Assembly (NCBI GenBank): GCA_017645645.1
Contig: JAGCOB010000012.1
Location: 20,597-84,596 of the forward strand
Length of the DNA: 64,000 nucleotides
Source of the DNA: Prevotella sp.
GTDB lineage: Bacteria > Bacteroidota > Bacteroidia > Bacteroidales > Bacteroidaceae
Reading direction: 5' to 3'
The notes beneath the pieces are model-generated. The model saw only the letters and a program-made list of their open reading frames with translations. It searched no databases and had not been told where the DNA came from. Positions 1-64,000 of the stretch are shown here, piece by piece. The position numbers and the translations under genes are program-made. Positions within the stretch are counted from its first letter, which is position 1. Each line of letters starts with the position of its first letter.

Positions 1-3000
1 AGGGGTCGACAGTTGTTCCATACTTTGCCTCTGCTTGTTGACGGTAGGAGTCTAGTAGTCTGCAGAATTTGTCGAAGGAAGCGGAATGGTATCCGTTATT
101 GGCATCTCCGATACTTTCTAATGTAGATTTCAAGGAGATGGTCGTCATCGTGAAGGTTCCGCTTTGGGTGGCAGGCATGCCTTCATACATATATTGTATT
201 GATTTCGCCTTTGTCTCCGTACGGCTGGCATTCAGGTCAATTTTCAAGTCACGGACAGGCTCTAGGGTGGCTTTAATTTGCAGGTCGTTCGTCAGGTTGG
301 ATGTGGCGGGAGTCGCCAAACTGTCGTTCATCAACAACCACCCGTTGTCCAAAGCCTTCTGCAGGTAACTGTCGTCGGTAAATCCGAAGGCAAAGGCCAG
401 GCCGGGAGCCATCACACCTCCTGTCCGTTGTCCGAAGCAGTCTCCGATATTAGGCAGGAACCCGGGAATGGACATGGCATATTGATTACGATAGGAGATA
501 CCGACGGAGCGTATCATCATTAGGGTACGGGCTGCATATTGTGCTGGATTATACCACCACTGCTTCTCTGCAGGTGGCTTGGGAGCGATACTCAGCATCA
601 GTTGGATAGTATCCCGGTTCTTGATACGGATACGGTTCTCGTCCAACACCTTGTATTTCAGAGAATATTTCTTTCCGTCTTTCGTTCGGGCGTTAACGGT
701 CAGTTTCTTCGATTTCTTGCCATGGTTGACGATGATGGAGGAGTCAGCCATCAGGGTTACCTCTTTTTGCCAGGCATTCTGGTTCTTTGGGAGAATCTTT
801 TCCTCTTTTTGGGTTTGCTTGATGTTCTTGTCTTTAACATTCTTGTCTTTAACATTCTTGTCTTTAGCATTCTTGTCCTTGGCATTCTTGTTCCTGTTGG
901 TATTGGTGGCAGGTGCCTTCTTGAACCGTTCATTGGTCTTCTTAAGGAAAGGAATGTGGTTGTAGAGTGTCTCCATGTTGAAATTGCCATTGATATTCAA
1001 CTGACGATTATTGGCAATGGTATTTCCCAAAGAGATGCCATTCTCCAATTCAGTACCACGAACCCATCTGTAAGACGAATTATAGGTGGCGTCGGCTGTT
1101 ACCCAGTCGAAGACAGGTAGTTTGTTGAGCGGTAACTGTAGAGAGGCGGTAAATGTCTGTTGATAATCTAGAGGTGTGCCGAAGTGGCAGATACTATGCC
1201 ATACGGAATCTTTCCATGCCTCATAGCGGTCGGGGTAGAGGTCTTTGTTGATGGGTCTCTCGTCATATGGCTCCTCGATTTCCGCATGGGTTGCCGACTG
1301 AAAGTTCATGTGCAGGTTTTTGGTGAGGTCCCATCGGATGGCGAAGTCACGGTTCCATAGGAACTGCGAGTTAAACGTGACAGGGAGCCTCTCTCCGTTC
1401 AGGTCTTCCATGTCGCGTTCCTGCAATTCATAGTAAGAACGTGTCATCTCTGTATTGAACGAGATGCTTTGGGGTAGCCAGTTCAGCCCGAACTGTTTGG
1501 GATATTGCATCCATTTTGACTTACTCTTGCTATTCTTGAAAGGTTCCCAGGGCTTATAGACAGGACTATAATTGTAGTTCAAGGCACCGCGCCAGTTGTC
1601 GTCTTTCTCATAGACTGTAGTCTCACCACTAGTATAGCGGTGTGAGTGACTATAGGAGAATGAGAAATTGGCAGGGTCATAGGGCATTGGATGCCGCTTG
1701 GTCTTGATGCCGACCCGTACATTGGATAATGAGAAGTTCGTAGTGGTCGTCTTGGAGACGGCGATACTCTCGATAGAGTCCCGTTCATGTTGGTCGGGAG
1801 TGGCATCTAAGGCATCCTTGAGTTCCAAGTCCGTGTCTAACGGGTTGTATTTCGGACGTCTCTCCTCCTTGGTAACGGAGTAATACAGGGGTGCGCTCAC
1901 CTTTGCCTTATCAGGGAAGAACTTGCCCAATTCGACATTTGCCGTGATGGAGTAGGTTTTATAGTCATCCATGGAACGTTGAAGGATACCCTCTTCCAGT
2001 CCTCCGAACCCAGCAGTCATAATCTTACCGGTCATATTGAGGGTTCCTACATCCGACAACTGGAGATTCAGGGCACCGCTTGCAGCCCATCCACCATTAT
2101 TGTTAGGTTCCATCAGGCGTAACTCATCGACCCATACCTCTCCGGATTTATGTTCATTGGAGATGTTACGGACGCCGATCATCATAGTCTTTACCTCTCC
2201 CAAGGTGGGGTTACCCAAGATGCTGACCGTGTTCTTGGGGTGGTTGGGATCTGCCTGTGAAAATAGCTGGTTATAGGAGGCTCCACCAGAACCTCTTGAT
2301 TTATTACGTTCTTTCTTCAGGTTCGTAAACAAAGAGAGATCCATGTCCAACATGTTATCCTGAGGCCATACGGCACGGCAGTCATCTATGTTGTACTTGT
2401 TGTAGTCGTTACGGTCTGGGGTCAGGGATAGTGGAATGAGGTACTCGTAGTAGTTGTTCTTGTAGTCATTACCAAAGCGGATGAAGAGAGCTAGTTCACC
2501 GTCCTTGAGGTTATAATCGTCAATCTGGTGGTTGGCATGGTTGAACATCTGGATATGTTTGTAACGGCGCAAATCCAACATCGTGTTTTTATAGACCGCC
2601 TTTGACTCACCAGGAGCCAGGTTACGGACATCCATCTTCATCGACTGCTCGTTCTCTTCCACTAATTGAGGCTGGGAGGGGTCTGTCACACGACTGATAC
2701 CTGGGGGTAACACATAGTTGACGGGGCGTTTGTCGTTGTTCTCCTCGATATTGACGGCACTGACCTCCAGTGTTCCGCTTTCTGCCACATTAGAAAGTGG
2801 CTGATGGTAGATACGCCACTCTCCGCGTACCAGGTCAAGAGAACCGAAACGCAGGACGATCGGGCGCTTGAACTGGGTCAGGAACATACGCATAAAACGG
2901 ATGCTGGTGAAATCACCGATGTTGCCCACACGGTCTTCGTATTGGTCAAGGGGGATGCGGAACTGATACCATTTCACCGTTTCGTGGTTACCGTTACGCA

Positions 3001-6000
3001 GGACGACACTAGCCTCTCGGACATCGGTAATAAAGTTTCTTCCCTGTACCATATCCTCTGGTCGGATACTGACCTTATACTGATAGTACCTCTCATACTC
3101 ATTTAGGGTATAGTCCTGATTGATATCCTCTACGTCGGGGTAAGTCTTGTAACTCGTGTCATAGCCTTCCGTCTGCTGGTCACTGTCAGGCGAGTTGCCC
3201 TGTGGCAGGTTGATACGCATGTAACGTTCAAGGATGGAGGCCTGTCGTGCGTCCAGATCGGAGCCACGGTAATATTGGTAGTTGTCATTGGCGGGGTCGG
3301 CATTCCATACAGCACGTACGCTGTCGTTCACCGTGACACCGTTGAGGAAGTTGGCATAGGCAGGCTGCGACCTCTCTTCCTCGTCGTTCAGACCGTCGAG
3401 GCCAACATCCTGTTTGGCACGTGCACCAGGAGAGGTGGCGAAGGCATAGGTCTGTGTCGGTTGTAAGGGAATCTTACCCCATGCAGACCTGGCAAACTTG
3501 GCTGTACCATCGACAGGCATACCGCTCTCATAGAATTTCTTTCCATCCCGGAGGATATCCTCACTAACCTCACCCAGGTTGATATAGAGGTCACCACTAT
3601 ATTCTGAGGCTTCACCTTGTCGGGAGGAATAGATAAATGGATCCAACATCCAGAACTCGATATATTCTATGTTTGCCGTCTCAAAGTCGTTGGTGTCCAG
3701 TTTACGCATCATACCGCCCCATCGCTGTTGTGGGTTGGTGAGCTTACCGTCCGTCGTCACCTCTGTCGTCAGGTTGTATGCACCACGCTCCTCGGGGTAA
3801 TAGGCGAGGTCGAGGATCGGGAGTGTCGCCGTGGCACCGCTATAGGTACTCTGTTGTCTGTTTGGATAGAGTTCACTGACATAGACAGCCCTGACGTAGT
3901 GGTTAGATAACTGTTCTATGTCGCTCTTGATATGACTGGGTGTCAAAGAAGAGGAACGGTAGGTGAAGATTGGGTCAATGGTATACCAGGCAAGCAGGGA
4001 ACGATTGAAGCCGCTGGTCACGGAGTCCTTGTCGGCTATTTCTTTAAATTTTGTGGGTACACTCGACAATACCCAGGATTTGGGCTCACTGACATCAATG
4101 CCGTTCTTGGCATTCTCGAAATCGTCAATGTATGAAGCGTTGTCCTGTGTACCACCAGCCTGTCCGGCAATCAAGTGGGCAAACTCACCCGTAAAGGTAA
4201 TCTGCGAAGGTTGTGTGCAATGCAGGAAGGGTAGTTTGTCCAACATCTTGGTAAGCCACTGACTCTCGTGCTTCCAATTGACATTCACGCCCCAGAGAGT
4301 ATTCTTTAACGGCTCGGATCCCATGGTGACCTTGGAAGTCAGTGTTTGTTCCGTCAGGTGCTGTATGGTACCGCCAATCTGCAGGTCTTTCGAGAAGTCG
4401 TATTCAAAATTGAGTCCCAGCATGGTCTTTCGCTGCATGCCATAGTCCGTATTGCTTTCCAGCGACACGCTGACACTCGTTCCGGCATCGATGATACTCT
4501 GGTTTAGGATAGTCACCTCACCAGCGGAGTAGTCGACACTGTAGTCTGTACCTTCTGTGAGGATGACACCGCCTGCCGTAACGACAACGGAACCTTGTGG
4601 CACGTTATAGGCTCCCAGGGAGATGACATTGGCGGAAGTACCCTTGAACTGGCCTACCAACAGGTATTTATTCTTGTCAGTCATCTGCATGGCTGCCGTT
4701 TTGGTGGTGTCATAGAGCTCTTGGAACGTGTATTTGGCAACTTTTTCGGCAGGGACATGGTTTCTCTCCAAGAACTGGCGAAGTGTCTTGCCGAACGGCT
4801 CGGCGGAGGGGAAGAACACACGGCCCTCGCTGACGGTATAGCCTTCCACGAAGTCGAAGTAGCCGTTGGGATGTGCCCTGTTGTTATTGTCCAAGCGGTC
4901 GCAGCCCAGTCCACGGAGCAGGGTGATGTCCTTGACCTCGGGGATATAGGTTAGATAGACTCCTGCCGTGTCGCTCTGGAACTTGATGTCAAGGCGGAAC
5001 TTGGTCTTCTCCACATTCGAGGCGAGATAGTAGACATTCTTCATCATCAGTGCCCAGTTGTTCTGTGAAGGGTGATTACTGGTGTTCTTCAGCGATTTTA
5101 CAAACAGAGCCTCGCTGGCATTGGTGATATCATTAGCAAATTCTCCTACCTGATAGACCTGTCCTTTGTAGGTGAACTCAAAGGCGACGGCAAGTACCTG
5201 GTCAGTCTGGATACCAGACTTGAGGGAGATATATCCCATGGAAGAATTGAGCGTATACTCGGAACTGGTCAGGAGACGGGCAGAGGAAAGCTTTTCGTAG
5301 TCGACACTTCCTGTAAAGTTGTCGATACCGTCGAAGACCGTGGTGGTCATGTCGATGTTACGTGCCTCTGCATAGGTCGTTATCATACTGTTGTATTCGC
5401 TGTTGGCATTATTACTCGGAACGTCAGAGACCGTGCCTCCTGAGCTCCAACGGGTGGAGGTACTCTCGCCGAGGTCTGTCAGGGCAATGATATTACGGGT
5501 ATTGGCAGTCGTTCCCGTCTTGTTGGTGACCCACACCTCTACACGGTTGATCTGAACACCTGACATGAGGTTGGGCAGTTTCTGCATGGCTTCGTCGTAG
5601 TGCTCCCTGAAATACTTCGCCAGGAAGAAATGGCGGTTTTCCTCATAGTCTGCCACGTTCAACTCGAAGGGAGTCAATTGTACACCGCCCCTGGAGGACA
5701 CACTGGTCGTCGTGGATTTCTTCTGGGAGAAGACGGTCTGCAGTTTCAGCTTGCCAAACTGCATGTCAGTGCGGACACCGAAGAGGCTGGAGGCTCCCTT
5801 CACCAGTGAGTTGTTGGTGGGGAAGGTGACATTACCCGCCTCGATGAGTTTGATGATCTCGTCTTCCTTGCCCTCATAGCGCAGTTTGATGTTCTTGGTA
5901 TCGAAGTCAAAGGTGGCATCGGTGTTGTAGTTCAGGTTCATGTTCACTTTGTCACCGACCTTACCCGTCACGTTCAGGTTGATCTTCTCGTCGAAGTCGA

Positions 6001-6613
6001 TGGCCTTGGTTTTTCTGTTACGCTCGGGTAATGAGGGATTGTCAATAATCTTAAGATTGCCACCCAGTTTCAGCTCTGCTGTTCCCTGAGTCTTGATACG
6101 CACACCGCCGGGACCGAAGATTTTTTCCGCAGGACCAAGGTCGAAGTGCATGTCGGCAAAGTCAAACTTGTCTTTGCCCTTGGCATCGTAGTTAGCAACG
6201 TTCTTCTGGCGGAAATACTGACGCAGTTCACGCTGACGACTCCATTCCTGGTATTCCTCCGGTGACATCAGAATAGGGGCGTTGAGATAAGAACTGCCAA
6301 TCTTGGAGCCTATCAGGTAGACACCGGTGGAATCGTCGTACTCTACCTGTTGCTTGATATTCTCAGGCATACGGAGATCGACGACGGCGCTGTCGAGGTC
6401 GCTGACGACAACAGGACTGGTCTTCTTGATTTTCCAACGGGGGTGGAGCAGGGAGTCTGGAATCTCTTCATCCTCCGTCACCAAGGTCGGCTGTGCCTTG
6501 ATAGAGTCTTTCTCGTCAGGACGTGAAGGGAAGGGGAACATCGCAGGCAGCATGTGTGCCAGGGCAACCATGCTGATGAGCAGAAAAACGATATATACTC
6601 CGATTCTCTTCAC
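1..6613 (-). CDS. sprA: Type IX secretion system translocon SprA (Sov), 3' end outside window
   Basis: Not in the ORF track (no stop inside the window). Manual translation from GTG at 6613 gives MKRIGVYIVFLLISMVALAHML...DLGPAEKIFGPGGVRIKTQGTAELKLG...NPSLPERNR...FDEKINLNVTGKVGDKVNMNLNYNTDATFDFD...LRYEGKEDEIIKLIEAGNV, the SprA N-terminal signature. The same frame is open at the left edge (...YRQQAEAKYGTTVDP). Lies next to ruvA as is usual in Bacteroidetes. Confidence 0.95.
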   Translation of the reverse strand, partial: MKRIGVYIVFLLISMVALAHMLPAMFPFPSRPDEKDSIKAQPTLVTEDEEIPDSLLHPRWKIKKTSPVVVSDLDSAVVDLRMPENIKQQVEYDDSTGVYLIGSKIGSSYLNAPILMSPEEYQEWSRQRELRQYFRQKNVANYDAKGKDKFDFADMHFDLGPAEKIFGPGGVRIKTQGTAELKLGGNLKIIDNPSLPERNRKTKAIDFDEKINLNVTGKVGDKVNMNLNYNTDATFDFDTKNIKLRYEGKEDEIIKLIEAGNVTFPTNNSLVKGASSLFGVRTDMQFGKLKLQTVFSQKKSTTTSVSSRGGVQLTPFELNVADYEENRHFFLAKYFREHYDEAMQKLPNLMSGVQINRVEVWVTNKTGTTANTRNIIALTDLGESTSTRWSSGGTVSDVPSNNANSEYNSMITTYAEARNIDMTTTVFDGIDNFTGSVDYEKLSSARLLTSSEYTLNSSMGYISLKSGIQTDQVLAVAFEFTYKGQVYQVGEFANDITNASEALFVKSLKNTSNHPSQNNWALMMKNVYYLASNVEKTKFRLDIKFQSDTAGVYLTYIPEVKDITLLRGLGCDRLDNNNRAHPNGYFDFVEGYTVSEGRVFFPSAEPFGKTLRQFLERNHVPAEKVAKYTFQELYDTTKTAAMQMTDKNKYLLVGQFKGTSANVISLGAYNVPQGSVVVTAGGVILTEGTDYSVDYSAGEVTILNQSIIDAGTSVSVSLESNTDYGMQRKTMLGLNFEYDFSKDLQIGGTIQHLTEQTLTSKVTMGSEPLKNTLWGVNVNWKHESQWLTKMLDKLPFLHCTQPSQITFTGEFAHLIAGQAGGTQDNASYIDDFENAKNGIDVSEPKSWVLSSVPTKFKEIADKDSVTSGFNRSLLAWYTIDPIFTYRSSSLTPSHIKSDIEQLSNHYVRAVYVSELYPNRQQSTYSGATATLPILDLAYYPEERGAYNLTTEVTTDGKLTNPQQRWGGMMRKLDTNDFETANIEYIEFWMLDPFIYSSRQGEASEYSGDLYINLGEVSEDILRDGKKFYESGMPVDGTAKFARSAWGKIPLQPTQTYAFATSPGARAKQDVGLDGLNDEEERSQPAYANFLNGVTVNDSVRAVWNADPANDNYQYYRGSDLDARQASILERYMRINLPQGNSPDSDQQTEGYDTSYKTYPDVEDINQDYTLNEYERYYQYKVSIRPEDMVQGRNFITDVREASVVLRNGNHETVKWYQFRIPLDQYEDRVGNIGDFTSIRFMRMFLTQFKRPIVLRFGSLDLVRGEWRIYHQPLSNVAESGTLEVSAVNIEENNDKRPVNYVLPPGISRVTDPSQPQLVEENEQSMKMDVRNLAPGESKAVYKNTMLDLRRYKHIQMFNHANHQIDDYNLKDGELALFIRFGNDYKNNYYEYLIPLSLTPDRNDYNKYNIDDCRAVWPQDNMLDMDLSLFTNLKKERNKSRGSGGASYNQLFSQADPNHPKNTVSILGNPTLGEVKTMMIGVRNISNEHKSGEVWVDELRLMEPNNNGGWAASGALNLQLSDVGTLNMTGKIMTAGFGGLEEGILQRSMDDYKTYSITANVELGKFFPDKAKVSAPLYYSVTKEERRPKYNPLDTDLELKDALDATPDQHERDSIESIAVSKTTTTNFSLSNVRVGIKTKRHPMPYDPANFSFSYSHSHRYTSGETTVYEKDDNWRGALNYNYSPVYKPWEPFKNSKSKSKWMQYPKQFGLNWLPQSISFNTEMTRSYYELQERDMEDLNGERLPVTFNSQFLWNRDFAIRWDLTKNLHMNFQSATHAEIEEPYDERPINKDLYPDRYEAWKDSVWHSICHFGTPLDYQQTFTASLQLPLNKLPVFDWVTADATYNSSYRWVRGTELENGISLGNTIANNRQLNINGNFNMETLYNHIPFLKKTNERFKKAPATNTNRNKNAKDKNAKDKNVKDKNVKDKNIKQTQKEEKILPKNQNAWQKEVTLMADSSIIVNHGKKSKKLTVNARTKDGKKYSLKYKVLDENRIRIKNRDTIQLMLSIAPKPPAEKQWWYNPAQYAARTLMMIRSVGISYRNQYAMSIPGFLPNIGDCFGQRTGGVMAPGLAFAFGFTDDSYLQKALDNGWLLMNDSLATPATSNLTNDLQIKATLEPVRDLKIDLNASRTETKAKSIQYMYEGMPATQSGTFTMTTISLKSTLESIGDANNGYHSASFDKFCRLLDSYRQQAEAKYGTTVDP
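825..890. repeat. 15-bp tandem repeat (about 4.5 units) inside sprA
   Basis: TTCTTGTCTTTAACA-type unit at 825, 840, 855, 870 and partial at 885; encodes KNAKD KNAKD KNVKD KNVKD KNIK on the minus strand. Confidence 0.9.
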
Positions 6614-6623
6614 GCTATATGCT

Positions 6624-7226
6624 TCATTTTATCTGTTTCAAAGCAAGCTTGACCACCTGCTCAACAGGAGCATTAGGCTGCTCCTTTAGGATGGCGACGA
6701 CGACCTTCTGTGTGGGGGCAGGGGAGAAGCCCAGCATCGTGAGGGCAGCCACTGCCTCGTCTCTCACGGCATTGTTGACAGGGGCGGCCATCGTTCCGCC
6801 AGCAGGTATCTCGTCGGCGATACCCAGTGCGACAATCTTGTCGCGCAGGTCGACGATGATCCGCTGGGCGGTCATTTTACCGATACCCTTGATGCCTTTC
6901 ACTACCCGTTCATTACCTGTTGAAATAGCACTGCAAAGCTCTGCTACACTCATCGACGAGAGCATCATACGGGCAGTATTGGGGCCTACACCGCTGACGG
7001 AGATGAGTAACTCAAACATCTCCCGTTCCTTTTTGTTGACAAAACCATACAGTACATGGGCATCCTCCCGAATCGACTCGTAGACATAGAGTTTAACTTC
7101 TTTCTTGCCTTGGATGGCACTGTAGGTGTTCAGTGAGATATTCAGACCGTAACCCACTCCTGCCGCTTCAACCGTTGCCAAAGCAGGGGTCAGTTCTGTC
7201 AACTCACCCTTAACATATTCTATCAT
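6624..7226 (-). CDS. ruvA: Holliday junction branch migration protein RuvA
   Basis: MIEYVKGEL...GVGY...[11 protein letters not shown]...[12 protein letters not shown]...[16 protein letters not shown]...[11 protein letters not shown]; start moved to ATG 7226. Confidence 0.97.
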
Positions 7227-7424
7227 ACGCGTGTTTTGTATTAATACAATCATATTAACGCAGACCGCTTACAATTTATTGTATTTACCCCCTGAATAGA
7301 CTCAGATTGTTACAAAAGGTCGCTTTTTAAGAAATTTTTCTGTCTATTCGTTACGTTTTTCGATGAAAAGGTGTAATTTTGCGCAGAATTTGAACACATA
7401 AACAACTAATTTTATAAGATAACG

Positions 7425-8324
7425 ATGAAAAAGATTCGCGCTGCCGTCGTTGGTTACGGCAACATCGGTAAGTTTACCATTGAGGCATTGGAAGCCTCTG
7501 CCGACTTTGAGATTGCTGGCGTTGTGCGCCGTAACGGTGCTGAGAACAAGCCAGCCGAACTGGCTCCCTATGAGGTTGTAAAGGATATCAAGGAACTCCA
7601 AGATGTTGATGTGGCTATCCTCGCCACACCTACCCGTTCCTGTGAGGAATATGCCAAGCAGATTCTGCCGTTGGGCATCAATACCGTCGACTCGTTCGAT
7701 ATCCATACGAATATCCTTGGCTATCGCGAGCGTCTGATGGAGATTAACAAACAGACCAATACCGTCAGTATTATTGCTGCTGGATGGGATCCGGGTTCCG
7801 ACTCCATCGTCCGCACCCTGATGCAGAGTCTGGCACCCAAGGGACTGAGCTACACGAACTTCGGACCGGGTATGTCGATGGGGCACTCCGTCTGTGTCCG
7901 CTCGAAGGCCGGTGTGAAGAACGCGTTGTCAATGACGATTCCCCTTGGCGAGGGTATCCATCGCCGTATGGTGTATGTCGAGTTGGAGGACGGCTATACC
8001 TTGGAGCAGGTTACCAAGGATATCAAGGCTGACCCCTATTTCGCCAATGACGAGACCCATGTCTTCGCCGTTGAGTCAGTGGATGCCGTCAAGGACATGG
8101 GACATGGTGTCAACCTCGTCCGCAAGGGTGTGAGTGGTAAGACACAGAACCAGCGTCTGGAGTTCAATATGAGTATCAACAATCCTGCCCTCACCGCACA
8201 GGTGCTTGTCAACGTGGCCCGTGCTTCCATGCGTCAGCAGCCAGGTTGCTATACGATGATTGAGATTCCTGTCATCGACATGCTCCCCGGTGAGCGCGCC
8301 GACCTGATAGAACATCTGGTATAG
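7425..8324 (+). CDS. ddh: meso-diaminopimelate D-dehydrogenase
   Basis: Rossmann motif VVGYGNIG, NTVDSFDIH, AGWDPGSDS, YTNFGPGMSMGHS; -7 box TAATTTTG at 7374-7381. Confidence 0.95.
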   Translation: MKKIRAAVVGYGNIGKFTIEALEASADFEIAGVVRRNGAENKPAELAPYEVVKDIKELQDVDVAILATPTRSCEEYAKQILPLGINTVDSFDIHTNILGYRERLMEINKQTNTVSIIAAGWDPGSDSIVRTLMQSLAPKGLSYTNFGPGMSMGHSVCVRSKAGVKNALSMTIPLGEGIHRRMVYVELEDGYTLEQVTKDIKADPYFANDETHVFAVESVDAVKDMGHGVNLVRKGVSGKTQNQRLEFNMSINNPALTAQVLVNVARASMRQQPGCYTMIEIPVIDMLPGERADLIEHLV

Positions 8325-8325
8325 G

Positions 8326-8754
8326 ATGCATCCGGATATCTCCGACGAGCAGGTGCTCGACAATGCAGGTATCCGTGTCACAGCAGTACGACTGCTGATA
8401 TGGCGACAGATACGGCATGGCTTCCAGGACGCCTTCAGCTTAGGCGACTTGGAAGCTAAGTTGCCGACCGTCGACCGTTCCACATTGTTCCGTACCCTTA
8501 CCTTGCTCACGGAGGCACATCTGCTACATGACATCGACGACGGCTCTGGCTCCCAGAAATACTGTGTCTGCCATCTGGACGATACCCGCCATTGCGAGGG
8601 ACATGTCCATATCACCTGTCGGCAGTGTCACCGCACCTTCTGTCTCACTCATGTACGCATCCCCTCCGTCCCTCTTCCCGAAGGCTTCGTACAGGAAGAG
8701 ACGGAATACATTGTCAAGGGCATCTGCCCTTCATGTGCCAATAAGAGGAAGTGA
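8326..8754 (+). CDS. Fur-family transcriptional regulator
   Basis: GIRVTAVR, DRSTLFRTL helix, HVHITCRQC and C-terminal GICPSC zinc motifs. Confidence 0.9.
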   Translation: MHPDISDEQVLDNAGIRVTAVRLLIWRQIRHGFQDAFSLGDLEAKLPTVDRSTLFRTLTLLTEAHLLHDIDDGSGSQKYCVCHLDDTRHCEGHVHITCRQCHRTFCLTHVRIPSVPLPEGFVQEETEYIVKGICPSCANKRK

Positions 8755-8763
8755 TTTATCAAA

Positions 8764-8851
8764 TGTTCCATAGGGTGGAACAAGTTATTCCATAGGGTGG
8801 AACAAATTATTCCATAGGTTGGAACAAGTTGTTCCATGGCATGGAACAAAT
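8764..8851. repeat. Four tandem 22-bp palindromic units
   Basis: T(G/A)TTCCA-TAGGG-TGGAACAA(G/A)T at 8764, 8786, 8808 and a variant at 8830; no spacers between units. Confidence 0.92.
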
Positions 8852-9066
8852 CAGAAGGATGCTTCTTTCTTCCCGTTAGGTAGACACTTCTCCCTTGGAA
8901 GCCATCTTTGTATTTGTGTGCAAATGTAATGACAATTATTATAAAAAAAAATAATTTTCTTTGTTATGTGCCTGACTTTTCGTAATTTTGCGACAAAAGT
9001 CGCGAAGTTTTCGCTTTGCTCAAGGAAACTTTTCCATCTCGGCATCATATAAAAGAATGAAATAAT

Positions 9067-10494
9067 ATGAAAGGCAAACTACTAAACTTAATGGCTTTAT
9101 GCCTGTTGTTCCCTGTCTCTATGAAAGCACAGGACTACTCGAAGTATTATCAGAACCTGCCCGTGAAGATGGCACAGGTCAGTCGTCCGCAGATTCCTGC
9201 CAACGAGTTGAATATCAAGGAGGTAGGTGGCGTGGGCGATGGTGTCACCCTCAATACGGAGGCATTCAGCAAAGGCATCTCGAAACTCAATAAGATGGGA
9301 GGCGGCAGACTTGTCGTCCCTCAGGGGGTATGGCTCACAGGTCCTATCTCCCTGAAGGACAATATCGAACTGCATCTCGACAAGAACGCCATCATCTTTT
9401 TTTCGCCCGACAAGCGGTTGTATGTAGTGGAAGGCAGTAAGTCGAGTCGCGTGGAACCTTGTATCAAGGCTTCGAAGTGTAAGAATGTCGCTATCACGGG
9501 TAGTGGTATCATTGACGGTAACGGAGCCCAGTGGCGACCCGTGAAGCGTAACAAGGTGAGCGATGCGGAATGGAGTGCCTTCAAGCAGATGGGTGGCGTG
9601 GAGCGTCAGAACGGTACGCTGTGGTATCCGTGGCAACTGAAGTCCGGCTATCCCGATATCAAAGACTCTCCTGAGGAACAGGAGAAGATGCGTAACGACC
9701 TGGTGCGCTTCACAGATTGTGAGAACGTGCTTTTCGAGGGCGTGACTTTCCAGAATGCCCCGAAGTTCCATGTACATCCCTGCTATTGCAAGAACGTCAT
9801 AGTTGACGGTATCACGGTACGCTGTCCCTGGAATGCGCAGAACGGTGATGCCATCGACTTCAGTGATGTGAATGTCGGACTGATTGTCAACTCCACGGTG
9901 GATGCTGGTGACGACGGTCTCTGTATGAAGAGTGGAAGCTATAAGGAGAATGCCAAAGCCAACGGCTGTGAAGACATCCTTATTCAAGATAATACTGTAT
10001 TCCATGCCCATGGCGGTTTCGTGCTCGGCAGTGAGACGATCAGTGGTATGCGCCGAATGGTGGTGCGTAACTGTCGTTTCAGCGGTACCGATACAGGATT
10101 GCGTTTCAAGAGCGGTCTCAGTCGTGGTGGTAAGACGGAGCAACTGTTTGTCTCCGACATCGTCATGACAGACATCAAGAACGAGGCCATCGTCTTCCAG
10201 TGCGACTATGTGGACCGTCCTGCTGGCAGCGACCCCAATAAGGTGCCTGTCTTTACGGAGGAACAGAAAAAGAAGGCTCCCTATTTCCAGGACATCCATA
10301 TCTCGAACGTCGTCTGCCATGGAGCCTCTACGGGTATCAGTGCCAGCGGCATCCTTGGTCTCGACAATGTCCGTGACATCGAGATATCCAATTCCACCAT
10401 CGTCTATACGAAGACAGACAAGCAGATCGACGAAAAGACTGCTAAACTCAATCTTCAGAACATTACTCTGCTGCCGCTTTCAGTATCTCGCTGA
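9067..10494 (+). CDS. Glycoside hydrolase family 28 (polygalacturonase-like), secreted
   Basis: Signal peptide; GVGDGVTLNTEAF, NGDAID, GDDGLCMKSG, HGGFVLGSE and GLRFKS GH28 motifs. Confidence 0.93.
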   Translation: MKGKLLNLMALCLLFPVSMKAQDYSKYYQNLPVKMAQVSRPQIPANELNIKEVGGVGDGVTLNTEAFSKGISKLNKMGGGRLVVPQGVWLTGPISLKDNIELHLDKNAIIFFSPDKRLYVVEGSKSSRVEPCIKASKCKNVAITGSGIIDGNGAQWRPVKRNKVSDAEWSAFKQMGGVERQNGTLWYPWQLKSGYPDIKDSPEEQEKMRNDLVRFTDCENVLFEGVTFQNAPKFHVHPCYCKNVIVDGITVRCPWNAQNGDAIDFSDVNVGLIVNSTVDAGDDGLCMKSGSYKENAKANGCEDILIQDNTVFHAHGGFVLGSETISGMRRMVVRNCRFSGTDTGLRFKSGLSRGGKTEQLFVSDIVMTDIKNEAIVFQCDYVDRPAGSDPNKVPVFTEEQKKKAPYFQDIHISNVVCHGASTGISASGILGLDNVRDIEISNSTIVYTKTDKQIDEKTAKLNLQNITLLPLSVSR

Positions 10495-11683
10495 GGGTGG
10501 GGTGGATATGTACCATATCACGTAATTCAGGGAGTGTAGTGTCTTTGCACATGAGGACACTACATTCTTGTATGAGATTGGCAGCATGGGCTCCGTAGGC
10601 ATGACAGCCCAGGATACGGCCGTCGGCATCGGAGAAGAGTTTGAGCATACCTTCCGTCTCGTTCATTGCCATGGCCTTGCCGTTGGCGCGCCAGAAGGAC
10701 TTCCTGCACTGGTAATCAATGCCCTGTTCCTTTAACTGGTCTTCCGTAGGTCCTACACATGCAGCCTCAGGCTCAGTAAAGATGGCGGCAGGCATGATGT
10801 CGAAGCGGATGCCGTCGGTCTTTCCAAGGATATCGTTGACGGCACGAACAGCCTGCATCTCAGCGGCATGGGCCAGCATCTGTCTCCCGTTGACATCACC
10901 GATGGCGTAGATGCCCTTAACAGTGGTCTCAAAGTTGTCATTAACAGTGATGCCCTTGCGGACATCATACGCTATGCCTGCCTTGGCAAAATCTTCCTGA
11001 ACACGTGGTTTCCTACCTGTTGCCATCAGAACGATATCGGCATCAATATCTGCGATATTCTCGACAGCAGTCTTCATCTTGAAAGTGATGCCATGTTTCT
11101 CTAACAACTTACGTAAGCGCTTGGCGATATCACTATCCAGGGCAGGAAGACATTCCTTGAGATACTCAATTACCGTCACCTCGGAGCCGAAGCGGTTGAA
11201 TACGCTGGCGAACTCCATACCGATGACACCGGCACCGATGATAGTCAGACGTTTGGGCAGGGTGTCGAGGTTCAGTAAACCTGTAGAATCAACAACCCTT
11301 GGATCGTCACGACCGGCTATGGGCAACCATTTCGTCTCTGAGCCTGTGGCAATAATGATAGGAGCCTTCCCCACCGCCTCCTTAAGGAGGGGAGTTGTTG
11401 CAAAACTTGCCTTCTCACGCAGCAACGTGATATTAGGATGCGAGAGAATGGTCTCAACACCTTGACGGAGTTGTGGAACCACTGTAGCCATGCGCTCACG
11501 AGCCTCAGCAAAGGTAGCACTATGTACATAGGTCTTGGTAGGAATACATCCTACATTCAGACATGTACCTCCTACGTTATCGCCTTCGAAGATAACTACT
11601 TTCAGTCCTTGCTGGGCTGCATACTCAGCTGCTTTATAGCCTCCTGGACCTGCACCGATGATAATTAAATCAGTTGTTGTCAT
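10463..11683 (-). CDS. lpdA: Dihydrolipoamide dehydrogenase (glycine cleavage L protein)
   Basis: GAGPGGY, GGTCLNVGCIPTK, GAGVIGMEFA, HIHPTLSE; last gene of the gcv cluster. Confidence 0.93.
   Translation of the reverse strand: MTTTDLIIIGAGPGGYKAAEYAAQQGLKVVIFEGDNVGGTCLNVGCIPTKTYVHSATFAEARERMATVVPQLRQGVETILSHPNITLLREKASFATTPLLKEAVGKAPIIIATGSETKWLPIAGRDDPRVVDSTGLLNLDTLPKRLTIIGAGVIGMEFASVFNRFGSEVTVIEYLKECLPALDSDIAKRLRKLLEKHGITFKMKTAVENIADIDADIVLMATGRKPRVQEDFAKAGIAYDVRKGITVNDNFETTVKGIYAIGDVNGRQMLAHAAEMQAVRAVNDILGKTDGIRFDIMPAAIFTEPEAACVGPTEDQLKEQGIDYQCRKSFWRANGKAMAMNETEGMLKLFSDADGRILGCHAYGAHAANLIQECSVLMCKDTTLPELRDMVHIHPTLSEILKAAAE
11364..11395. repeat. REP-like palindrome inside lpdA
   Basis: Coding strand ACTCCCCTCCTTAAGGAGGCGGTGGGGAAGGC (TPLLKEAVGKA) with a CCTCCTTAAGGAGG palindrome; resembles the element at 60978-61014. 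Confidence 0.6.
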
Positions 11684-13082
11684 TGATCATCTGTTTATAG
11701 GTGGTTATCGGATGTTTTGCAGCTAGTACATCATCGACTCGTCCGATAGGTGTGTTGTGAGGAGCCGACTTCACCAACTCAGGATCCGTTTTCGCTTCCT
11801 CTGCTATCTTGCGCATGACAGCTATAAAGCCGTCGATGGTATCCTTCGATTCATTTTCTGTCGGCTCAATCATCAGACTCTCATGGAACAACAACGGGAA
11901 ATAAATCGTGGGGGCATGATAGCCATAGTCCAACAACCGTTTGGCGACATCCATCGTGGTAACACCTGTCGACTTATCTTTCAAACCATCGAAAACAAAC
12001 TCATGTTTGCAGAGTCCGTCTATCGGCAACTCATAGACATCCTTCAAAGTCTCCTTGATATAATTAGCATTCAACGTGGCAAGCGGTCCTACCATCTTAA
12101 CATTCTCACGACCTAGGGTGAGGATATAGGCATAGGCACGCATTACCACAGCGAAATTACCACTATTATACGGACTGACGAAAGGTAGGAAAGACTCCAA
12201 TCCTTTACGTACACCCACAGGTCCGCTGCCTGGTCCTCCTCCACCATGAGGTGTGGAGAAGGTCTTATGCAGATTGATGTGCATCACATCAAAACCCATA
12301 TCGCCAGGGCGACAGGCTCCTAACATCGGGTTGAGGTTTGCACCATCGTAATACATCAGTCCACCACAGTCGTGAATCATCTTTGCAATCTTGGGAATAT
12401 CGCGCTCGAAGAGTCCAAGGGTATTGGGGTTAGTCATCATCATGGCGGCGATGGATGGTCCCTCAAGAGATACTAGACGCTCTAGATCGTCTATATCAAC
12501 CAGACCGTCCTTGGTCGACTTCACTTCTAAGATTTCCAAACCGCAGACGGCTGCAGAGGCAGGATTGGTGCCATGAGCCGAATCGGGGACGATGACTTTT
12601 GTACGTGCCTCATCGCCTCTTGACTCATGATAGCCACGAATGACCATCAAGCCCGTCAACTCACCATGAGCACCTGCAAAGGGTTTAAGGGTAAAGTCTG
12701 CGAGTCCTGTCAGTTCGCACAAAGCACGTTTCAGCAGTGTGCATACCGCCATTGCTCCTCGTGTAGTCTCGGTAGGCTGCAAAGGATGCAGGTTGGTGAA
12801 TTGTGGCAGTGCCGCCATTTCCTCATTAATCTTAGGATTATATTTCATCGTACACGAACCCAAAGGATAAAATCCATTATCTACGCCAAAGTTATTAGCC
12901 GAGAGATTCGTATAGTGACGCACCACTGTCATCTCATCACATTCTGGCAGTTGAGCATCCTCTGCACGTCGCAACGTCTGAGGAATCTCATATTCGCCGA
13001 AACGATTCTTAGGTAGGCTGTAGCCCTTTCTTCCTTTCTTCGAGAGTTCGAAAATCAGGTTTCCATATAGTTTATTGTTCAT
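11670..13082 (-). CDS. gcvPB: Glycine dehydrogenase (decarboxylating) subunit 2
   Basis: FYPLGSCTMKYNP, SAHGTNPASA, HINLHKTFSTPHGGGGPGSGP. Confidence 0.96.
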   Translation of the reverse strand: MNNKLYGNLIFELSKKGRKGYSLPKNRFGEYEIPQTLRRAEDAQLPECDEMTVVRHYTNLSANNFGVDNGFYPLGSCTMKYNPKINEEMAALPQFTNLHPLQPTETTRGAMAVCTLLKRALCELTGLADFTLKPFAGAHGELTGLMVIRGYHESRGDEARTKVIVPDSAHGTNPASAAVCGLEILEVKSTKDGLVDIDDLERLVSLEGPSIAAMMMTNPNTLGLFERDIPKIAKMIHDCGGLMYYDGANLNPMLGACRPGDMGFDVMHINLHKTFSTPHGGGGPGSGPVGVRKGLESFLPFVSPYNSGNFAVVMRAYAYILTLGRENVKMVGPLATLNANYIKETLKDVYELPIDGLCKHEFVFDGLKDKSTGVTTMDVAKRLLDYGYHAPTIYFPLLFHESLMIEPTENESKDTIDGFIAVMRKIAEEAKTDPELVKSAPHNTPIGRVDDVLAAKHPITTYKQMINDNN

Positions 13083-14401
13083 AGGGCTACTAACTTTACA
13101 AAATTATCAATTTCTTCCTTGGTGCGCTTCTCGGTGACAGCAAAGATAAAACCGTCCTCATAGCGGACGCCACCCAAGAAACCATTCTCAATAAAACGAT
13201 TGTAGAGCGCATCAGCATCACCATTGTATCTCACATAGAACTCGTTAAAGAACGGTTGATTATAAACCAAATGAAACTGACCCGTCTTCAACAGTTCATC
13301 ACAAAGATAATGAGCACCCGCATACGATAAGTTGGCAACTTCCTTGAGCCCCTCCTTGCCCATCAATGACAGGTAAACAGTCACCCATAATGCCATCAAT
13401 GACTGATTAGAACAAATATTGGAAGTAGCCTTCTGGCGTCGGATATGTTGTTCACGAGCCTGTAATGTCAATACAAAGGCACGTTGGTCACGATTATCCT
13501 TCGTCATACCCACGATACGTCCCGGCATCTTACGGATGAGTTTCTCTGTGCAGCACATATAGCCTACATACGGACCACCGAACTGCATAGGGATACCCAA
13601 CGACTGTCCGTCGCCTACTGCAATGTCTGCTCCCCATTCGTTAGGTGTCTTGAGAACGGCAAGATCGGCAGCCACGCTATTCATTATAAAGAGTCCTTTC
13701 TGCTCATGGATAGCATCGGCAAAACCGCTATAGTCCTCTATGATACCATAGTAGTTGGGGTGTTGCACCATCACGCCAGCAACCTCTCCTTGATGTTGGG
13801 AGAGTAGTTCGTGTAGTTCCTGTAAGTCAGTGACACCCTCTTTCTGATGAATCATCTCTATCTTGATACTATGAAAATGAGCATAGGTCTGTATCACTTT
13901 CAACGTCTTCGGGTCAATGGTCTCACTAATAAGCACCATATTCTGTTTTTTGCCTGCTGCCACTGCCATCATCACAGCCTCAGCAGCAGCCGTCGAACCA
14001 TCGTACATAGAAGCATTGGAGACATCCATGCCCGTCAATTCTGCCATCATCGACTGATATTCAAAGATATAATGTAGCGTACCTTGTGATATCTCCGCCT
14101 GATAAGGTGTATAACTCGTCAGAAACTCTGAACGGCTAAGCAAGTTAGGGATGACGGCAGGTGTATAATGGTCATAGACACCAGCACCGGCAAAGCACAC
14201 GAGTTGTTCGTTCTGAGTGCCTAACTGCTCAAACAATTGACGCACTTCCAATTCGCTCATCTGTTCCGGCAACTGATAGTCACCACGGAAACGAATCTCG
14301 TCAGGCACTTCCGCATAGAGGTCGTCAAGACTCTTAATCCCGACTTTCTCCATCATCGCCTGAAGGTCAGCGTCTGTATGGGGGAAATACTTATAGGTCA
14401 T
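13079..14401 (-). CDS. gcvPA: Glycine dehydrogenase (decarboxylating) subunit 1
   Basis: SYTPYQAEISQG, NASMYDG, LQAREQHIRRQKATSNICSNQ. Confidence 0.96.
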   Translation of the reverse strand: MTYKYFPHTDADLQAMMEKVGIKSLDDLYAEVPDEIRFRGDYQLPEQMSELEVRQLFEQLGTQNEQLVCFAGAGVYDHYTPAVIPNLLSRSEFLTSYTPYQAEISQGTLHYIFEYQSMMAELTGMDVSNASMYDGSTAAAEAVMMAVAAGKKQNMVLISETIDPKTLKVIQTYAHFHSIKIEMIHQKEGVTDLQELHELLSQHQGEVAGVMVQHPNYYGIIEDYSGFADAIHEQKGLFIMNSVAADLAVLKTPNEWGADIAVGDGQSLGIPMQFGGPYVGYMCCTEKLIRKMPGRIVGMTKDNRDQRAFVLTLQAREQHIRRQKATSNICSNQSLMALWVTVYLSLMGKEGLKEVANLSYAGAHYLCDELLKTGQFHLVYNQPFFNEFYVRYNGDADALYNRFIENGFLGGVRYEDGFIFAVTEKRTKEEIDNFVKLVAL

Positions 14402-14438
14402 ATATGGGTTTGATGGGTCTTATGGGGTTAATGGGCGA

Positions 14439-14819
14439 TTACTTCTCACAGAATGCAGTGTATGCCTTGGCATCCATCAGGTTGTCGAGTTCGCTCTTGT
14501 CACTCATCTCCACCTTGATGATCCAGTTGGCGAAGGCATCCTGATTTACTAATTCAGGTTGGTCGTCCAATGCCTCGTTCACCTCTACGACAGTACCGCT
14601 GACAGGAGAGATCAGGTCGCTGGCAGCTTTCACACTCTCTACGGCACCGAACTCCTCACCTGCCGTTACTTCGTCATCTATATCCGGCATGTCCACATAC
14701 ACCACATTACCCAATGCGTTCTGTGCATAGTCGGTGATACCGATGAAACCAACGTTGCCTTCTACTTTCACATACTCATGCGACTCACTATAATAGAGTC
14801 CTTCAATTACTTTTGCCAT
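14439..14819 (-). CDS. gcvH: Glycine cleavage system H protein
   Basis: GITDYAQNALG and lipoyl-lysine motif VESVKAASD. Confidence 0.97.
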   Translation of the reverse strand: MAKVIEGLYYSESHEYVKVEGNVGFIGITDYAQNALGNVVYVDMPDIDDEVTAGEEFGAVESVKAASDLISPVSGTVVEVNEALDDQPELVNQDAFANWIIKVEMSDKSELDNLMDAKAYTAFCEK

Positions 14820-14824
14820 AATAT

Positions 14825-15931
14825 TTATTTTTTATAGTTTTTGTTATAGAATTGTTTTTTGACCACCTTGCCAGGGAATACCTTCTTGCGGATTTGTATC
14901 TGTACCTCGGTATCCAGTTTTGCATATTGGGCATCTATCAACGCCATACAGACGCTTTTATCAGTTGAGATAGTGTGATAGCCGGTGGTTACCTCACCGA
15001 TAGATTCACCTTCCATATTCAGTACGGCATAGCCGTGACGCGGTATCGCCTTGTTGTTGAGTTCTATGCCTATGAGTTTCCTGGGAGCACCCTCTGCCTT
15101 CTGCCTGGCAAGTGCCTCCTTGCCGATAAACTCTTCTTTGTCGAGTTTAACGAAGATGCCCAGTCCTGCCATGATGGGTGTGATGTTCTCAGACAGCTCG
15201 TCACCATAGAGTGGCAGTCCCACCTCGAAGCGCAGGGTGTCACGACAACCGAGCCCGCAGGGTTTTACGCCTGCGGCGATGAGCTTATCCCAACATTCGT
15301 TGATGTATTCCGCCGAGGCATAGATCTCAAAACCGTCCTCGCCGGTGTAGCCGGTACGGCTAACTATAAAGCTGTTGACCGTTGGCTGTTGGCTATTGGT
15401 ATTCAATATTTTAAAAGTATAGAATGCCAGTTCCTTGCAGGGGATGCCCAGCACTTCTTCCATCACTTGTTCTGCCTCAGGACCCTGTATGGCAAGTTCA
15501 CCATATTGGTCGCTCTGGTGCTCCAGTTTGATGTCGAAACCCTCTGCCTGTTGTTGTATCCATGCCCAGTCCTTATCAATATTCGAGGCGTTGATGACGA
15601 GGAAAAAACGGTCATCTGCCATCTTATAGACGAGTAGGTCGTCTACCACACCGCCGTGCTCATAGCACATCATGCCGTAGAGAATCTTTCCGTTGGGGAT
15701 GCCTCGTATGTCATTGGTGAAGATGTGGTTGACATAACGTTCCGCATCCTTGCCGCTGACGAGTACTTCGCCCATATGGCTCACGTCGAACACACCGCAA
15801 TGCTGGCGTACTGCCTGGTGCTCGTCTACGATATTTGTATATTGGATTGGCATATCAAAACCACCGAAGGGTGAAATCAGTGCCCCTAAGGCGACATGCT
15901 TCTCATAGAGACAGGTTTTTTTGTTTTCCAT
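14825..15931 (-). CDS. gcvT: Glycine cleavage aminomethyltransferase T
   Basis: FDVSHMGE, SRTGYTGEDGFE, GLGCRDTLRFE. Confidence 0.97.
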   Translation of the reverse strand: MENKKTCLYEKHVALGALISPFGGFDMPIQYTNIVDEHQAVRQHCGVFDVSHMGEVLVSGKDAERYVNHIFTNDIRGIPNGKILYGMMCYEHGGVVDDLLVYKMADDRFFLVINASNIDKDWAWIQQQAEGFDIKLEHQSDQYGELAIQGPEAEQVMEEVLGIPCKELAFYTFKILNTNSQQPTVNSFIVSRTGYTGEDGFEIYASAEYINECWDKLIAAGVKPCGLGCRDTLRFEVGLPLYGDELSENITPIMAGLGIFVKLDKEEFIGKEALARQKAEGAPRKLIGIELNNKAIPRHGYAVLNMEGESIGEVTTGYHTISTDKSVCMALIDAQYAKLDTEVQIQIRKKVFPGKVVKKQFYNKNYKK

Positions 15932-15934
15932 ATT

Positions 15935-16906
15935 TTATTCAGTTAATAAATCTATCAAGTCGGTTTTCATTAAATTCAGGATAATGTCATCAATTCGGTC
16001 AGGCAGGAGGCGACTAATGGCTCCTGCCTCCAAGGGCACGTCTTTCAATTTGTTAAGCAATCCATTATCCAAGTCGCCAACCAAGAAGAAATCACCCATC
16101 AGATTGACACTCTTGATGATGCCGTTCTTCACCTCTATACGAGCCTCTAACCCGCCCACATTCTCGATATGGCGTTTCTTGATGAGGGTATAACGAGGAT
16201 TTTTTCCATAGATAAACTCATCAGAGAGGTATTCCTCTTCTATGTCCTCTATCTTTTGAATATCTTCCTCGCTGAGTATAAACTCTTCCTCACAGAGATG
16301 CTTGTGTACGAAATCCTTAAACTCAGGCAGACTGATGCTTAGGTAGTCTTTTAGAAAAGTGACACGCTGATGTACGCTTTTAATTCCCTTTGACATAAGT
16401 TTTTCCCCAGGAGGTGTGATGGAACCTATCATGTTCAGCATATCCGTATCATAGAGCATAGTACCATGTACGATACTGTGTCCTGGGATTTTGTAGAAGG
16501 CATTACCCGACACCTTGCGATTACCGATCATCACATCGTTACGTCCAGATGGTGAGGCATCTACACCCAATTTCTGGAGCATTAGCACAATCATGTTGAT
16601 GTAGCGGTTGAAGGTGAACCCTACCTGTTCCTCATTGGTAATATAAGAGAACATCACATTGTTCATATCAGCATAGACACATCCTCCACCGCTCTTCCGG
16701 CGGTAGGTCTGGATGTGGTGCTTGCGACAGAAGTTAAGGTTCACCTCATTCTCTATCAGTTGGTTGCGCCCGAAGATAACGCTGGGCTCCACCTGCCACA
16801 TAAAGAAGCTGTCGTCCGCTTTCACGTGTTTTGCCACGTATTCCTCCATTGCCAGATAGAAAGAAAGCCGCCTTACCTCATTGTCAGGGAGTGCTATATA
16901 AACCAT
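15935..16906 (-). CDS. lplA: Lipoate-protein ligase A family protein
   Basis: VIFGRNQ, RRKSGGGCVYAD, GRND...KVSGNA, HGTMLYD. Confidence 0.92.
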   Translation of the reverse strand: MVYIALPDNEVRRLSFYLAMEEYVAKHVKADDSFFMWQVEPSVIFGRNQLIENEVNLNFCRKHHIQTYRRKSGGGCVYADMNNVMFSYITNEEQVGFTFNRYINMIVLMLQKLGVDASPSGRNDVMIGNRKVSGNAFYKIPGHSIVHGTMLYDTDMLNMIGSITPPGEKLMSKGIKSVHQRVTFLKDYLSISLPEFKDFVHKHLCEEEFILSEEDIQKIEDIEEEYLSDEFIYGKNPRYTLIKKRHIENVGGLEARIEVKNGIIKSVNLMGDFFLVGDLDNGLLNKLKDVPLEAGAISRLLPDRIDDIILNLMKTDLIDLLTE

Positions 16907-16950
16907 AGTTATAACGTGATATCGGAGTAATGGGATAACGTAATAACGGA

Positions 16951-18540
16951 TTACTTTTTATCGTAAGCATGAAGGGGATAGTCGATAGTGAAATGCAGTC
17001 CACGGCATTCCTTGCGTTCTAGTGCCCAGCGGGTGATGAGGTAGCCGACATTGATCATGTTACGCAGTTCGCAGATGTCACGGCTTGCCTTGACACGCTT
17101 GAACAGACGCTCTGTTTCCTCGTAGAGCATATCCAAACGGTCCCAGGCGCGGTGCAGGCGAAGGTCAGAACGGACAATACCTACATAGTTGGACATGATC
17201 TGTGCCACCTCCTTGACAGACTGTGTGATGAGTACCTTCTCCTCATTGGTCATCGTACCCTCATCATTCCATTTCGGCACATCGGTATTATACTCATACT
17301 CGTCGATGTGTTGCAAGGAATGTTTGGCAGCGGCATCGGCATAGACGACAGCCTCGATGAGTGAGTTGCTGGCAAGACGGTTACCACCGTGCAGTCCTGT
17401 GCAGGAGCACTCGCCGAGGGCATAGAGCCGTTCGATACTCGACTGTCCGTTGAGATCTACCTTGATACCACCGCACATATAATGGGCAGCAGGACGGACG
17501 GGGATATAGTCGGTAGTGATGTCAATACCCATCGACAGACATTTCTGGTAGATGTTCGGGAAGTGATGACGCGTCTCTTCCGGGTCTTTGTGGGTGACAT
17601 CCAGACAGACATGGTCGATACCGTGTATCTTCATCTCCTTGTCGATGGCACGAGCCACGATGTCACGGGGAGCCAGTGACAAGCGCTCGTCGTATTTTTC
17701 CATGAATGTTTCACCGTTGGGTAGTTTCAAGATACCGCCATAGCCGCGCATCGCCTCCGTAATGAGATAGGCAGGATGCGTCTCGTTGGGATTATGCAGT
17801 ACGGTGGGATGGAATTGTACAAATTCCATGTCTGCCACCGTTCCCTTGGCACGATAGACCATCGCGATACCGTCACCAGTAGCAATGACAGGATTCGAGG
17901 TAGTGAGATAGACGGCACCGCACCCTCCTGTACACATCACCGTAACCTTGGACAGGATGGCGTCTACTTTCTGTGTCTTGGGATTCAGGACATAGGCACC
18001 ATAGCACTGGATATGCGGAGAACGGCGTGTCACACGGACACCCAGATGGTGTTGGGTGATAATCTCGACGGCGAAATGGTTTTCCTTGATATCAATATTG
18101 GGGTGGTTGCGCACTGCCTCCATGAGTCCGCGCTGGATTTCGGCACCGGTATCGTCAGCATGGTGTAGGATACGGAACTCGGAATGACCACCTTCCCGGT
18201 GCAGGTCAAATTGTCCGTCTTCTTTCTTGTCGAAGTTTACACCCCAGTTAACGAGTTCCTGAATCTGTCCTGGTGCATTACGTACCACCAGTTCCACTGC
18301 CTTACGGTCGTTAATATAGTCACCGGCGATGATGGTATCGGCAATATGCTTGTCGAAGGTGTCTGCTTTCATATTGGTGACACTGGCGACACCACCCTGG
18401 GCAAAAGAGGTATTGGCCTCGTCCAATGATGTCTTGCAGATCATACATACCTTACCTTTGTTGGCACGAGCCACCTTCAGGGCATAACTCATACCTGCCA
18501 CGCCTGCTCCTATAACTAGAAAATCATACTTGTAAACCAT
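16951..18540 (-). CDS. nadB: L-aspartate oxidase
   Basis: AQGGVA, REGGHS, FVQFHPT, LITEAMRG, LAPRDIVARAI, HYMCGG, GLHGGNRLASNSL; -7 box at 18561-18568 (minus strand). Confidence 0.96.
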   Translation of the reverse strand: MVYKYDFLVIGAGVAGMSYALKVARANKGKVCMICKTSLDEANTSFAQGGVASVTNMKADTFDKHIADTIIAGDYINDRKAVELVVRNAPGQIQELVNWGVNFDKKEDGQFDLHREGGHSEFRILHHADDTGAEIQRGLMEAVRNHPNIDIKENHFAVEIITQHHLGVRVTRRSPHIQCYGAYVLNPKTQKVDAILSKVTVMCTGGCGAVYLTTSNPVIATGDGIAMVYRAKGTVADMEFVQFHPTVLHNPNETHPAYLITEAMRGYGGILKLPNGETFMEKYDERLSLAPRDIVARAIDKEMKIHGIDHVCLDVTHKDPEETRHHFPNIYQKCLSMGIDITTDYIPVRPAAHYMCGGIKVDLNGQSSIERLYALGECSCTGLHGGNRLASNSLIEAVVYADAAAKHSLQHIDEYEYNTDVPKWNDEGTMTNEEKVLITQSVKEVAQIMSNYVGIVRSDLRLHRAWDRLDMLYEETERLFKRVKASRDICELRNMINVGYLITRWALERKECRGLHFTIDYPLHAYDKK

Positions 18541-18885
18541 AGTAGTAGTAATTTATGTTGCAAAGATACGAAATAATACTGACATACGGAAGCAATTTGG
18601 GAGAAATCATGCTATTTGTCTTATAAATGGGGGAATTATCTTCTATATGTCCATACTGACAATTAAGTGAGTTCCAAACCTTCCATTTTTATTCGTTTTC
18701 TGATAAAATGACAAAAAAAGAGGTAAAATATGAGTTAGCACACGGTTTTTAGGCAAAATTTCACTACCTTTGTCGGCGATTTTTTAGTTATTAACATGAA
18801 AGTATACGGAAACTTCAAGATACTACAGTTGAAACGATTCAAACATTAAACGTATATATGGTATAACGAACAGATAGATAAAGTA

Positions 18886-21681
18886 ATGAGAAAAAAAGTA
18901 TTCTTCATGACATTAGCCCTTTTGTGTGCGGTCACACAAGAGGCATGGGCGCAAGCCGTAAATTACATCTACTACACGGTGGATAATGAGACTCAGGTAG
19001 CAACGAAACACACAGACGGCTTACAGGAAACGTACACCGTTCTTGATGCCAACAAGTATCAACTAGAGAGTGGTTGGTATGTGGTCAACAGCAGTTTTAC
19101 CTATAGCTACAAATTGCAGATCAATGCCAATGCCGACGTGAAAATAATCCTGTGCGACAATACTACGCTGACAGCTCCACGTGGTATCAGAGTGAACACC
19201 TCTGCCACGCTCACTATCTATGCACAGAGTGAGGGCAGCATCATGGGCAAACTGATTGCCAGAAATGATGGAATCCAAGATTGGGCTGCCATCGGTGGAG
19301 AAAAAAATGACCAAGCAGGCATTATCAGGATTCATGGCGGACACATCGAAGCTAAGTCCACCAACAAGAATGGTGCCGGCATCGGCGGCGGTGGTGATGG
19401 TGAGAATGGCGGCATGAAGGAGATCACCATCTATAACGGCAAGATAACGGCCGAGGGCGCTGACAACGGTGCTGGCATCGGTGCTGCCAAGAACAACAAG
19501 AAGGGCACTATCAACATCTACGGTGGTGAGATTACCGCCAAGGGCGGCAAGTATGGTGCCGGCATCGGTGGAGCCCAGAACCGTGGCGGATGGGACACTA
19601 ACATCTGCGGCGGTACCATCACGGCAACGGGTGGCGACTTTGCTGCTGGTATCGGTGGCGGCTATGACGGCGATGGCGGCAACCTTACCTTCCGCGGTGG
19701 CACCGTCACCGCTACCGGTGGCGAGTCAGCTGCTGGCATCGGTGGTGGAAACAGAAGAAGCGGTGGCAACATCAACATCTATGATGGTACCGTCATTGCA
19801 AACGGTGGCTATGATGGAGCCGGCATTGGCGGCGGTGCTGCATACGAAGGCGCTTTCTACCACGTTTCGGGAGGTGCTGGCGGCAACATCACCATCTACG
19901 GTGGCACGGTAAGAGCCCATGGCGGAGTGGACGGTGCCTGCATAGGTGGAGGTTATGTAGGTAAAAGCGGTACTATCACCATCAAGGGCGGCAGCGTGAC
20001 TGCTACCTTTGTGCGCGAAGGCGAAACCGAACCTTGTCGCGGCGAAGGTGCTGCCATTGGCGGTGGTCGCCAAGGCATCGTCGAGACTATCACCATTGAA
20101 GGTGGCAATGTAAATGCCACCAACACCTACGATGTTAGCAGAAGCAATTTTTGGCAAGGAGCAGCCATTGGAGCCGGTGGGTTCAGTGGTAACTATTTCT
20201 GCCAAACAAACGGCACCATTAACATCTCAGGCGGAAACATCGTAGCCGAGAGTATCGGAACGGGAGGTGTAGGTGGTTGTATCGGTGGTGGTGAAAAGAC
20301 AAAAGATGCCAAGGTCAACATCACCGGTGGTCATGTGACATTAAAAACGAGGAATATAGCTATCGGAGCCTACAACGACAAGGACGGAACGAAACTGACG
20401 TTGGGCAGCTATATGTGTGTAGAGAAATCTATAGACAACTACGTCAATGCCAGCCAGCGTGTGAGCACTTGTACGGCATTTGAGAAAACCGTCGATCTCC
20501 GAATTATACGCATTTTTCCATGTAGTCATAACGTAAGAACTTACACCGTGAGTAGCGACAGCCATACAGGTCACTGTAAGCACTGTGCTAAGGATTTCCT
20601 GCCAGAAAGCCACAACATCGAAACAGTGGGAGGCACCTGCGACAAATGCGGTTACGACAGTAATGAGAACATCGTGACGCTCGGGATTTTCACACCCGAT
20701 GGAAGCAACTGCTATCAAGGTGTTGGTTATCCTGTAGTAAAGGGTCAAAATTTCATTCTGCCAGACTGTGATACTAAGGTGTCTGGCATGACGTTCAAGG
20801 GCTGGCTCATTGGTGGGGACGTTCCCTCTAATATTGAGGCTGCTGACGGTGAGGATTTGAAAGCCCCTGGTTTCGAATATACCGCTACGACCAACATCAG
20901 TATCTACGCCCGATATAAGGCTTTACACATTACCCTGAACAACAATGACACGGAGGACAGCAACTGGACCGCTATCAACCAGTACGACGGTTTGACAGCC
21001 ACTGATGTCACTCTCAGCGGGCGCGCTTTCTACAAAAATGGCTCATGGAACACGCTGACATTGCCTTTCAATCACACCGTCAACGAAGGCTCTCCCCTCA
21101 GCGGTGCTACAGTCATGTTTCTGAATAATGCCAGTTTCGAGCGTTCGACGGGTACGCTGACACTCGACTTCAAGACTGCTGGTAGTGAGATACAGGCAGG
21201 TCGCCCGTATATTATCAAATGGGAGAACGACACTGAGCATCCTACCATCGACAGCCCCGTATTCAACAATGTGGAGATCAGCAACGTGACAAGATATTCG
21301 GAGTTCGACTGTCTCACCTTCGCTGGCAACTACGGTACCCTCGGTCTCGAAGCCGACAGCTACAACATCCTTTATCTCGGCAGCGGCAATAAACTCTACT
21401 ACCCCAACACCGCCATGACCATCGATGCTTTCCGTGCCTTCTTCCAACTCACGGGCATCGAGGATGGAGAAACGGCAGACGCTCGACACTTTGTGCTCAA
21501 CTTCGATGGGGAGACCACGGCGATTCCTGCTACGAAATTTGTCGAAGACTCACTGACGAAAGGAAGTTATATCACGGATAAGCAAGGTGTATGGTACGAT
21601 ATGCAAGGTCGTAAAATCTCAGGCAAGCCCTTGCTGCGTGGTCTATATATTAATAATGGTGTAAAGGTAGTCATTAAATAA
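18886..21681 (+). CDS. Large secreted surface protein with Gly-rich (GAGIGGG) solenoid repeats and a Prevotella-type T9SS C-terminal signal
   Basis: Signal peptide (AWA-Q); about 11 repeats of ITIxGGTVTAxGG..GAGIGGG; Cys/His cluster; FKGW motif; WNTLTLPF...AGRPYIIKW...FRAFF domain; ends WYDMQGRKISGKP...GLYINNGVKVVIK. Confidence 0.85.
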   Translation: MRKKVFFMTLALLCAVTQEAWAQAVNYIYYTVDNETQVATKHTDGLQETYTVLDANKYQLESGWYVVNSSFTYSYKLQINANADVKIILCDNTTLTAPRGIRVNTSATLTIYAQSEGSIMGKLIARNDGIQDWAAIGGEKNDQAGIIRIHGGHIEAKSTNKNGAGIGGGGDGENGGMKEITIYNGKITAEGADNGAGIGAAKNNKKGTINIYGGEITAKGGKYGAGIGGAQNRGGWDTNICGGTITATGGDFAAGIGGGYDGDGGNLTFRGGTVTATGGESAAGIGGGNRRSGGNINIYDGTVIANGGYDGAGIGGGAAYEGAFYHVSGGAGGNITIYGGTVRAHGGVDGACIGGGYVGKSGTITIKGGSVTATFVREGETEPCRGEGAAIGGGRQGIVETITIEGGNVNATNTYDVSRSNFWQGAAIGAGGFSGNYFCQTNGTINISGGNIVAESIGTGGVGGCIGGGEKTKDAKVNITGGHVTLKTRNIAIGAYNDKDGTKLTLGSYMCVEKSIDNYVNASQRVSTCTAFEKTVDLRIIRIFPCSHNVRTYTVSSDSHTGHCKHCAKDFLPESHNIETVGGTCDKCGYDSNENIVTLGIFTPDGSNCYQGVGYPVVKGQNFILPDCDTKVSGMTFKGWLIGGDVPSNIEAADGEDLKAPGFEYTATTNISIYARYKALHITLNNNDTEDSNWTAINQYDGLTATDVTLSGRAFYKNGSWNTLTLPFNHTVNEGSPLSGATVMFLNNASFERSTGTLTLDFKTAGSEIQAGRPYIIKWENDTEHPTIDSPVFNNVEISNVTRYSEFDCLTFAGNYGTLGLEADSYNILYLGSGNKLYYPNTAMTIDAFRAFFQLTGIEDGETADARHFVLNFDGETTAIPATKFVEDSLTKGSYITDKQGVWYDMQGRKISGKPLLRGLYINNGVKVVIK

Positions 21682-21692
21682 CATTTTAAAAC

Positions 21693-24197
21693 ATGAAAAA
21701 ACATTTCTTATGGGTGCTTACCGCTATCCTGACATTTTGCGGTACGATGATGAATACATCGTGTTCAGATACTAATAACAGCTCCAGCAACCCGCTTGAA
21801 CAGCAGGTGAAAGGACTATGGTGGGCATTGTCCGACAGTGAAGGCACTTACAGCGGCAGTGACCACACTGTGGACTACACCCGCATGGGACTGGCTCTTA
21901 ACTTTAACGAGGATGGCACGGGCTATGCCATAGCCTTCCTTTTTAACTCAGACGATAGTGACCCCGAAACGATCATTGGTGGCGAGACTGCTGGTCCTTT
22001 CACCTATTCCAGCCGTGCCGACGGTTCATTGTACCTCGACTTTGGCAAGACTATATCTGAAGAGTATGCCAACTATTTCGAGAACTGGGCAATGACCTAC
22101 CAGAGTGGGGTCATTATCAGTTCCGATGGAAAGCTGACGCTCAATCTTGAGCCTGCTTCCGATGCTATGGCCGCCAAGATACAGGAGTGGGACTACAATG
22201 CCCATTCTGGTGCCTCAGCCGCTTATTTCAACATTAACGACGAGGACTTTACTCCCGAGAACTGGCGCGACCAGGAGGCCATCTACATCTACGACGGACA
22301 TGGTACTGATGTCACCGACTCCAAAGGACGTACTGGCTACACATTGGTTAACCTGCCGTGGTATGAGGGTGATAAACTGGTGAACATGTCGCCCACCTTC
22401 TGTGACGACCTGCTGCCTGAAAACGGATGGGAGTGGGTGTTCAACCGCTGTGGCTCTCGCAACATTGTGAACAACAATTTCTTTGCAGTCTATAACAAGT
22501 ACACCGGCATTCTGCGCTTCTTCTACTACCAGCCAGCAGGCTTCTCAGCGGGCAACGACCATGTGTGGGAAGTGACGATGAGTGATAATCTTGCTAACCA
22601 TTCCTCTTTCTGCTATGGTATTCCCAAAGATGCAACCATTAAAAACAAGGCGGCGATTGCACAGAACCACGACGGCATAGCAATGTGCATTGCCCCCTGG
22701 GTGTCAACGATGAGCCAGGACGGCCTAATCACCCCTAACGCCGGCTGGTGGGCTTTCGACGTGGATCTCTCAGGATGTCGTTCAGAAGGCTTGAACACAG
22801 CTGATTATATCAGGTTGCAGATGCGCTCGTGGGATGCCATGCACACTTCTCTCGGCAGTGCAATGATTGCTGCCATCGATGGTTCTTTGGCTGCCGACCT
22901 GAAGTTGAAGGAAACAACAAGCACCGTCAACTCCATGACGGGATTTGCTGCTGACCTGAAGACGATGGCCGGCATGGGTGTTGACGTATATAAGGCTATC
23001 AGTTCTTTCAATGAGGGTAAAAAGGAGGATTCCTTTAAAAGTCTCATAGCCTTTGCCAAGGGATATTGTAATCTTGCAGGCATCGACTTGAAGGAGGAAA
23101 AGACGAATAAGGGACTGGAAGGAAAAATAGGTGGAACGATTAACCTTGCTATGAACGGTCACTTAAGCACCACCGGCATCATCGAAGGCTCTAAGCCCGT
23201 TGTCGGTGTCGTGTCTCCAACGTTCTATATGAAAGACTTCGACACAAAGAACTCACATTTGGGCCAGGGCACATGGACTCTCAAGACCTCGCCCATGGTT
23301 TATGTGTTCGATTGGATTCTGGCCACCAACTGGGGATGGAGCGAGTCGACTCCACACGGATTCTGGGGAGAAAGTTCCTGGACTTCATATAACGACTACT
23401 ACACTAAGACTACTGAGAAAGTGTCTCCGAGATATGGCACCTTCTGGGTGTTTGACCCCACATCAGTTGAAGTGGAACTCAATCCCGAGATATTCCCACA
23501 AGACCAGATAGAGTGGATGCAGGTGGACGCACTGCCTGGCGCACGTATTGCCAACAAAGTGACGGGCACCGATGACTATCGTGCAGCCCTGGGTCTGCAG
23601 CCACGATTCAGTTCCAAGCATTTATTTTCTGAGGATTACATCAACGGATATGTCGATGAATGGGGAAAACCGAGTTACAGCTCATGGCTATTTAACTTCA
23701 ACGTCGACGGCGAGAATCTGAGGGATGACTTGACTGACTATTTTTATGGGGAAACAAACACTCATGGAACGACATTCGATGTCATCAGCCCTTATGAGAA
23801 AGTTGACAGCACCAATCAGGCCATCTATGGTCGTGGTGTTAAAGATATCTATATCCTTGAACCTCAACTGGCCACCCCCATTTGGTATCAAAGTAAGATA
23901 TTGCCTCCCATTGAGATCAGTGTGACACTCACCATCAAGATGCGCAATATGGACAAGCCTATTGTGTACAACCGCCTGTATCTGCCAGAATTCTCAAACA
24001 CTGGTGTTCCGCGATATAATTACAGACAATGGTCGTATGAAGACACGAAAAACACATACAACGAATACCGAAAGTTCTGTGACAGAATCAGCAAGCATCT
24101 TATCAGTCCGCTTCAAAAGGACCATCACCAGGTATATGACTATAATGTAAAGCGTGTCAATAAAAAAGTTTTAGGACTAATTCCTGTTGAGCGATGA
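21693..24197 (+). CDS. Uncharacterised lipoprotein (834 aa)
   Basis: Lipoprotein-type signal ending MNTSC; long ORF tightly coupled to neighbours; LPW...GWEWVF...YNKYTGILRFFYY block. Confidence 0.8.
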   Translation: MKKHFLWVLTAILTFCGTMMNTSCSDTNNSSSNPLEQQVKGLWWALSDSEGTYSGSDHTVDYTRMGLALNFNEDGTGYAIAFLFNSDDSDPETIIGGETAGPFTYSSRADGSLYLDFGKTISEEYANYFENWAMTYQSGVIISSDGKLTLNLEPASDAMAAKIQEWDYNAHSGASAAYFNINDEDFTPENWRDQEAIYIYDGHGTDVTDSKGRTGYTLVNLPWYEGDKLVNMSPTFCDDLLPENGWEWVFNRCGSRNIVNNNFFAVYNKYTGILRFFYYQPAGFSAGNDHVWEVTMSDNLANHSSFCYGIPKDATIKNKAAIAQNHDGIAMCIAPWVSTMSQDGLITPNAGWWAFDVDLSGCRSEGLNTADYIRLQMRSWDAMHTSLGSAMIAAIDGSLAADLKLKETTSTVNSMTGFAADLKTMAGMGVDVYKAISSFNEGKKEDSFKSLIAFAKGYCNLAGIDLKEEKTNKGLEGKIGGTINLAMNGHLSTTGIIEGSKPVVGVVSPTFYMKDFDTKNSHLGQGTWTLKTSPMVYVFDWILATNWGWSESTPHGFWGESSWTSYNDYYTKTTEKVSPRYGTFWVFDPTSVEVELNPEIFPQDQIEWMQVDALPGARIANKVTGTDDYRAALGLQPRFSSKHLFSEDYINGYVDEWGKPSYSSWLFNFNVDGENLRDDLTDYFYGETNTHGTTFDVISPYEKVDSTNQAIYGRGVKDIYILEPQLATPIWYQSKILPPIEISVTLTIKMRNMDKPIVYNRLYLPEFSNTGVPRYNYRQWSYEDTKNTYNEYRKFCDRISKHLISPLQKDHHQVYDYNVKRVNKKVLGLIPVER

Positions 24198-25522
24198 AAA
24201 AGAAAACAATCCTAATGGTCCTTGCCCTCCTGTGCAGTTTCGTACAGGGGGCATGGGGCTATACTGTCACCATCTATGAGGCAGCGGCAAGTGGATTGGA
24301 ATATGGTGAACCTAAGAACTCTGGTGGCATTGATGGCGTAGGGTTTCTGCTGGGAAGCCCTGATACTCCCGCATACATGAAGTTCAAAGGCTGGTTGGTG
24401 AATCCAAGCACGCCTCCTACTTCATGGGAATATGTAGACGATGAGGATCTGAAAAGTGGAGGTACGATTATCATGCCCGATGGTGATGTCACGGTCTATG
24501 CTCGCTACGAATATGTCTATGGCACGGCGTGGACATGGGCCAGCGACTACCGTTCTGCCACAGTGAAGATAACTAGTCTGGAGTATCCAGACGACATTGG
24601 CGTTGATATCAACGCAAGTAGTATTACCTCAGAAATTACGGTAGAACCTTCATACGATGAGCCTGGTCAAGTCACTTATACGGCCACGGTGACAATGATG
24701 CGCACAGGTGACAACAAAGTGTTCACCTTTACCGATTCAAAAACTTTATGGCTCGTTTTCCTTGGTGAGGGAAACAATACTACCATGCTCGGCAAGAGCA
24801 ATGGTAAGGAGGCTACCGTCCACCTTACCAATCGCACCCTCTATAAGAATGGCAATTGGAACACGCTCTGCCTGCCCTTCGATCTCGCACTTGAGGGTTC
24901 TCCTCTCAATAACGCCAGCCTGAAAGAATTTTCCTCAGCCTCATTTGCCAACGGCACAATGACGCTCAATTTTACCGATGCCTCAAGCATCGAGGCAGGC
25001 AAGCCCTACCTCATCAAGTGGGACAAACCTAATGATTATGATGGTCATGAGAGCGACTACGATCTCGACCCCTCTAAACTCGTCTTTCGCGGTGTCACTG
25101 TCAACAGCACGGTCAACGATACGCAGTGCTCCATCAATGACGGACAGTCCGTCACCTTCATGGGCACCTATACTCCAAAGAGCATTGCCGCCAGTGGCGA
25201 CCCCTCTTTGCTTTATCTCGGAGCCGGCAACACGCTCTATTATCCCAATGCCGCCATGACCATCGCCAGCCAGCGTGCCTACTTCCAACTCACAGGCATC
25301 TCAGCGGGCAACTTGCCCTCTCTGGCTCGTACCTTTGTGCTTGACTTCGGTGACAGTGAGAACACTACGGGAATCGTGAATGTGGAAGCAAACACTACAC
25401 TCTACACGCATCACTCTTCACTTAAAGACAGTTGGTATGATCTCCAGGGACGTTGTCTCAAAGGTAAACCCACGGCTAAAGGACTATATATTAATAATGG
25501 TGTAAAGGTAATCATAAAATAA
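24194..25522 (+). CDS. Secreted surface protein paralogous to the C-terminal half of 18886-21681
   Basis: Signal peptide (AWG); FKGWL, WNTLCLPF, AGKPYLIKW, LYLGAGNTLYYP; ends WYDLQGR...GLYINNGVKVIIK; ATGA overlap with the upstream gene. Confidence 0.85.
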   Translation: MKKKTILMVLALLCSFVQGAWGYTVTIYEAAASGLEYGEPKNSGGIDGVGFLLGSPDTPAYMKFKGWLVNPSTPPTSWEYVDDEDLKSGGTIIMPDGDVTVYARYEYVYGTAWTWASDYRSATVKITSLEYPDDIGVDINASSITSEITVEPSYDEPGQVTYTATVTMMRTGDNKVFTFTDSKTLWLVFLGEGNNTTMLGKSNGKEATVHLTNRTLYKNGNWNTLCLPFDLALEGSPLNNASLKEFSSASFANGTMTLNFTDASSIEAGKPYLIKWDKPNDYDGHESDYDLDPSKLVFRGVTVNSTVNDTQCSINDGQSVTFMGTYTPKSIAASGDPSLLYLGAGNTLYYPNAAMTIASQRAYFQLTGISAGNLPSLARTFVLDFGDSENTTGIVNVEANTTLYTHHSSLKDSWYDLQGRCLKGKPTAKGLYINNGVKVIIK

Positions 25523-25526
25523 GATA

Positions 25527-25736
25527 ATGAACAAGAAAGTAAACGATTTTGATCGCTTGCATATGCAAGATTATCGGAAACCCGTAATGTGGGTGGTAAT
25601 GCTCCAGAATCAGGCATGCCTGTTGACAGGCAGTGGTGATATAACTAATATTAATGGAGGAGACACTGGTATCGGCTATGGAGGTGGTGGTAGTCTCCCT
25701 GCCCTCTCTCCCTTTTTTGATGACTGGGACGAGTAA
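25527..25736 (+). CDS. Small YxxP-motif peptide (69 aa)
   Basis: Starts 4 bp after the upstream stop; DYRKPVMWVVMLQNQACLLTGS then a Gly-rich core and acidic tail FFDDWDE. Confidence 0.7.
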   Translation: MNKKVNDFDRLHMQDYRKPVMWVVMLQNQACLLTGSGDITNINGGDTGIGYGGGGSLPALSPFFDDWDE

Positions 25737-25894
25737 GACTAATTATACAATAACTCTCTCTGTTCCTTTGGGGGTAGCTATCCACGAAGGGATACCACCT
25801 AGAAGAAAGGAAAGTACCTCTCCGCATAAGATGTCACCCAGCATTGAGTCATAAAACGGCAGGTGGCTTAAGGTTCTATCTTTGCATACAAATT

Positions 25895-27112
25895 ATGAAA
25901 AGACTTAAGATTTTACTCCTATTATGGGTAGCTTCCGTCAGTGTGATGGCACAGACGGAGGAACTGGATACGTTTAGTATAGATAGTGTGGACGTGGCAC
26001 TGCCATGGCCCCAGAACGTACAGTACAGACTCGACTCGCTGATGCAGTCGCCGTTGTTCGAGACCTCGATGGTCGGTATGGTTATCTACGACCTGACGGC
26101 GGACTCTGTATTATATAAGGTGAATGAGCGACAGGCGATGCGCCCTGCCTCTACGATGAAACTCGTCACTGCCATCACGGCACTCGACCGTCTGGGCGGC
26201 TCCCACCAGTTCCGGACGCAACTCTACTATACTGGTAGCGTGGAGAACCATACCCTCTATGGTGACCTCTATTGTGTGGGTGGCTTTGATCCCGCTTTCA
26301 ATGTCGACGACATGAGAGCCTTTGTGGAGAGCGTGCAACGTATGGGGGTCGATACAATCCGTGGCAGGATTGTCGCCGACAAGTCGATGAAGGACGCAGA
26401 CCTGTTTGGTGAGGGATGGTGTTGGGATGACGACAACCCGAAACTGTCACCTCTCTCTCATGGACGTGACATCGAGTTCCTGGAGCGTTTCTCTGAGAAA
26501 CTCTCTGAGGCAGGTGTCGTCCTCAACCAGATCCGTTTCGCTGAAAGTAACCTGCCCAATGAAGCGTTTCTCCTTTGCAGTCGTTTTCATACCATGGACC
26601 AGATCTTGCAACGGATGATGAAAATGAGTGATAATTTCTATGCCGAGGCGATGTTCTATCAGTTGGGTGCGATAGGAGGGCGTCGTCCTGCTCGTGCAAA
26701 AGATGCCGCTCAAGTCGTGAAACAACTCATCCAGAAGGTGGGTAATGGGAAAAATCCCTACCGTGTCGCTGACGGCAGCGGTCTGTCGCTTTATAATTAT
26801 GTGACCCCGGAACTGGAGATGCGCCTGCTGCGTTATGCCTATCGTAACTCACAGATCTATCAGCACCTGCTGCCCTCCCTGCCCATAGCGGGGCGTGACG
26901 GTACCTTGAAGACTCGGATGAAAGGAACCTTCGCAGAGGAGAATGTGAAGGCGAAGACGGGTACGGTGACGGGTGTGTCGGCACTTGCTGGCTATTGCAT
27001 GTCGGCAAACGGTCACCAGTTGTGTTTCTCTATTATTAACCAAGGTATTATGAAGTCTGACTCTGGACGTGACTTCCAGAATCAGGTTTGTAATGCCCTC
27101 TGTGCTCCTTGA
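25895..27112 (+). CDS. dacB: D-alanyl-D-alanine carboxypeptidase/endopeptidase (PBP4, peptidase S13)
   Basis: PASTMKL (SxxK), SDN, DGSGLS, AKTGT; start moved to ATG 25895. Confidence 0.93.
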   Translation: MKRLKILLLLWVASVSVMAQTEELDTFSIDSVDVALPWPQNVQYRLDSLMQSPLFETSMVGMVIYDLTADSVLYKVNERQAMRPASTMKLVTAITALDRLGGSHQFRTQLYYTGSVENHTLYGDLYCVGGFDPAFNVDDMRAFVESVQRMGVDTIRGRIVADKSMKDADLFGEGWCWDDDNPKLSPLSHGRDIEFLERFSEKLSEAGVVLNQIRFAESNLPNEAFLLCSRFHTMDQILQRMMKMSDNFYAEAMFYQLGAIGGRRPARAKDAAQVVKQLIQKVGNGKNPYRVADGSGLSLYNYVTPELEMRLLRYAYRNSQIYQHLLPSLPIAGRDGTLKTRMKGTFAEENVKAKTGTVTGVSALAGYCMSANGHQLCFSIINQGIMKSDSGRDFQNQVCNALCAP

Positions 27113-27113
27113 G

Positions 27114-28223
27114 ATGATGAATGAGATAAAGCAAATCGTAGAGCTGTTGCTCATACAGACTGGACTCTCCTCGGAGTTGGTCTCTATGACTCGTCATGTC
27201 GTATTGGTGATAGGTGCCATCCTGTTGGCTTGGTTCGTGGGATGGTTGTTTAAACTGTTGATTCCATGGGTCATCAGACTGACACGGCGGACGGAGGCGA
27301 AGTGGGATGATGTGGTGTTTAATGAACGGGTGCTCCGCGCTGCCTGTCAGATCGTTCCAGCCATCATCATCTGGTGGTTGTTGCCTTCTGTCTTTGATGA
27401 GTATGCCACTACTCATGAGGTGCTGGCTCGTCTGACGGCTATCTATATCACGGTGATGAGTGTCCGGTTGGTGAGCAAGATGATAGACTCCCTGAAACTC
27501 CTGGACAGTGGGAAACGTACTGCCAAGCAACAGTATATGTACACTGTTTGTGGGGTACTTAAGATTATCATGTATTTCGTCGCCGCCATTGTCGTTATCG
27601 CCATCATCGTCGATAAAAACCCGTCAACCTTGCTGGCAGGACTGGGTGCTGCATCAGCCATCTTGATGTTGGCGTTCCAAGATACGATCAAAGGACTGGT
27701 GGCAGGTATCCGTCTTACCTCTAATGACATGGTTCGTGTCGGCGACCGCATCACCGTGCCCTCGGCGGGGGCTGACGGAATGGTTGAGGAGATCACACTC
27801 ACAACTGTCAAGGTACGCAACTTCGATAATACCATCATCACCGTCACTCCACAGACTCTGGTCGACGGGTCTTTCCAGAACTGGAAGGGAATGACGGAGA
27901 ATATGGGGCGCAGGGCTATCAGAAAGGTGTTTATCGATTTCCGCTCTCTGACACTCGACGAGGAGGGAATCCCTAATCTCACCCGCTATCGTGAACACAT
28001 GGAGCAGTGGCTCTCTCAACAGGAAATGGTTCTTGCGGATAAACCAATTCTGGTTCATCAGTTGGATGCTACGCCTACAGGCTTGCCTGTGGAGTTCGTG
28101 TTCTGGTTGAAGGAACAGAATGCCCTTCCTTACGAGCATGCTATCTCAGAGATTATGGAATATGCCTATGCGGAGGCAGCGGTCTTCGGACTCCGTATCT
28201 ATCAGCAGTTTCCTGAGCAATAA
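27114..28223 (+). CDS. Small-conductance mechanosensitive channel (MscS/YbdG-like)
   Basis: Several TM helices; LLAGLGAASAILMLAFQDTIKGLVAG, VRVGDRI, TTVKVRNFDNT, FQNWKGM. Confidence 0.92.
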   Translation: MMNEIKQIVELLLIQTGLSSELVSMTRHVVLVIGAILLAWFVGWLFKLLIPWVIRLTRRTEAKWDDVVFNERVLRAACQIVPAIIIWWLLPSVFDEYATTHEVLARLTAIYITVMSVRLVSKMIDSLKLLDSGKRTAKQQYMYTVCGVLKIIMYFVAAIVVIAIIVDKNPSTLLAGLGAASAILMLAFQDTIKGLVAGIRLTSNDMVRVGDRITVPSAGADGMVEEITLTTVKVRNFDNTIITVTPQTLVDGSFQNWKGMTENMGRRAIRKVFIDFRSLTLDEEGIPNLTRYREHMEQWLSQQEMVLADKPILVHQLDATPTGLPVEFVFWLKEQNALPYEHAISEIMEYAYAEAAVFGLRIYQQFPEQ

Positions 28224-28921
28224 CTCTCGAATGCCTCACGGTAGGCATCGGTGACACGGATAATCTCATCACCGATATAGACGCATAGGTTGCGGTCAAC
28301 CGTTCGTATCTTATCCAATCGGACGATATACGAACGGTTGATGCGCATAAAGGTATCGGTGGGCAGTGACTCCTCCACGGCTTTCATCGTCATATGGGTG
28401 GTCAAGGGATGTGGCTCCCCCTCCACATGGAAGCGCACATAGTCTTTCATCCCTTCCACATAAAGGATATGGTCAAAGTTCACCTGTCGCAGTTCTCCGT
28501 CCACACGGATGAACATCGTCTTCTTGGGTGAACCTTCCACACTCTCAACTTTCAACTCTAAGCTAATCAGTCGCTCTGCTTTCTCCACAGCAGCGATGAA
28601 CTTATTATAACGGATGGGTTTCAGGAGGAAGTCGACAGCGTTCACCTCATAACTCTCGAAGGCATATTCCTTAAAGGCTGTCGTGAAAATGATCTTGGTT
28701 CCTTCTGGCAACATGTGCGACAGTTCCATACCATTCAAGTCGGGCATCTGGATGTCCATGAAGGTGAGGTTGACAGGATGCTCTTTCAGCCAGGTCAGTG
28801 CCTCTACGGAATCGGTAAAGGAATGCTCCAACTGGAGTTGGGGTGTTCTTGTAACGAACGATTCCAACAACTTGACGGCAAGGGGCTCGTCATCGACGAT
28901 GATGCAGGTGATAGGACTCAT
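28202..28921 (-). CDS. LytTR-family response regulator
   Basis: IVDDEPLA, FMDIQMPD, DFLLKP receiver; EGMKDYV...FMRINRSYIV LytTR domain. Confidence 0.95.
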   Translation of the reverse strand: MSPITCIIVDDEPLAVKLLESFVTRTPQLQLEHSFTDSVEALTWLKEHPVNLTFMDIQMPDLNGMELSHMLPEGTKIIFTTAFKEYAFESYEVNAVDFLLKPIRYNKFIAAVEKAERLISLELKVESVEGSPKKTMFIRVDGELRQVNFDHILYVEGMKDYVRFHVEGEPHPLTTHMTMKAVEESLPTDTFMRINRSYIVRLDKIRTVDRNLCVYIGDEIIRVTDAYREAFESYCSGNC

Positions 28922-29970
28922 AGCTGGATGGTGACTTTAACGTGATAGATGTTATCTTGGAGGGATTGCTCCCATGTGTATTTGTCTTTGTAAATGAGTT
29001 CCAAGCGACGCTTGGTGTTCTCTATACCAATCCCTGATCCGCTGCGGTTCTGCTCGTCCTTCGGGTAGTTGGTGTTCTCACAGATAAAGGTCAGAAGGTG
29101 GTCATCAGTAGTCAAAGTGATATTGATGCGGGAGTCCCGTCCACTGCTGACTCCGTGTTTGAAGGCATTCTCAATCAGTGAGATAAAGAGGAGGGGAGCT
29201 ACCTCTAGTTGAGCGTTAAACGTTGAGAGTTGAGCGAGAACTTCTGTCCGCTCGTTGCAGCGTAGCCGCATCAGGTCGATATAGTTCTGCATGAATTCCA
29301 CTTCCCCCTTCAGTGGAACAGTCTCATGACGGGTCTCGTACATCGCATAGCGCAACAGGTCGCTTAGTTGGGCGATGGAGTCCTGTGCCTGATCAGCGTC
29401 AATCTGTACGAGTGATGAGATATTATTCAGAGTGTTGAAGAGGAAATGGGGGTTCAGCTGATTCTTCAACCATTCCAGTTCTGCCTCCGTATGTTTTTGT
29501 TTCTCCTCTGCCAGTTGTCGTTTGATTTCCTTGGTCCTGACTAAGTGATGAACCAGTAGGGCAAGTCCTGCCAAGGCAACATATACGAATAGGAAGAAAA
29601 CGGTGGAGGCATAGTAGCCTATAAGCGTTGCTTTCTTAAATTGCTCATTGGGCTGCATGTCCATGATGGTTTGTGGGTTCACAGAGAAATAGTGCCATGC
29701 GGTACCACAAAGGAACAGAAAATTGACAAGGAAGAACACCCATCGTCTGTTACGATAGTAACAAAGAGGTATCAGTATACAGAAATTGGCGAAGTAGACG
29801 CCGGCGGGCATGGCGATAATCCTTATCGAGTACATCATCGCATGGTAGGAATCCTGCCAGTTATGTGTACTGAAAAACGTAGTGATGGCGGGTACCAGCA
29901 TCAGTACCAGCCACACTACGATTTGTATTCCCAGCAATTCAAGGTCGCGTCTTGTGAAATGTATTTTCAT
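28918..29970 (-). CDS. LytS/YehU-type sensor histidine kinase
   Basis: Four N-terminal TM segments; LKNQLNPHFLFNTLNNI, LIENAFKHG, GSGIGIENTKRRL. Confidence 0.95.
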   Translation of the reverse strand: MKIHFTRRDLELLGIQIVVWLVLMLVPAITTFFSTHNWQDSYHAMMYSIRIIAMPAGVYFANFCILIPLCYYRNRRWVFFLVNFLFLCGTAWHYFSVNPQTIMDMQPNEQFKKATLIGYYASTVFFLFVYVALAGLALLVHHLVRTKEIKRQLAEEKQKHTEAELEWLKNQLNPHFLFNTLNNISSLVQIDADQAQDSIAQLSDLLRYAMYETRHETVPLKGEVEFMQNYIDLMRLRCNERTEVLAQLSTFNAQLEVAPLLFISLIENAFKHGVSSGRDSRINITLTTDDHLLTFICENTNYPKDEQNRSGSGIGIENTKRRLELIYKDKYTWEQSLQDNIYHVKVTIQL

Positions 29971-30034
29971 TGCTGCAAAAGTACGAAAAAGATTTTAATA
30001 ATCACTCAAAACTCTCAACTATTAGCTCTATGCG

Positions 30035-32509
30035 TTATTGTTGTCCCATCTGGGCACTATTGATAGTCTCACTCTGGCTCTGGTGCTCGATATAGTCATT
30101 CTCTACACGGCTCTGGTGCTGGCGGAACTGTTTCTTGGTATTACCGAAGCTATAGGCGATGCTGAAGGAAAAACTCTGCATAGGCACTTTGATCTGCATA
30201 TGGTTGGTGAAATCTTTGCCGTGTGAGTAGTTCTCGATATTCAGTTTACCGCCATTGCCAATACCTGTCATTCCAGACAAAGTGAGGGTCAGCTTGTCGT
30301 CAAAGAAGTTCTTGGAGATATTTGCAGTCAGGATGTTGAAACCAGTACTCCATCCCTGCAGGTTGTATCTCTTGGTGGAGGTAATCAGGTAAGCACCGAG
30401 TTTGAAGTTGGCTGGTAGTGTCTGCTGGAGTCCAACCATAGCATTGGCATGCCATCCGTTATTCTTCAGGTCAAGAGCTTTTGAGCGCATGTCGCTATAG
30501 TCTATGCCACCATTGAGGAAGATACGCGTGTTCTTGTGCAACAACCAGTTGGCATATACGTTGAGGCTGGTCACATGATTTTTTGCAGTATTGTCATAGG
30601 TGGTGTTTAACAGGTTGTTGTCGTCATAGAAGGAGAATTGTTCGATGGCGTTATCCGTAAAACTATGACGTAGGTTGACGTTGAGCATCAGTTTGGAAGA
30701 GAAGGTATTGAATACCAGTCCGATGTTGTGCAACTTCTCTGTGTCCAAATTAGGATTACCATAGGTCAATGCCGTAGGATTAGAGCGGTCTACGTAAGGG
30801 TTCAGGTAGCTGATACCAGGACGTGAGATACGCATGTTGTAAGTCAGTCCGATGTTTGTGGTGGGAGCGAAGTTATAGGTCAGACTGGCGGATGGAACCA
30901 GATTGCCATAGTTCGTTTTAAAATCAGCTCCGTTACCCAGACGGTAAGCGACGTTCTGCCATGTCTGCTCATAACGCAGTCCAGCCTTAGTTCCCCATTT
31001 TCCAAATTTACTGACGAACTCGGCATAGCCGGCGAGGATGCTGTTTTTGTAGTCATATTCCGAGCTAAGTTCCTCAGCATAGACATCAGCGAGATAATAC
31101 AAAGCTTCAGAAGTTGCCTTACGATGGCTGAACTTCAAACCGGCATTCAATGTATTGTTCTTGCCTAAAGGAGTGGTGTAGTCTGCTTGGAAAATATGGT
31201 CTGTGGTGCGCTCCTCATTATCAGAATAACGGTCAGTAAGATCTATCCAAGTGTTTTGTGTATCGGTCAGGTCGAACTTATTATCCATCTTATTATTGGT
31301 GGGCGCATATGTCAATTGGTAAGTCAGTGTCAGACTGCTGGTGCGCGCTTTGTTAAGGAAACGCTGGTAGTCAATACTCCCATTGAAGGAGGTACGGCTC
31401 ATCTTCATGTCGGTAGTGGTGCCGTAAGAATAGCCGTTGCCATAAATACCACCGCCCATATTGGTCGTGCTGTAACCATTGTTCTTCACATGGAAAGAGG
31501 TGATACCCGCAGTCAGTCCTAAGGTGCTCATTGAGTCTACCTCATAACTCATCGTCAGGTTACCCATCGTAAAGGGTGTCTTGGGTTTGGAGGTGGATGA
31601 TGTAGTCATCGTGGATGACACAGCACCAATCTGCTCCCGTTCCATCGTTGTTACGGTCTCACCAGGATTCGAGTGATTATACATAGCGTTGGCACTAAAC
31701 GACAGCTTGCCCTTCTGTCCACTGACAAAGGCACTGCCGCCCCAGCTTTTATTACCAACTTGGGCACGGATATTACCATTGTAACCATCCATGCTGCCAC
31801 CACCCATCGCAGATGCTGCCTCTTTGTTCATGACGATATTCAGGACTCCGGCACCACCCTCTGCATCATACTTGGCACCAGGGTTGGTGACTACCTCAAT
31901 GTTCTTTACCATTGAGGCAGGCATTGCCTTGAAGACCTGACTAGGTGCTGACGACATCATCATATTAGGCTTTCCGTCCACATATACCTTGAAGGAGGTG
32001 GAGCCGTTGACGGAGATATTATCCTCGCCGTCAACAGTCACCATAGGTACTTTGCGTAACATGTCCAGCACGGTGGATGCCTTGGAGTCGGCATCCTCCT
32101 GTACATTATATGACATCTTATCGACTTCCATTTTAACCAAAGGCTTCTGGGCGACAATCTCTACGCCTTGCAGCATCTGGGCATCCTCACTGATAAGGAT
32201 GGTGCCAAGGTCTATCTTCTGCTCTTTACCTAAAGTGATCTGTCGTACAGCATCACGTTTGCCAACGCTGCTTAACTGTACTATATACTTCCCGCTGCCA
32301 TTGACCTCCTGGCGGAAACGTCCTTCCAGGTCTGTCAGTCCCATAGCGGCAGGCTTCTGTTGTTTGCCAGCCTTGAAGATACGAACAGTGGCATAGGGCT
32401 CTGGCTCTTGGAAGGTGGAATCTACGAGAACACCTGTTACTACTGTCTTCTGTGCCATTGCCAGTGTGGCAACGAAACTCATCATAATGACGAAGATTGT
32501 TTTTTTCAT
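30035..32509 (-). CDS. TonB-dependent receptor-like outer-membrane beta-barrel protein
   Basis: Signal peptide, carboxypeptidase-regulatory-like N-domain, plug (LRKVPMVTVD...IEVVTNPGAKYDAEG), GLRYEQT, GNPNL, C-terminal AYSFG. Confidence 0.88.
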   Translation of the reverse strand: MKKTIFVIMMSFVATLAMAQKTVVTGVLVDSTFQEPEPYATVRIFKAGKQQKPAAMGLTDLEGRFRQEVNGSGKYIVQLSSVGKRDAVRQITLGKEQKIDLGTILISEDAQMLQGVEIVAQKPLVKMEVDKMSYNVQEDADSKASTVLDMLRKVPMVTVDGEDNISVNGSTSFKVYVDGKPNMMMSSAPSQVFKAMPASMVKNIEVVTNPGAKYDAEGGAGVLNIVMNKEAASAMGGGSMDGYNGNIRAQVGNKSWGGSAFVSGQKGKLSFSANAMYNHSNPGETVTTMEREQIGAVSSTMTTSSTSKPKTPFTMGNLTMSYEVDSMSTLGLTAGITSFHVKNNGYSTTNMGGGIYGNGYSYGTTTDMKMSRTSFNGSIDYQRFLNKARTSSLTLTYQLTYAPTNNKMDNKFDLTDTQNTWIDLTDRYSDNEERTTDHIFQADYTTPLGKNNTLNAGLKFSHRKATSEALYYLADVYAEELSSEYDYKNSILAGYAEFVSKFGKWGTKAGLRYEQTWQNVAYRLGNGADFKTNYGNLVPSASLTYNFAPTTNIGLTYNMRISRPGISYLNPYVDRSNPTALTYGNPNLDTEKLHNIGLVFNTFSSKLMLNVNLRHSFTDNAIEQFSFYDDNNLLNTTYDNTAKNHVTSLNVYANWLLHKNTRIFLNGGIDYSDMRSKALDLKNNGWHANAMVGLQQTLPANFKLGAYLITSTKRYNLQGWSTGFNILTANISKNFFDDKLTLTLSGMTGIGNGGKLNIENYSHGKDFTNHMQIKVPMQSFSFSIAYSFGNTKKQFRQHQSRVENDYIEHQSQSETINSAQMGQQ

Positions 32510-32577
32510 ATTCTTTTTTGCTTTTTTTTTCTAAATCTGATGCAAAGGTAGGATGAAAAGTGATATGCTCCAAGTTG

Positions 32578-32613
32578 CTTTCGACGAAATAACTCCTGTC
32601 TTTCGACGAAATA
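32578..32613. promoter_or_regulatory. Perfect 14-bp direct repeat, candidate LytTR operator
   Basis: CTTTCGACGAAATA at 32578-32591 and 32600-32613 (22-bp period), between divergent -7 boxes at 32543-32550 (-) and 32628-32635 (+). Confidence 0.65.
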
Positions 32614-32667
32614 TGGAAATAAAGTAGTACCTTTGCAGACATAACTCATGCGTTACGATATTTTTTA

Positions 32668-33876
32668 ATGGAAAAGAATGTTATGAAGAAAGTTCTTCTT
32701 TTTTTGATGATAACTTTGGCATGGAATGCTCATGCACAGTCATCAATGGAATTGACTGCCACAGAAGTTGCTGTAAAGATGATACCAGGATGGAATCTTG
32801 GCAATACAATGGAGGCGGGTGACAAAGCTCATAATTTCACCAATAAAGGTGGATTGGATGCAGAGACTGCCTGGCAGGATACTCGCACGACTCAGGAAAT
32901 CATCAATTATGTTCGCTCACTGGGTTTCCGTTCAATTCGTATTCCTTGTGCATGGGTGATGGGACATATTTCCGATTCCACTAATTATACAATTGACCCA
33001 GCGTGGATGGCACGTGTGAAGGAGATCGTTGACTATTCCCTGAATGCCGGACTTTATGTGGTTATCAACCAGCATTGGGATGGCGGCTGGCTGGAAAATA
33101 GCATTGCTAATACTGATCCTGATGTCATTGCCAAAAACAAAACTGTCTTAAAACGTGTCTGGGAACAGATAGCCGAAACCTTTAAAGGTTATGACGAGCG
33201 ATTGCTATTTGCTGGATTGAATGAGCCGGAAGCTAAGGACCAGGCTGCTACCGATAATCTGTTGGAGTATGAGCAGGATTTCATCAAAACGGTACGCTAT
33301 TCTGGGGGTAACAATGCCCAGCGTATCTTAATCATACAGGGACCGTCTACCAATATCGACCATACATGTCAGTTCATGACGAAACTGCCTGTCGACCTTG
33401 TTTCTCAACGTCTGATGATAGAAGTCCATTATTATGAGCCTTGGCAATGGTGGGGCATGGAGAAAGACGAAAACTGGGGTAAGGTGTTTTATTATTGGGG
33501 TACCGAAAACCATGTCAACGGATCGGAACATAATGCTAATCATGGAGAGGAGGACTACATGGAGGAGCAATTGGAGAAGATGCGCAGACAATTTGCCGAA
33601 AAAGGCATCCCCGTTTATATTGGTGAATTTGGGGCCAACTGGCGCGCGATAACGAGTGCCAATGAGAGTCAGGATAAGCATAATAGCAGTATTCAGTATC
33701 ATTATAAGACATTCCTGAAGAAATGTTTCCAGAAAGGACTGATTCCTGTCGTATGGGATACGAATTATCGTGGAAAACCTTCTATGACGATGATCAATCG
33801 GAAAGACCAGGACATCTATAATGAGTATATGATGAAGGGACTTCATGAGGCTATGGAGGAGGCTGTTGTCAAATGA
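32668..33876 (+). CDS. Glycoside hydrolase family 5 (cellulase/endoglucanase-like)
   Basis: GWNLGNTME, GFRSIRIP, NQHWD, LNEP (acid/base), HYY, IGEFG (nucleophile), VWD; start may be 32683. Confidence 0.93.
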   Translation: MEKNVMKKVLLFLMITLAWNAHAQSSMELTATEVAVKMIPGWNLGNTMEAGDKAHNFTNKGGLDAETAWQDTRTTQEIINYVRSLGFRSIRIPCAWVMGHISDSTNYTIDPAWMARVKEIVDYSLNAGLYVVINQHWDGGWLENSIANTDPDVIAKNKTVLKRVWEQIAETFKGYDERLLFAGLNEPEAKDQAATDNLLEYEQDFIKTVRYSGGNNAQRILIIQGPSTNIDHTCQFMTKLPVDLVSQRLMIEVHYYEPWQWWGMEKDENWGKVFYYWGTENHVNGSEHNANHGEEDYMEEQLEKMRRQFAEKGIPVYIGEFGANWRAITSANESQDKHNSSIQYHYKTFLKKCFQKGLIPVVWDTNYRGKPSMTMINRKDQDIYNEYMMKGLHEAMEEAVVK

Positions 33877-34853
33877 GTTTTGCTTTGACGCTTTTACAAT
33901 GGTTTCACCAGAACGGTCGTGTGCTTCCATGGAGGGAAACGCGTGATCCTTATGCGATATGGCTGTCGGAGATTATCCTGCAACAGACCCGTATCGATCA
34001 GGGGTTGCCGTATTGGCAGCGTTTCATGCAACGGTGGCCTATAGTAGAGGAACTGGCAGCAGCTACAGAGGATGAGGTGTTGTGTGAATGGCAGGGGCTG
34101 GGCTATTATAGTCGCGCAAGGAATCTGCATACAGCAGCAAGGCAGGTGGTGGCGATGGGAGGATTCCCCCGAACCCTGGAGGGTATCAAAAGTCTCAAGG
34201 GTGTTGGTGACTATACGGCAGCCGCTATCGGCTCTATCGCCTTCGACCTGCCAGCAGCCGTCGTTGATGGGAATGTTTATCGGGTATTATCTCGCTATTA
34301 TGGTATTGCCACACCTATCAATACCACGGGGGGCAAGAAAGAGTTTGCTGCATTGGCACAAAGTCTGCTGCCGAAAAATGAGGCATCCATTTTCAATCAG
34401 GCGATGATGGACTTCGGTGCTATCCAATGTACCCCATCAACCCCACATTGCCCATCCTGCCCATTACAAGAGACCTGCATCGCCTTCCGCGAGAATAAAG
34501 TTACAGAACTGCCCGTCAAGCAAAAGACCTTGAAAATCAAAGAGCGTCATCTGACTTATATATATATAAGGTATAAGGGGGAGACTGCCATTCATCGTCG
34601 TTCTGCCAGAGACATCTGGCAAGGGCTCTATGAACCCTGGCTTACTGACGTTGTTCCTTCTAGTGCTGTGTTACAGTGCCGAAACCTCAAGCACGTCCTG
34701 ACCCATCGCATCATCTATGCCGACTTCTACTTGTGGGAACCAACAGAAAGGCCTTCGCTGCCTGATGACTATTTATGGATTAAGGAAACGGATATCGATA
34801 AATATGGTATCCCTCGACTAATAGATATCTTTTTGCAGAAGCTCAATGAATAA
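33873..34853 (+). CDS. mutY: A/G-specific adenine glycosylase
   Basis: LPWRETRDPYAIWLSEIILQQTR, WQGLGYYSRARNLH, LKGVGDYTA, VDGNV, CxxxxxxCxxCxxxxxC. Confidence 0.96.
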   Translation: MSFALTLLQWFHQNGRVLPWRETRDPYAIWLSEIILQQTRIDQGLPYWQRFMQRWPIVEELAAATEDEVLCEWQGLGYYSRARNLHTAARQVVAMGGFPRTLEGIKSLKGVGDYTAAAIGSIAFDLPAAVVDGNVYRVLSRYYGIATPINTTGGKKEFAALAQSLLPKNEASIFNQAMMDFGAIQCTPSTPHCPSCPLQETCIAFRENKVTELPVKQKTLKIKERHLTYIYIRYKGETAIHRRSARDIWQGLYEPWLTDVVPSSAVLQCRNLKHVLTHRIIYADFYLWEPTERPSLPDDYLWIKETDIDKYGIPRLIDIFLQKLNE

Positions 34854-35433
34854 TATGGAGAGAATAAATATCGCCATCTTTGTATCAGGAAGTGGTACGA
34901 ACTGTGAGAACCTGATTAAATATTTCAGTGGTTTTGAACGCTATCGTTGTGCCTTGGTCGTCAGTAACAAGCCTGAGGCTCCTGCCTTGGAACGGGCAGA
35001 GCGTTTAGGTGTGGAAACGGCAGTAACTCCCAAACCGCAATTAAATGATGCGGATGTCATGATGCCGTTACTTCGTCAGTATGATATACAGTTTATTGTC
35101 TTGGCAGGTTTCCTGCCCCTGATTCCTGATTTCCTTATTGATGCCTTCCCCCGTCGTATCATCAATATCCACCCTGCCCTTTTGCCGAAATATGGTGGAA
35201 AGGGTATGTGGGGACATCATGTCCATGAGGCTGTGAAGGCTGCTGGAGAAACGGAGACAGGTATGACTGTGCATTATGTGACCCCTGTCTGTGATTCTGG
35301 TGAGATGATTGCGCAATACAAGGTGGCGCTTTCTCCTGACGATACTGCCGACGATATCGCAGCCAAGGAGCATCAGTTGGAGATGAAGTATTATCCTTTA
35401 GTCGTGGAAAAGGTTCTCAACGAAACGTTTTAG
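34846..35433 (+). CDS. purN: Phosphoribosylglycinamide formyltransferase
   Basis: FVSGSGTN, VLAGF, INIHPALLPKYGG. Confidence 0.95.
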   Translation: MNNMERINIAIFVSGSGTNCENLIKYFSGFERYRCALVVSNKPEAPALERAERLGVETAVTPKPQLNDADVMMPLLRQYDIQFIVLAGFLPLIPDFLIDAFPRRIINIHPALLPKYGGKGMWGHHVHEAVKAAGETETGMTVHYVTPVCDSGEMIAQYKVALSPDDTADDIAAKEHQLEMKYYPLVVEKVLNETF

Positions 35434-35435
35434 CG

Positions 35436-35789
35436 ATGGCAGAACATAATGATTTAGGTAAATGGGGTGAAGACCTCGCTGTTGATTATTTACAGCGCAA
35501 GGGCTATGTCATTTTGGAACGTGACTGGAGGAGCGGTCATCGTGATCTGGATATCATCGCATTGGATGGTGATGTGGTGGTCTTTGTAGAAGTAAAGACA
35601 CGCCGCAACTGTCTGTTTACCGATCCTGTCGATGCGGTGGGATATCAAAAGATTCGCAACCTGCAACAGGCTGCGAATCATTATGTGAAATATCGTCAGA
35701 TAGACTGTGATATTCGTTTTGATATTATTTCTATCATCGGGTCAGTGGGTGCTGAACCGGAGATAGAGCATATCGCAGATGCTTTCTGA
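35436..35789 (+). CDS. YraN/UPF0102 family predicted endonuclease
   Basis: LGKWGEDLA, DLDIIA, VFVEVKTR, RFDII. Confidence 0.93.
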   Translation: MAEHNDLGKWGEDLAVDYLQRKGYVILERDWRSGHRDLDIIALDGDVVVFVEVKTRRNCLFTDPVDAVGYQKIRNLQQAANHYVKYRQIDCDIRFDIISIIGSVGAEPEIEHIADAF

Positions 35790-35792
35790 TAC

Positions 35793-37517
35793 TTATGCTT
35801 CCTCAGCCTCAGCAGCCTTGAAATTCTCGAGGTCCTCTACACGGAAGGCCTTGATGTAAGCAGACTTACCATAGACATCCTCTTCCGTCATGCGAACATA
35901 GACGTTGGCAGACTTCTCAAACAACTCGGGAGCCTTGGTAGCGTCGCGGATGATGAGCAGGCTCATCACAAGTTCAGCAGTCATGTCATAGAGACGACGG
36001 GCAAGGAAGTCCTGAGCATCCTGGTTCTCCAGAGCCTTGACATTGGCAAGAGCCTCCTCATAGACAGGAATCAGTTTCTCCACACGAGTCTTGAGAGCAG
36101 CATTTGCCTCTGAAGGCAGGGCAGCGAACATCTCCTTGATATTGTTCAGCATTGTGCCGTTGGTGATATAGCGGATGGCGGCAACAACCTGCAACTGCGT
36201 GGTACCCTCATAGATAGAGAAGATACGGGCATCGCGGAACAAACGCTGGCTCTTGTACTCCATGATAAAGCCTGAACCACCATGGATACTGATAGCATCA
36301 TAGGCGTTCTGGTTGGCATATTCGGAGTTCATACCCTTGGCAAGTGGGGTGAAGGCATCAGCCAGACGCTGGTACTTCTTCAACTCCTGCTTCTCCTCGG
36401 GCTCCAACTTACGATCACGCTCGATATCCTCTAAGCACTTGTAGACATCCACATAGCAAGCAGTTTCATAAAGCAGAGAACGACCAGCGTCAAGTTTAGC
36501 CTTCATACGAGAGAGCATATCATAGACAGCGGGGAAGTTGATGATCTTATCGCCAAACTGCTGACGCTCCTTGGCGTATGCCAGTCCCTCGTTGTAAGCC
36601 TCCTGCTCGACACCTACTGACTGTGCGGCGATACCCAGACGGGCACCGTTCATCAGGGCCATCACATATTTAATCAATCCCAGACGGGTGCTACCGCAGA
36701 GTTCTGCCTTGGCATTCTTATAAGTCAACTCACAAGTGGGTGAGCCGTGGATACCGAGCTTATGCTCGATGTGACGCACATTCACACCGCCCTGGCGCTT
36801 GTCGTAGATGAACATGGACAGGCCACGTCCGTCCTTCGTGCCTTCCTCAGAACGAGCCAGCACGAGGTGGATGTCTGAGTCACCGTTGGTGATGAAACGC
36901 TTCACACCATTCAGACGCCAGCAGTTCTCCTTCTCATCGAAGGTAGCCTTCAACATCACACGCTGCAGGTCAGAACCGGCATCAGGCTCCGTCAAGTCCA
37001 TACTCATACCCTCACCTGCGCAAACACGGGGGATATATTTCTGACGCTGCTCCTCAGAACCGAATTCATACAGGGTGTCGATACAGCTCTGCAGACTCCA
37101 AATGTTCTGGAAACCGGCATCAGCAGCACTAATCATCTCACTCAACATGGAGAACACTGCGTTAGGCAGGTTCAGACCACCGTAACGACGAGGCATACTT
37201 ACACCCCACAGACCAGCCTTGCGGGTAGCGTCGAGGTTCTCGTAAGTCTTAGAGGCGTAGATCATACGACCGTTCTCGAGGTGTGGACCTTCGAGGTCAA
37301 CGCTCTCAGAGTTTGGCTCGATGATGTTGGCAGCCACGTCGCCAGTGATGTCGAGAATCTGCTTGTAGTTCTCGATGGCATCGCCCAGGTCAACGGGAGC
37401 GTAGTCATACTTCTTGGCATCTTCGAAGTTGCGCTCCTTGAGCTCAACGATGCGCTTCATCAGAGGATGGTTCAGATAGAATCCAATCTCTGGGTGATCA
37501 CTATAATAGTTTGCCAT
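35793..37517 (-). CDS. Acyl-CoA dehydrogenase
   Basis: MDLTEPDAGSDL, LNGVKRFITNG, KLGIHGSPT, RQQFG, IYEGTTQLQ. Confidence 0.94.
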   Translation of the reverse strand: MANYYSDHPEIGFYLNHPLMKRIVELKERNFEDAKKYDYAPVDLGDAIENYKQILDITGDVAANIIEPNSESVDLEGPHLENGRMIYASKTYENLDATRKAGLWGVSMPRRYGGLNLPNAVFSMLSEMISAADAGFQNIWSLQSCIDTLYEFGSEEQRQKYIPRVCAGEGMSMDLTEPDAGSDLQRVMLKATFDEKENCWRLNGVKRFITNGDSDIHLVLARSEEGTKDGRGLSMFIYDKRQGGVNVRHIEHKLGIHGSPTCELTYKNAKAELCGSTRLGLIKYVMALMNGARLGIAAQSVGVEQEAYNEGLAYAKERQQFGDKIINFPAVYDMLSRMKAKLDAGRSLLYETACYVDVYKCLEDIERDRKLEPEEKQELKKYQRLADAFTPLAKGMNSEYANQNAYDAISIHGGSGFIMEYKSQRLFRDARIFSIYEGTTQLQVVAAIRYITNGTMLNNIKEMFAALPSEANAALKTRVEKLIPVYEEALANVKALENQDAQDFLARRLYDMTAELVMSLLIIRDATKAPELFEKSANVYVRMTEEDVYGKSAYIKAFRVEDLENFKAAEAEEA

Positions 37518-37519
37518 AA

Positions 37520-37699
37520 TTATTCTTTGTTGTTTTCAATCTTTCTTGATAAGATGTAGTTTATAGAACACGTTACGGTAAGTAGTGCATAAGCAATGCC
37601 TGTTTTTAGCTGATTATTACAAAAGCTGAAAATGCTGAATGCAAGTGCTGCTAGTGCTACTAAACCATTGGCTATTCGCCACACCTTTCTCTTTTCCAT
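37520..37699 (-). CDS. 59-aa two-TM membrane microprotein (not in ORF track)
   Basis: Manual translation MEKRKVWRIANGLVALAALAFSIFSFCNNQLKTGIAYALLTVTCSINYILSRKIENNKE; ATG overlaps the etfA stop (TAATG) and its stop lies 2 bp before the acyl-CoA dehydrogenase ATG. Confidence 0.72.
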   Translation of the reverse strand: MEKRKVWRIANGLVALAALAFSIFSFCNNQLKTGIAYALLTVTCSINYILSRKIENNKE

Positions 37700-38724
37700 T
37701 ACTTTGAGTTCTGCTTATAATATTTGATCAACTTAGGTACAACCTCCTCAACGGTGCCAACAATCACGTAGTCGGCGATTTTGTTGATAGGAGCATCGGG
37801 ATCGCTGTTAACAGAGATGATGATACCAGAATCCTGCATACCAGCGATGTGCTGAATCTGTCCAGAGATACCACAGGCGATATATACCTTTGGATGAACG
37901 GTAACACCCGTCTGACCAATCTGACGATCGTGGTCAATCCAACCAGCATCCACGGCAGCACGAGAGCCACCCACCTCACCATGAAGAACCTTGGCGAGTG
38001 TAAACAACTGGTCGAAACCTTCCTTAGAACCAACACCATAACCACCAGCAACCACGATGGGCGCACCCTTCAGGTTATGCTTGGCAGCCTCAACATGGTG
38101 GTCGAGTACCTTCACAACGAAAGCTTCGGGGCTTACATACTTAGAAACCTCAGGATAAACAACCTCCTTCTTGCACTCACCCTCATAGATAGCCTTCTGC
38201 ATCACACCACTACGAACAGTTGCCATCTGAGGACGATGGTCTGGGTTCACGATAGTAGCCACGATGTTACCACCAAAGGCTGGACGAATCTGATAGAGCA
38301 GGTTCTCATAGACCTTCTCATTCTTCTTATCCTCATAAGGACCAATCTCGAGTTCTGTACAGTCAGCCGTCAGACCAGAGGTCAGTGAAGAACTAACACG
38401 AGGACCAAGGTCGCGACCAATAACAGTAGCACCCATCAGACAAATCTGCGGCTGCTCTTCTTTGAAGAGGTTCACGAGGATGTCAGTATGTGGAGCAGAA
38501 GTGTAAGGGAACAAGTCCTTAGCGTCGAACACAAACAGTTTATCGACACCATAAGGCAGAATCTGATCCTCTACTTTACCCTTAATGCCTGTGCCGGCAA
38601 CAACAGCGTGGAGTTCCACTTTCAGTTCATTGGCGAGCTTGCGACCCTTGGTCAGCAGCTCCTGAGATACTTCCTGTACCAGAGTACCTTCTATTTCGCA
38701 ATATACAAATACGTTGTTAGCCAT
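37699..38724 (-). CDS. etfA: Electron transfer flavoprotein alpha subunit
   Basis: GLTADCT, RPAFGGN, GGSRAAVD, QIGQTG, GISGQIQH. Confidence 0.96.
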   Translation of the reverse strand: MANNVFVYCEIEGTLVQEVSQELLTKGRKLANELKVELHAVVAGTGIKGKVEDQILPYGVDKLFVFDAKDLFPYTSAPHTDILVNLFKEEQPQICLMGATVIGRDLGPRVSSSLTSGLTADCTELEIGPYEDKKNEKVYENLLYQIRPAFGGNIVATIVNPDHRPQMATVRSGVMQKAIYEGECKKEVVYPEVSKYVSPEAFVVKVLDHHVEAAKHNLKGAPIVVAGGYGVGSKEGFDQLFTLAKVLHGEVGGSRAAVDAGWIDHDRQIGQTGVTVHPKVYIACGISGQIQHIAGMQDSGIIISVNSDPDAPINKIADYVIVGTVEEVVPKLIKYYKQNSK

Positions 38725-38729
38725 ATCTC

Positions 38730-39602
38730 TTAACCAATAATCTTTTCTTCCAACAATTCTTTGATCATTCCCTCGATATCAGCATCAGAAGCCGTCAAAG
38801 TCTTCGACTCCTTAGCCTGGAACACAATGTTCTTAATAGCCTTCACCTTCGTAGGTGAGCCACTCAGACCGCACTGGTTCACATCACCGTCCACATCAGC
38901 AACGCTCCACTGGTTCAGTGTCAGATAAGGACGCTCCTCGTAGAGCTTATCATAGGGTGTACCCTCAGCAGGACGCTCCATCGGACAAGTAGCACGCTTG
39001 TACTTCATCACCAGTTTGGCATTCTGGGGACGACAGGGAGCAGCACTTCCGTTCACGGTAATCACCACTGGCAGCGGAGCCTCAACAGTCTCCACACCAC
39101 CGTCAATCACACGCTTGATAGTTGCCTTGCCATCCTTTACGCTCAGAACCTCCTCTGCATAAGTCACCTGATTCAGTCCTAACTTCTGAGCCACCTGCGG
39201 ACCTACCTGTGCGGTATCACCATCAATAGCCTGACGACCACCAATCACGATGTCCACATCACCAATCTTCTTGATGGCAGTAGCGAGGGCGTAAGAGGTA
39301 GCGAGGGTATCGGCACCAGCAAACAGACGGTCAGTCAGCAACCAACCTGTATCTGCACCACGATAAAGTCCCTGACGGATAATCTCACCTGCACGTGGAG
39401 GACCCATCGTGAGGATTCCTACTGTTGAGCCCGGATTCTGCTCTTTCAGACGAAGAGCCTGCTCCAAGGCATTCAAATCTTCTGGGTTGAAGATGGCAGG
39501 TAAGGCAGCACGGTTGACCGTTCCTTCGGCTGTCATAGCATCCTTACCCACATTACGGGTGTCTGGCACTTGCTTCGCCAGCACAACAATCTTTAAAGCC
39601 AT
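38730..39602 (-). CDS. etfB: Electron transfer flavoprotein beta subunit
   Basis: KQVPDT, NPEDLNALEQA, GADTLATS, GRQAIDGDTAQVGP; -7 box at 39656-39663 (minus strand). Confidence 0.96.
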   Translation of the reverse strand: MALKIVVLAKQVPDTRNVGKDAMTAEGTVNRAALPAIFNPEDLNALEQALRLKEQNPGSTVGILTMGPPRAGEIIRQGLYRGADTGWLLTDRLFAGADTLATSYALATAIKKIGDVDIVIGGRQAIDGDTAQVGPQVAQKLGLNQVTYAEEVLSVKDGKATIKRVIDGGVETVEAPLPVVITVNGSAAPCRPQNAKLVMKYKRATCPMERPAEGTPYDKLYEERPYLTLNQWSVADVDGDVNQCGLSGSPTKVKAIKNIVFQAKESKTLTASDADIEGMIKELLEEKIIG

Positions 39603-39777
39603 AAAATATTATTATAATAATGTGTTACTTTGCAATGCCTTTTTTTAAGGCGATGCAAAGGTACTGCTTTTTGCGCACATAGCCAAACAAATTGCACAAA
39701 AAGGGATAAAACGTGCACATTTCTTCCGTTTTGTGCAACAATTTCTTATTTTTTTAAAAAAGAAGTCGTATTGTTCC

Positions 39778-40348
39778 TGTTCTCAGAAATAATTATTATC
39801 TTTGTCGACTGATACAGATAATCAAACAGATACATATGAGAAGATTAGTTACACTGGCCGTTGTCATGATGATGGCGATGACGGCAACATACGCCCAGAA
39901 GCGTACAAGTTACAAGTTTACGTTTAAGTATGCCATTGAAATTGAGTCGCAAGATGAAGCTAACTGCGACGTCTTGTTCGAGATTGTTGACAAACCAGGA
40001 GAGACTCCGTATATCAACTTGGTCAACAATGCGGACAATGACACTGAACGCGAGGAGTTGAAACCTGTCGTCGTATACAAGGAAAACGACAATAGCGTTT
40101 TCTTCTTTAAGGAGGATGGTTCCGAGTTTTACAATCTCAGTATGTCGGTCAAGGGCGGTAATGCCCCCATCTGCATCTTGCTTGTGATGGAAAATGATGA
40201 CAACGGTACACCAAAGCTCCAATATGGTCTTAGCAACGAAGAAGGCACACCCGATAACGCAGAGTGCGCCGCCACCTTCAAGGCCTTGACTGATAATGTG
40301 AAGGCTAATGCACTGAACAACTTTAGTGTCAAGACCCTTCAGTAAGGC
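39778..40348 (+). repeat. Copy 1 of a ~570-bp direct duplication (promoter plus gene)
   Basis: 58 bp of identical upstream sequence including TATCTTTG, the whole CDS and ...CAGTAAGGC match 42719-43277. Confidence 0.95.
39836..40345 (+). CDS. Secreted hypothetical protein, paralogue A (169 aa)
   Basis: Signal peptide (TYA-Q); -7 box at 39797-39804; near-identical second copy in window. Confidence 0.85.
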   Translation: MRRLVTLAVVMMMAMTATYAQKRTSYKFTFKYAIEIESQDEANCDVLFEIVDKPGETPYINLVNNADNDTEREELKPVVVYKENDNSVFFFKEDGSEFYNLSMSVKGGNAPICILLVMENDDNGTPKLQYGLSNEEGTPDNAECAATFKALTDNVKANALNNFSVKTLQ

Positions 40349-40616
40349 TCATTTTGGAGTCCTCTGCCAACTCTACTACACGCTCTATGGCATCACAGAT
40401 GTAATAGAACGAATAACGCTTCGACACAAAAAAGTCGCTACCCCATCCTTTCAGTTCGCCCACACTGCTACGCGACAGGCCACCGATACGCTTGCCCTGC
40501 TCGTTATAGACGTAGTACCAGTTCTTCGTCTCTTCGATATACGATATCTGCTGGCAAAGCCCTCGTGTAGCTATTGCTAACAGAAATAATAGAATTGTAA
40601 ACAGCCTTTTTGTCAT
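40329..40616 (-). pseudogene. Probably truncated or chimeric secreted protein
   Basis: Signal peptide and repeat-like ISYIEETKNWYYVYNEQGKRIG...FYYICDA, then an unrelated-looking tail that runs into the antisense of the duplicated gene; own -7 box at 40653-40660. Confidence 0.5.
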
Positions 40617-40704
40617 GAATGTCTTTAGTAGTTTTAAGTTTCACATTGAGTACAAAGTTACGAAAAAAGATTGTTCCACAAAACAATTCCGAAAAAATAT
40701 TGTT

Positions 40705-40926
40705 TCATGCAGCAAGAGCCAACGACTCTTGCTGTTTGGGTGAGAGGTGGAAATATTTGGTCATTTTATTAAGGAGAGAAGTGGTTTGATCCTGATTGAG
40801 GTCAAAGATGGTGAGGGTATAGACCCCAAGGTTAAATGATGGTGTGAAGAAGACTCTTTTGTTGTTGAGGTACTTTTGGATTTTGTTGAAGTAGTTCTTG
40901 GAACTGGTTTTAATTGTTATAGCCAT
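40705..40926 (-). CDS. Small basic hypothetical protein (73 aa) ending in LALAA
   Basis: AT-rich ORF MAITIKTSSKNYFNK...QQESLALAA; start chosen at ATG 40926 after an A-rich leader. Confidence 0.6.
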   Translation of the reverse strand: MAITIKTSSKNYFNKIQKYLNNKRVFFTPSFNLGVYTLTIFDLNQDQTTSLLNKMTKYFHLSPKQQESLALAA

Positions 40927-41042
40927 ATCTTTTGAATTTAAATGTTTGATGTGCATAATATAGACACATTCGCGAAAAAATTCAAAAAACATGGCAACTT
41001 TTTTTTAAAAGTATAATTATAAGTTCAAAGGAACCTCTTTCG

Positions 41043-42413
41043 TCATTTGACAGATTCTAATGCTGGCAATATAACCGCATCTTCCTGCGAGGGATTCTGA
41101 AGGAACATACAATAGTAGATGGGCATATATGTAGCACCTTTCTTCTTGTACACTTTACGCTCATTGGAAAAAACGATAGCCCGGGTGATGCCATATTCAG
41201 GAGTCTCAAGAAACTTTGTCAGTGCACTATGTTCCGTATAGTCTTTCCCTGATTTAATTTCTAAGGGCAACACCTGAAGCCTCTTATAGTCATCAATAAG
41301 GAAATCCACTTCACCTTTTCTCTTGTTGTCGTAATAATGCAGTTTAAACTGATGGGCAGCAAGTTCCTGGGCAACAACCGACTCATATACTGTTCCAAGG
41401 TTGATGCTCTTGATGTCCTGAAGCACTGCATTCACATTGACTCCATAGAGCAGATTTGTCAACAGGCCTACATCGTTTAGGTACAGTTTTAATAGGCGTT
41501 TCTGCTCCGACTCTGCTAATGGGAAACGTGGATTGCTGATGGCCAACACCTCTAAGGCAACCCCCGAATTAGTAAGATATTCAAACTCGTCGGCATAATC
41601 AGAAAAATGCTTACCCGTCTTGTTTTCTATCTTGTTGTAAACAACCCGTTTCTTTTTGTTCTCCAAATTGCTGGGAATCAAGTCATAAATGCGACGAATA
41701 ATCAGCCTGTGCTCCTCGTCGTATTGTGAAGCATCGATTCGGTAGAGTTCATGAATATCCCTATGCACGGTCCTTACACGTACCATATTCCTATCCGCTA
41801 AATATTTATTGACAGCTTCGGGCAAACCACCAATCAGCAAATAATATTGAAATCGCTTGAGTAACAAGTCATGCGTACTCTCATCCAGACTCTCCTCACG
41901 CTCGAAAGCACCGCGTATATGTTCTATCCATTCTTTGCTGATGCCTGTAGCCCAAAGGAATTCCTCAAAATCGAGAGGGTACATCTGTTCGATAGTAATG
42001 CTGCCAATAGGTACCGACGGGGTCTCAGACAATGCCACACCCAGCTGTGAACCACTGGCTATAAAACGGTACTTCCCTTCCTGATTGAGGAACTTTAGCA
42101 TAGTCATCAGGTGCGGATAACTCTGAATCTCATCGAGAAATACGAGTGTGTCAGACTTATTTCCCAGAGGCTTAGAGTAGTAATTTCCAAGCCGCATGTA
42201 CAAATCGTTAGTAGTCTTCACGCTGGCGAACACTTGATCACCTTCCTTGTCTTCTTTCAGGTTGATTTCCACGAAATGTTTGAAAAGCCTTCTGCCAACG
42301 TAACGCACAAGATAAGACTTTCCTATCTGCCTTGCACCATTGACCAACAGAATCTTATTGGGCTCGTCGGTCAGGAACTGTTCCAAATACCGAGTGAATT
42401 TTCGTTCAAGCAT
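41043..42413 (-). CDS. AAA_14 ATPase with DUF4143 and C-terminal PD-(D/E)xK-like domain
   Basis: GARQIGKS (Walker A), FLDEIQ (Walker B), ASGSQL, MYPLDFEEFL, IGGLPEAV, KLYLNDVGLL, GEVDF...PLEIKSG. Confidence 0.92.
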   Translation of the reverse strand: MLERKFTRYLEQFLTDEPNKILLVNGARQIGKSYLVRYVGRRLFKHFVEINLKEDKEGDQVFASVKTTNDLYMRLGNYYSKPLGNKSDTLVFLDEIQSYPHLMTMLKFLNQEGKYRFIASGSQLGVALSETPSVPIGSITIEQMYPLDFEEFLWATGISKEWIEHIRGAFEREESLDESTHDLLLKRFQYYLLIGGLPEAVNKYLADRNMVRVRTVHRDIHELYRIDASQYDEEHRLIIRRIYDLIPSNLENKKKRVVYNKIENKTGKHFSDYADEFEYLTNSGVALEVLAISNPRFPLAESEQKRLLKLYLNDVGLLTNLLYGVNVNAVLQDIKSINLGTVYESVVAQELAAHQFKLHYYDNKRKGEVDFLIDDYKRLQVLPLEIKSGKDYTEHSALTKFLETPEYGITRAIVFSNERKVYKKKGATYMPIYYCMFLQNPSQEDAVILPALESVK

Positions 42414-42480
42414 CTTATGACTTTATTAAATACAGCGATGCAAAGATAATAATTTTATTGCAAACCACCAAGGAAAAAAC

Positions 42481-42556
42481 CATTTATTCCATATTTTTTT
42501 CGCTATTTTATAACACTTATTCCGTTTTTTATTGACTTAAAAGTTCCACTTATTCC
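42481..42556. promoter_or_regulatory. Three CA(T/C)TTATTCC boxes at 33-bp spacing upstream of the AAA gene
   Basis: Boxes start at 42481, 42514 and 42547; -7 box CAAAGATA at 42441-42448. Confidence 0.6.
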
Positions 42557-42569
42557 ACTTTTGAAGAAG

Positions 42570-42722
42570 TCAACTGTTCAAAGGAACCTCTTCCAGAAGG
42601 AAGGGTATAATTCCGACATACATGATGCCGTCTTCATCCATCTAGGCCTTTGCATTTCCGTAGATGATAACGATCTTGCGGAAGAAGTCGCCAGAGTTTT
42701 TTTAGGGAGAAGGTCTCTTGTT
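42570..42722 (-). pseudogene. C-terminal remnant of a second AAA-DUF4143-type gene
   Basis: Manual translation EQETFSL(+1 in A7 run)KNSGDFFRKIVIIYGNAKA*MDEDGIMYVGIIPFLLEEVPLNS*; resembles C-termini of Bacteroidales DUF4143 ATPases (from memory); cut off at the edge of duplication copy 2. Confidence 0.65.
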
Positions 42723-43277
42723 CTCAGAAATAATTATTATCTTTGTCGACTGATACAGATAATCAAACAGATACATATGAGAAGACTAGTTACACTGGCC
42801 GTTGTCACGATGATGGCGATGACGGCAACATACGCCCAGAAGCGTACAAGTTACAAGTTCAGGTTTAAGTATGCCGTTGAAATTGAGATGGAAATTGGAG
42901 CTAACTGCGACGTCTTGTTCGAGATAGTTGACAAACCAGGAGAGACTCCGTATATCAACCTGGTCAACAATGCGGATAATGGCACTGAACGCAATGAGTT
43001 GAAACCTGTTGTCGTATACAAGGAAAGCAACAATAGCGTTTTCTTCTATAAGGAGGATGGTCCCGAGTTTTATGCTCTCTGTATGACGGCCAAGGGCGGC
43101 TGCACCTTGCTTGTGATGGAAAATGATGACAACGGTACGACAACACTCCAATATGGTCTTACCAACATAGAAGGCACACCCGATAACGCAGAGTGCGCCG
43201 CCACCTTCAAGGCCTTGATTGATCATGTGAAGGCTAATGCACTGAACAACTTTACTGTCAAGACCCTTCAGTAAGGC
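42719..43277 (+). repeat. Copy 2 of the ~570-bp direct duplication
   Basis: Matches 39778-40348 with a 12-bp in-frame deletion and scattered substitutions. Confidence 0.95.
42777..43274 (+). CDS. Secreted hypothetical protein, paralogue B (165 aa)
   Basis: Start at ATG 42777 by alignment to paralogue A (the ORF-track extension to 42561 is spurious). Confidence 0.85.
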   Translation: MRRLVTLAVVTMMAMTATYAQKRTSYKFRFKYAVEIEMEIGANCDVLFEIVDKPGETPYINLVNNADNGTERNELKPVVVYKESNNSVFFYKEDGPEFYALCMTAKGGCTLLVMENDDNGTTTLQYGLTNIEGTPDNAECAATFKALIDHVKANALNNFTVKTLQ

Positions 43278-43330
43278 GAAGGACTCTTTTTGAGAACCTT
43301 TATACCTCGATACCCCCAAGCAAAGGACCC

Positions 43331-43438
43331 GATAGGCGGCACCTAACGTATGGATGGGCGGCACCTAACTCATGGATAGGCGGCACCTAATGCATGGATA
43401 TGCGGCATCTAACTCGGGGAAATGGCACCTGACTCTGG
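43331..43438. repeat. 22-bp tandem repeat, four units plus one degenerate
   Basis: GATAGGCGGCACCTAACTCATG consensus at 43331, 43353, 43375, 43397 and degenerate at 43419. Confidence 0.88.
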
Positions 43439-43705
43439 AGGGAATGCCTTTTAAGGGTTACTCGGATATCTCCTATAGGTTGTTCCGATATCTGTTATAC
43501 CCCTATAGGAGGCATCGGAATACCCCCATAACAGATATTCGAATGAAGCATAGAAGGCATTCGCGTAAAATAGGGTGTATAAATATCCAAAATAGAAATG
43601 AATATTTTATCAAAAAACTTGGGGCATTCATGATTATTTTGTATCTTTGCACATCCATTTAATATTCAACTCTTCTGCGATAATCATGGAAAATGTACAA
43701 AAGAT

Positions 43706-43856
43706 GGTCACGGTCACAACTGTGACCATGTGACCGCAGAGGACGACGATGAGATGAGTTAACAATGTAACATTTTGATATACAGATATTTATAAATAAA
43801 CTAATGACATCAACGAAGCGAAATGGTCACATGGTCACAGCTGTGACCATGTGACC
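43706..43856. promoter_or_regulatory. Pair of GGTCAC/GTGACC palindromes
   Basis: Perfect 32-bp palindrome GGTCACATGGTCACAGCTGTGACCATGTGACC at 43825-43856 and an imperfect copy at 43706-43735, downstream of a -7 box at 43642-43649. Confidence 0.7.
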
Positions 43857-43877
43857 GATAGAACGAAATCAAGAGTT

Positions 43878-45326
43878 ATGACGACAGAAATAATAAAGAG
43901 AATTGTTGACGATGAGCGCGCAGAGCAACTGACTGCCCAGCTATGCCATCATTGGGAAGTGGTTACACAAAGACTGGACACGCTGGCACAAGAAGTAACA
44001 AGTGGTATGGACACCTGCATCGAAGCGGAGATCTATGCCGCCCAGATGCGTATGCAGCGTACAGTGATGGCACTGATGGAACTGAACAAGATACCCACAG
44101 CATTTTTGTTTTCAGAGTATCTGGAGCGCATCAACAAGACCGTATCAAACACCAGCATACGCCAGTCGGTCATGACACTGGTACAACGACTATTGGGCGG
44201 AACATCGCCTACCAAACAAGCGGCATCGTTCTTCGACATGGTTATCCAGACGATGACACAACACGTGGCATTGCCTACAGAACAACAGGAGGTCATTCGA
44301 CAACAGGTGTCGTCACAATACATCTTCAGCGTATGTGCCCAACACCTGAATCCTGAGGACTTGATGATGGTGGCACAAATCATTCAGAACATCAATACCG
44401 AAGGCGACGCAAAGGAGCAGGAAGAGATTACCAGTCAACTTCAGAACATGCGACAGGCGATGGAAACGCTTGACAGGCAGATGAGCGAGAGTCTGCAGAT
44501 GATGCTGATAGGACTGTTATTGTTGATGTTGTTACCTGGTTTGTTGGTCAGTCTGATGCAGCAACGCCGAACCGACAGCAAGGCAAAGGCCCAGTTATTT
44601 AATAAAGTACTCATACAGGTGCGTGAGAGCAACATATGGTGGGAGTATTGGCAAGAGCGTTGCGAAACACTACGTGTGGTCAGCGACAGCAGTTCGTGGA
44701 AGGAGATCATGACAGCAGAACGCACCAAGGAGCGCACAGAACTGGGAAAAGTGCCTGGAGGGTTGTTTGCCAAGTGGACCACCGACCGCAAGGCCTTCGA
44801 TGAGTTTTTCCTCGATGCCAGCCTCGATGACGATGCCCTGCGCCACTTCATTTTCCATCTGGCGACCCTGTCGGAGATTGCCCGAGAACTCAACCCCACC
44901 ACCAAGTTTGGCGACGAGCAACTGGTACTGGACGACCTGCAGCGCGTGGGCGACGCTGTCCTTGAGGCTGCCAACAGACTCAGCGATTTAGTAACCAAGT
45001 CATGGTTCCCTCATTATAACGCCATGTGGCAGGAGCTGATTCAGAACGAAACCATCTTTGCCCATCTGAAAGTGACACGCAGGAGTCCACACAACAACCT
45101 GTTTACTGCACGTTTCTTCTGCCACTTGGTGGGAGAAATGAAAAAAAGTGCAGTCTTCGGAGCACATTCCGACAATGATCTGGCAGAAAAACTGACAGAA
45201 AAGCGATATGTGGGTACTTTTAGGAAAAATATCCAAGAAGGAATGGGCGAAGAAACAGGAAATGTGCAAAAGACGTTCAACGCTATCTATCAGAAATATA
45301 AGCAGTTAGCAAACACTAAAAGATAA
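43878..45326 (+). CDS. Hypothetical, mostly alpha-helical protein with a central hydrophobic segment
   Basis: Long ORF; start moved to ATG 43878; MMLIGLLLLMLLPGLLVSLM segment; no family recognised. Confidence 0.75.
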   Translation: MTTEIIKRIVDDERAEQLTAQLCHHWEVVTQRLDTLAQEVTSGMDTCIEAEIYAAQMRMQRTVMALMELNKIPTAFLFSEYLERINKTVSNTSIRQSVMTLVQRLLGGTSPTKQAASFFDMVIQTMTQHVALPTEQQEVIRQQVSSQYIFSVCAQHLNPEDLMMVAQIIQNINTEGDAKEQEEITSQLQNMRQAMETLDRQMSESLQMMLIGLLLLMLLPGLLVSLMQQRRTDSKAKAQLFNKVLIQVRESNIWWEYWQERCETLRVVSDSSSWKEIMTAERTKERTELGKVPGGLFAKWTTDRKAFDEFFLDASLDDDALRHFIFHLATLSEIARELNPTTKFGDEQLVLDDLQRVGDAVLEAANRLSDLVTKSWFPHYNAMWQELIQNETIFAHLKVTRRSPHNNLFTARFFCHLVGEMKKSAVFGAHSDNDLAEKLTEKRYVGTFRKNIQEGMGEETGNVQKTFNAIYQKYKQLANTKR

Positions 45327-45401
45327 CTTCACGCATTTGCACTTTAACTTTTGATATCCCATTTTGAAGGTGCAAAACCCCTTGTGACCTTTGCCGCCGT
45401 T

Positions 45402-47579
45402 ATGATTTGCATAGCATCATCATTTAGCGGCAAGCCTCGCAAGGCGAGCATGGCTGCTTACCGTCAACTGCTGGCGGAGAATCACGTAGAGGAAATCCTT
45501 CAGGACGTGAAGCAGAACAAAAATTTGGATCGCAAGAAGGAGCTGCCCGTGTGGCTGCCTCTTGCACAGTGTTTTAACAATGGTACGCGCAAGGCTGAGG
45601 ACGCAGTATCCTCAGGACTCTTCTTCCTCGATATCGACGAGAAGGGACTGACAGAACAGCTTTGGCAGAAAGTGCAGGACGAGAACCTCATTGGAGAATT
45701 CCGCATCGTCTACTTTGCCGAGAGTGCAGGTGGTGGTACGCACATCTGGGCTTGGCGAACACCAGGAGCAACCATCGAGGAGGACATCCAGAAGTTGGCG
45801 AGTCGCCTGGGTGTCAACTATGACTCGCATGTGACTGATTTAGCGCGCTGCTGTTTTATGGTCAGCGAACAGTATGTGAAGCTGCTTGACCCAGTAGTGT
45901 TTGAGGATCAGCCTTCGTCCCCTGAGTTAGGGGACCATAGGGGTCTGAACGAAGTGCCACCTCTTACTGAAAAGAACGAAAATGGCTCTGAAACTTGTTC
46001 AGACCCCCAACCCCCTAACTTAGGGGGCGTGAACTATAAAGGCATTCCCTACGAGAATATTTTACAGGCTCTGCTTTGGAAGTTGGGCTATGGCGATGCA
46101 CCTGCTGAGGGCGAGCGTAACATGGCTCTCTACACCATGAGTCGCTACCTGCGTTTCATCTGTGACTTCGACGAACAGAAACTCTTTGCGATTCTACCCC
46201 ATTGGGGACTGTCGGATCATGAGGTATTGTCCACCATCAAGAGTGCCATAGGCAGCACACGACCTGCAGGTATTCCTTCGATGATGAACGAGATACTCTC
46301 GTCGTTGGGAGCAGCTATCGAAGCAGGCTCAGCAGAGGCTGAAGAAACGACTGTCGCTCCAGTCGAAGCAGAGTTGCCTGGTATCCTTCAGGACTTGTCC
46401 GACCACGCTCCAGAGGAGTTCCGTGAGGCGACGCTGATAGCAGCAATGCCAATGCTGGGAACGTTGGCATCAGGTATCCGTGCCAAGTATCGCGATGGCA
46501 AGCTGAACTCACCCAGTTTCATCGTAGATATCGAGGCTCCTCAAGCCACAGGTAAGTCGTTTGTTGACAATGAATTTGAGTTGCTGATGGACCCTATCAT
46601 CAAGCAGGACGAGGTGGAATGGCAGAAGGAGATTGCCTATTCGCTGGCGAAGAAAGACGGCGAGGATGTCGAGAATCCTTGTGCCCAGATCCGCATCATC
46701 GAACCCAACATCGGTGTGTCAGCATTCTTGGAGCGTGCCCTCTATGCCAAAGGCAAGCATCTCTTTACCTATGCCCCTGAGATTGAAACGGTATTGAAGA
46801 ACAACAAGGGTGGGGCGTGGACAGAGAAGAACGACCTCTTCCGCCTGGCTTATGACAACAAACCCTGGGGTCAGCATCGCATCTCGAAGGATTCGTTCTC
46901 TGGAAAAATCACCCTCTATTACAATATGGTGATGTGTGGAACACCCAACAAGTGCCGAGCCTTCTTTGCTGATGCGGAGAGTGGATTAGTGAGCCGAGTA
47001 ACACCTGTTATTCTACCTGATATGGTGGGTGCGAAGATGCCTCAGTTCAAGGCATGGAGCCAGGAAGAGGTAGAGAAGGTGAAGCGCCAGTGCCTTTGTC
47101 TGATGGACGAGGAGGGTGAGGTGGATTTGCCGCTCATCAACAAGGCCATCGAGGAATGGGATGAAGGCAAGCGTCAGGAGTATCTGCAGACGTTGCGCTA
47201 CTCTCTTGATGTACTGCGTCGTCGTGCTGCCCTCAATGGTTTCCGAGCCGGCATCATCGCCTATCTGCTCGAAGGTCGTCAGGAAACGGAGCGCGCCATA
47301 AAGTTTGCCCTCTGGTATGCTGAGCGTTGTCTCCACTACCAGTTACAGCTCTATGGCACCAAGATTGATGCTTTGCACAACAACACGTTGAGTCCGCAGA
47401 CTTCGAAGGGTAACATCCGCTATCTGGATGCGTTGCCCAAGGAGTTTACGAAGGAAGACTTGGTAAACCTCCGTCTGTCTAACAACGAGTCGCCAGTAGT
47501 AAAGACCATCATCTACCGCTGGGTAAAAGAAGGTATCGTCGTGAAAACCAACACCAATCTCTGGCAGAAGATCCAATAA
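45402..47579 (+). CDS. BT4734/VirE-N-type primase-polymerase fused to PriCT and DUF3987-like P-loop NTPase
   Basis: AEP-like motifs FFLDID, ESAGGGTHI, DSHVTDLARCCF; EGERNMALY; APQATGKS Walker A; GLVSRV; C-terminal wHTH-like LDALPKEFTKEDL. Confidence 0.82.
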   Translation: MICIASSFSGKPRKASMAAYRQLLAENHVEEILQDVKQNKNLDRKKELPVWLPLAQCFNNGTRKAEDAVSSGLFFLDIDEKGLTEQLWQKVQDENLIGEFRIVYFAESAGGGTHIWAWRTPGATIEEDIQKLASRLGVNYDSHVTDLARCCFMVSEQYVKLLDPVVFEDQPSSPELGDHRGLNEVPPLTEKNENGSETCSDPQPPNLGGVNYKGIPYENILQALLWKLGYGDAPAEGERNMALYTMSRYLRFICDFDEQKLFAILPHWGLSDHEVLSTIKSAIGSTRPAGIPSMMNEILSSLGAAIEAGSAEAEETTVAPVEAELPGILQDLSDHAPEEFREATLIAAMPMLGTLASGIRAKYRDGKLNSPSFIVDIEAPQATGKSFVDNEFELLMDPIIKQDEVEWQKEIAYSLAKKDGEDVENPCAQIRIIEPNIGVSAFLERALYAKGKHLFTYAPEIETVLKNNKGGAWTEKNDLFRLAYDNKPWGQHRISKDSFSGKITLYYNMVMCGTPNKCRAFFADAESGLVSRVTPVILPDMVGAKMPQFKAWSQEEVEKVKRQCLCLMDEEGEVDLPLINKAIEEWDEGKRQEYLQTLRYSLDVLRRRAALNGFRAGIIAYLLEGRQETERAIKFALWYAERCLHYQLQLYGTKIDALHNNTLSPQTSKGNIRYLDALPKEFTKEDLVNLRLSNNESPVVKTIIYRWVKEGIVVKTNTNLWQKIQ
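45917..46028. repeat. REPIN-like inverted doublet in frame inside the primase-helicase gene
   Basis: Left arm GTCCCCTGAGTTAGGGGACCATAGGGGTCTGAAC, right arm GTTCAGACCCCCAACCCCCTAACTTAGGGGGC; second copy at 60651-60726. Confidence 0.88.
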
Positions 47580-47614
47580 CAAAAAGCCTCACTAATTAGT
47601 GAGGCTTTTTGTTA
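47577..47614. terminator. Bidirectional intrinsic terminator
   Basis: Perfect 38-bp palindrome TAACAAAAAGCCTCACTAATTAGTGAGGCTTTTTGTTA with A/T tracts, between convergent genes. Confidence 0.88.
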
Positions 47615-47695
47615 CCTTCGCTTAAACCAACTAAAGCCACCTGATGAGGAAGCCTGTTATACCCCATAGGATAGTCAAGTAATCACTCCAAAGGA

Positions 47696-48580
47696 TTATA
47701 GCTCTGAGTCAGAACACTGGAAGGTGTTACCCTTGGTGATGTCACCTGTTTCCAGTCCGAGTTTAAACCACTTCATACGCTGTTTGCTGGTACCGTGGTT
47801 AAACGACTCCGGAACGGCATAGCCGCGTGCCTTTTTCTGCAGATAGTCATCACCGATAACCTGGGCACAGTTGATGGCTTCCTCGATGTCACCGTCCTCC
47901 AAAGAACCGAAGCGCTTGTTATCATGGTGTGCCCATACGCCGGCATAGAAGTCGGCAAGCAGTTCGAGGCGCACACTGAGTTTGTTGGCTTCTGTCTGAG
48001 GGAGTTTTGCCATCTGTTCATGGACTTTCTGCAATGTGCCTGTGAGATACTCCACATGGTGGCCTACCTCATGGGCGATGACATAGGCATAAGCGAAGTC
48101 ACCGTCAGCACCTAATGATTTCTTCATCGTGGTGAAGAACGAGAGGTCAATATACAGTTTCTGGTCACCTGAGCAATAGAAGGGACCCATAGCAGCCGAT
48201 CCCTGTCCACAGGCAGTCTGCGTACCATCAGTATAGAGTACCATCGTAGGCACCTGGTACTGTGCGCCGTTCTGTTTGAAGATCTCCGTCCATACATCCT
48301 CTGTACCAGCCAGAATCTGTGTGGAGAACTTCGCCAGTTCCTGTTCCTCCTGTGTAAACTCCCGCTGACCATCCGTCACTTCGGTATTCGTACCAGACAA
48401 CGAGCCCAGTCCACCGTTCTGCACTTCCTGCATCACGGCACTCACTGGGTCACCGCCCGTCAACCAAGCCATTAAGGCTACTATGATAATACCACCGATT
48501 CCCAGACCGGCCTTTGCGCCACCGCTCATACCACGGCGGTCTTCTACATTGGAGCTTTCGCGTCTTCCGTCTAATCTCAT
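47696..48580 (-). CDS. Neutral zinc metallopeptidase (YpfJ family)
   Basis: RESSNVEDRRG, GPFYCSGDQKLYIDLSF, VIAHEVGHH, RLELLAD, ESFNHGTSKQR. Confidence 0.93.
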   Translation of the reverse strand: MRLDGRRESSNVEDRRGMSGGAKAGLGIGGIIIVALMAWLTGGDPVSAVMQEVQNGGLGSLSGTNTEVTDGQREFTQEEQELAKFSTQILAGTEDVWTEIFKQNGAQYQVPTMVLYTDGTQTACGQGSAAMGPFYCSGDQKLYIDLSFFTTMKKSLGADGDFAYAYVIAHEVGHHVEYLTGTLQKVHEQMAKLPQTEANKLSVRLELLADFYAGVWAHHDNKRFGSLEDGDIEEAINCAQVIGDDYLQKKARGYAVPESFNHGTSKQRMKWFKLGLETGDITKGNTFQCSDSEL

Positions 48581-48679
48581 ATTTCTTTTATTTTAGGTTT
48601 CAATTTGTTTGCAAAGATACAAAAAAGTTTGTAATTGTGTTTTTAGATTGAAATATTTTTGTATATTTGCCCCAACAAT

Positions 48680-50734
48680 ATGAAACGACTGATTGAGAAA
48701 TCACGTTCAGGTGGTATTCCTGCATTATTGTTTGCCACCTTGCTCATCATCCTCATCTTGGGGGTGCAATTTTATATGAGTGTCCGACATGATGAGGGGG
48801 ATGCCCGGAAACTGGTCAACAGGGAAGTGAAAATTGTTGAGCAGTATATCAAAGCTCAGCTCAAAGATGCAGAATTCTCAATGGAGGACATGCGGGATAA
48901 TGTGATTGAGTATATTGACCAACCAAATGAGATTACCCATATCACACAAAGGATTTTGAAGGAGAATCCTTTCCTCAAGGCTGCTGCCGTTGCTTTCGAG
49001 CCCAATTTCTATCCTCAAAAGGGATATTGGTTTGAGCCGCGCAGTACTCGTCAAGGAAATGAAATCATCAGTGATGTTATTGGTAGTGCAGATCATGACT
49101 ATACCAAGATGGAATGGTATCTGTCGGGAATGGCAGGCAGGATAAAACACGGTGTATGGAGTAGTCCTTATATCGACAATTCTCAGGGTAATGCATATAT
49201 CATGTCATTGAGTATGCCCCTCTATCACCAAAACAGGAAAGTGGGTGTTCTCTGCCTTGATATGGAACTGGAATGGATAAAACAGCTATTAAAAAATGTA
49301 GAACCCTATCCGGGTTCTGAGTGCCGGCTGTTAGACAAGAATGGGGTGGTGTTGGTTTCTTCGGACAGTATAGATATCAATAATGGCAATTTCTTCATTG
49401 ACAGCAAACCCATCAAGATCAGTAAAATGTCGGTATTACTCGCCTGTCCCAAGAAAGCCATCTTTGGTGATTCGACGAGGTTGAATCTCGTTATTTTCGG
49501 ACTGTTGTTCTTGGGTATGCTGCTTCTCGGCTATATCGTTCAGCATACAGTCCGTACCATCCTTCACCTTCATGATGTCCGACAGCAGCAGCAAATCATC
49601 AATCAGGAAATGCGTATCGCCCATGGTATCCAGATGGACATCCTCCGAAGTGACTTTCCTCTGGAACTTTGTGCTACCCTGTTGCCCATGAAGGAGGTAG
49701 GCGGTGACCTCTATGATTTCTACCAACAAGACCATATCCTTTATTTTATTATCGGAGATGTCAGTGGAAAGGGTGTTCCTGCGACGATGATGATGGCTGC
49801 TACGGTCAATCTCTTCCGTATGGCCGCCAGTCATTTCAATACACCAGCGGAGATTATGGGTGAAATCAACCGTGTCTTGTCAGCACGCAATCCCAGTCTG
49901 ATATTCGTGACAGCTTTCGTGGGGAAACTAGATACGCAGCATGGACTGTTGACCTATTGTAATGCAGGTCATAATCCTCCAATCCTGAATATGACCCTGT
50001 TACGTACTGATCCAGATATTCCGTTGGGCTATCAGCTCGACTATGATTACCATCAATATGGGGCTATGTTTCCTGAGGGGTCCCGTATCGTGTTGTATAC
50101 TGACGGAATCTTGGAATCCAGGAATAAAGATCATCAAATGATGGGTATGCAATACCTGTTGTCCATCATTAATTCCCATTATACCGAACCTGTTAACGAG
50201 ATGACGGCAAATATCATGAAGGATACCCACCATTATATTGGAAGTTCAGAACAGGTTGACGATATGACCCTGATGTGTGTTGCCAATAATTCTCCCCAAC
50301 AGGTTCCAGCCCTTGTGATTGCCAATGAGATAGAGGAATTGCAGCGTGTGAAGTCCCTATTACGGGAGTATTGCGATTGTCTGGGATGTGAGCGAAAGTT
50401 GACTCGTAAGATATTGTTGGCAGTGGAGGAGGCTGTGGCTAATGTCATCAATTATGCGTATCCAAAGGGGGTGCTGGGAAGGATTGATATCGATATCCAG
50501 GGAACTCCTGCTTCTGGTGGTGACCAGAAAGGCGACCTGACCATCAGTATTATAGACAATGGAGAGCCCTTTGACCCCACCGCACGTCAGGAAGTGGATG
50601 TGGAACAGACAGTTGGAGAACGACAAGTGGGAGGACTGGGCATCTATCTCTATCAACAACTGATGGACAATGTCTGCTACGAACGTGCTGACGATGGACG
50701 TAACATACTTATCATGACCAAAGAAATCAATTAG
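48680..50734 (+). CDS. Membrane Cache-sensor / SpoIIE (PP2C) phosphatase / RsbW-like anti-sigma kinase fusion
   Basis: TM-Cache (WY...WSSPYID)-TM; EVGGDLYD, IGDVSGKG, NAGHNPP, LYTDG, DDMT; AVEEAVANVINYAY, DNGEPFDP, GGLGI. Confidence 0.92.
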   Translation: MKRLIEKSRSGGIPALLFATLLIILILGVQFYMSVRHDEGDARKLVNREVKIVEQYIKAQLKDAEFSMEDMRDNVIEYIDQPNEITHITQRILKENPFLKAAAVAFEPNFYPQKGYWFEPRSTRQGNEIISDVIGSADHDYTKMEWYLSGMAGRIKHGVWSSPYIDNSQGNAYIMSLSMPLYHQNRKVGVLCLDMELEWIKQLLKNVEPYPGSECRLLDKNGVVLVSSDSIDINNGNFFIDSKPIKISKMSVLLACPKKAIFGDSTRLNLVIFGLLFLGMLLLGYIVQHTVRTILHLHDVRQQQQIINQEMRIAHGIQMDILRSDFPLELCATLLPMKEVGGDLYDFYQQDHILYFIIGDVSGKGVPATMMMAATVNLFRMAASHFNTPAEIMGEINRVLSARNPSLIFVTAFVGKLDTQHGLLTYCNAGHNPPILNMTLLRTDPDIPLGYQLDYDYHQYGAMFPEGSRIVLYTDGILESRNKDHQMMGMQYLLSIINSHYTEPVNEMTANIMKDTHHYIGSSEQVDDMTLMCVANNSPQQVPALVIANEIEELQRVKSLLREYCDCLGCERKLTRKILLAVEEAVANVINYAYPKGVLGRIDIDIQGTPASGGDQKGDLTISIIDNGEPFDPTARQEVDVEQTVGERQVGGLGIYLYQQLMDNVCYERADDGRNILIMTKEIN

Positions 50735-50740
50735 TGAAAT

Positions 50741-51043
50741 ATGAAAATTAGTATTCAACAAAGTGAAAAAGAGGTAGTGGTCGCTCTGAGTGGCGAACTC
50801 GACACTATTGCCACTACCCAGATGAGTGAGGAACTGAATCGGGTGACAGACTTGACAAACCAACGCCTTGTCATCGACTGTGAAGACTTGGAGTATATTA
50901 GTTCTTCAGGACTTCGTTTCTTCATGCAGTTGAAACGGAGCAGTGAACAGCGTGGAGGCAGTATCCAACTGCGTCATCTTAATGAAGACGTACGGGAGAT
51001 TTTCCGACTGAGTGGCTTCCACCACATCTTCGATATTCAGTAG
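50741..51043 (+). CDS. STAS-domain anti-sigma-factor antagonist
   Basis: LSGELD, IDCEDLEYISSSGLR, VREIFRLSGF. Confidence 0.93.
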   Translation: MKISIQQSEKEVVVALSGELDTIATTQMSEELNRVTDLTNQRLVIDCEDLEYISSSGLRFFMQLKRSSEQRGGSIQLRHLNEDVREIFRLSGFHHIFDIQ

Positions 51044-51591
51044 ATGACGGAATAGACATATCCGCGCTCCACATTGACGACGGTTTTGATAGGCTCATGA
51101 CCTGTCAAAACGGTCTTTAAATCATTGCGGATACCTTCGCCGGACAGTTTAAGTATGGCTTCTTTCATGGTCCAATAGCGGATGAAGGCGAGAGCAGGAT
51201 TAGCGGAATGGGTAATCTTGTCGATTTCTGCATCGTTCATCGTATAGCGGACCAGGGATTCCTTGTATTCACGGAGACTCTCGATATCCACACCGACAGG
51301 GCGGTCACTGATGGCACAGATGACTGCTTCACGGCAATGGCTGATGTTGAAATGAATGTGGGGAAAACCGACAAGCACGGGTTTTCCGTGTTCCCCATAC
51401 TCAAAGACGGGCTTCTCCGTGATACCGTATTCCTTCTTCAGTCCTTCGCATAGCAGCAGATAGGCTGCCGCACAGGTCTTACGTCCCTGTTCGTGCTTGA
51501 ACTTCAATGCCTGTTCCCTCCGTTGGTCAGACAATAACGGCAGTGCCGCCTCGAAGTCGAAACGAGCGATATCGTCATTCAGGTAGAGCAT
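51037..51591 (-). CDS. 4'-phosphopantetheinyl transferase (Sfp type)
   Basis: HGKP, HFNISH, VGVDIE, WTMKEAILK; start moved to ATG 51591 overlapping the rmuC end. Confidence 0.92.
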   Translation of the reverse strand: MLYLNDDIARFDFEAALPLLSDQRREQALKFKHEQGRKTCAAAYLLLCEGLKKEYGITEKPVFEYGEHGKPVLVGFPHIHFNISHCREAVICAISDRPVGVDIESLREYKESLVRYTMNDAEIDKITHSANPALAFIRYWTMKEAILKLSGEGIRNDLKTVLTGHEPIKTVVNVERGYVYSVIY

Positions 51592-52768
51592 CCGGTCTTT
51601 CTTCTGCTTTTGGAATACGGCGGTTGGGATTCTCCTTGCCTCCGAGGTCGATGAGTTCCCTGCCTTTTTGTACCACACTCTGTCGGCCTGTAAACAGTTT
51701 ATTGCCTGCCGCCTCGTATGCTCGATGTGCCAGGTCCAGTTGTTCACCCACTTTCTGGTAACGCTGGATGAAGTCGCCCAAGCGGTCGAGCAATTGTTCT
51801 GCGATGCCGAACACCTTCTCTTGATTCTCCGCCTGCTGGTTCTGCACCCATGCGATATGAATCATGTGGAGGATGCCCAGGAGATTCTGCTCTCCCGTCA
51901 CAAAGACCTTCTTCTCGAAGGCTTCGCGCCATAGGGTAGGGTCGTTGGCAAGAGCAAGCTGCAGTGACGACTCAAAGGGTACGAACATGATGACAAAATC
52001 CACTGTCTCACGTCCGTTCTTAATATACTTCGAATAGTCCTTACGTGCCAGTTCGTTAACATGGCTGCGTACACTCTTGATATGTTCCTGCAGATAGCGG
52101 TCCTTCTCTTCCGGTGTCTTCGCATTCACATATTTCTCATAAGCCACGAGCGACACCTTCGAATCGACGATGGCATCCTGTCCTTGCGGATAATGGAGGA
52201 TGACATCAGGTTGCATCTCCTTACCTGTATCCTCGTTCTTCAACGGTCGTCCCAACTCGTCGCGCAACCGTGCCTGCACCTCATAGTGGATACCCTCCGT
52301 GAGTCCCTGCGAGGCAAGGAGGTCGCCCAGGATGATCTCGCCCATGTTACCGCTCACCTTATTGTCACGACGTAACACATTGGTAAGACTCTCCGCCTTC
52401 TCACCGAGCTGCTGCGTCTGCTGCATCATCTGTATCATCTGCTCACGGAAGGAGGCGGAATGGGCGGCACTCTCCTTCTGGTTCTCATGAATCGCCTTCT
52501 GCATATTCGTGATGGCATCCTTCAACGGCTGGGTGATAGAGCCAAGATTCTCCTTGTTCTCCTCCTTCAATCGCTGTGCCTGCGCATTAGCCAACAACAT
52601 ACCCATGTCGTGCAATTGTTCTTTGGTGGTCTTCATCATCTCCACCTCCGTCTCTTTTTTCGCCAGTGCCACACGCAGAACATCAAGCCGTTTGTCCATC
52701 ACTACATAGAGGACGACAGCCCCGATTGCTATTCCTATAATAACAGATAATACTATCCCAATCATCAT
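51575..52768 (-). CDS. rmuC: DNA recombination protein RmuC
   Basis: N-terminal TM and coiled coil; GNMGEIIL, QPDVILHYP...VDSKVSL, DFVIMFVPFE. Confidence 0.93.
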   Translation of the reverse strand: MMIGIVLSVIIGIAIGAVVLYVVMDKRLDVLRVALAKKETEVEMMKTTKEQLHDMGMLLANAQAQRLKEENKENLGSITQPLKDAITNMQKAIHENQKESAAHSASFREQMIQMMQQTQQLGEKAESLTNVLRRDNKVSGNMGEIILGDLLASQGLTEGIHYEVQARLRDELGRPLKNEDTGKEMQPDVILHYPQGQDAIVDSKVSLVAYEKYVNAKTPEEKDRYLQEHIKSVRSHVNELARKDYSKYIKNGRETVDFVIMFVPFESSLQLALANDPTLWREAFEKKVFVTGEQNLLGILHMIHIAWVQNQQAENQEKVFGIAEQLLDRLGDFIQRYQKVGEQLDLAHRAYEAAGNKLFTGRQSVVQKGRELIDLGGKENPNRRIPKAEERPDALPE

Positions 52769-52845
52769 TCCATTTTGTTGTTAATACGACTTCGTCGCAA
52801 AGATACAACAAATTTCATAACACACCAAATTTAATTCTTCACTAA

Positions 52846-53463
52846 TTACAGATTTTCTTGCAGAATGTATTCGAAGCAGTCAAAATGGATGAACCCCATC
52901 GCTTCGAGTTGCCTACGACTTTCAACAATATCGGTTTCTTTATTGTAGTCTGGTATATGGGGTAGACGGATGGTTACTTTCTGAACGTCCTCATGTGCAG
53001 AAAGCCAACGGAGATTCTCAATCACCTGGGAGTTGTCGACAGAGGTGTATTGACGGTAGATATCAGGATTCATGTCCTTGATATCAATATAATAATGATG
53101 AACATAGGGAACCACAGCCTCAAGATGTCTGCGGTTCACATTCAGCGAGGTTTCAATGTAGACGTGCCATTCCATAGGCATCAGTTTGCAGAAATTGACT
53201 ATCTCGTCACTTCTCAACAACGGTTCTCCTCCTCCGAAGGTAATGCCTCCGCCTGTTGCCTTGAAATAGAGATCGTCCACCATTACCTGATTCAAGATAT
53301 CCTGCGCATCCATCTGTCGCCACACACCGTCAGGTCTCAGGCACTGCTTGTTCAAGCAGTACTTACAGCACAAAGGACAGCCGTGGAATGCCACCAAGGT
53401 AGTGACACCCTGTCCATCTGTAACCAGACGATGGCGACTGATGCCTATCAATGGGGCTATCAT
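52846..53463 (-). CDS. Radical SAM protein (activating-enzyme-like)
   Basis: DGQGVTTLVAFHGCPLCCKYCLN (CxxxCxxC), GGITFGGGEP, IETS, IDIKD; start ATG 53463. Confidence 0.9.
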   Translation of the reverse strand: MIAPLIGISRHRLVTDGQGVTTLVAFHGCPLCCKYCLNKQCLRPDGVWRQMDAQDILNQVMVDDLYFKATGGGITFGGGEPLLRSDEIVNFCKLMPMEWHVYIETSLNVNRRHLEAVVPYVHHYYIDIKDMNPDIYRQYTSVDNSQVIENLRWLSAHEDVQKVTIRLPHIPDYNKETDIVESRRQLEAMGFIHFDCFEYILQENL

Positions 53464-53464
53464 T

Positions 53465-53872
53465 TCAATTGGAACACTTCTTCTTCTCTGTCGATGAGTC
53501 CGTATCGACACATTCGACATCACCAGCAAGTTCCATCATGCCATCGACTTGTTCCAGTCTTCTGATACTGTCGCTATCCACCACTAATTGTTGCTGGTCC
53601 TTCCCGGTATTCGGGTCTTTCACTTTGTTGGTACAACCTGTCAAGGCGAAAAGCCCTGCAGAGAGTCCCACGACAGCCACAGCCTTGCCCAGTTGCCTGC
53701 GAATGTCCAACTGTTGTTCGATATACCTTACTTCTGCCTCGCAAGCCAGACAGGTTCCGCGACACTCACCCTGATGATGACACTCACGGGGCTCATACTT
53801 GATCTCATTGGCATCGGCCACCTGCTTACGGATGGTCTTCAGCACACTGCAAATAGTCTTTCCTTTTGTCAT
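53465..53872 (-). CDS. Cys-rich N-terminal domain protein with an internal lipobox-like signal
   Basis: GKTICSVLKTIRKQVADANEI...ECHHQGECRGTCLACEAEVRY, then AVAVVGLSAGLFALTGC; ends 1 bp before the radical SAM start; -7 box at 53939-53946 (minus strand). Confidence 0.82.
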   Translation of the reverse strand: MTKGKTICSVLKTIRKQVADANEIKYEPRECHHQGECRGTCLACEAEVRYIEQQLDIRRQLGKAVAVVGLSAGLFALTGCTNKVKDPNTGKDQQQLVVDSDSIRRLEQVDGMMELAGDVECVDTDSSTEKKKCSN

Positions 53873-54080
53873 AATCTTCAGTTATTGATTCGTTATTGAT
53901 TCCGATGCAAGAAACTTCATGATTTTCTTCTTCCGGAACAAAGATACAAAAAGTCGAGAGAAATGCAAAAGGAAAACCTGTTTTTCTTTTCATTTCCGAG
54001 ACGAAATGTCTTCGGCGAAGCCAAAGTTCAGAAAAAAACGGGCGAAAAGTCAAAGTACACTGAAAAAAAGTACACAAAGT

Positions 54081-54111
54081 TTTGGGCATTGCACTATTTT
54101 TCGTATTTTTG
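54081..54111 (+). promoter_or_regulatory. Bacteroidetes sigma-A promoter of the SIR2-TIR operon
   Basis: TTTG (54081-54084), 19 bp, TATTTTTG (54104-54111). Confidence 0.7.
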
Positions 54112-54138
54112 CATCATACTAACCCATACTGGAAACCT

Positions 54139-55455
54139 ATGCCTGCAATATTTAGCAAGATTAGAAAGGAGGATTCTGAAAATACGAGACAATGGGATTT
54201 GCTCGTGACACGCCTGATTGAGGGAAACGTCATCCCCGTGATCGGACCAGGGTTCTTGGTGGACGACGAGAAGGGCAGTAATCCGCATCAAATACTGATA
54301 GACGACTTGGCGGAGGCCTATGAGATCAGTTCACATCCGAAGTCGTTCTCGGAGTTGCTGTACGACAAAAACTTCGATGCAAACGATCGAAAGAACATCT
54401 ACGCCATGTTGGGCGACGCGTTCAGCCAGCCACTGTTCCAGCCTTCCCAACTACTGAAACGGTTGCTAGGCAGCAAGAGGTTTCCCTTTGTGATTACCAC
54501 TTCATTCACTCCCGTGGTAGAGGATACGATGAAGGAGGTCTGGGGGGCCGATCTCGTTCGTGTGATGAAGTTTACAAACGACCCGTCGCATAACGATGAC
54601 ATCAGCACCAAGAGCGATATCAACAAGCCGACGGTGTACTATATGTTCGGCAAGGTGTGTCGCTCGGAGAAGAAGTACGTAGTCACCGACTATGACATGC
54701 TGTCATTCTGCCGCTCGTGGCTGAGTTCGGCAGAGCGACCGCAGAACCTGGCCGCTGAGTTGCAGTCAAAATACCTGCTCATTATGGGTAATGGCTTCTC
54801 GGACTGGCTAAGCCGCTTTGTGTGTTTCTCGCTGAAAGGTAAGATAGACAGCCAGCCTATAGGCATGGTGGTAGACCCCATTGCTGAGGATAGTTTCCTG
54901 CAGTTCATGAAGCGCATTGATGCTTTCACGCAGTTCAATGCCGAGGAGGTGGTGGACAAGATGGAGCATCTGGTGGCTGAACGTGAGGCCGAACTGCAGA
55001 AGACGCGTTTCAACTCGCCGCAGCAAAACACGGATGTCTTTATCAGTTATTCACGGGCCGATGCCGAGGTGACGGCCCAACTGTACGAGGCCCTGACGGC
55101 ACGCGGCATCAATGTGTGGTATGACCGCAACAGCATTAGCATGGGGGGTAACTTCATGAACGAGATCATTGCCGGTATCCGCAGTACGAAACTCTTCGTG
55201 CCTATCATGACCAAGAATATTCAGGCGCAGAGCAATGAATATCACCCCTACCGCACGGAGTGGAAGACAGCCATCGACTTGGCATCGGGCTATGGACGTA
55301 CTTTCATCGTCCCCGTTAGCGAGAAAGACTTCGATTTCTATGGCAGTAATATCCCCGACGAACTGAAGGCCTGTAATGCCTATCTCTACGAAGCTGACAA
55401 GCCGGACTTCGGGGTGTTTGTCGATGAGATAGAGAAATTGCTGGCTAAGATATAG
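54139..55455 (+). CDS. SIR2-like (degenerate) plus TIR domain protein
   Basis: GNVIPVIGPG, FVITTSF, VYYMFGK, LLIMGNGFSDW (SIR2_2-like); DVFISYSRAD...GINVWYD...IRSTKLFVPIMT...YRTEW (TIR_2); start ATG 54139. Confidence 0.85.
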   Translation: MPAIFSKIRKEDSENTRQWDLLVTRLIEGNVIPVIGPGFLVDDEKGSNPHQILIDDLAEAYEISSHPKSFSELLYDKNFDANDRKNIYAMLGDAFSQPLFQPSQLLKRLLGSKRFPFVITTSFTPVVEDTMKEVWGADLVRVMKFTNDPSHNDDISTKSDINKPTVYYMFGKVCRSEKKYVVTDYDMLSFCRSWLSSAERPQNLAAELQSKYLLIMGNGFSDWLSRFVCFSLKGKIDSQPIGMVVDPIAEDSFLQFMKRIDAFTQFNAEEVVDKMEHLVAEREAELQKTRFNSPQQNTDVFISYSRADAEVTAQLYEALTARGINVWYDRNSISMGGNFMNEIIAGIRSTKLFVPIMTKNIQAQSNEYHPYRTEWKTAIDLASGYGRTFIVPVSEKDFDFYGSNIPDELKACNAYLYEADKPDFGVFVDEIEKLLAKI

Positions 55456-55484
55456 CCCTTTTCGAACATAGACAACTACGTGAT

Positions 55485-58400
55485 ATGAGTAAGAGAAACG
55501 ATAATCCATGGAAAGGCCTTGACTCTTATAAGGAGAGTGACCGCTTGTATGGACGCGACGAAGAGATCGAGTTACTGTTCAGCCGCATAGAATATAATAT
55601 CCAGACGGTGGTATACAGCCGCTCGGGCATTGGTAAGTCGTCGATCATCAATGCCGGCATATTCCCCAAGGCGCGGCGAGCCGGCATGTTGCCGATAAGT
55701 ATCCGTTTGCAGCATACCACCAATAAGGACTATCCCACGGCCCCCTATATGGAACAGGTACGCCAGGCTATTGAGAATGAACTGCAGTCGTCTGGCGGTC
55801 GCATTGAGGAACTGGTACCCCATAAGGACGGTCATGAGGAGACTCTTTGGGAATTCCTACACCGGCACCGTTTCTGGTTGAGTGATAAACAGAAGCCTGC
55901 TGTCCCTCTGCTGGTGTTCGACCAATTTGAGGAGATATTTACACTGGAGAAAGACCATCACCGAGTGACAGACTTTTTCAGTCAGGTGGCCGACCTGCTG
56001 AACGGTATCATGCCCGACTACCTGACGGAGGCTGACCATATCGAGGGGACGACAAGCAATGGCATGCTGAACCGTCAGGCACTCTTCCGCGGACTACGTG
56101 GCCGACAGCGTGCCACCATCCAATATCTGACGGAAGATGCCTTCCATATTGTCTTCACATTGCGTGAGGACTATCTCTCCTTCTTGGAGCGCAATACCAG
56201 CCACATCCCTTCGCTCAAGATGAACCGCTACTGTTTGCTGCCCATCAATGAGGAGCAGGCGGCCACCATCATCATGGAACCCCGGCCGGGTCTGGTAGAC
56301 TTGGACGTGGCCAAGCTCATTATAGAGAAAGTGACTGGCGAGACCGACTTTGAACTGGACGGCCGACCGGCCATCTTTGTCGACTCGGCCATCCTGTCAC
56401 TTTATCTGAGTCGTCTGTACGACATCCTACCTGAAGGTGAAGAGAAGATTACTACCCAGTTGGTGAACCAGTTTGGTGACAATATCATCCAGGACTTCTA
56501 CCTGGAAGTCATCGATGGTATGCGTAAGGAGTCCGTCGCCTATCTGGAGGATAACCTGCTCAACAACGAAGGACGTCGGGAAAACATCTCCGTGTATAAC
56601 GCCACCCACGTGGGCGGCCTGACCGAGCAGGAACTGACCTATCTGTGTGAGGAGAAACGACTGCTGCGTCGCTTTGCCTACAGTGGGGACATGCGTCTGG
56701 AATACATCCACGACATTCTGTGTCCTATCATCAAAGACCGCAGGGATATCCGGCAGATGATGAAGGTGCAAGAAGAGGAACGTCAGAAGATTCTGGCGAA
56801 TGAACGTCATAAACGTGAGTTGTTGGAACTGAAGGCCAAGGCCGATCGTCGCCGCTACCGTAACTACATGATAGCGGGCTGTGTAGCCGCTGCTGCCGTA
56901 TTCTTCTTGTGGCTGTACAACTATTACATGAATGTAATGCCCTGTAACTACTATTACGAGTCATTCATCCAGGTCAATGGATGGCCGGTGGGTGTTGGAC
57001 CGCGCCTATCAGAGGAAGAGGCTTTGAAGTTGTCTGTAAGCTACAAGTTGAGCAAGAAGGGCCACAGTCCGGGTACTCCGTTCAATATGATAGAGGTGAT
57101 GAGCAGTGACGGCAAACTGCTGCACAACAAGATGCGCACGCCGCTAGTGAAGCACAGTGAGGTGTCGGATGTGAAGGGCAAGGTCTTCTCGGCCATGCTT
57201 AACAGTACGAAATACTATAAGTTCAGTGCGATAGAGAACTCCAGCACGGCACGTGTGGATAAAATGGAGGCCTTCGACATCAACGGGAAGGTCCTGTATG
57301 TCATTACCTATTTCAAAGCCTTGGAGGACAGGGAGAATTCCGACGGGGATACAGGAGCCTCGTATGTGTGGGCCGTATATACAGACATGAAGGGAGCCCC
57401 TCTGCAGGTCCGCGACAACGGTGCTGACCGCTTCCAGGTGTTCTACAACGAACAGGGTATGGAGGAACGCTATATGTTCTTCGATGAGACTGGTGCCCCC
57501 AAGCAGAACGACCTGGACTGCTTCGGCTACCGTATGCACTATGACAAGGAGAACCGTGTGGACTCGGTATGGACACTGGATCCTTTCGGTGAGGAGGAGT
57601 CGCTGGAGGTGCGGACCTATTCACCAGAGGTGGATGCCTTCACTTTTTACGACCTGAAGGGTCATCGTGCGGTGCAGAAGAAACTGGGTTACCACCAGCG
57701 TGTGGAGACGAAGGACGAAAAGGGCAACATTACTCGTAAGGACTACTACGGTGTCGACCAGAAACTGGTGGACAACAGGCTGCGCCCGGCCATTACTGTT
57801 ATCACGTACGATAAGCTCAACCGTGTGGCAGGCACCAACGATTACGACAATGCCAACCAGCCCTATACGCAGAACCGTAAATACTATGCCCAGCGCGAGT
57901 ATACCTATATCGGCAATACAACAGACGTGCAGAGTGAACTGGACTACCGCTGGAACAGCAAGCGGAAGAAGATGGAGCAGGTGAAGAGTTACGTGGCACG
58001 CCTCTTCGGCAGTGTGACGGAGGAGACGACGATCGATCTGGACAAAAATTATTACCGCATGAAGCGTGTGGAGCATAATGAGGATATGGAACCCGTGTCT
58101 ATCTCGTACTACGGAAAGAACGACAAACCGATGTTCGACAGTATTGACTACTTCCACAAGCATATCACGGAACAGCGTGTACTGCCCAATGGCCAGCGCA
58201 TCGTCGTACACCGTTTCTATGATGTGAACGGTAAGCTGTTCTCTGATCCCGAACACCGTAAATACGCCATCGACTCCTGTATCTATAGTCCCCGCAACCA
58301 GTTGCTAAGCCGCATCTGTTACAGTAGCGACACTGTGGTGGTGCAGTCGCAGGGCTATGAATATAAGGACGGTATTGAGGTTGCTCGTTTCGCACGCGGC

Positions 58401-58988
58401 ATCCATGGCCAGCCCATCCGCTGTCCAAAGTGGGAATGCGACGGACTGAGCTATTACAAGATGCTGAGCGTACGGTCGATTACTGATGCCCTTTCCTATG
58501 TGAAGCCTGTCAGTGAGTACGGCTGTACGTCGTGGGCTTATGACGGTCAAGACCCTTTCGGCAAATTTGAGAGCCGCGATCAGACACTTACTACTTACCG
58601 CATGGGTAGTAACTGGACGAAGACGGCCATTACCATTGTCTATGCCGACCATGTCCCCTTGAATGCCCACTCTGTGGTGTATGTCCACCTGACGCGTTAT
58701 AACTTCCCTGCCGACCGGTTGGGACTGCGCGACGGTGACCTGCTGCTCAGTATAGGTAATTGGAAATACACCTCCGACCCGTCTTCCACTGCCGCTCAGG
58801 GACAGTGGGACAGGATAGGGAAGACCCCTATGAGTATGACGGTGGGACGCTATAACCCCAAAGACCGTAGTTGGAAGGTGCTGACCTTCAAGGTTCCGAC
58901 TTTCCGTGGAGACTTCGGATGCGAGATATACCCCGTCTACTATACGGATGATGAATACAAGGAATACGAGAAACTATTAGCACTATGA
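55485..58988 (+). CDS. nSTAND1-type NTPase with coiled coil, TM helix, YD-like repeats and PDZ-like C-terminus
   Basis: NPWKGLDSY...YGRDEE, SRSGIGKSS, LVFDQFEEIFT, LREDYL, EYIHD; TM YMIAGCVAAAAVFFLWLY; repeats YNEQG, YDKENRV, KDEKGNI, YDKLNRV; PADRLGLRDGDLLLSIGNW. Confidence 0.85.
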   Translation: MSKRNDNPWKGLDSYKESDRLYGRDEEIELLFSRIEYNIQTVVYSRSGIGKSSIINAGIFPKARRAGMLPISIRLQHTTNKDYPTAPYMEQVRQAIENELQSSGGRIEELVPHKDGHEETLWEFLHRHRFWLSDKQKPAVPLLVFDQFEEIFTLEKDHHRVTDFFSQVADLLNGIMPDYLTEADHIEGTTSNGMLNRQALFRGLRGRQRATIQYLTEDAFHIVFTLREDYLSFLERNTSHIPSLKMNRYCLLPINEEQAATIIMEPRPGLVDLDVAKLIIEKVTGETDFELDGRPAIFVDSAILSLYLSRLYDILPEGEEKITTQLVNQFGDNIIQDFYLEVIDGMRKESVAYLEDNLLNNEGRRENISVYNATHVGGLTEQELTYLCEEKRLLRRFAYSGDMRLEYIHDILCPIIKDRRDIRQMMKVQEEERQKILANERHKRELLELKAKADRRRYRNYMIAGCVAAAAVFFLWLYNYYMNVMPCNYYYESFIQVNGWPVGVGPRLSEEEALKLSVSYKLSKKGHSPGTPFNMIEVMSSDGKLLHNKMRTPLVKHSEVSDVKGKVFSAMLNSTKYYKFSAIENSSTARVDKMEAFDINGKVLYVITYFKALEDRENSDGDTGASYVWAVYTDMKGAPLQVRDNGADRFQVFYNEQGMEERYMFFDETGAPKQNDLDCFGYRMHYDKENRVDSVWTLDPFGEEESLEVRTYSPEVDAFTFYDLKGHRAVQKKLGYHQRVETKDEKGNITRKDYYGVDQKLVDNRLRPAITVITYDKLNRVAGTNDYDNANQPYTQNRKYYAQREYTYIGNTTDVQSELDYRWNSKRKKMEQVKSYVARLFGSVTEETTIDLDKNYYRMKRVEHNEDMEPVSISYYGKNDKPMFDSIDYFHKHITEQRVLPNGQRIVVHRFYDVNGKLFSDPEHRKYAIDSCIYSPRNQLLSRICYSSDTVVVQSQGYEYKDGIEVARFARGIHGQPIRCPKWECDGLSYYKMLSVRSITDALSYVKPVSEYGCTSWAYDGQDPFGKFESRDQTLTTYRMGSNWTKTAITIVYADHVPLNAHSVVYVHLTRYNFPADRLGLRDGDLLLSIGNWKYTSDPSSTAAQGQWDRIGKTPMSMTVGRYNPKDRSWKVLTFKVPTFRGDFGCEIYPVYYTDDEYKEYEKLLAL

Positions 58989-60181
58989 CACAAGACCCCT
59001 ATACAAACGAACGGACGATCAGTACACTGAAGGAATCCATCTTGCAACAGGTGGAGAATACTAACGACTCCTCGGTGCTTACTCGCTGTCTGGAGATGTT
59101 GGAGGCAGCCCAAAAACGGCGGGAGGAAGGTGACGAGATTGTCAAGGAGATGGCCGTTATGGGCCAGTTACGCAACAGTATGTCTGACAAGCAGCAGCTA
59201 GTCAGCCATTCTCTGGCCAGCAAAGTGGATAAAGACAGACTTCAGGAAGAAAGCGATACCGTTGATGCTGACGAACCGGCTGCCGACGACCGTAAGCGGA
59301 AGTTCTCGCCTTATGCTCTCCTGCACGACACCGTATCCATTCACCGGCAGGTAGTGGGTGTGTTGGCGGCTATTGCCGTCTGTGCCGTCATCGTGCTGGC
59401 CAGCAAGTATTTCCACTGGGGTTCAAACGATGACGACAAGGAAGTTACAACTGTGGCCACGAAGATAGAGACCATTGAGGTGAACGGCTATCGTTTCAAT
59501 ATGGTACATGTAGACGGAGGTACTTTCACAATGGGAGCTACCGTCCGTGATGGTGAACAGGATAATGACGAACTGCCCGTACAACAGGTAACTCTCAGCA
59601 GCTATTCCATCGGTGAGACAGAGGTGACGCAAGGTCTATGGAAGGCCGTCATGGGTAATCTGCCTGCCACTTTTGACGGTGACAACCATCCGATGAAGAG
59701 TATCAGTTGGGATGACTGTCAGGAGTTTATTGCACAGTTGAATAAACTGACAGGTCATAAGTTCAGGCTGCCTACTGAGGCTCAGTGGGAGTTTGCCGCA
59801 CGTGGTGGAAACCAAAGTAAGAACTACAAGTATGCAGGAAGCAACAACATTGACGAGGTGGCTTGGTACTCAGGTAATGCATGGGATATGGGAAAGGAGT
59901 CACCGGCATTCGGCAACCATACCGTGGGAACCCGCAAGCCCAACGAGTTAGGACTGTATGATATGTCAGGCAACGTATGGGAATGGTGTCAGGACTGCTA
60001 CGAGCACTACGACGGCAAGCCGAAGAAAGATCCTGTCGGACCCCTCGACTCGAAGAATTCCTATCGCGTCAATCGTGGTGGTTCATGGGACTATATCGCA
60101 GAGAGTGCACGCTCCTGTAACCGCCGCAACCGAACCCCTGATTTCCGTAACTTCAATCTCGGCATGCGTCTGGCAGAATAG
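58985..60181 (+). CDS. Membrane-anchored FGE-sulfatase (formylglycine-generating-enzyme fold) domain protein
   Basis: TM VVGVLAAIAVCAVIVLA; GGTFTMG, ETEVTQGLW, RLPTEAQWEFAARGG, PNELGLYDMSGNVWEWC, RVNRGGSW, LGMRL; ATGA overlap with the NTPase gene. Confidence 0.92.
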   Translation: MTQDPYTNERTISTLKESILQQVENTNDSSVLTRCLEMLEAAQKRREEGDEIVKEMAVMGQLRNSMSDKQQLVSHSLASKVDKDRLQEESDTVDADEPAADDRKRKFSPYALLHDTVSIHRQVVGVLAAIAVCAVIVLASKYFHWGSNDDDKEVTTVATKIETIEVNGYRFNMVHVDGGTFTMGATVRDGEQDNDELPVQQVTLSSYSIGETEVTQGLWKAVMGNLPATFDGDNHPMKSISWDDCQEFIAQLNKLTGHKFRLPTEAQWEFAARGGNQSKNYKYAGSNNIDEVAWYSGNAWDMGKESPAFGNHTVGTRKPNELGLYDMSGNVWEWCQDCYEHYDGKPKKDPVGPLDSKNSYRVNRGGSWDYIAESARSCNRRNRTPDFRNFNLGMRLAE

Positions 60182-61667
60182 TCTGCACCTTCGGCCAATT
60201 GACGAGAAAGAGGTGTTCGGTGGCTCGTGTGAAGGCGGTATAGAGCCAGTGGATATAGTCGCTTGAAAGCATGTCGTCCGTCATATAGCCTTGGTCGATA
60301 TAGACATGTGCCCACTGACCGCCCTGTGCCTTATGACAAGTGGCGGCATAGGCAAACTTGATCTGCAAGGCGTTATAGTATTTGTCTTCCTTGAGTTTCT
60401 TCAGGCGGTCATGCTTATAGGGAATGTCTGCATAGTCCTCCATCACCTTATTATATAATTGTTCCTGTTGCTTATGTGTCAGGGCTGGAGCCTCAGAAGT
60501 CAGTGTGTCGAGAATCACCATCGCCGTCAATTCATAATCGTCATAGTCGGGGAAGGTCATCGTTACCTCAGCGAATCGGAAGCCATACTGTTCATGGACA
60601 TTCCTGACACGACGCACTACTACATGGTCGCCGTTGGCAATGAACTCTAAGCCCCCTAAGTTAGGGGGTTGGGGGTCTGAAGATTGGCTCTTGTTCAGAC
60701 CCCTGTTGTCCCCTAACTTAGGGGACACAGACACCCAGTAATAGTTATTCTTCACGATCATCAACTGATCACCAGTGGTGAGTTCCTCCTCCCGTCCCAG
60801 TACCATGTTACGGATTCCCTGATTATAGATATTTGCCCGCTTGTTGCTACGGGTGATGACCATCGTCTCGTCAATGCCCACCTTTGAATAACTGCTTGCC
60901 AGTGACTCTATCAACTCATCACCCGGCACCACCTTGATATCGGAAAAGCCTGAGAAACGAATCTGAGGCAATTGGGGACTCCCCTCTCTTGTAGGAGAGG
61001 GCCTGGGGGTGAGGTTCCTTATCCTCGTCGCATTAAACAAAATACCTGACTCCTGACTCTGCCGCAACACCTCGTTGAGGTCACACTCATGGACATGCAA
61101 GCCATAGGAACTCAGGATCTCTGACATCAGGGCAGGACTCTCTTCCTCACCGACAGGCGGCAACTGGGCACGGTCACCTATAAACAGCATCCTGCAGTTA
61201 CGCCCGTTATATACAAACTGGATGAGGTCATCCAATAATTGTCCGTTGGCGAAAGGAGTGTCACCGTAGTTTGATGCATTGGCAATCATCGAGGCCTCGT
61301 CAACGATAAACAGCGTGTCCTGCATCATGTTATAGTTCAATTCAAAAGCACCCTCCAAGGATTTCTGCCGATAGATACGGCGGTGGATGGTATAGGCAGG
61401 ATGGCTGGCATAGAGTGAGAAGATCTTGGCGGCACGTCCTGTCGGGGCTAGTAATGCGATTTTCTGTTGGAGTGATACCATGGCTTTGACAATGGCGGCG
61501 GCAAGGGTCGTCTTACCAGTTCCTGCCGAGCCTCGCATCACCATTGCCGCATGTTCATGACGGTCTGTCATGAACATCGCAAAGACATCCATTGCTTGTT
61601 CCTGTTCTTCTGTTGGAATATGTCCGAAGACAGAACGGATGCGGTATTTCAGTTCGTCAGTAATCAT
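60153..61667 (-). CDS. RecD-like SF1 helicase/ATPase
   Basis: GSAGTGKT, LAPTGRAA, TIHR, VDEASM, IGDRAQLPPV, LNEVLRQ, YAATCHKAQG, WLYTAFTRA; start ATG 61667. Confidence 0.92.
   Translation of the reverse strand: MITDELKYRIRSVFGHIPTEEQEQAMDVFAMFMTDRHEHAAMVMRGSAGTGKTTLAAAIVKAMVSLQQKIALLAPTGRAAKIFSLYASHPAYTIHRRIYRQKSLEGAFELNYNMMQDTLFIVDEASMIANASNYGDTPFANGQLLDDLIQFVYNGRNCRMLFIGDRAQLPPVGEEESPALMSEILSSYGLHVHECDLNEVLRQSQESGILFNATRIRNLTPRPSPTREGSPQLPQIRFSGFSDIKVVPGDELIESLASSYSKVGIDETMVITRSNKRANIYNQGIRNMVLGREEELTTGDQLMIVKNNYYWVSVSPKLGDNRGLNKSQSSDPQPPNLGGLEFIANGDHVVVRRVRNVHEQYGFRFAEVTMTFPDYDDYELTAMVILDTLTSEAPALTHKQQEQLYNKVMEDYADIPYKHDRLKKLKEDKYYNALQIKFAYAATCHKAQGGQWAHVYIDQGYMTDDMLSSDYIHWLYTAFTRATEHLFLVNWPKVQTILPDACRD
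60651..60726. repeat. REPIN-like inverted doublet in frame inside the RecD-like gene
   Basis: Coding strand GTCCCCTAAGTTAGGGGACAACAGGGGTCTGAAC...TTCAGACCCCCAACCCCCTAACTTAGGGGGC; 31 nt of the right arm identical to 45998-46028. Confidence 0.88.
60978..61014. repeat. Second REP-like palindrome in frame inside the RecD-like gene
   Basis: ACTCCCCTCTCTTGTAGGAGAGGGCCTGGGGGTGAGG; encodes LTPRPSPTREGS on the minus strand. Confidence 0.7.
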
Positions 61668-61688
61668 ATTTTCATGCAAAGATACAAA

Positions 61689-61721
61689 AAACTCTAAACT
61701 CTAAACTCTAAACTCTAAACT
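61689..61721. repeat. Perfect heptamer tandem repeat (AAACTCT x4 plus partial)
   Basis: Sits between divergent -7 boxes at 61677-61684 (-) and 61728-61735 (+). Confidence 0.92.
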
Positions 61722-61743
61722 TTTTATTACCTTTGCAAACGGA

Positions 61744-61836
61744 ATGAAGATGAACAACCATATTGTTAACGTGATACTTCTTGTAGTGGCAGGTATCCTT
61801 ACCGTGCTCTGTGTCATGAGTATCATACAACACTGA
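61744..61836 (+). CDS. 30-aa single-TM microprotein or gene remnant (not in ORF track)
   Basis: MKMNNHIVNVILLVVAGILTVLCVMSIIQH; fills the gap between the promoter and the DUF3822 gene. Confidence 0.6.
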   Translation: MKMNNHIVNVILLVVAGILTVLCVMSIIQH

Positions 61837-61844
61837 ATACGAAG

Positions 61845-62663
61845 ATGCAGGAGAAAAGTAACATCAACCAGTCGATGAGACTGATCATCCGGATCAGTCG
61901 TAATAGTCTATCCTTTGCTACTGTCAATGGCGAAGGTGACGGTGACGGACATGTTATCTATGTGCCTTATTTTCTCAACAGTGGCATCTCTATGGCTGCC
62001 AACCTGCGTGAGGCTTTCCGTTCTGAGGCTATCTTGAAAGAATCCTATGCACGAGTTTTGGTGATGGTTGACTCTCCAGTGTTGATGGTTCCTATCGAAC
62101 AATTTCATGAGGAAGAGCAACGTACCCTGTACCTGTATACTTTTCAGGGACACGAACAGGATGAGATGGCCCATACGGTATTGCCAGACTTGAACTGCGT
62201 GGCGGTATTCTGTATCAACCGTGATCTGAAACTAGTGATAGAAGATCATTTCCAGCAGCCTACTTTCATTGCTGCCATTGCACCCGTCTGGCGTTATCTC
62301 CACCAGCGTAGTTATATGGGTGTCAGGGGGAAACTCTATGCCTATTTCCATGACAATCGTATGGAGGTGTTCGGATACGGGCAGAACCGTTTCAGGTTCT
62401 GTAATACCTTCGATGCCAAGGATGTTCATGATGCCCTCTATTTCCTGTTGTATGTGTGGAAACAGATTGGTCTTCAGGCAGAGCGGGACGAATTGCACAT
62501 GGTGGGTAATATTCCAGAGCGTGACTGGTTGATAGAAGAGTTGCAGAAATACCTCAAGAGGGTCTATACCATTAATCCTGCCGGTGATTTCAACCGTTCT
62601 GCGGTGACACAGATAGAGGGTATGCCTTACGACCTGATGACCTTATTCGTGAAAGGAAGATGA
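61845..62663 (+). CDS. DUF3822 family protein
   Basis: LIIRISRNSLSF, GISMAANLREAF, FCNTF...DALYFLLYVWKQIG, MPYDLMTL; usual position upstream of rsmD. Confidence 0.85.
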   Translation: MQEKSNINQSMRLIIRISRNSLSFATVNGEGDGDGHVIYVPYFLNSGISMAANLREAFRSEAILKESYARVLVMVDSPVLMVPIEQFHEEEQRTLYLYTFQGHEQDEMAHTVLPDLNCVAVFCINRDLKLVIEDHFQQPTFIAAIAPVWRYLHQRSYMGVRGKLYAYFHDNRMEVFGYGQNRFRFCNTFDAKDVHDALYFLLYVWKQIGLQAERDELHMVGNIPERDWLIEELQKYLKRVYTINPAGDFNRSAVTQIEGMPYDLMTLFVKGR

Positions 62664-63226
62664 GAATCATCACAGGAAAATACAAAGGTCGGCATTTTGA
62701 GATACCACGCTCGTTCAAGGCTCGTCCGACGACGGATTTTGCCAAGGAGAATATCTTCAATGTACTTAACGGCTATCTTGATTTCGAGGAGGCTACGGCA
62801 CTCGATCTCTTCTCTGGAACAGGGAGCATCACGTTGGAATTGCTCTCCCGTGGATGCAGTCAGGTCATCAGTGTAGAGATGGATCGTGACCATCACCGTT
62901 TTATCCAGGAATGTCTGAAAAAACTCTTCACTCCCAACTCTCCACTCTCAACCGTCATCCCCATTCGCGGTGATGTCTTCCGCTTCATCAAAACCTGTAA
63001 GCAGCAGTTTGACTTTATCTTTGCCGATCCGCCATACGCACTGAAGGAATTGCCGACCATTCCTGATCTCATCTTTGAGAAGAACTTACTGAAGGAGGAC
63101 GGCATCTTTGTCTTTGAGCATGGCAAAGACTATGATTTCTCAGCGCATCCGCATTTCGTGGAGCACCGCAGTTATGGCAGCGTGAACTTCTCGTTGTTTA
63201 AAGCAGCGGAGAAAACAGTCGGGTAA
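62660..63226 (+). CDS. rsmD: 16S rRNA (guanine966-N2)-methyltransferase
   Basis: MRIITGKYKGR, RPTTDFAKENIFN, LDLFSGTG, FADPPY, FEH, RSYG. Confidence 0.94.
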   Translation: MRIITGKYKGRHFEIPRSFKARPTTDFAKENIFNVLNGYLDFEEATALDLFSGTGSITLELLSRGCSQVISVEMDRDHHRFIQECLKKLFTPNSPLSTVIPIRGDVFRFIKTCKQQFDFIFADPPYALKELPTIPDLIFEKNLLKEDGIFVFEHGKDYDFSAHPHFVEHRSYGSVNFSLFKAAEKTVG

Positions 63227-64000
63227 AACTTTCCCACAGCCGTTTCTTAAATTTAGGATGAATCCTTTGAGGTAAGTCACTCAAAAGGATGGCATGCTCT
63301 TGGTCACGCAGGAAGATGTTCTTCATGCGCAAGGCAGTACCCTCATCATAGATAAAGGCATTCGCCTCGAAATTATTCTCGAAGGAGCGGAAGTCGACAT
63401 TCGTAGACCCGCAGGTTGTCAGGGAGTCGTCGCACACCATCGTCTTGGAATGCAGGAATCCTGCCTGGTAGAGATACACCTTCACACCAGCTTCATAGAC
63501 CTCGCGGAGATAGGAGCGGGAGGCCCATTCCGTAAAACGTGCATCAGAGCGACGGGGGCAGAGAATACGTACGTCGACTCCTGCCATCGCTGCCGTCTTC
63601 AAGGCGAAGAGTACAGGTTCGTTAGGCAGGAAATAAGGTGTCTCGATATAGATATAGCGCCGTGCAGCGAGGATGATGCGTACAAATCCCTGCATAATTT
63701 CCGGATAGGGATTGGTGGGACTGCTGGTGACAATTTGGGCGAGACAGTTGTTGGCAATTGGCTGTTGGTTATTGGCTTTTAGTTGTGGTGGGTAGTAGTC
63801 ACGGTTGGTGATAAGGGTACGGTCTACGAAATACCAGTCGATGAGGAAGGCACGTTGGATACCATATACGGCACCGCCTGTGATACGGAACATCGTATCA
63901 CGCCATGGCTGGTTGACACCTTTCACATAGCGCAGGGCGATATTCATGCCTCCGATATAGCCTGTCACACCGTCGATGACGATGAGTTTACGGTGGTTGC
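63198..64000 (-). CDS. cls: Cardiolipin synthase, 5' end outside window
   Basis: Two HKD motifs: NHRKLIVIDG..GYIGGMN at the window edge and FLHSKTMVCD..CGSTNVDFRSFENNFE. Confidence 0.93.
   Translation of the reverse strand, partial: NHRKLIVIDGVTGYIGGMNIALRYVKGVNQPWRDTMFRITGGAVYGIQRAFLIDWYFVDRTLITNRDYYPPQLKANNQQPIANNCLAQIVTSSPTNPYPEIMQGFVRIILAARRYIYIETPYFLPNEPVLFALKTAAMAGVDVRILCPRRSDARFTEWASRSYLREVYEAGVKVYLYQAGFLHSKTMVCDDSLTTCGSTNVDFRSFENNFEANAFIYDEGTALRMKNIFLRDQEHAILLSDLPQRIHPKFKKRLWESFTRLFSPLL

Follow-up and report, generated by a model that had tools for sequence, protein, structure and literature searches.

A pseudo-SIR2–TIR protein and a membrane-spanning nSTAND1 protein form a candidate periplasm-sensing receptor operon in Bacteroidales

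Three co-oriented open reading frames on the forward strand of a 64,000-nucleotide stretch of DNA (the window), preceded by a single promoter, encode a protein joining a degenerate SIR2-like domain to a TIR domain (g1), a predicted membrane-spanning nSTAND1 NTPase with a large β-rich ectodomain (g2) and a membrane-anchored protein of FGE/C-lectin fold (g3; Table 1). We propose that the operon encodes a receptor of the immune or conflict type that senses the periplasm and switches on a TIR NADase, an interpretation that we hold with about even confidence.

Table 1 Features of the operon; domain, topology and promoter assignments are predictions, and positions are those of the window.
Feature	Positions	Strand	Residues	Description or basis
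Promoter match, TTTG-N19-TAnnTTTG	54081–54111	+		Bacteroidetes consensus; 28 nt 5′ of g1 ATG
g1	54139–55455	+	438 aa	Cytoplasmic pseudo-SIR2 + TIR protein
g1 SIR2-like domain	54193–54918	+	~19–260	Profile alignment and fold matches
g1 TIR domain	55024–55398	+	~296–420	Pfam TIR_2, E = 1e-17; Glu374 in H-x-Y-R-x-E-W
g2	55485–58988	+		nSTAND1 NTPase + membrane helix + Rhs/YD array + PDZ fold
g2 cytoplasmic nSTAND1 NTPase module	55485–56744	+	1–420	Pfam profile and motif conservation
g2 charged juxtamembrane helix	56745–56858	+	421–458	Read from sequence
g2 single membrane helix, N-terminus inside	56859–56927	+	459–481	Hydrophobicity and charge
g2 periplasmic Rhs/YD-type β-hairpin array	56928–58667	+	482–1061	Predicted structure and fold matches
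g2 C-terminal PDZ-fold domain	58668–58937	+	1062–1151	Structure and profile
g3	58985–60181	+		Cytoplasmic segment + membrane helix + FGE/C-lectin fold
g3 cytoplasmic N-terminal segment	58985–59341	+	1–119	Clade-conserved motif EGDEIV..M.V..QLR...SDKQ.L
g3 signal-anchor membrane helix	59342–59413	+	~120–143	Hydrophobicity
g3 periplasmic FGE/C-lectin-fold domain	59498–60175	+	172–397	Profile; FGE Cys pair absent

The window derives from a rumen Prevotella-like bacterium. Direct reading of the junctions confirmed the gene arrangement given in a preliminary description of this DNA: the g1 stop codon (TAG, 55453–55455) is separated by a 29-nt gap from the g2 ATG at 55485, and g2 and g3 overlap by ATGA at 58985–58988, an overlap present in 7 of the 10 clade loci having g3 and thus indicative of translational coupling. 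The single promoter claimed in front of g1 also held up, as a Bacteroidetes-type match; the window contains 6 such matches against 0.37 expected by chance, and a pattern scan found none within the operon. The element does not match a sigma-70 promoter. The operon had been placed between rmuC and a RecD-like gene. The convergent RecD-like gene (60153–61679) does adjoin it, its 3′ end overlapping the end of g3 (stop at 60181) by 29 nt, whereas rmuC is set apart by a radical-SAM gene (52846–53529).

The Met1 start of g1 is kept in 96% of 76 homologs and a membrane-helix scan of the protein found no hydrophobic segment. Pfam matches cover SIR2_2 (residues 118–238, E = 1e-6) and TIR_2 (residues 300–395, E = 1e-17). 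By structure comparison the SIR2-like fold is closest to ThsA, KomC, DSR2 and Avs5 SIR2, and in a profile alignment with SIR2 NADases of solved structure (KomBC 9v0g, its double mutant 9v12 and KomC) Ser122 falls at the catalytic Asn and Phe170 at the catalytic His, each substitution showing conservation of 90% or more across the family; the SIR2 fold is kept while the Asn–His pair of SIR2 NADases is lost. The TIR profile matches AbTIR and SARM1 TIR at 3e-10. Glu374 is invariant in 76 homologs and, in our own alignment, shares a column with the canonical W-x-x-K-E Glu of 13 other TIRs, corresponding to the conserved Glu at the start of helix αC in catalytic TIRs; HMMER alignments to solved TIRs set the catalytic Glu 2–4 residues off E374, so that this register depends on our alignment to the 13 TIRs. 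As far as these residues tell, g1 is a catalytically dead SIR2-like domain joined to a TIR domain with an intact Glu, in agreement with its first description, and the effector is indeed encoded apart from the STAND protein, as had been claimed.

The output of such a TIR domain could take another form. Over 450–520 columns the full-length g1 model can be aligned with ThsA (SIR2 + SLOG), and genes for RyR-domain, channel-like and Macro-domain proteins lie repeatedly in the neighbourhood of family members; both would suit a TIR that makes a signal for a separate effector or acts as a scaffold, without NAD+ depletion, the dead SIR2-like domain perhaps serving, by analogy with ThsA, as a nucleotide-binding regulatory module. 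We consider this unlikely: the operon in the window has no candidate downstream effector, and RyR and Macro neighbours occur in a minority of loci only.

The N-terminal module of g2 falls within the nSTAND1 family (PF20703, residues 8–267, E = 2e-22, 80.6 bits against a curated cut-off of 27.1). Its Walker A (G48, G50, K51, S52) and Walker B (D146-Q-F-E-E150) motifs are invariant in 42 homologs, which points to a working NTPase switch. The segment initially called a coiled coil reads in the sequence as a putative charged helix (residues 421–458) next to the membrane. The helix at residues 459–481 has 6 K/R on its N-terminal side and 0 on its C-terminal side, a positive-inside bias that agrees with the originally described layout of a cytoplasmic NTPase and an outer sensor; the predicted topology puts the NTPase in the cytoplasm and the Rhs/YD array and PDZ in the periplasm. 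Of 80 family members, 73 score for a hydrophobic segment, among them proteins with differing C-terminal regions, and nearly always at the equivalent position (about residue 420–530). Mean column identity among g2 homologs is 51% in the cytoplasmic module versus 30% in the ectodomain, and ectodomains are swapped outright in distant family members.

The model of the g2 ectodomain (pLDDT 84.8) is built of β-hairpins and matches the YD shells of Rhs, teneurin and Tc proteins (Foldseek E = 1e-12; VIA Z 8.5–8.7), a likeness that is local, not global (TM-score 0.1–0.24); the approximately 600 residues of YD-like repeats initially reported are Rhs-like in this local sense. A Pfam search found no RHS_repeat or toxin domain in g2, and RHS_repeat was detected in the ectodomain of one relative (locus L080). 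That g2 is itself an Rhs/YD toxin was rejected, given the purely local shell match, the lack of a toxin domain and a C-terminus occupied by a PDZ fold. This last assignment, first made as a PDZ-like end, proved sound: residues 1062–1151 superpose on PDZ domains (VIA Z 8.3, r.m.s.d. 2.6 Å over 81 residues), and nearly all matches of the C-terminal profile to the PDB are PDZ domains (best 1.7e-5), Pfam PDZ_6 being sub-threshold only, in 7 of 42 g2 family members. By modelled fold and profile the C-terminus belongs to the PDZ domains, with putative peptide binding, and its profile matches mostly extracytoplasmic peptide-sensing PDZs (DegP/DegQ, RseP/MucP, CtpB and DegS).

The third protein matches Pfam FGE-sulfatase over residues 172–397 (E = 1e-48), bearing out its description as a short cytoplasmic segment, a membrane helix (~120–143) and an FGE fold; its best solved match is Treponema denticola TvpA (1e-26). 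When aligned to FGE 6muj, g3 has a gap at the catalytic site and lacks the Cys pair there, and a formylglycine-generating enzyme was rejected on these grounds. Diversification by a diversity-generating retroelement (DGR) was rejected as well: no repeat copy of the g3 3′ end was found in the window or the genome, RVT_1 had no match in the genome (64% complete), and the C-terminus is conserved, not hypervariable, across 9 clade members.

A SIR2-like–TIR gene lies directly 5′ of the g2-type gene, on the same strand, in all 79 related Bacteroidales loci, and the same arrangement recurs in all 3 of the loci checked from other orders or classes within the phylum; on a Haliscomenobacter plasmid the g1 position is occupied by a SIR2-like gene that lacks a TIR domain. 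Co-occurrence of all three genes across genomes, as the preliminary description anticipated, was not borne out: only the g1–g2 pair is fixed, and g3 occurs solely in the closest clade, at 10 of 11 loci; elsewhere, secreted proteins paralogous to the g2 ectodomain or TIR-TM-lectin/WD40 proteins stand in its position. Because g3 is absent from most family members, it is not essential to the core mechanism. It might even be a passenger sharing the transcript, the functional unit being g1 and g2 only, as the restriction of g3-type genes 3′ of g2 to the closest clade and an unrelated long secreted protein as the next gene in 52 other places would suggest. We find this quite improbable, since g3 persists throughout nearly all of the closest loci, mostly with the identical 4-nt overlap, its cytoplasmic motif is conserved, and homologous FGE ectodomains occur in TIR-TM-FGE proteins of two distant family operons (L043 and L101).

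The module is rare, patchy and accessory: searches found it in none of 24 congeneric species, in 5 of 391 good genomes from the order and in 4 of 400 from the phylum. No homolog was present in 50,697 phage records, and matches to plasmids are distant. The 44 sampled flanking genes are mostly housekeeping; among them, one locus has a strong match to a known defence system (PARIS AriAB) and two genes have single weaker PADLOC hits. The module sits among housekeeping genes and not in classic defence islands, its association with known defence genes being weak. GC content gives no foreign signal. Related loci carry further conflict-type genes (TIR, TIR-TM-FGE/WD40, CHAT-TPR, trypsin-like, kinase, RyR and Macro).

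The housekeeping setting with few known defence neighbours, the unremarkable GC content and the resemblance of the g2 PDZ to the C-terminus-reading PDZs of DegP/DegQ, DegS and RseP/MucP would fit a non-immune sensor of envelope stress or homeostasis. Its PDZ/YD ectodomain would monitor misfolded outer-membrane proteins or envelope integrity, like DegS/RseP, and its STAND–TIR output would tune physiology through NAD+ or an ADPR-derived messenger without killing or arresting an infected cell. DegS and RseP have a PDZ fold like that of g2 reading exposed C-termini; there is no protease domain here. A housekeeping sensor should, however, be widespread, and this module is lacking in all 24 congeners and in about 99% of the genomes sampled from the order; its outer domains are swapped among members, and elsewhere its partner domains (TIR and a SIR2 fold of ThsA/DSR2 type) are known as parts of conflict systems. 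We regard such a role as doubtful.

Were the receptor immune in type, its target might be bacterial and not viral: in dense communities of the gut it could detect T6SS effectors delivered to the periplasm, toxins of the Rhs or bacteriocin-like kind, or the damage that these inflict. The predicted sensor lies in the compartment where such toxins act, the ectodomain and secreted paralogs are of Rhs/YD type, and the module is limited here to gut and rumen Bacteroidales and absent from the phages and phage-defence islands examined. The sampled flanks nevertheless contain no T6SS, immunity or toxin genes, the secreted paralogs have no recognisable toxin domain, and at the sequence level nothing distinguishes this target from phage; we hold it to be rather improbable.

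In keeping with the PADLOC check proposed at the outset, the operon matches no PADLOC or NCBIfam system, g2 and g3 match no known defence model, and g1 matches generic TIR models only, with no specific defence system. The claim that the layout lacks a characterised counterpart stands for the literature searched, in which no member of the TIR→nSTAND1+TM operon class is characterised; its syntax, however, is already tabulated. Kaur, Burroughs, Iyer and Aravind (eLife 2021, PMC8195603, Fig. 2 source data 1, section 8) list many operons ‘TIR(+DrHyd) -> nSTAND1+TM+BetaPropeller’ as well as ‘TIR -> nSTAND1+TM’, in a computational study whose main text places lectin-fold sensors inside the cell. The g1–g2 pair shows this syntax, a TIR gene directly 5′ of an nSTAND1 gene with a later membrane helix, and shares with those operons the PF20703 NTPase clade, the separate upstream TIR gene and a membrane helix followed by a β-rich domain. 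It differs in its pseudo-SIR2 + TIR partner (their tables have no ‘SIR2+TIR’ entry), in an outer part of Rhs/YD array and PDZ instead of a propeller, and in the added TM-FGE gene. The gut and rumen genera carrying the module were not found in those tables.

Among characterised systems, Avs/AVAST and bNACHT proteins are described as one-chain cytoplasmic proteins to which the effector is fused and whose sensor, also cytoplasmic, binds phage proteins. These and the SIR2–STAND Avs5, whose filaments are matched by the g1 SIR2-like fold, share with the operon STAND switch logic and an NAD+-targeting effector; relative to Avs and bNACHT, the effector here is a separate gene, its SIR2 domain is dead and the predicted sensor lies beyond a membrane helix. 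Assignment of g2 to Avs/AVAST was rejected on the missing PADLOC/NCBIfam match, the unfused effector and the predicted non-cytoplasmic sensor. Thoeris (ThsA SIR2-SLOG + ThsB TIR) has in common with g1 a TIR domain and the ThsA-like SIR2 fold, but here SIR2 and TIR share one chain, the SIR2 domain lacks the catalytic Asn and His, no SLOG domain was detected and a STAND protein in the membrane is the obligate partner; with an NCBIfam score of 38 against a cut-off of 220 bits, no SLOG and an inactive SIR2, Thoeris was rejected. A non-catalytic FGE/C-lectin fold allied to a STAND system recurs in STAND/NACHT-FGE sensors and DGR variable proteins such as TvpA (Kaur 2021; PMC10907252; Nature 2026, PMC13581612, Fig. 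1c), and periplasmic C-lectin sensors in STAND conflict systems have already been suggested (Dore et al., PNAS 2024, PMC10907252). Here, the lectin fold belongs to a membrane-anchored protein of its own, unfused to the NTPase, and unlike DGR variable proteins g3 has no reverse transcriptase or template repeat and a conserved C-terminus. Animal Toll-like receptors likewise bind ligand with an outward domain, cross the membrane by a single helix and signal through TIR, a functional analogy without whole-receptor homology, since the TIR is here on a separate soluble protein with an NTPase switch interposed.

Returning to the receptor reading, we infer a ligand, oligomerisation, a g1–g2 contact, NADase activity and a protective phenotype, and postulate the following course. 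In the inner membrane, g2 would expose its Rhs/YD array and PDZ to the periplasm and its nSTAND1 ATPase to the cytoplasm, with g3 as a clade-specific, membrane-anchored periplasmic co-receptor of non-catalytic C-lectin fold, a role that secreted ectodomain paralogs or TIR-TM-lectin/WD40 proteins may fill elsewhere in the family. A periplasmic cue, possibly an ejection or tail component of a phage, a toxin that is injected or imported, or the PDZ-bound exposed C-terminus of a damaged envelope protein, would bind the ectodomain and trigger NTP-dependent oligomerisation of the cytoplasmic STAND modules. The oligomer could then cluster g1, docking through its dead SIR2-like domain, so that the TIR domains form active NAD+-cleaving assemblies, and NAD+ depletion or an ADP-ribose-derived signal would arrest the cell.

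Several observations count against the immune-receptor reading: the lack of a defence-model match, few defence neighbours, no phage homolog, distant plasmid matches, the E374 register discrepancy in HMMER and the absence of g3 from most members. To our knowledge, moreover, sensing across a membrane has no precedent among characterised STAND proteins. In its favour are the strict g1–g2 pair, the invariant Walker motifs and the positive-inside single helix, together with sensor-like evolution (51% versus 30% identity, and ectodomains swapped in distant members). It also draws on an immune-type effector vocabulary (the ThsA/KomC/DSR2/Avs5 fold, the AbTIR/SARM1 profile and invariant Glu374), g2–g3 translational coupling, a patchy accessory distribution, conflict-type genes in related loci and the extracytoplasmic PDZ matches. 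If this reading is true, the operon would encode an NLR-type receptor that surveys the outside of the inner membrane rather than the cytoplasm.

The operon consists of three co-oriented genes that encode a pseudo-SIR2-TIR protein (g1), an nSTAND1 NTPase with a membrane helix, Rhs/YD ectodomain and PDZ domain (g2) and a membrane-anchored FGE/C-lectin protein (g3). Read directly from the sequence, the 29-nt spacing between g1 and g2 and the ATGA shared by g2 and g3 confirmed the arrangement given in the preliminary description. Downstream, a RecD-like helicase gene converges on g3, and its 3′ end overlaps the g3 stop by 29 nt. Upstream of the operon come a radical-SAM gene and, beyond it, rmuC, each on the opposite strand. 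A match to the Bacteroidetes promoter consensus (TTTG-N19-TAnnTTTG) precedes g1; this motif was observed 6 times in the window versus 0.37 expected and not once within the operon, and a sigma-70 scan returned no match at the site. The ATG at 54139 is the conserved start of g1, because Met1 is aligned in 96% of homologs. Inside the helicase gene we also noted a palindromic doublet, with arms carrying CCCCTAACTTAGGGG 42 nt apart.

Coordinates of the operon genes, of other features of the window and of genes at related loci (L handles denote genome loci retrieved with the operon).
Feature	Locus	Coordinates	Strand	Detail
g1	window	54139-55455	+	438 aa ORF
g2	window	55485-58988	+	1167 aa ORF
g3	window	58985-60181	+	398 aa ORF
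Promoter consensus match	window	54081-54111		
Palindromic doublet	window	60646-60731		
Iteron array	window	43309-43418		22-nt tandem repeat
Iteron array	window	8761-8848		22-nt tandem repeat
DUF3987 protein gene	window	45351-47579		
Duplicated segment	window	39775-40348; 42716-43277		about 570 nt
Periodic repeat, Gly-rich protein	window	19417-19959		87-nt period
Paralogous regions	window	21022-21684; 24833-25525		
dCache/PDC-SpoIIE-HATPase_c_2 protein	window	48659-50734		
Toll-like-receptor-type single-pass protein	L043	15863-17107		
Toll-like-receptor-type single-pass protein	L101	11788-13317		
Toll-like-receptor-type single-pass protein	L086	13320-15851		
Toll-like-receptor-type single-pass protein	L088	14130-15371		
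Second recurrent gene set	L033	189-7451	core-pair strand	
Second recurrent gene set	L038	6927-7571	core-pair strand	
Second recurrent gene set	L072	4005-4307	core-pair strand	

Relatives of g2 of similar length fall into at least 566 protein clusters and g1-type proteins into at least 1014, nearly all unnamed. For the comparison we called ORFs ourselves, ran phmmer and clustered the proteins across 80 retrieved genome loci, nearly all from gut or rumen Bacteroidales (Prevotella, Bacteroidaceae, Muribaculaceae, Paludibacteraceae, Alistipes and others); one rumen Prevotellaceae MAG is 98% identical to the window. A SIR2-like-TIR gene lies immediately 5′ of the STAND gene in all 79 loci with upstream DNA, and 73 of the 80 STAND proteins, including those with unrelated C-terminal regions, scored positive for a hydrophobic segment, nearly always at an equivalent position (about residue 420-530). 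Mean column identity is 51% in the cytoplasmic module versus 30% in the ectodomain. Gene 3 is more restricted: of the 11 closest loci (at least 58% identity), 10 have a TM-FGE gene after g2, and most of these keep the 4-nt overlap. Outside this clade, the next one or two genes mostly encode signal-peptide-bearing ectodomain paralogs of about 370-1400 aa (35 at the first position after g2, 17 at the second). Judged by these sequence comparisons, the conserved unit is the pair g1 and g2. The envelope-sensing immune or signalling system initially proposed for the three genes is supported in part: g1 and g2 are the fixed pair, and g3 is a clade-specific partner. Some operons containing the pair also encode single-pass proteins of Toll-like-receptor type, in which a cytoplasmic TIR domain and membrane helix are joined to an outer FGE, WD40 or unknown domain.

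Residues 8-267 of g2 match nSTAND1 (80.6 bits), with Walker A and Walker B motifs invariant across 42 homologs. Its single hydrophobic segment (459-481) is preceded by a charged helix and flanked by six K/R residues before and none after, an asymmetry from which the NTPase is predicted to be cytoplasmic and residues 482-1167 to lie outside. The ectodomain is modelled as a beta-hairpin array (pLDDT 84.8) whose local matches are to T6SS Rhs cores, teneurin YD shells and Tc BC components (Foldseek E as low as 1e-12; VIA Z 8.5-8.7), with no global match to Rhs, teneurin or Tc shells (TM-score 0.1-0.24); Pfam RHS_repeat was found in the ectodomain of one g2 relative. At the C-terminal end, residues 1062-1151 adopt a PDZ fold (VIA Z 8.3, rmsd 2.6 Å), and a profile of this region against the PDB recovered almost exclusively PDZ domains of DegP/DegQ, HtrA2 and RseP (best 1.7e-5), Pfam PDZ_6 being sub-threshold. 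We rejected the reading of this ectodomain as an Rhs toxin, since it lacks a toxin domain and its C-terminal end is the PDZ domain. Complex prediction for the g2 cytoplasmic module with g1 scored 0.37, with 0.23 for a single control, and was given no weight on either side of the question of binding.

The g1 partner matches Pfam SIR2_2 (E 1e-6) and TIR_2 (E 1e-17), and its AlphaFold model (pLDDT 85.9) is closest in fold to ThsA, KomC, DSR2 and Avs5 SIR2. When the family profile was aligned with solved SIR2 NADases (KomBC SIR2 9v0g, the Asn/His double mutant 9v12 and KomC), Ser122 occupied the catalytic Asn position and Phe170 the catalytic His position; each is at least 90% conserved in the family, and the SIR2 half is therefore a conserved pseudo-enzyme. 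In the TIR half, D299, F301, S303-R306, W327, D329 and the block H369-x-Y371-R372-x-E374-W375 vary little or not at all. E374 shares a column with the canonical W-x-x-K-E Glu in our own alignment with 13 other TIR domains from related loci, and HMMER alignments to AbTIR and SARM1 fall 2-4 residues off this register. On the strength of these conserved residues and the placement of E374, the TIR domain is probably catalytic.

The third protein, g3, begins with a 119-aa cytoplasmic segment bearing a clade-conserved motif and continues through a signal-anchor helix into an FGE/C-lectin fold (E 1e-48) that lacks the Cys pair found in true FGEs. Among solved structures it is closest to TvpA, a DGR variable protein from Treponema (1e-26). 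Diversification of g3 by a DGR was considered and rejected: template repeat and reverse transcriptase are absent, the latter from a source genome that is 64% complete, and clade members share a conserved C-terminus. We conclude that g3 is one of several interchangeable outer components, specific to its clade and translationally coupled.

Neither g2 nor g3 was matched by PADLOC or NCBIfam. Among 44 sampled genes flanking the operons, TIR_2 was the commonest Pfam domain (5), followed by RyR (2) and Macro (2, a domain of ADP-ribose binding or hydrolysis), and the remainder were housekeeping; PADLOC identified PARIS AriAB, adjoining one related locus, together with one mad3 match and one TIR-model match. 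Gene clusters for CHAT-TPR, trypsin-like, kinase-like and RyR-domain proteins were encountered repeatedly, in 8-19 of the 80 loci. These counts indicate that the g1-g2 module is accessory and accompanied by conflict-type domains, outside classic phage-defence islands. The recurrent CHAT-TPR, trypsin-like, kinase-like and RyR-domain genes form a second gene set on the core-pair strand, which also includes a membrane protein of about 500-780 aa that carries no annotation.

The module is sparsely distributed. A search of 24 other species of the genus recovered no g2 homolog, g1 is present in 5 of 391 good genomes sampled evenly from the order, and the SIR2-like profile matched in 4 of 400 phylum genomes, with a membrane-helix STAND gene adjoining the SIR2-like gene in all 3 phylum loci examined. 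Phage records contained no homolog, and plasmid carriage was rejected, matches being limited to distant cyanobacterial, actinobacterial or Haliscomenobacter nSTAND1 proteins; the Haliscomenobacter plasmid has a SIR2-like gene (Phe for His), then a membrane-helix nSTAND1 and separate WD40 genes. The operon does not differ from its flanks in GC content, and no direct repeats were found flanking it. Five congeners keep synteny on the RecD-like/DUF3822/RsmD side but not on the other, so that no clean empty site could be demonstrated. Nearly identical copies of the window sequence are present in gut metagenomes of cattle and goats from about ten studies. Three gut metagenome DNA runs, each from a different study, contain one contig apiece that covers about 53,970-60,258, with assembly branches at either end and summed depth lower than in the flanks. 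This pattern could stem from carriage of the operon that varies between strains, or from repeats and conserved flanks; we do not regard it as proving strain variability, because a promoter motif in the left flank is a common one and depth is added up across organisms. Contigs from one bovine metatranscriptome span portions of all three genes, though this does not prove transcription.

Elsewhere, the window contains two arrays of 22-nt tandem iterons, that at 43309-43418 lying just 5′ of genes that include one for a DUF3987 protein; this array may serve a mobile element as its replication or transfer origin. The two copies of a duplicated segment (300-nt and 178-nt blocks) are 94% identical and about 2.9 kb apart. 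An in-frame periodic repeat (at least 6 copies, 61-72% identical) encodes a Gly-rich repeat protein; region 21022-21684 has a paralogous counterpart, 24833-25525, about 3.8 kb downstream. A further single protein fuses a dCache/PDC sensor, a SpoIIE phosphatase and an anti-sigma kinase-like HATPase_c_2 domain, and looks like an ordinary partner-switching sensor, though the fusion is notable.

The name nSTAND1 comes from Kaur et al. (2021), who described fusions of STAND with FGS (FGE) as sensors of invaders inside the cell (PMC8195603). Their neighbourhood supplementary table lists many 'TIR+DrHyd -> nSTAND1+TM+BetaPropeller' and 'TIR -> nSTAND1+TM' operons from Cytophagales, Flavobacteriales, Verrucomicrobia, Acidobacteria and others; no 'SIR2+TIR' partner is among them, and we did not find the gut genera of the present family in the tables (PMC8195603). 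Some C-lectin sensors of STAND systems have been predicted to be periplasmic (Dore et al. 2024, PMC10907252), and a 2026 STAND survey shows FGE sensors, its main text being silent on membrane-spanning forms (PMC13581612). The window operon is a variant of a kind that has been catalogued by computation, though it is uncharacterised. We found no experimental work on any family member in the literature.

To our knowledge, all characterised bacterial STAND/NLR-like defence proteins sense their trigger inside the cytoplasm. The most likely function here, in which our confidence is evenly balanced, is that of a periplasm-facing STAND receptor activating a TIR NADase, with phage, bacterial toxins or envelope damage as candidate triggers. 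More tentatively, we postulate an immune receptor resembling a Toll/NLR hybrid that would detect periplasmic attack, by phage ejection machinery, imported toxins or the resulting envelope damage, before or without cytoplasmic entry. The signal would cross the inner membrane by STAND oligomerization, and the separately encoded TIR NADase would be recruited through the pseudo-enzyme SIR2 adaptor, while the FGE lectin, YD paralogs and TIR-TM proteins would serve as secreted or membrane-anchored, interchangeable co-receptors that set specificity.

Cultured carriers exist (Prevotella sp. tf2-5 and Bacteroides ilei Marseille-P3208), so the question of an immune receptor is testable. A large family of gut and rumen Bacteroidota places its predicted sensor outside the inner membrane. 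Should this family prove to be an immune receptor, the periplasm would also be surveyed by bacterial NLR-type switches, a dead SIR2 enzyme would be able to act as an adaptor for a TIR effector, and the variable third gene would offer a natural handle on specificity exchange.
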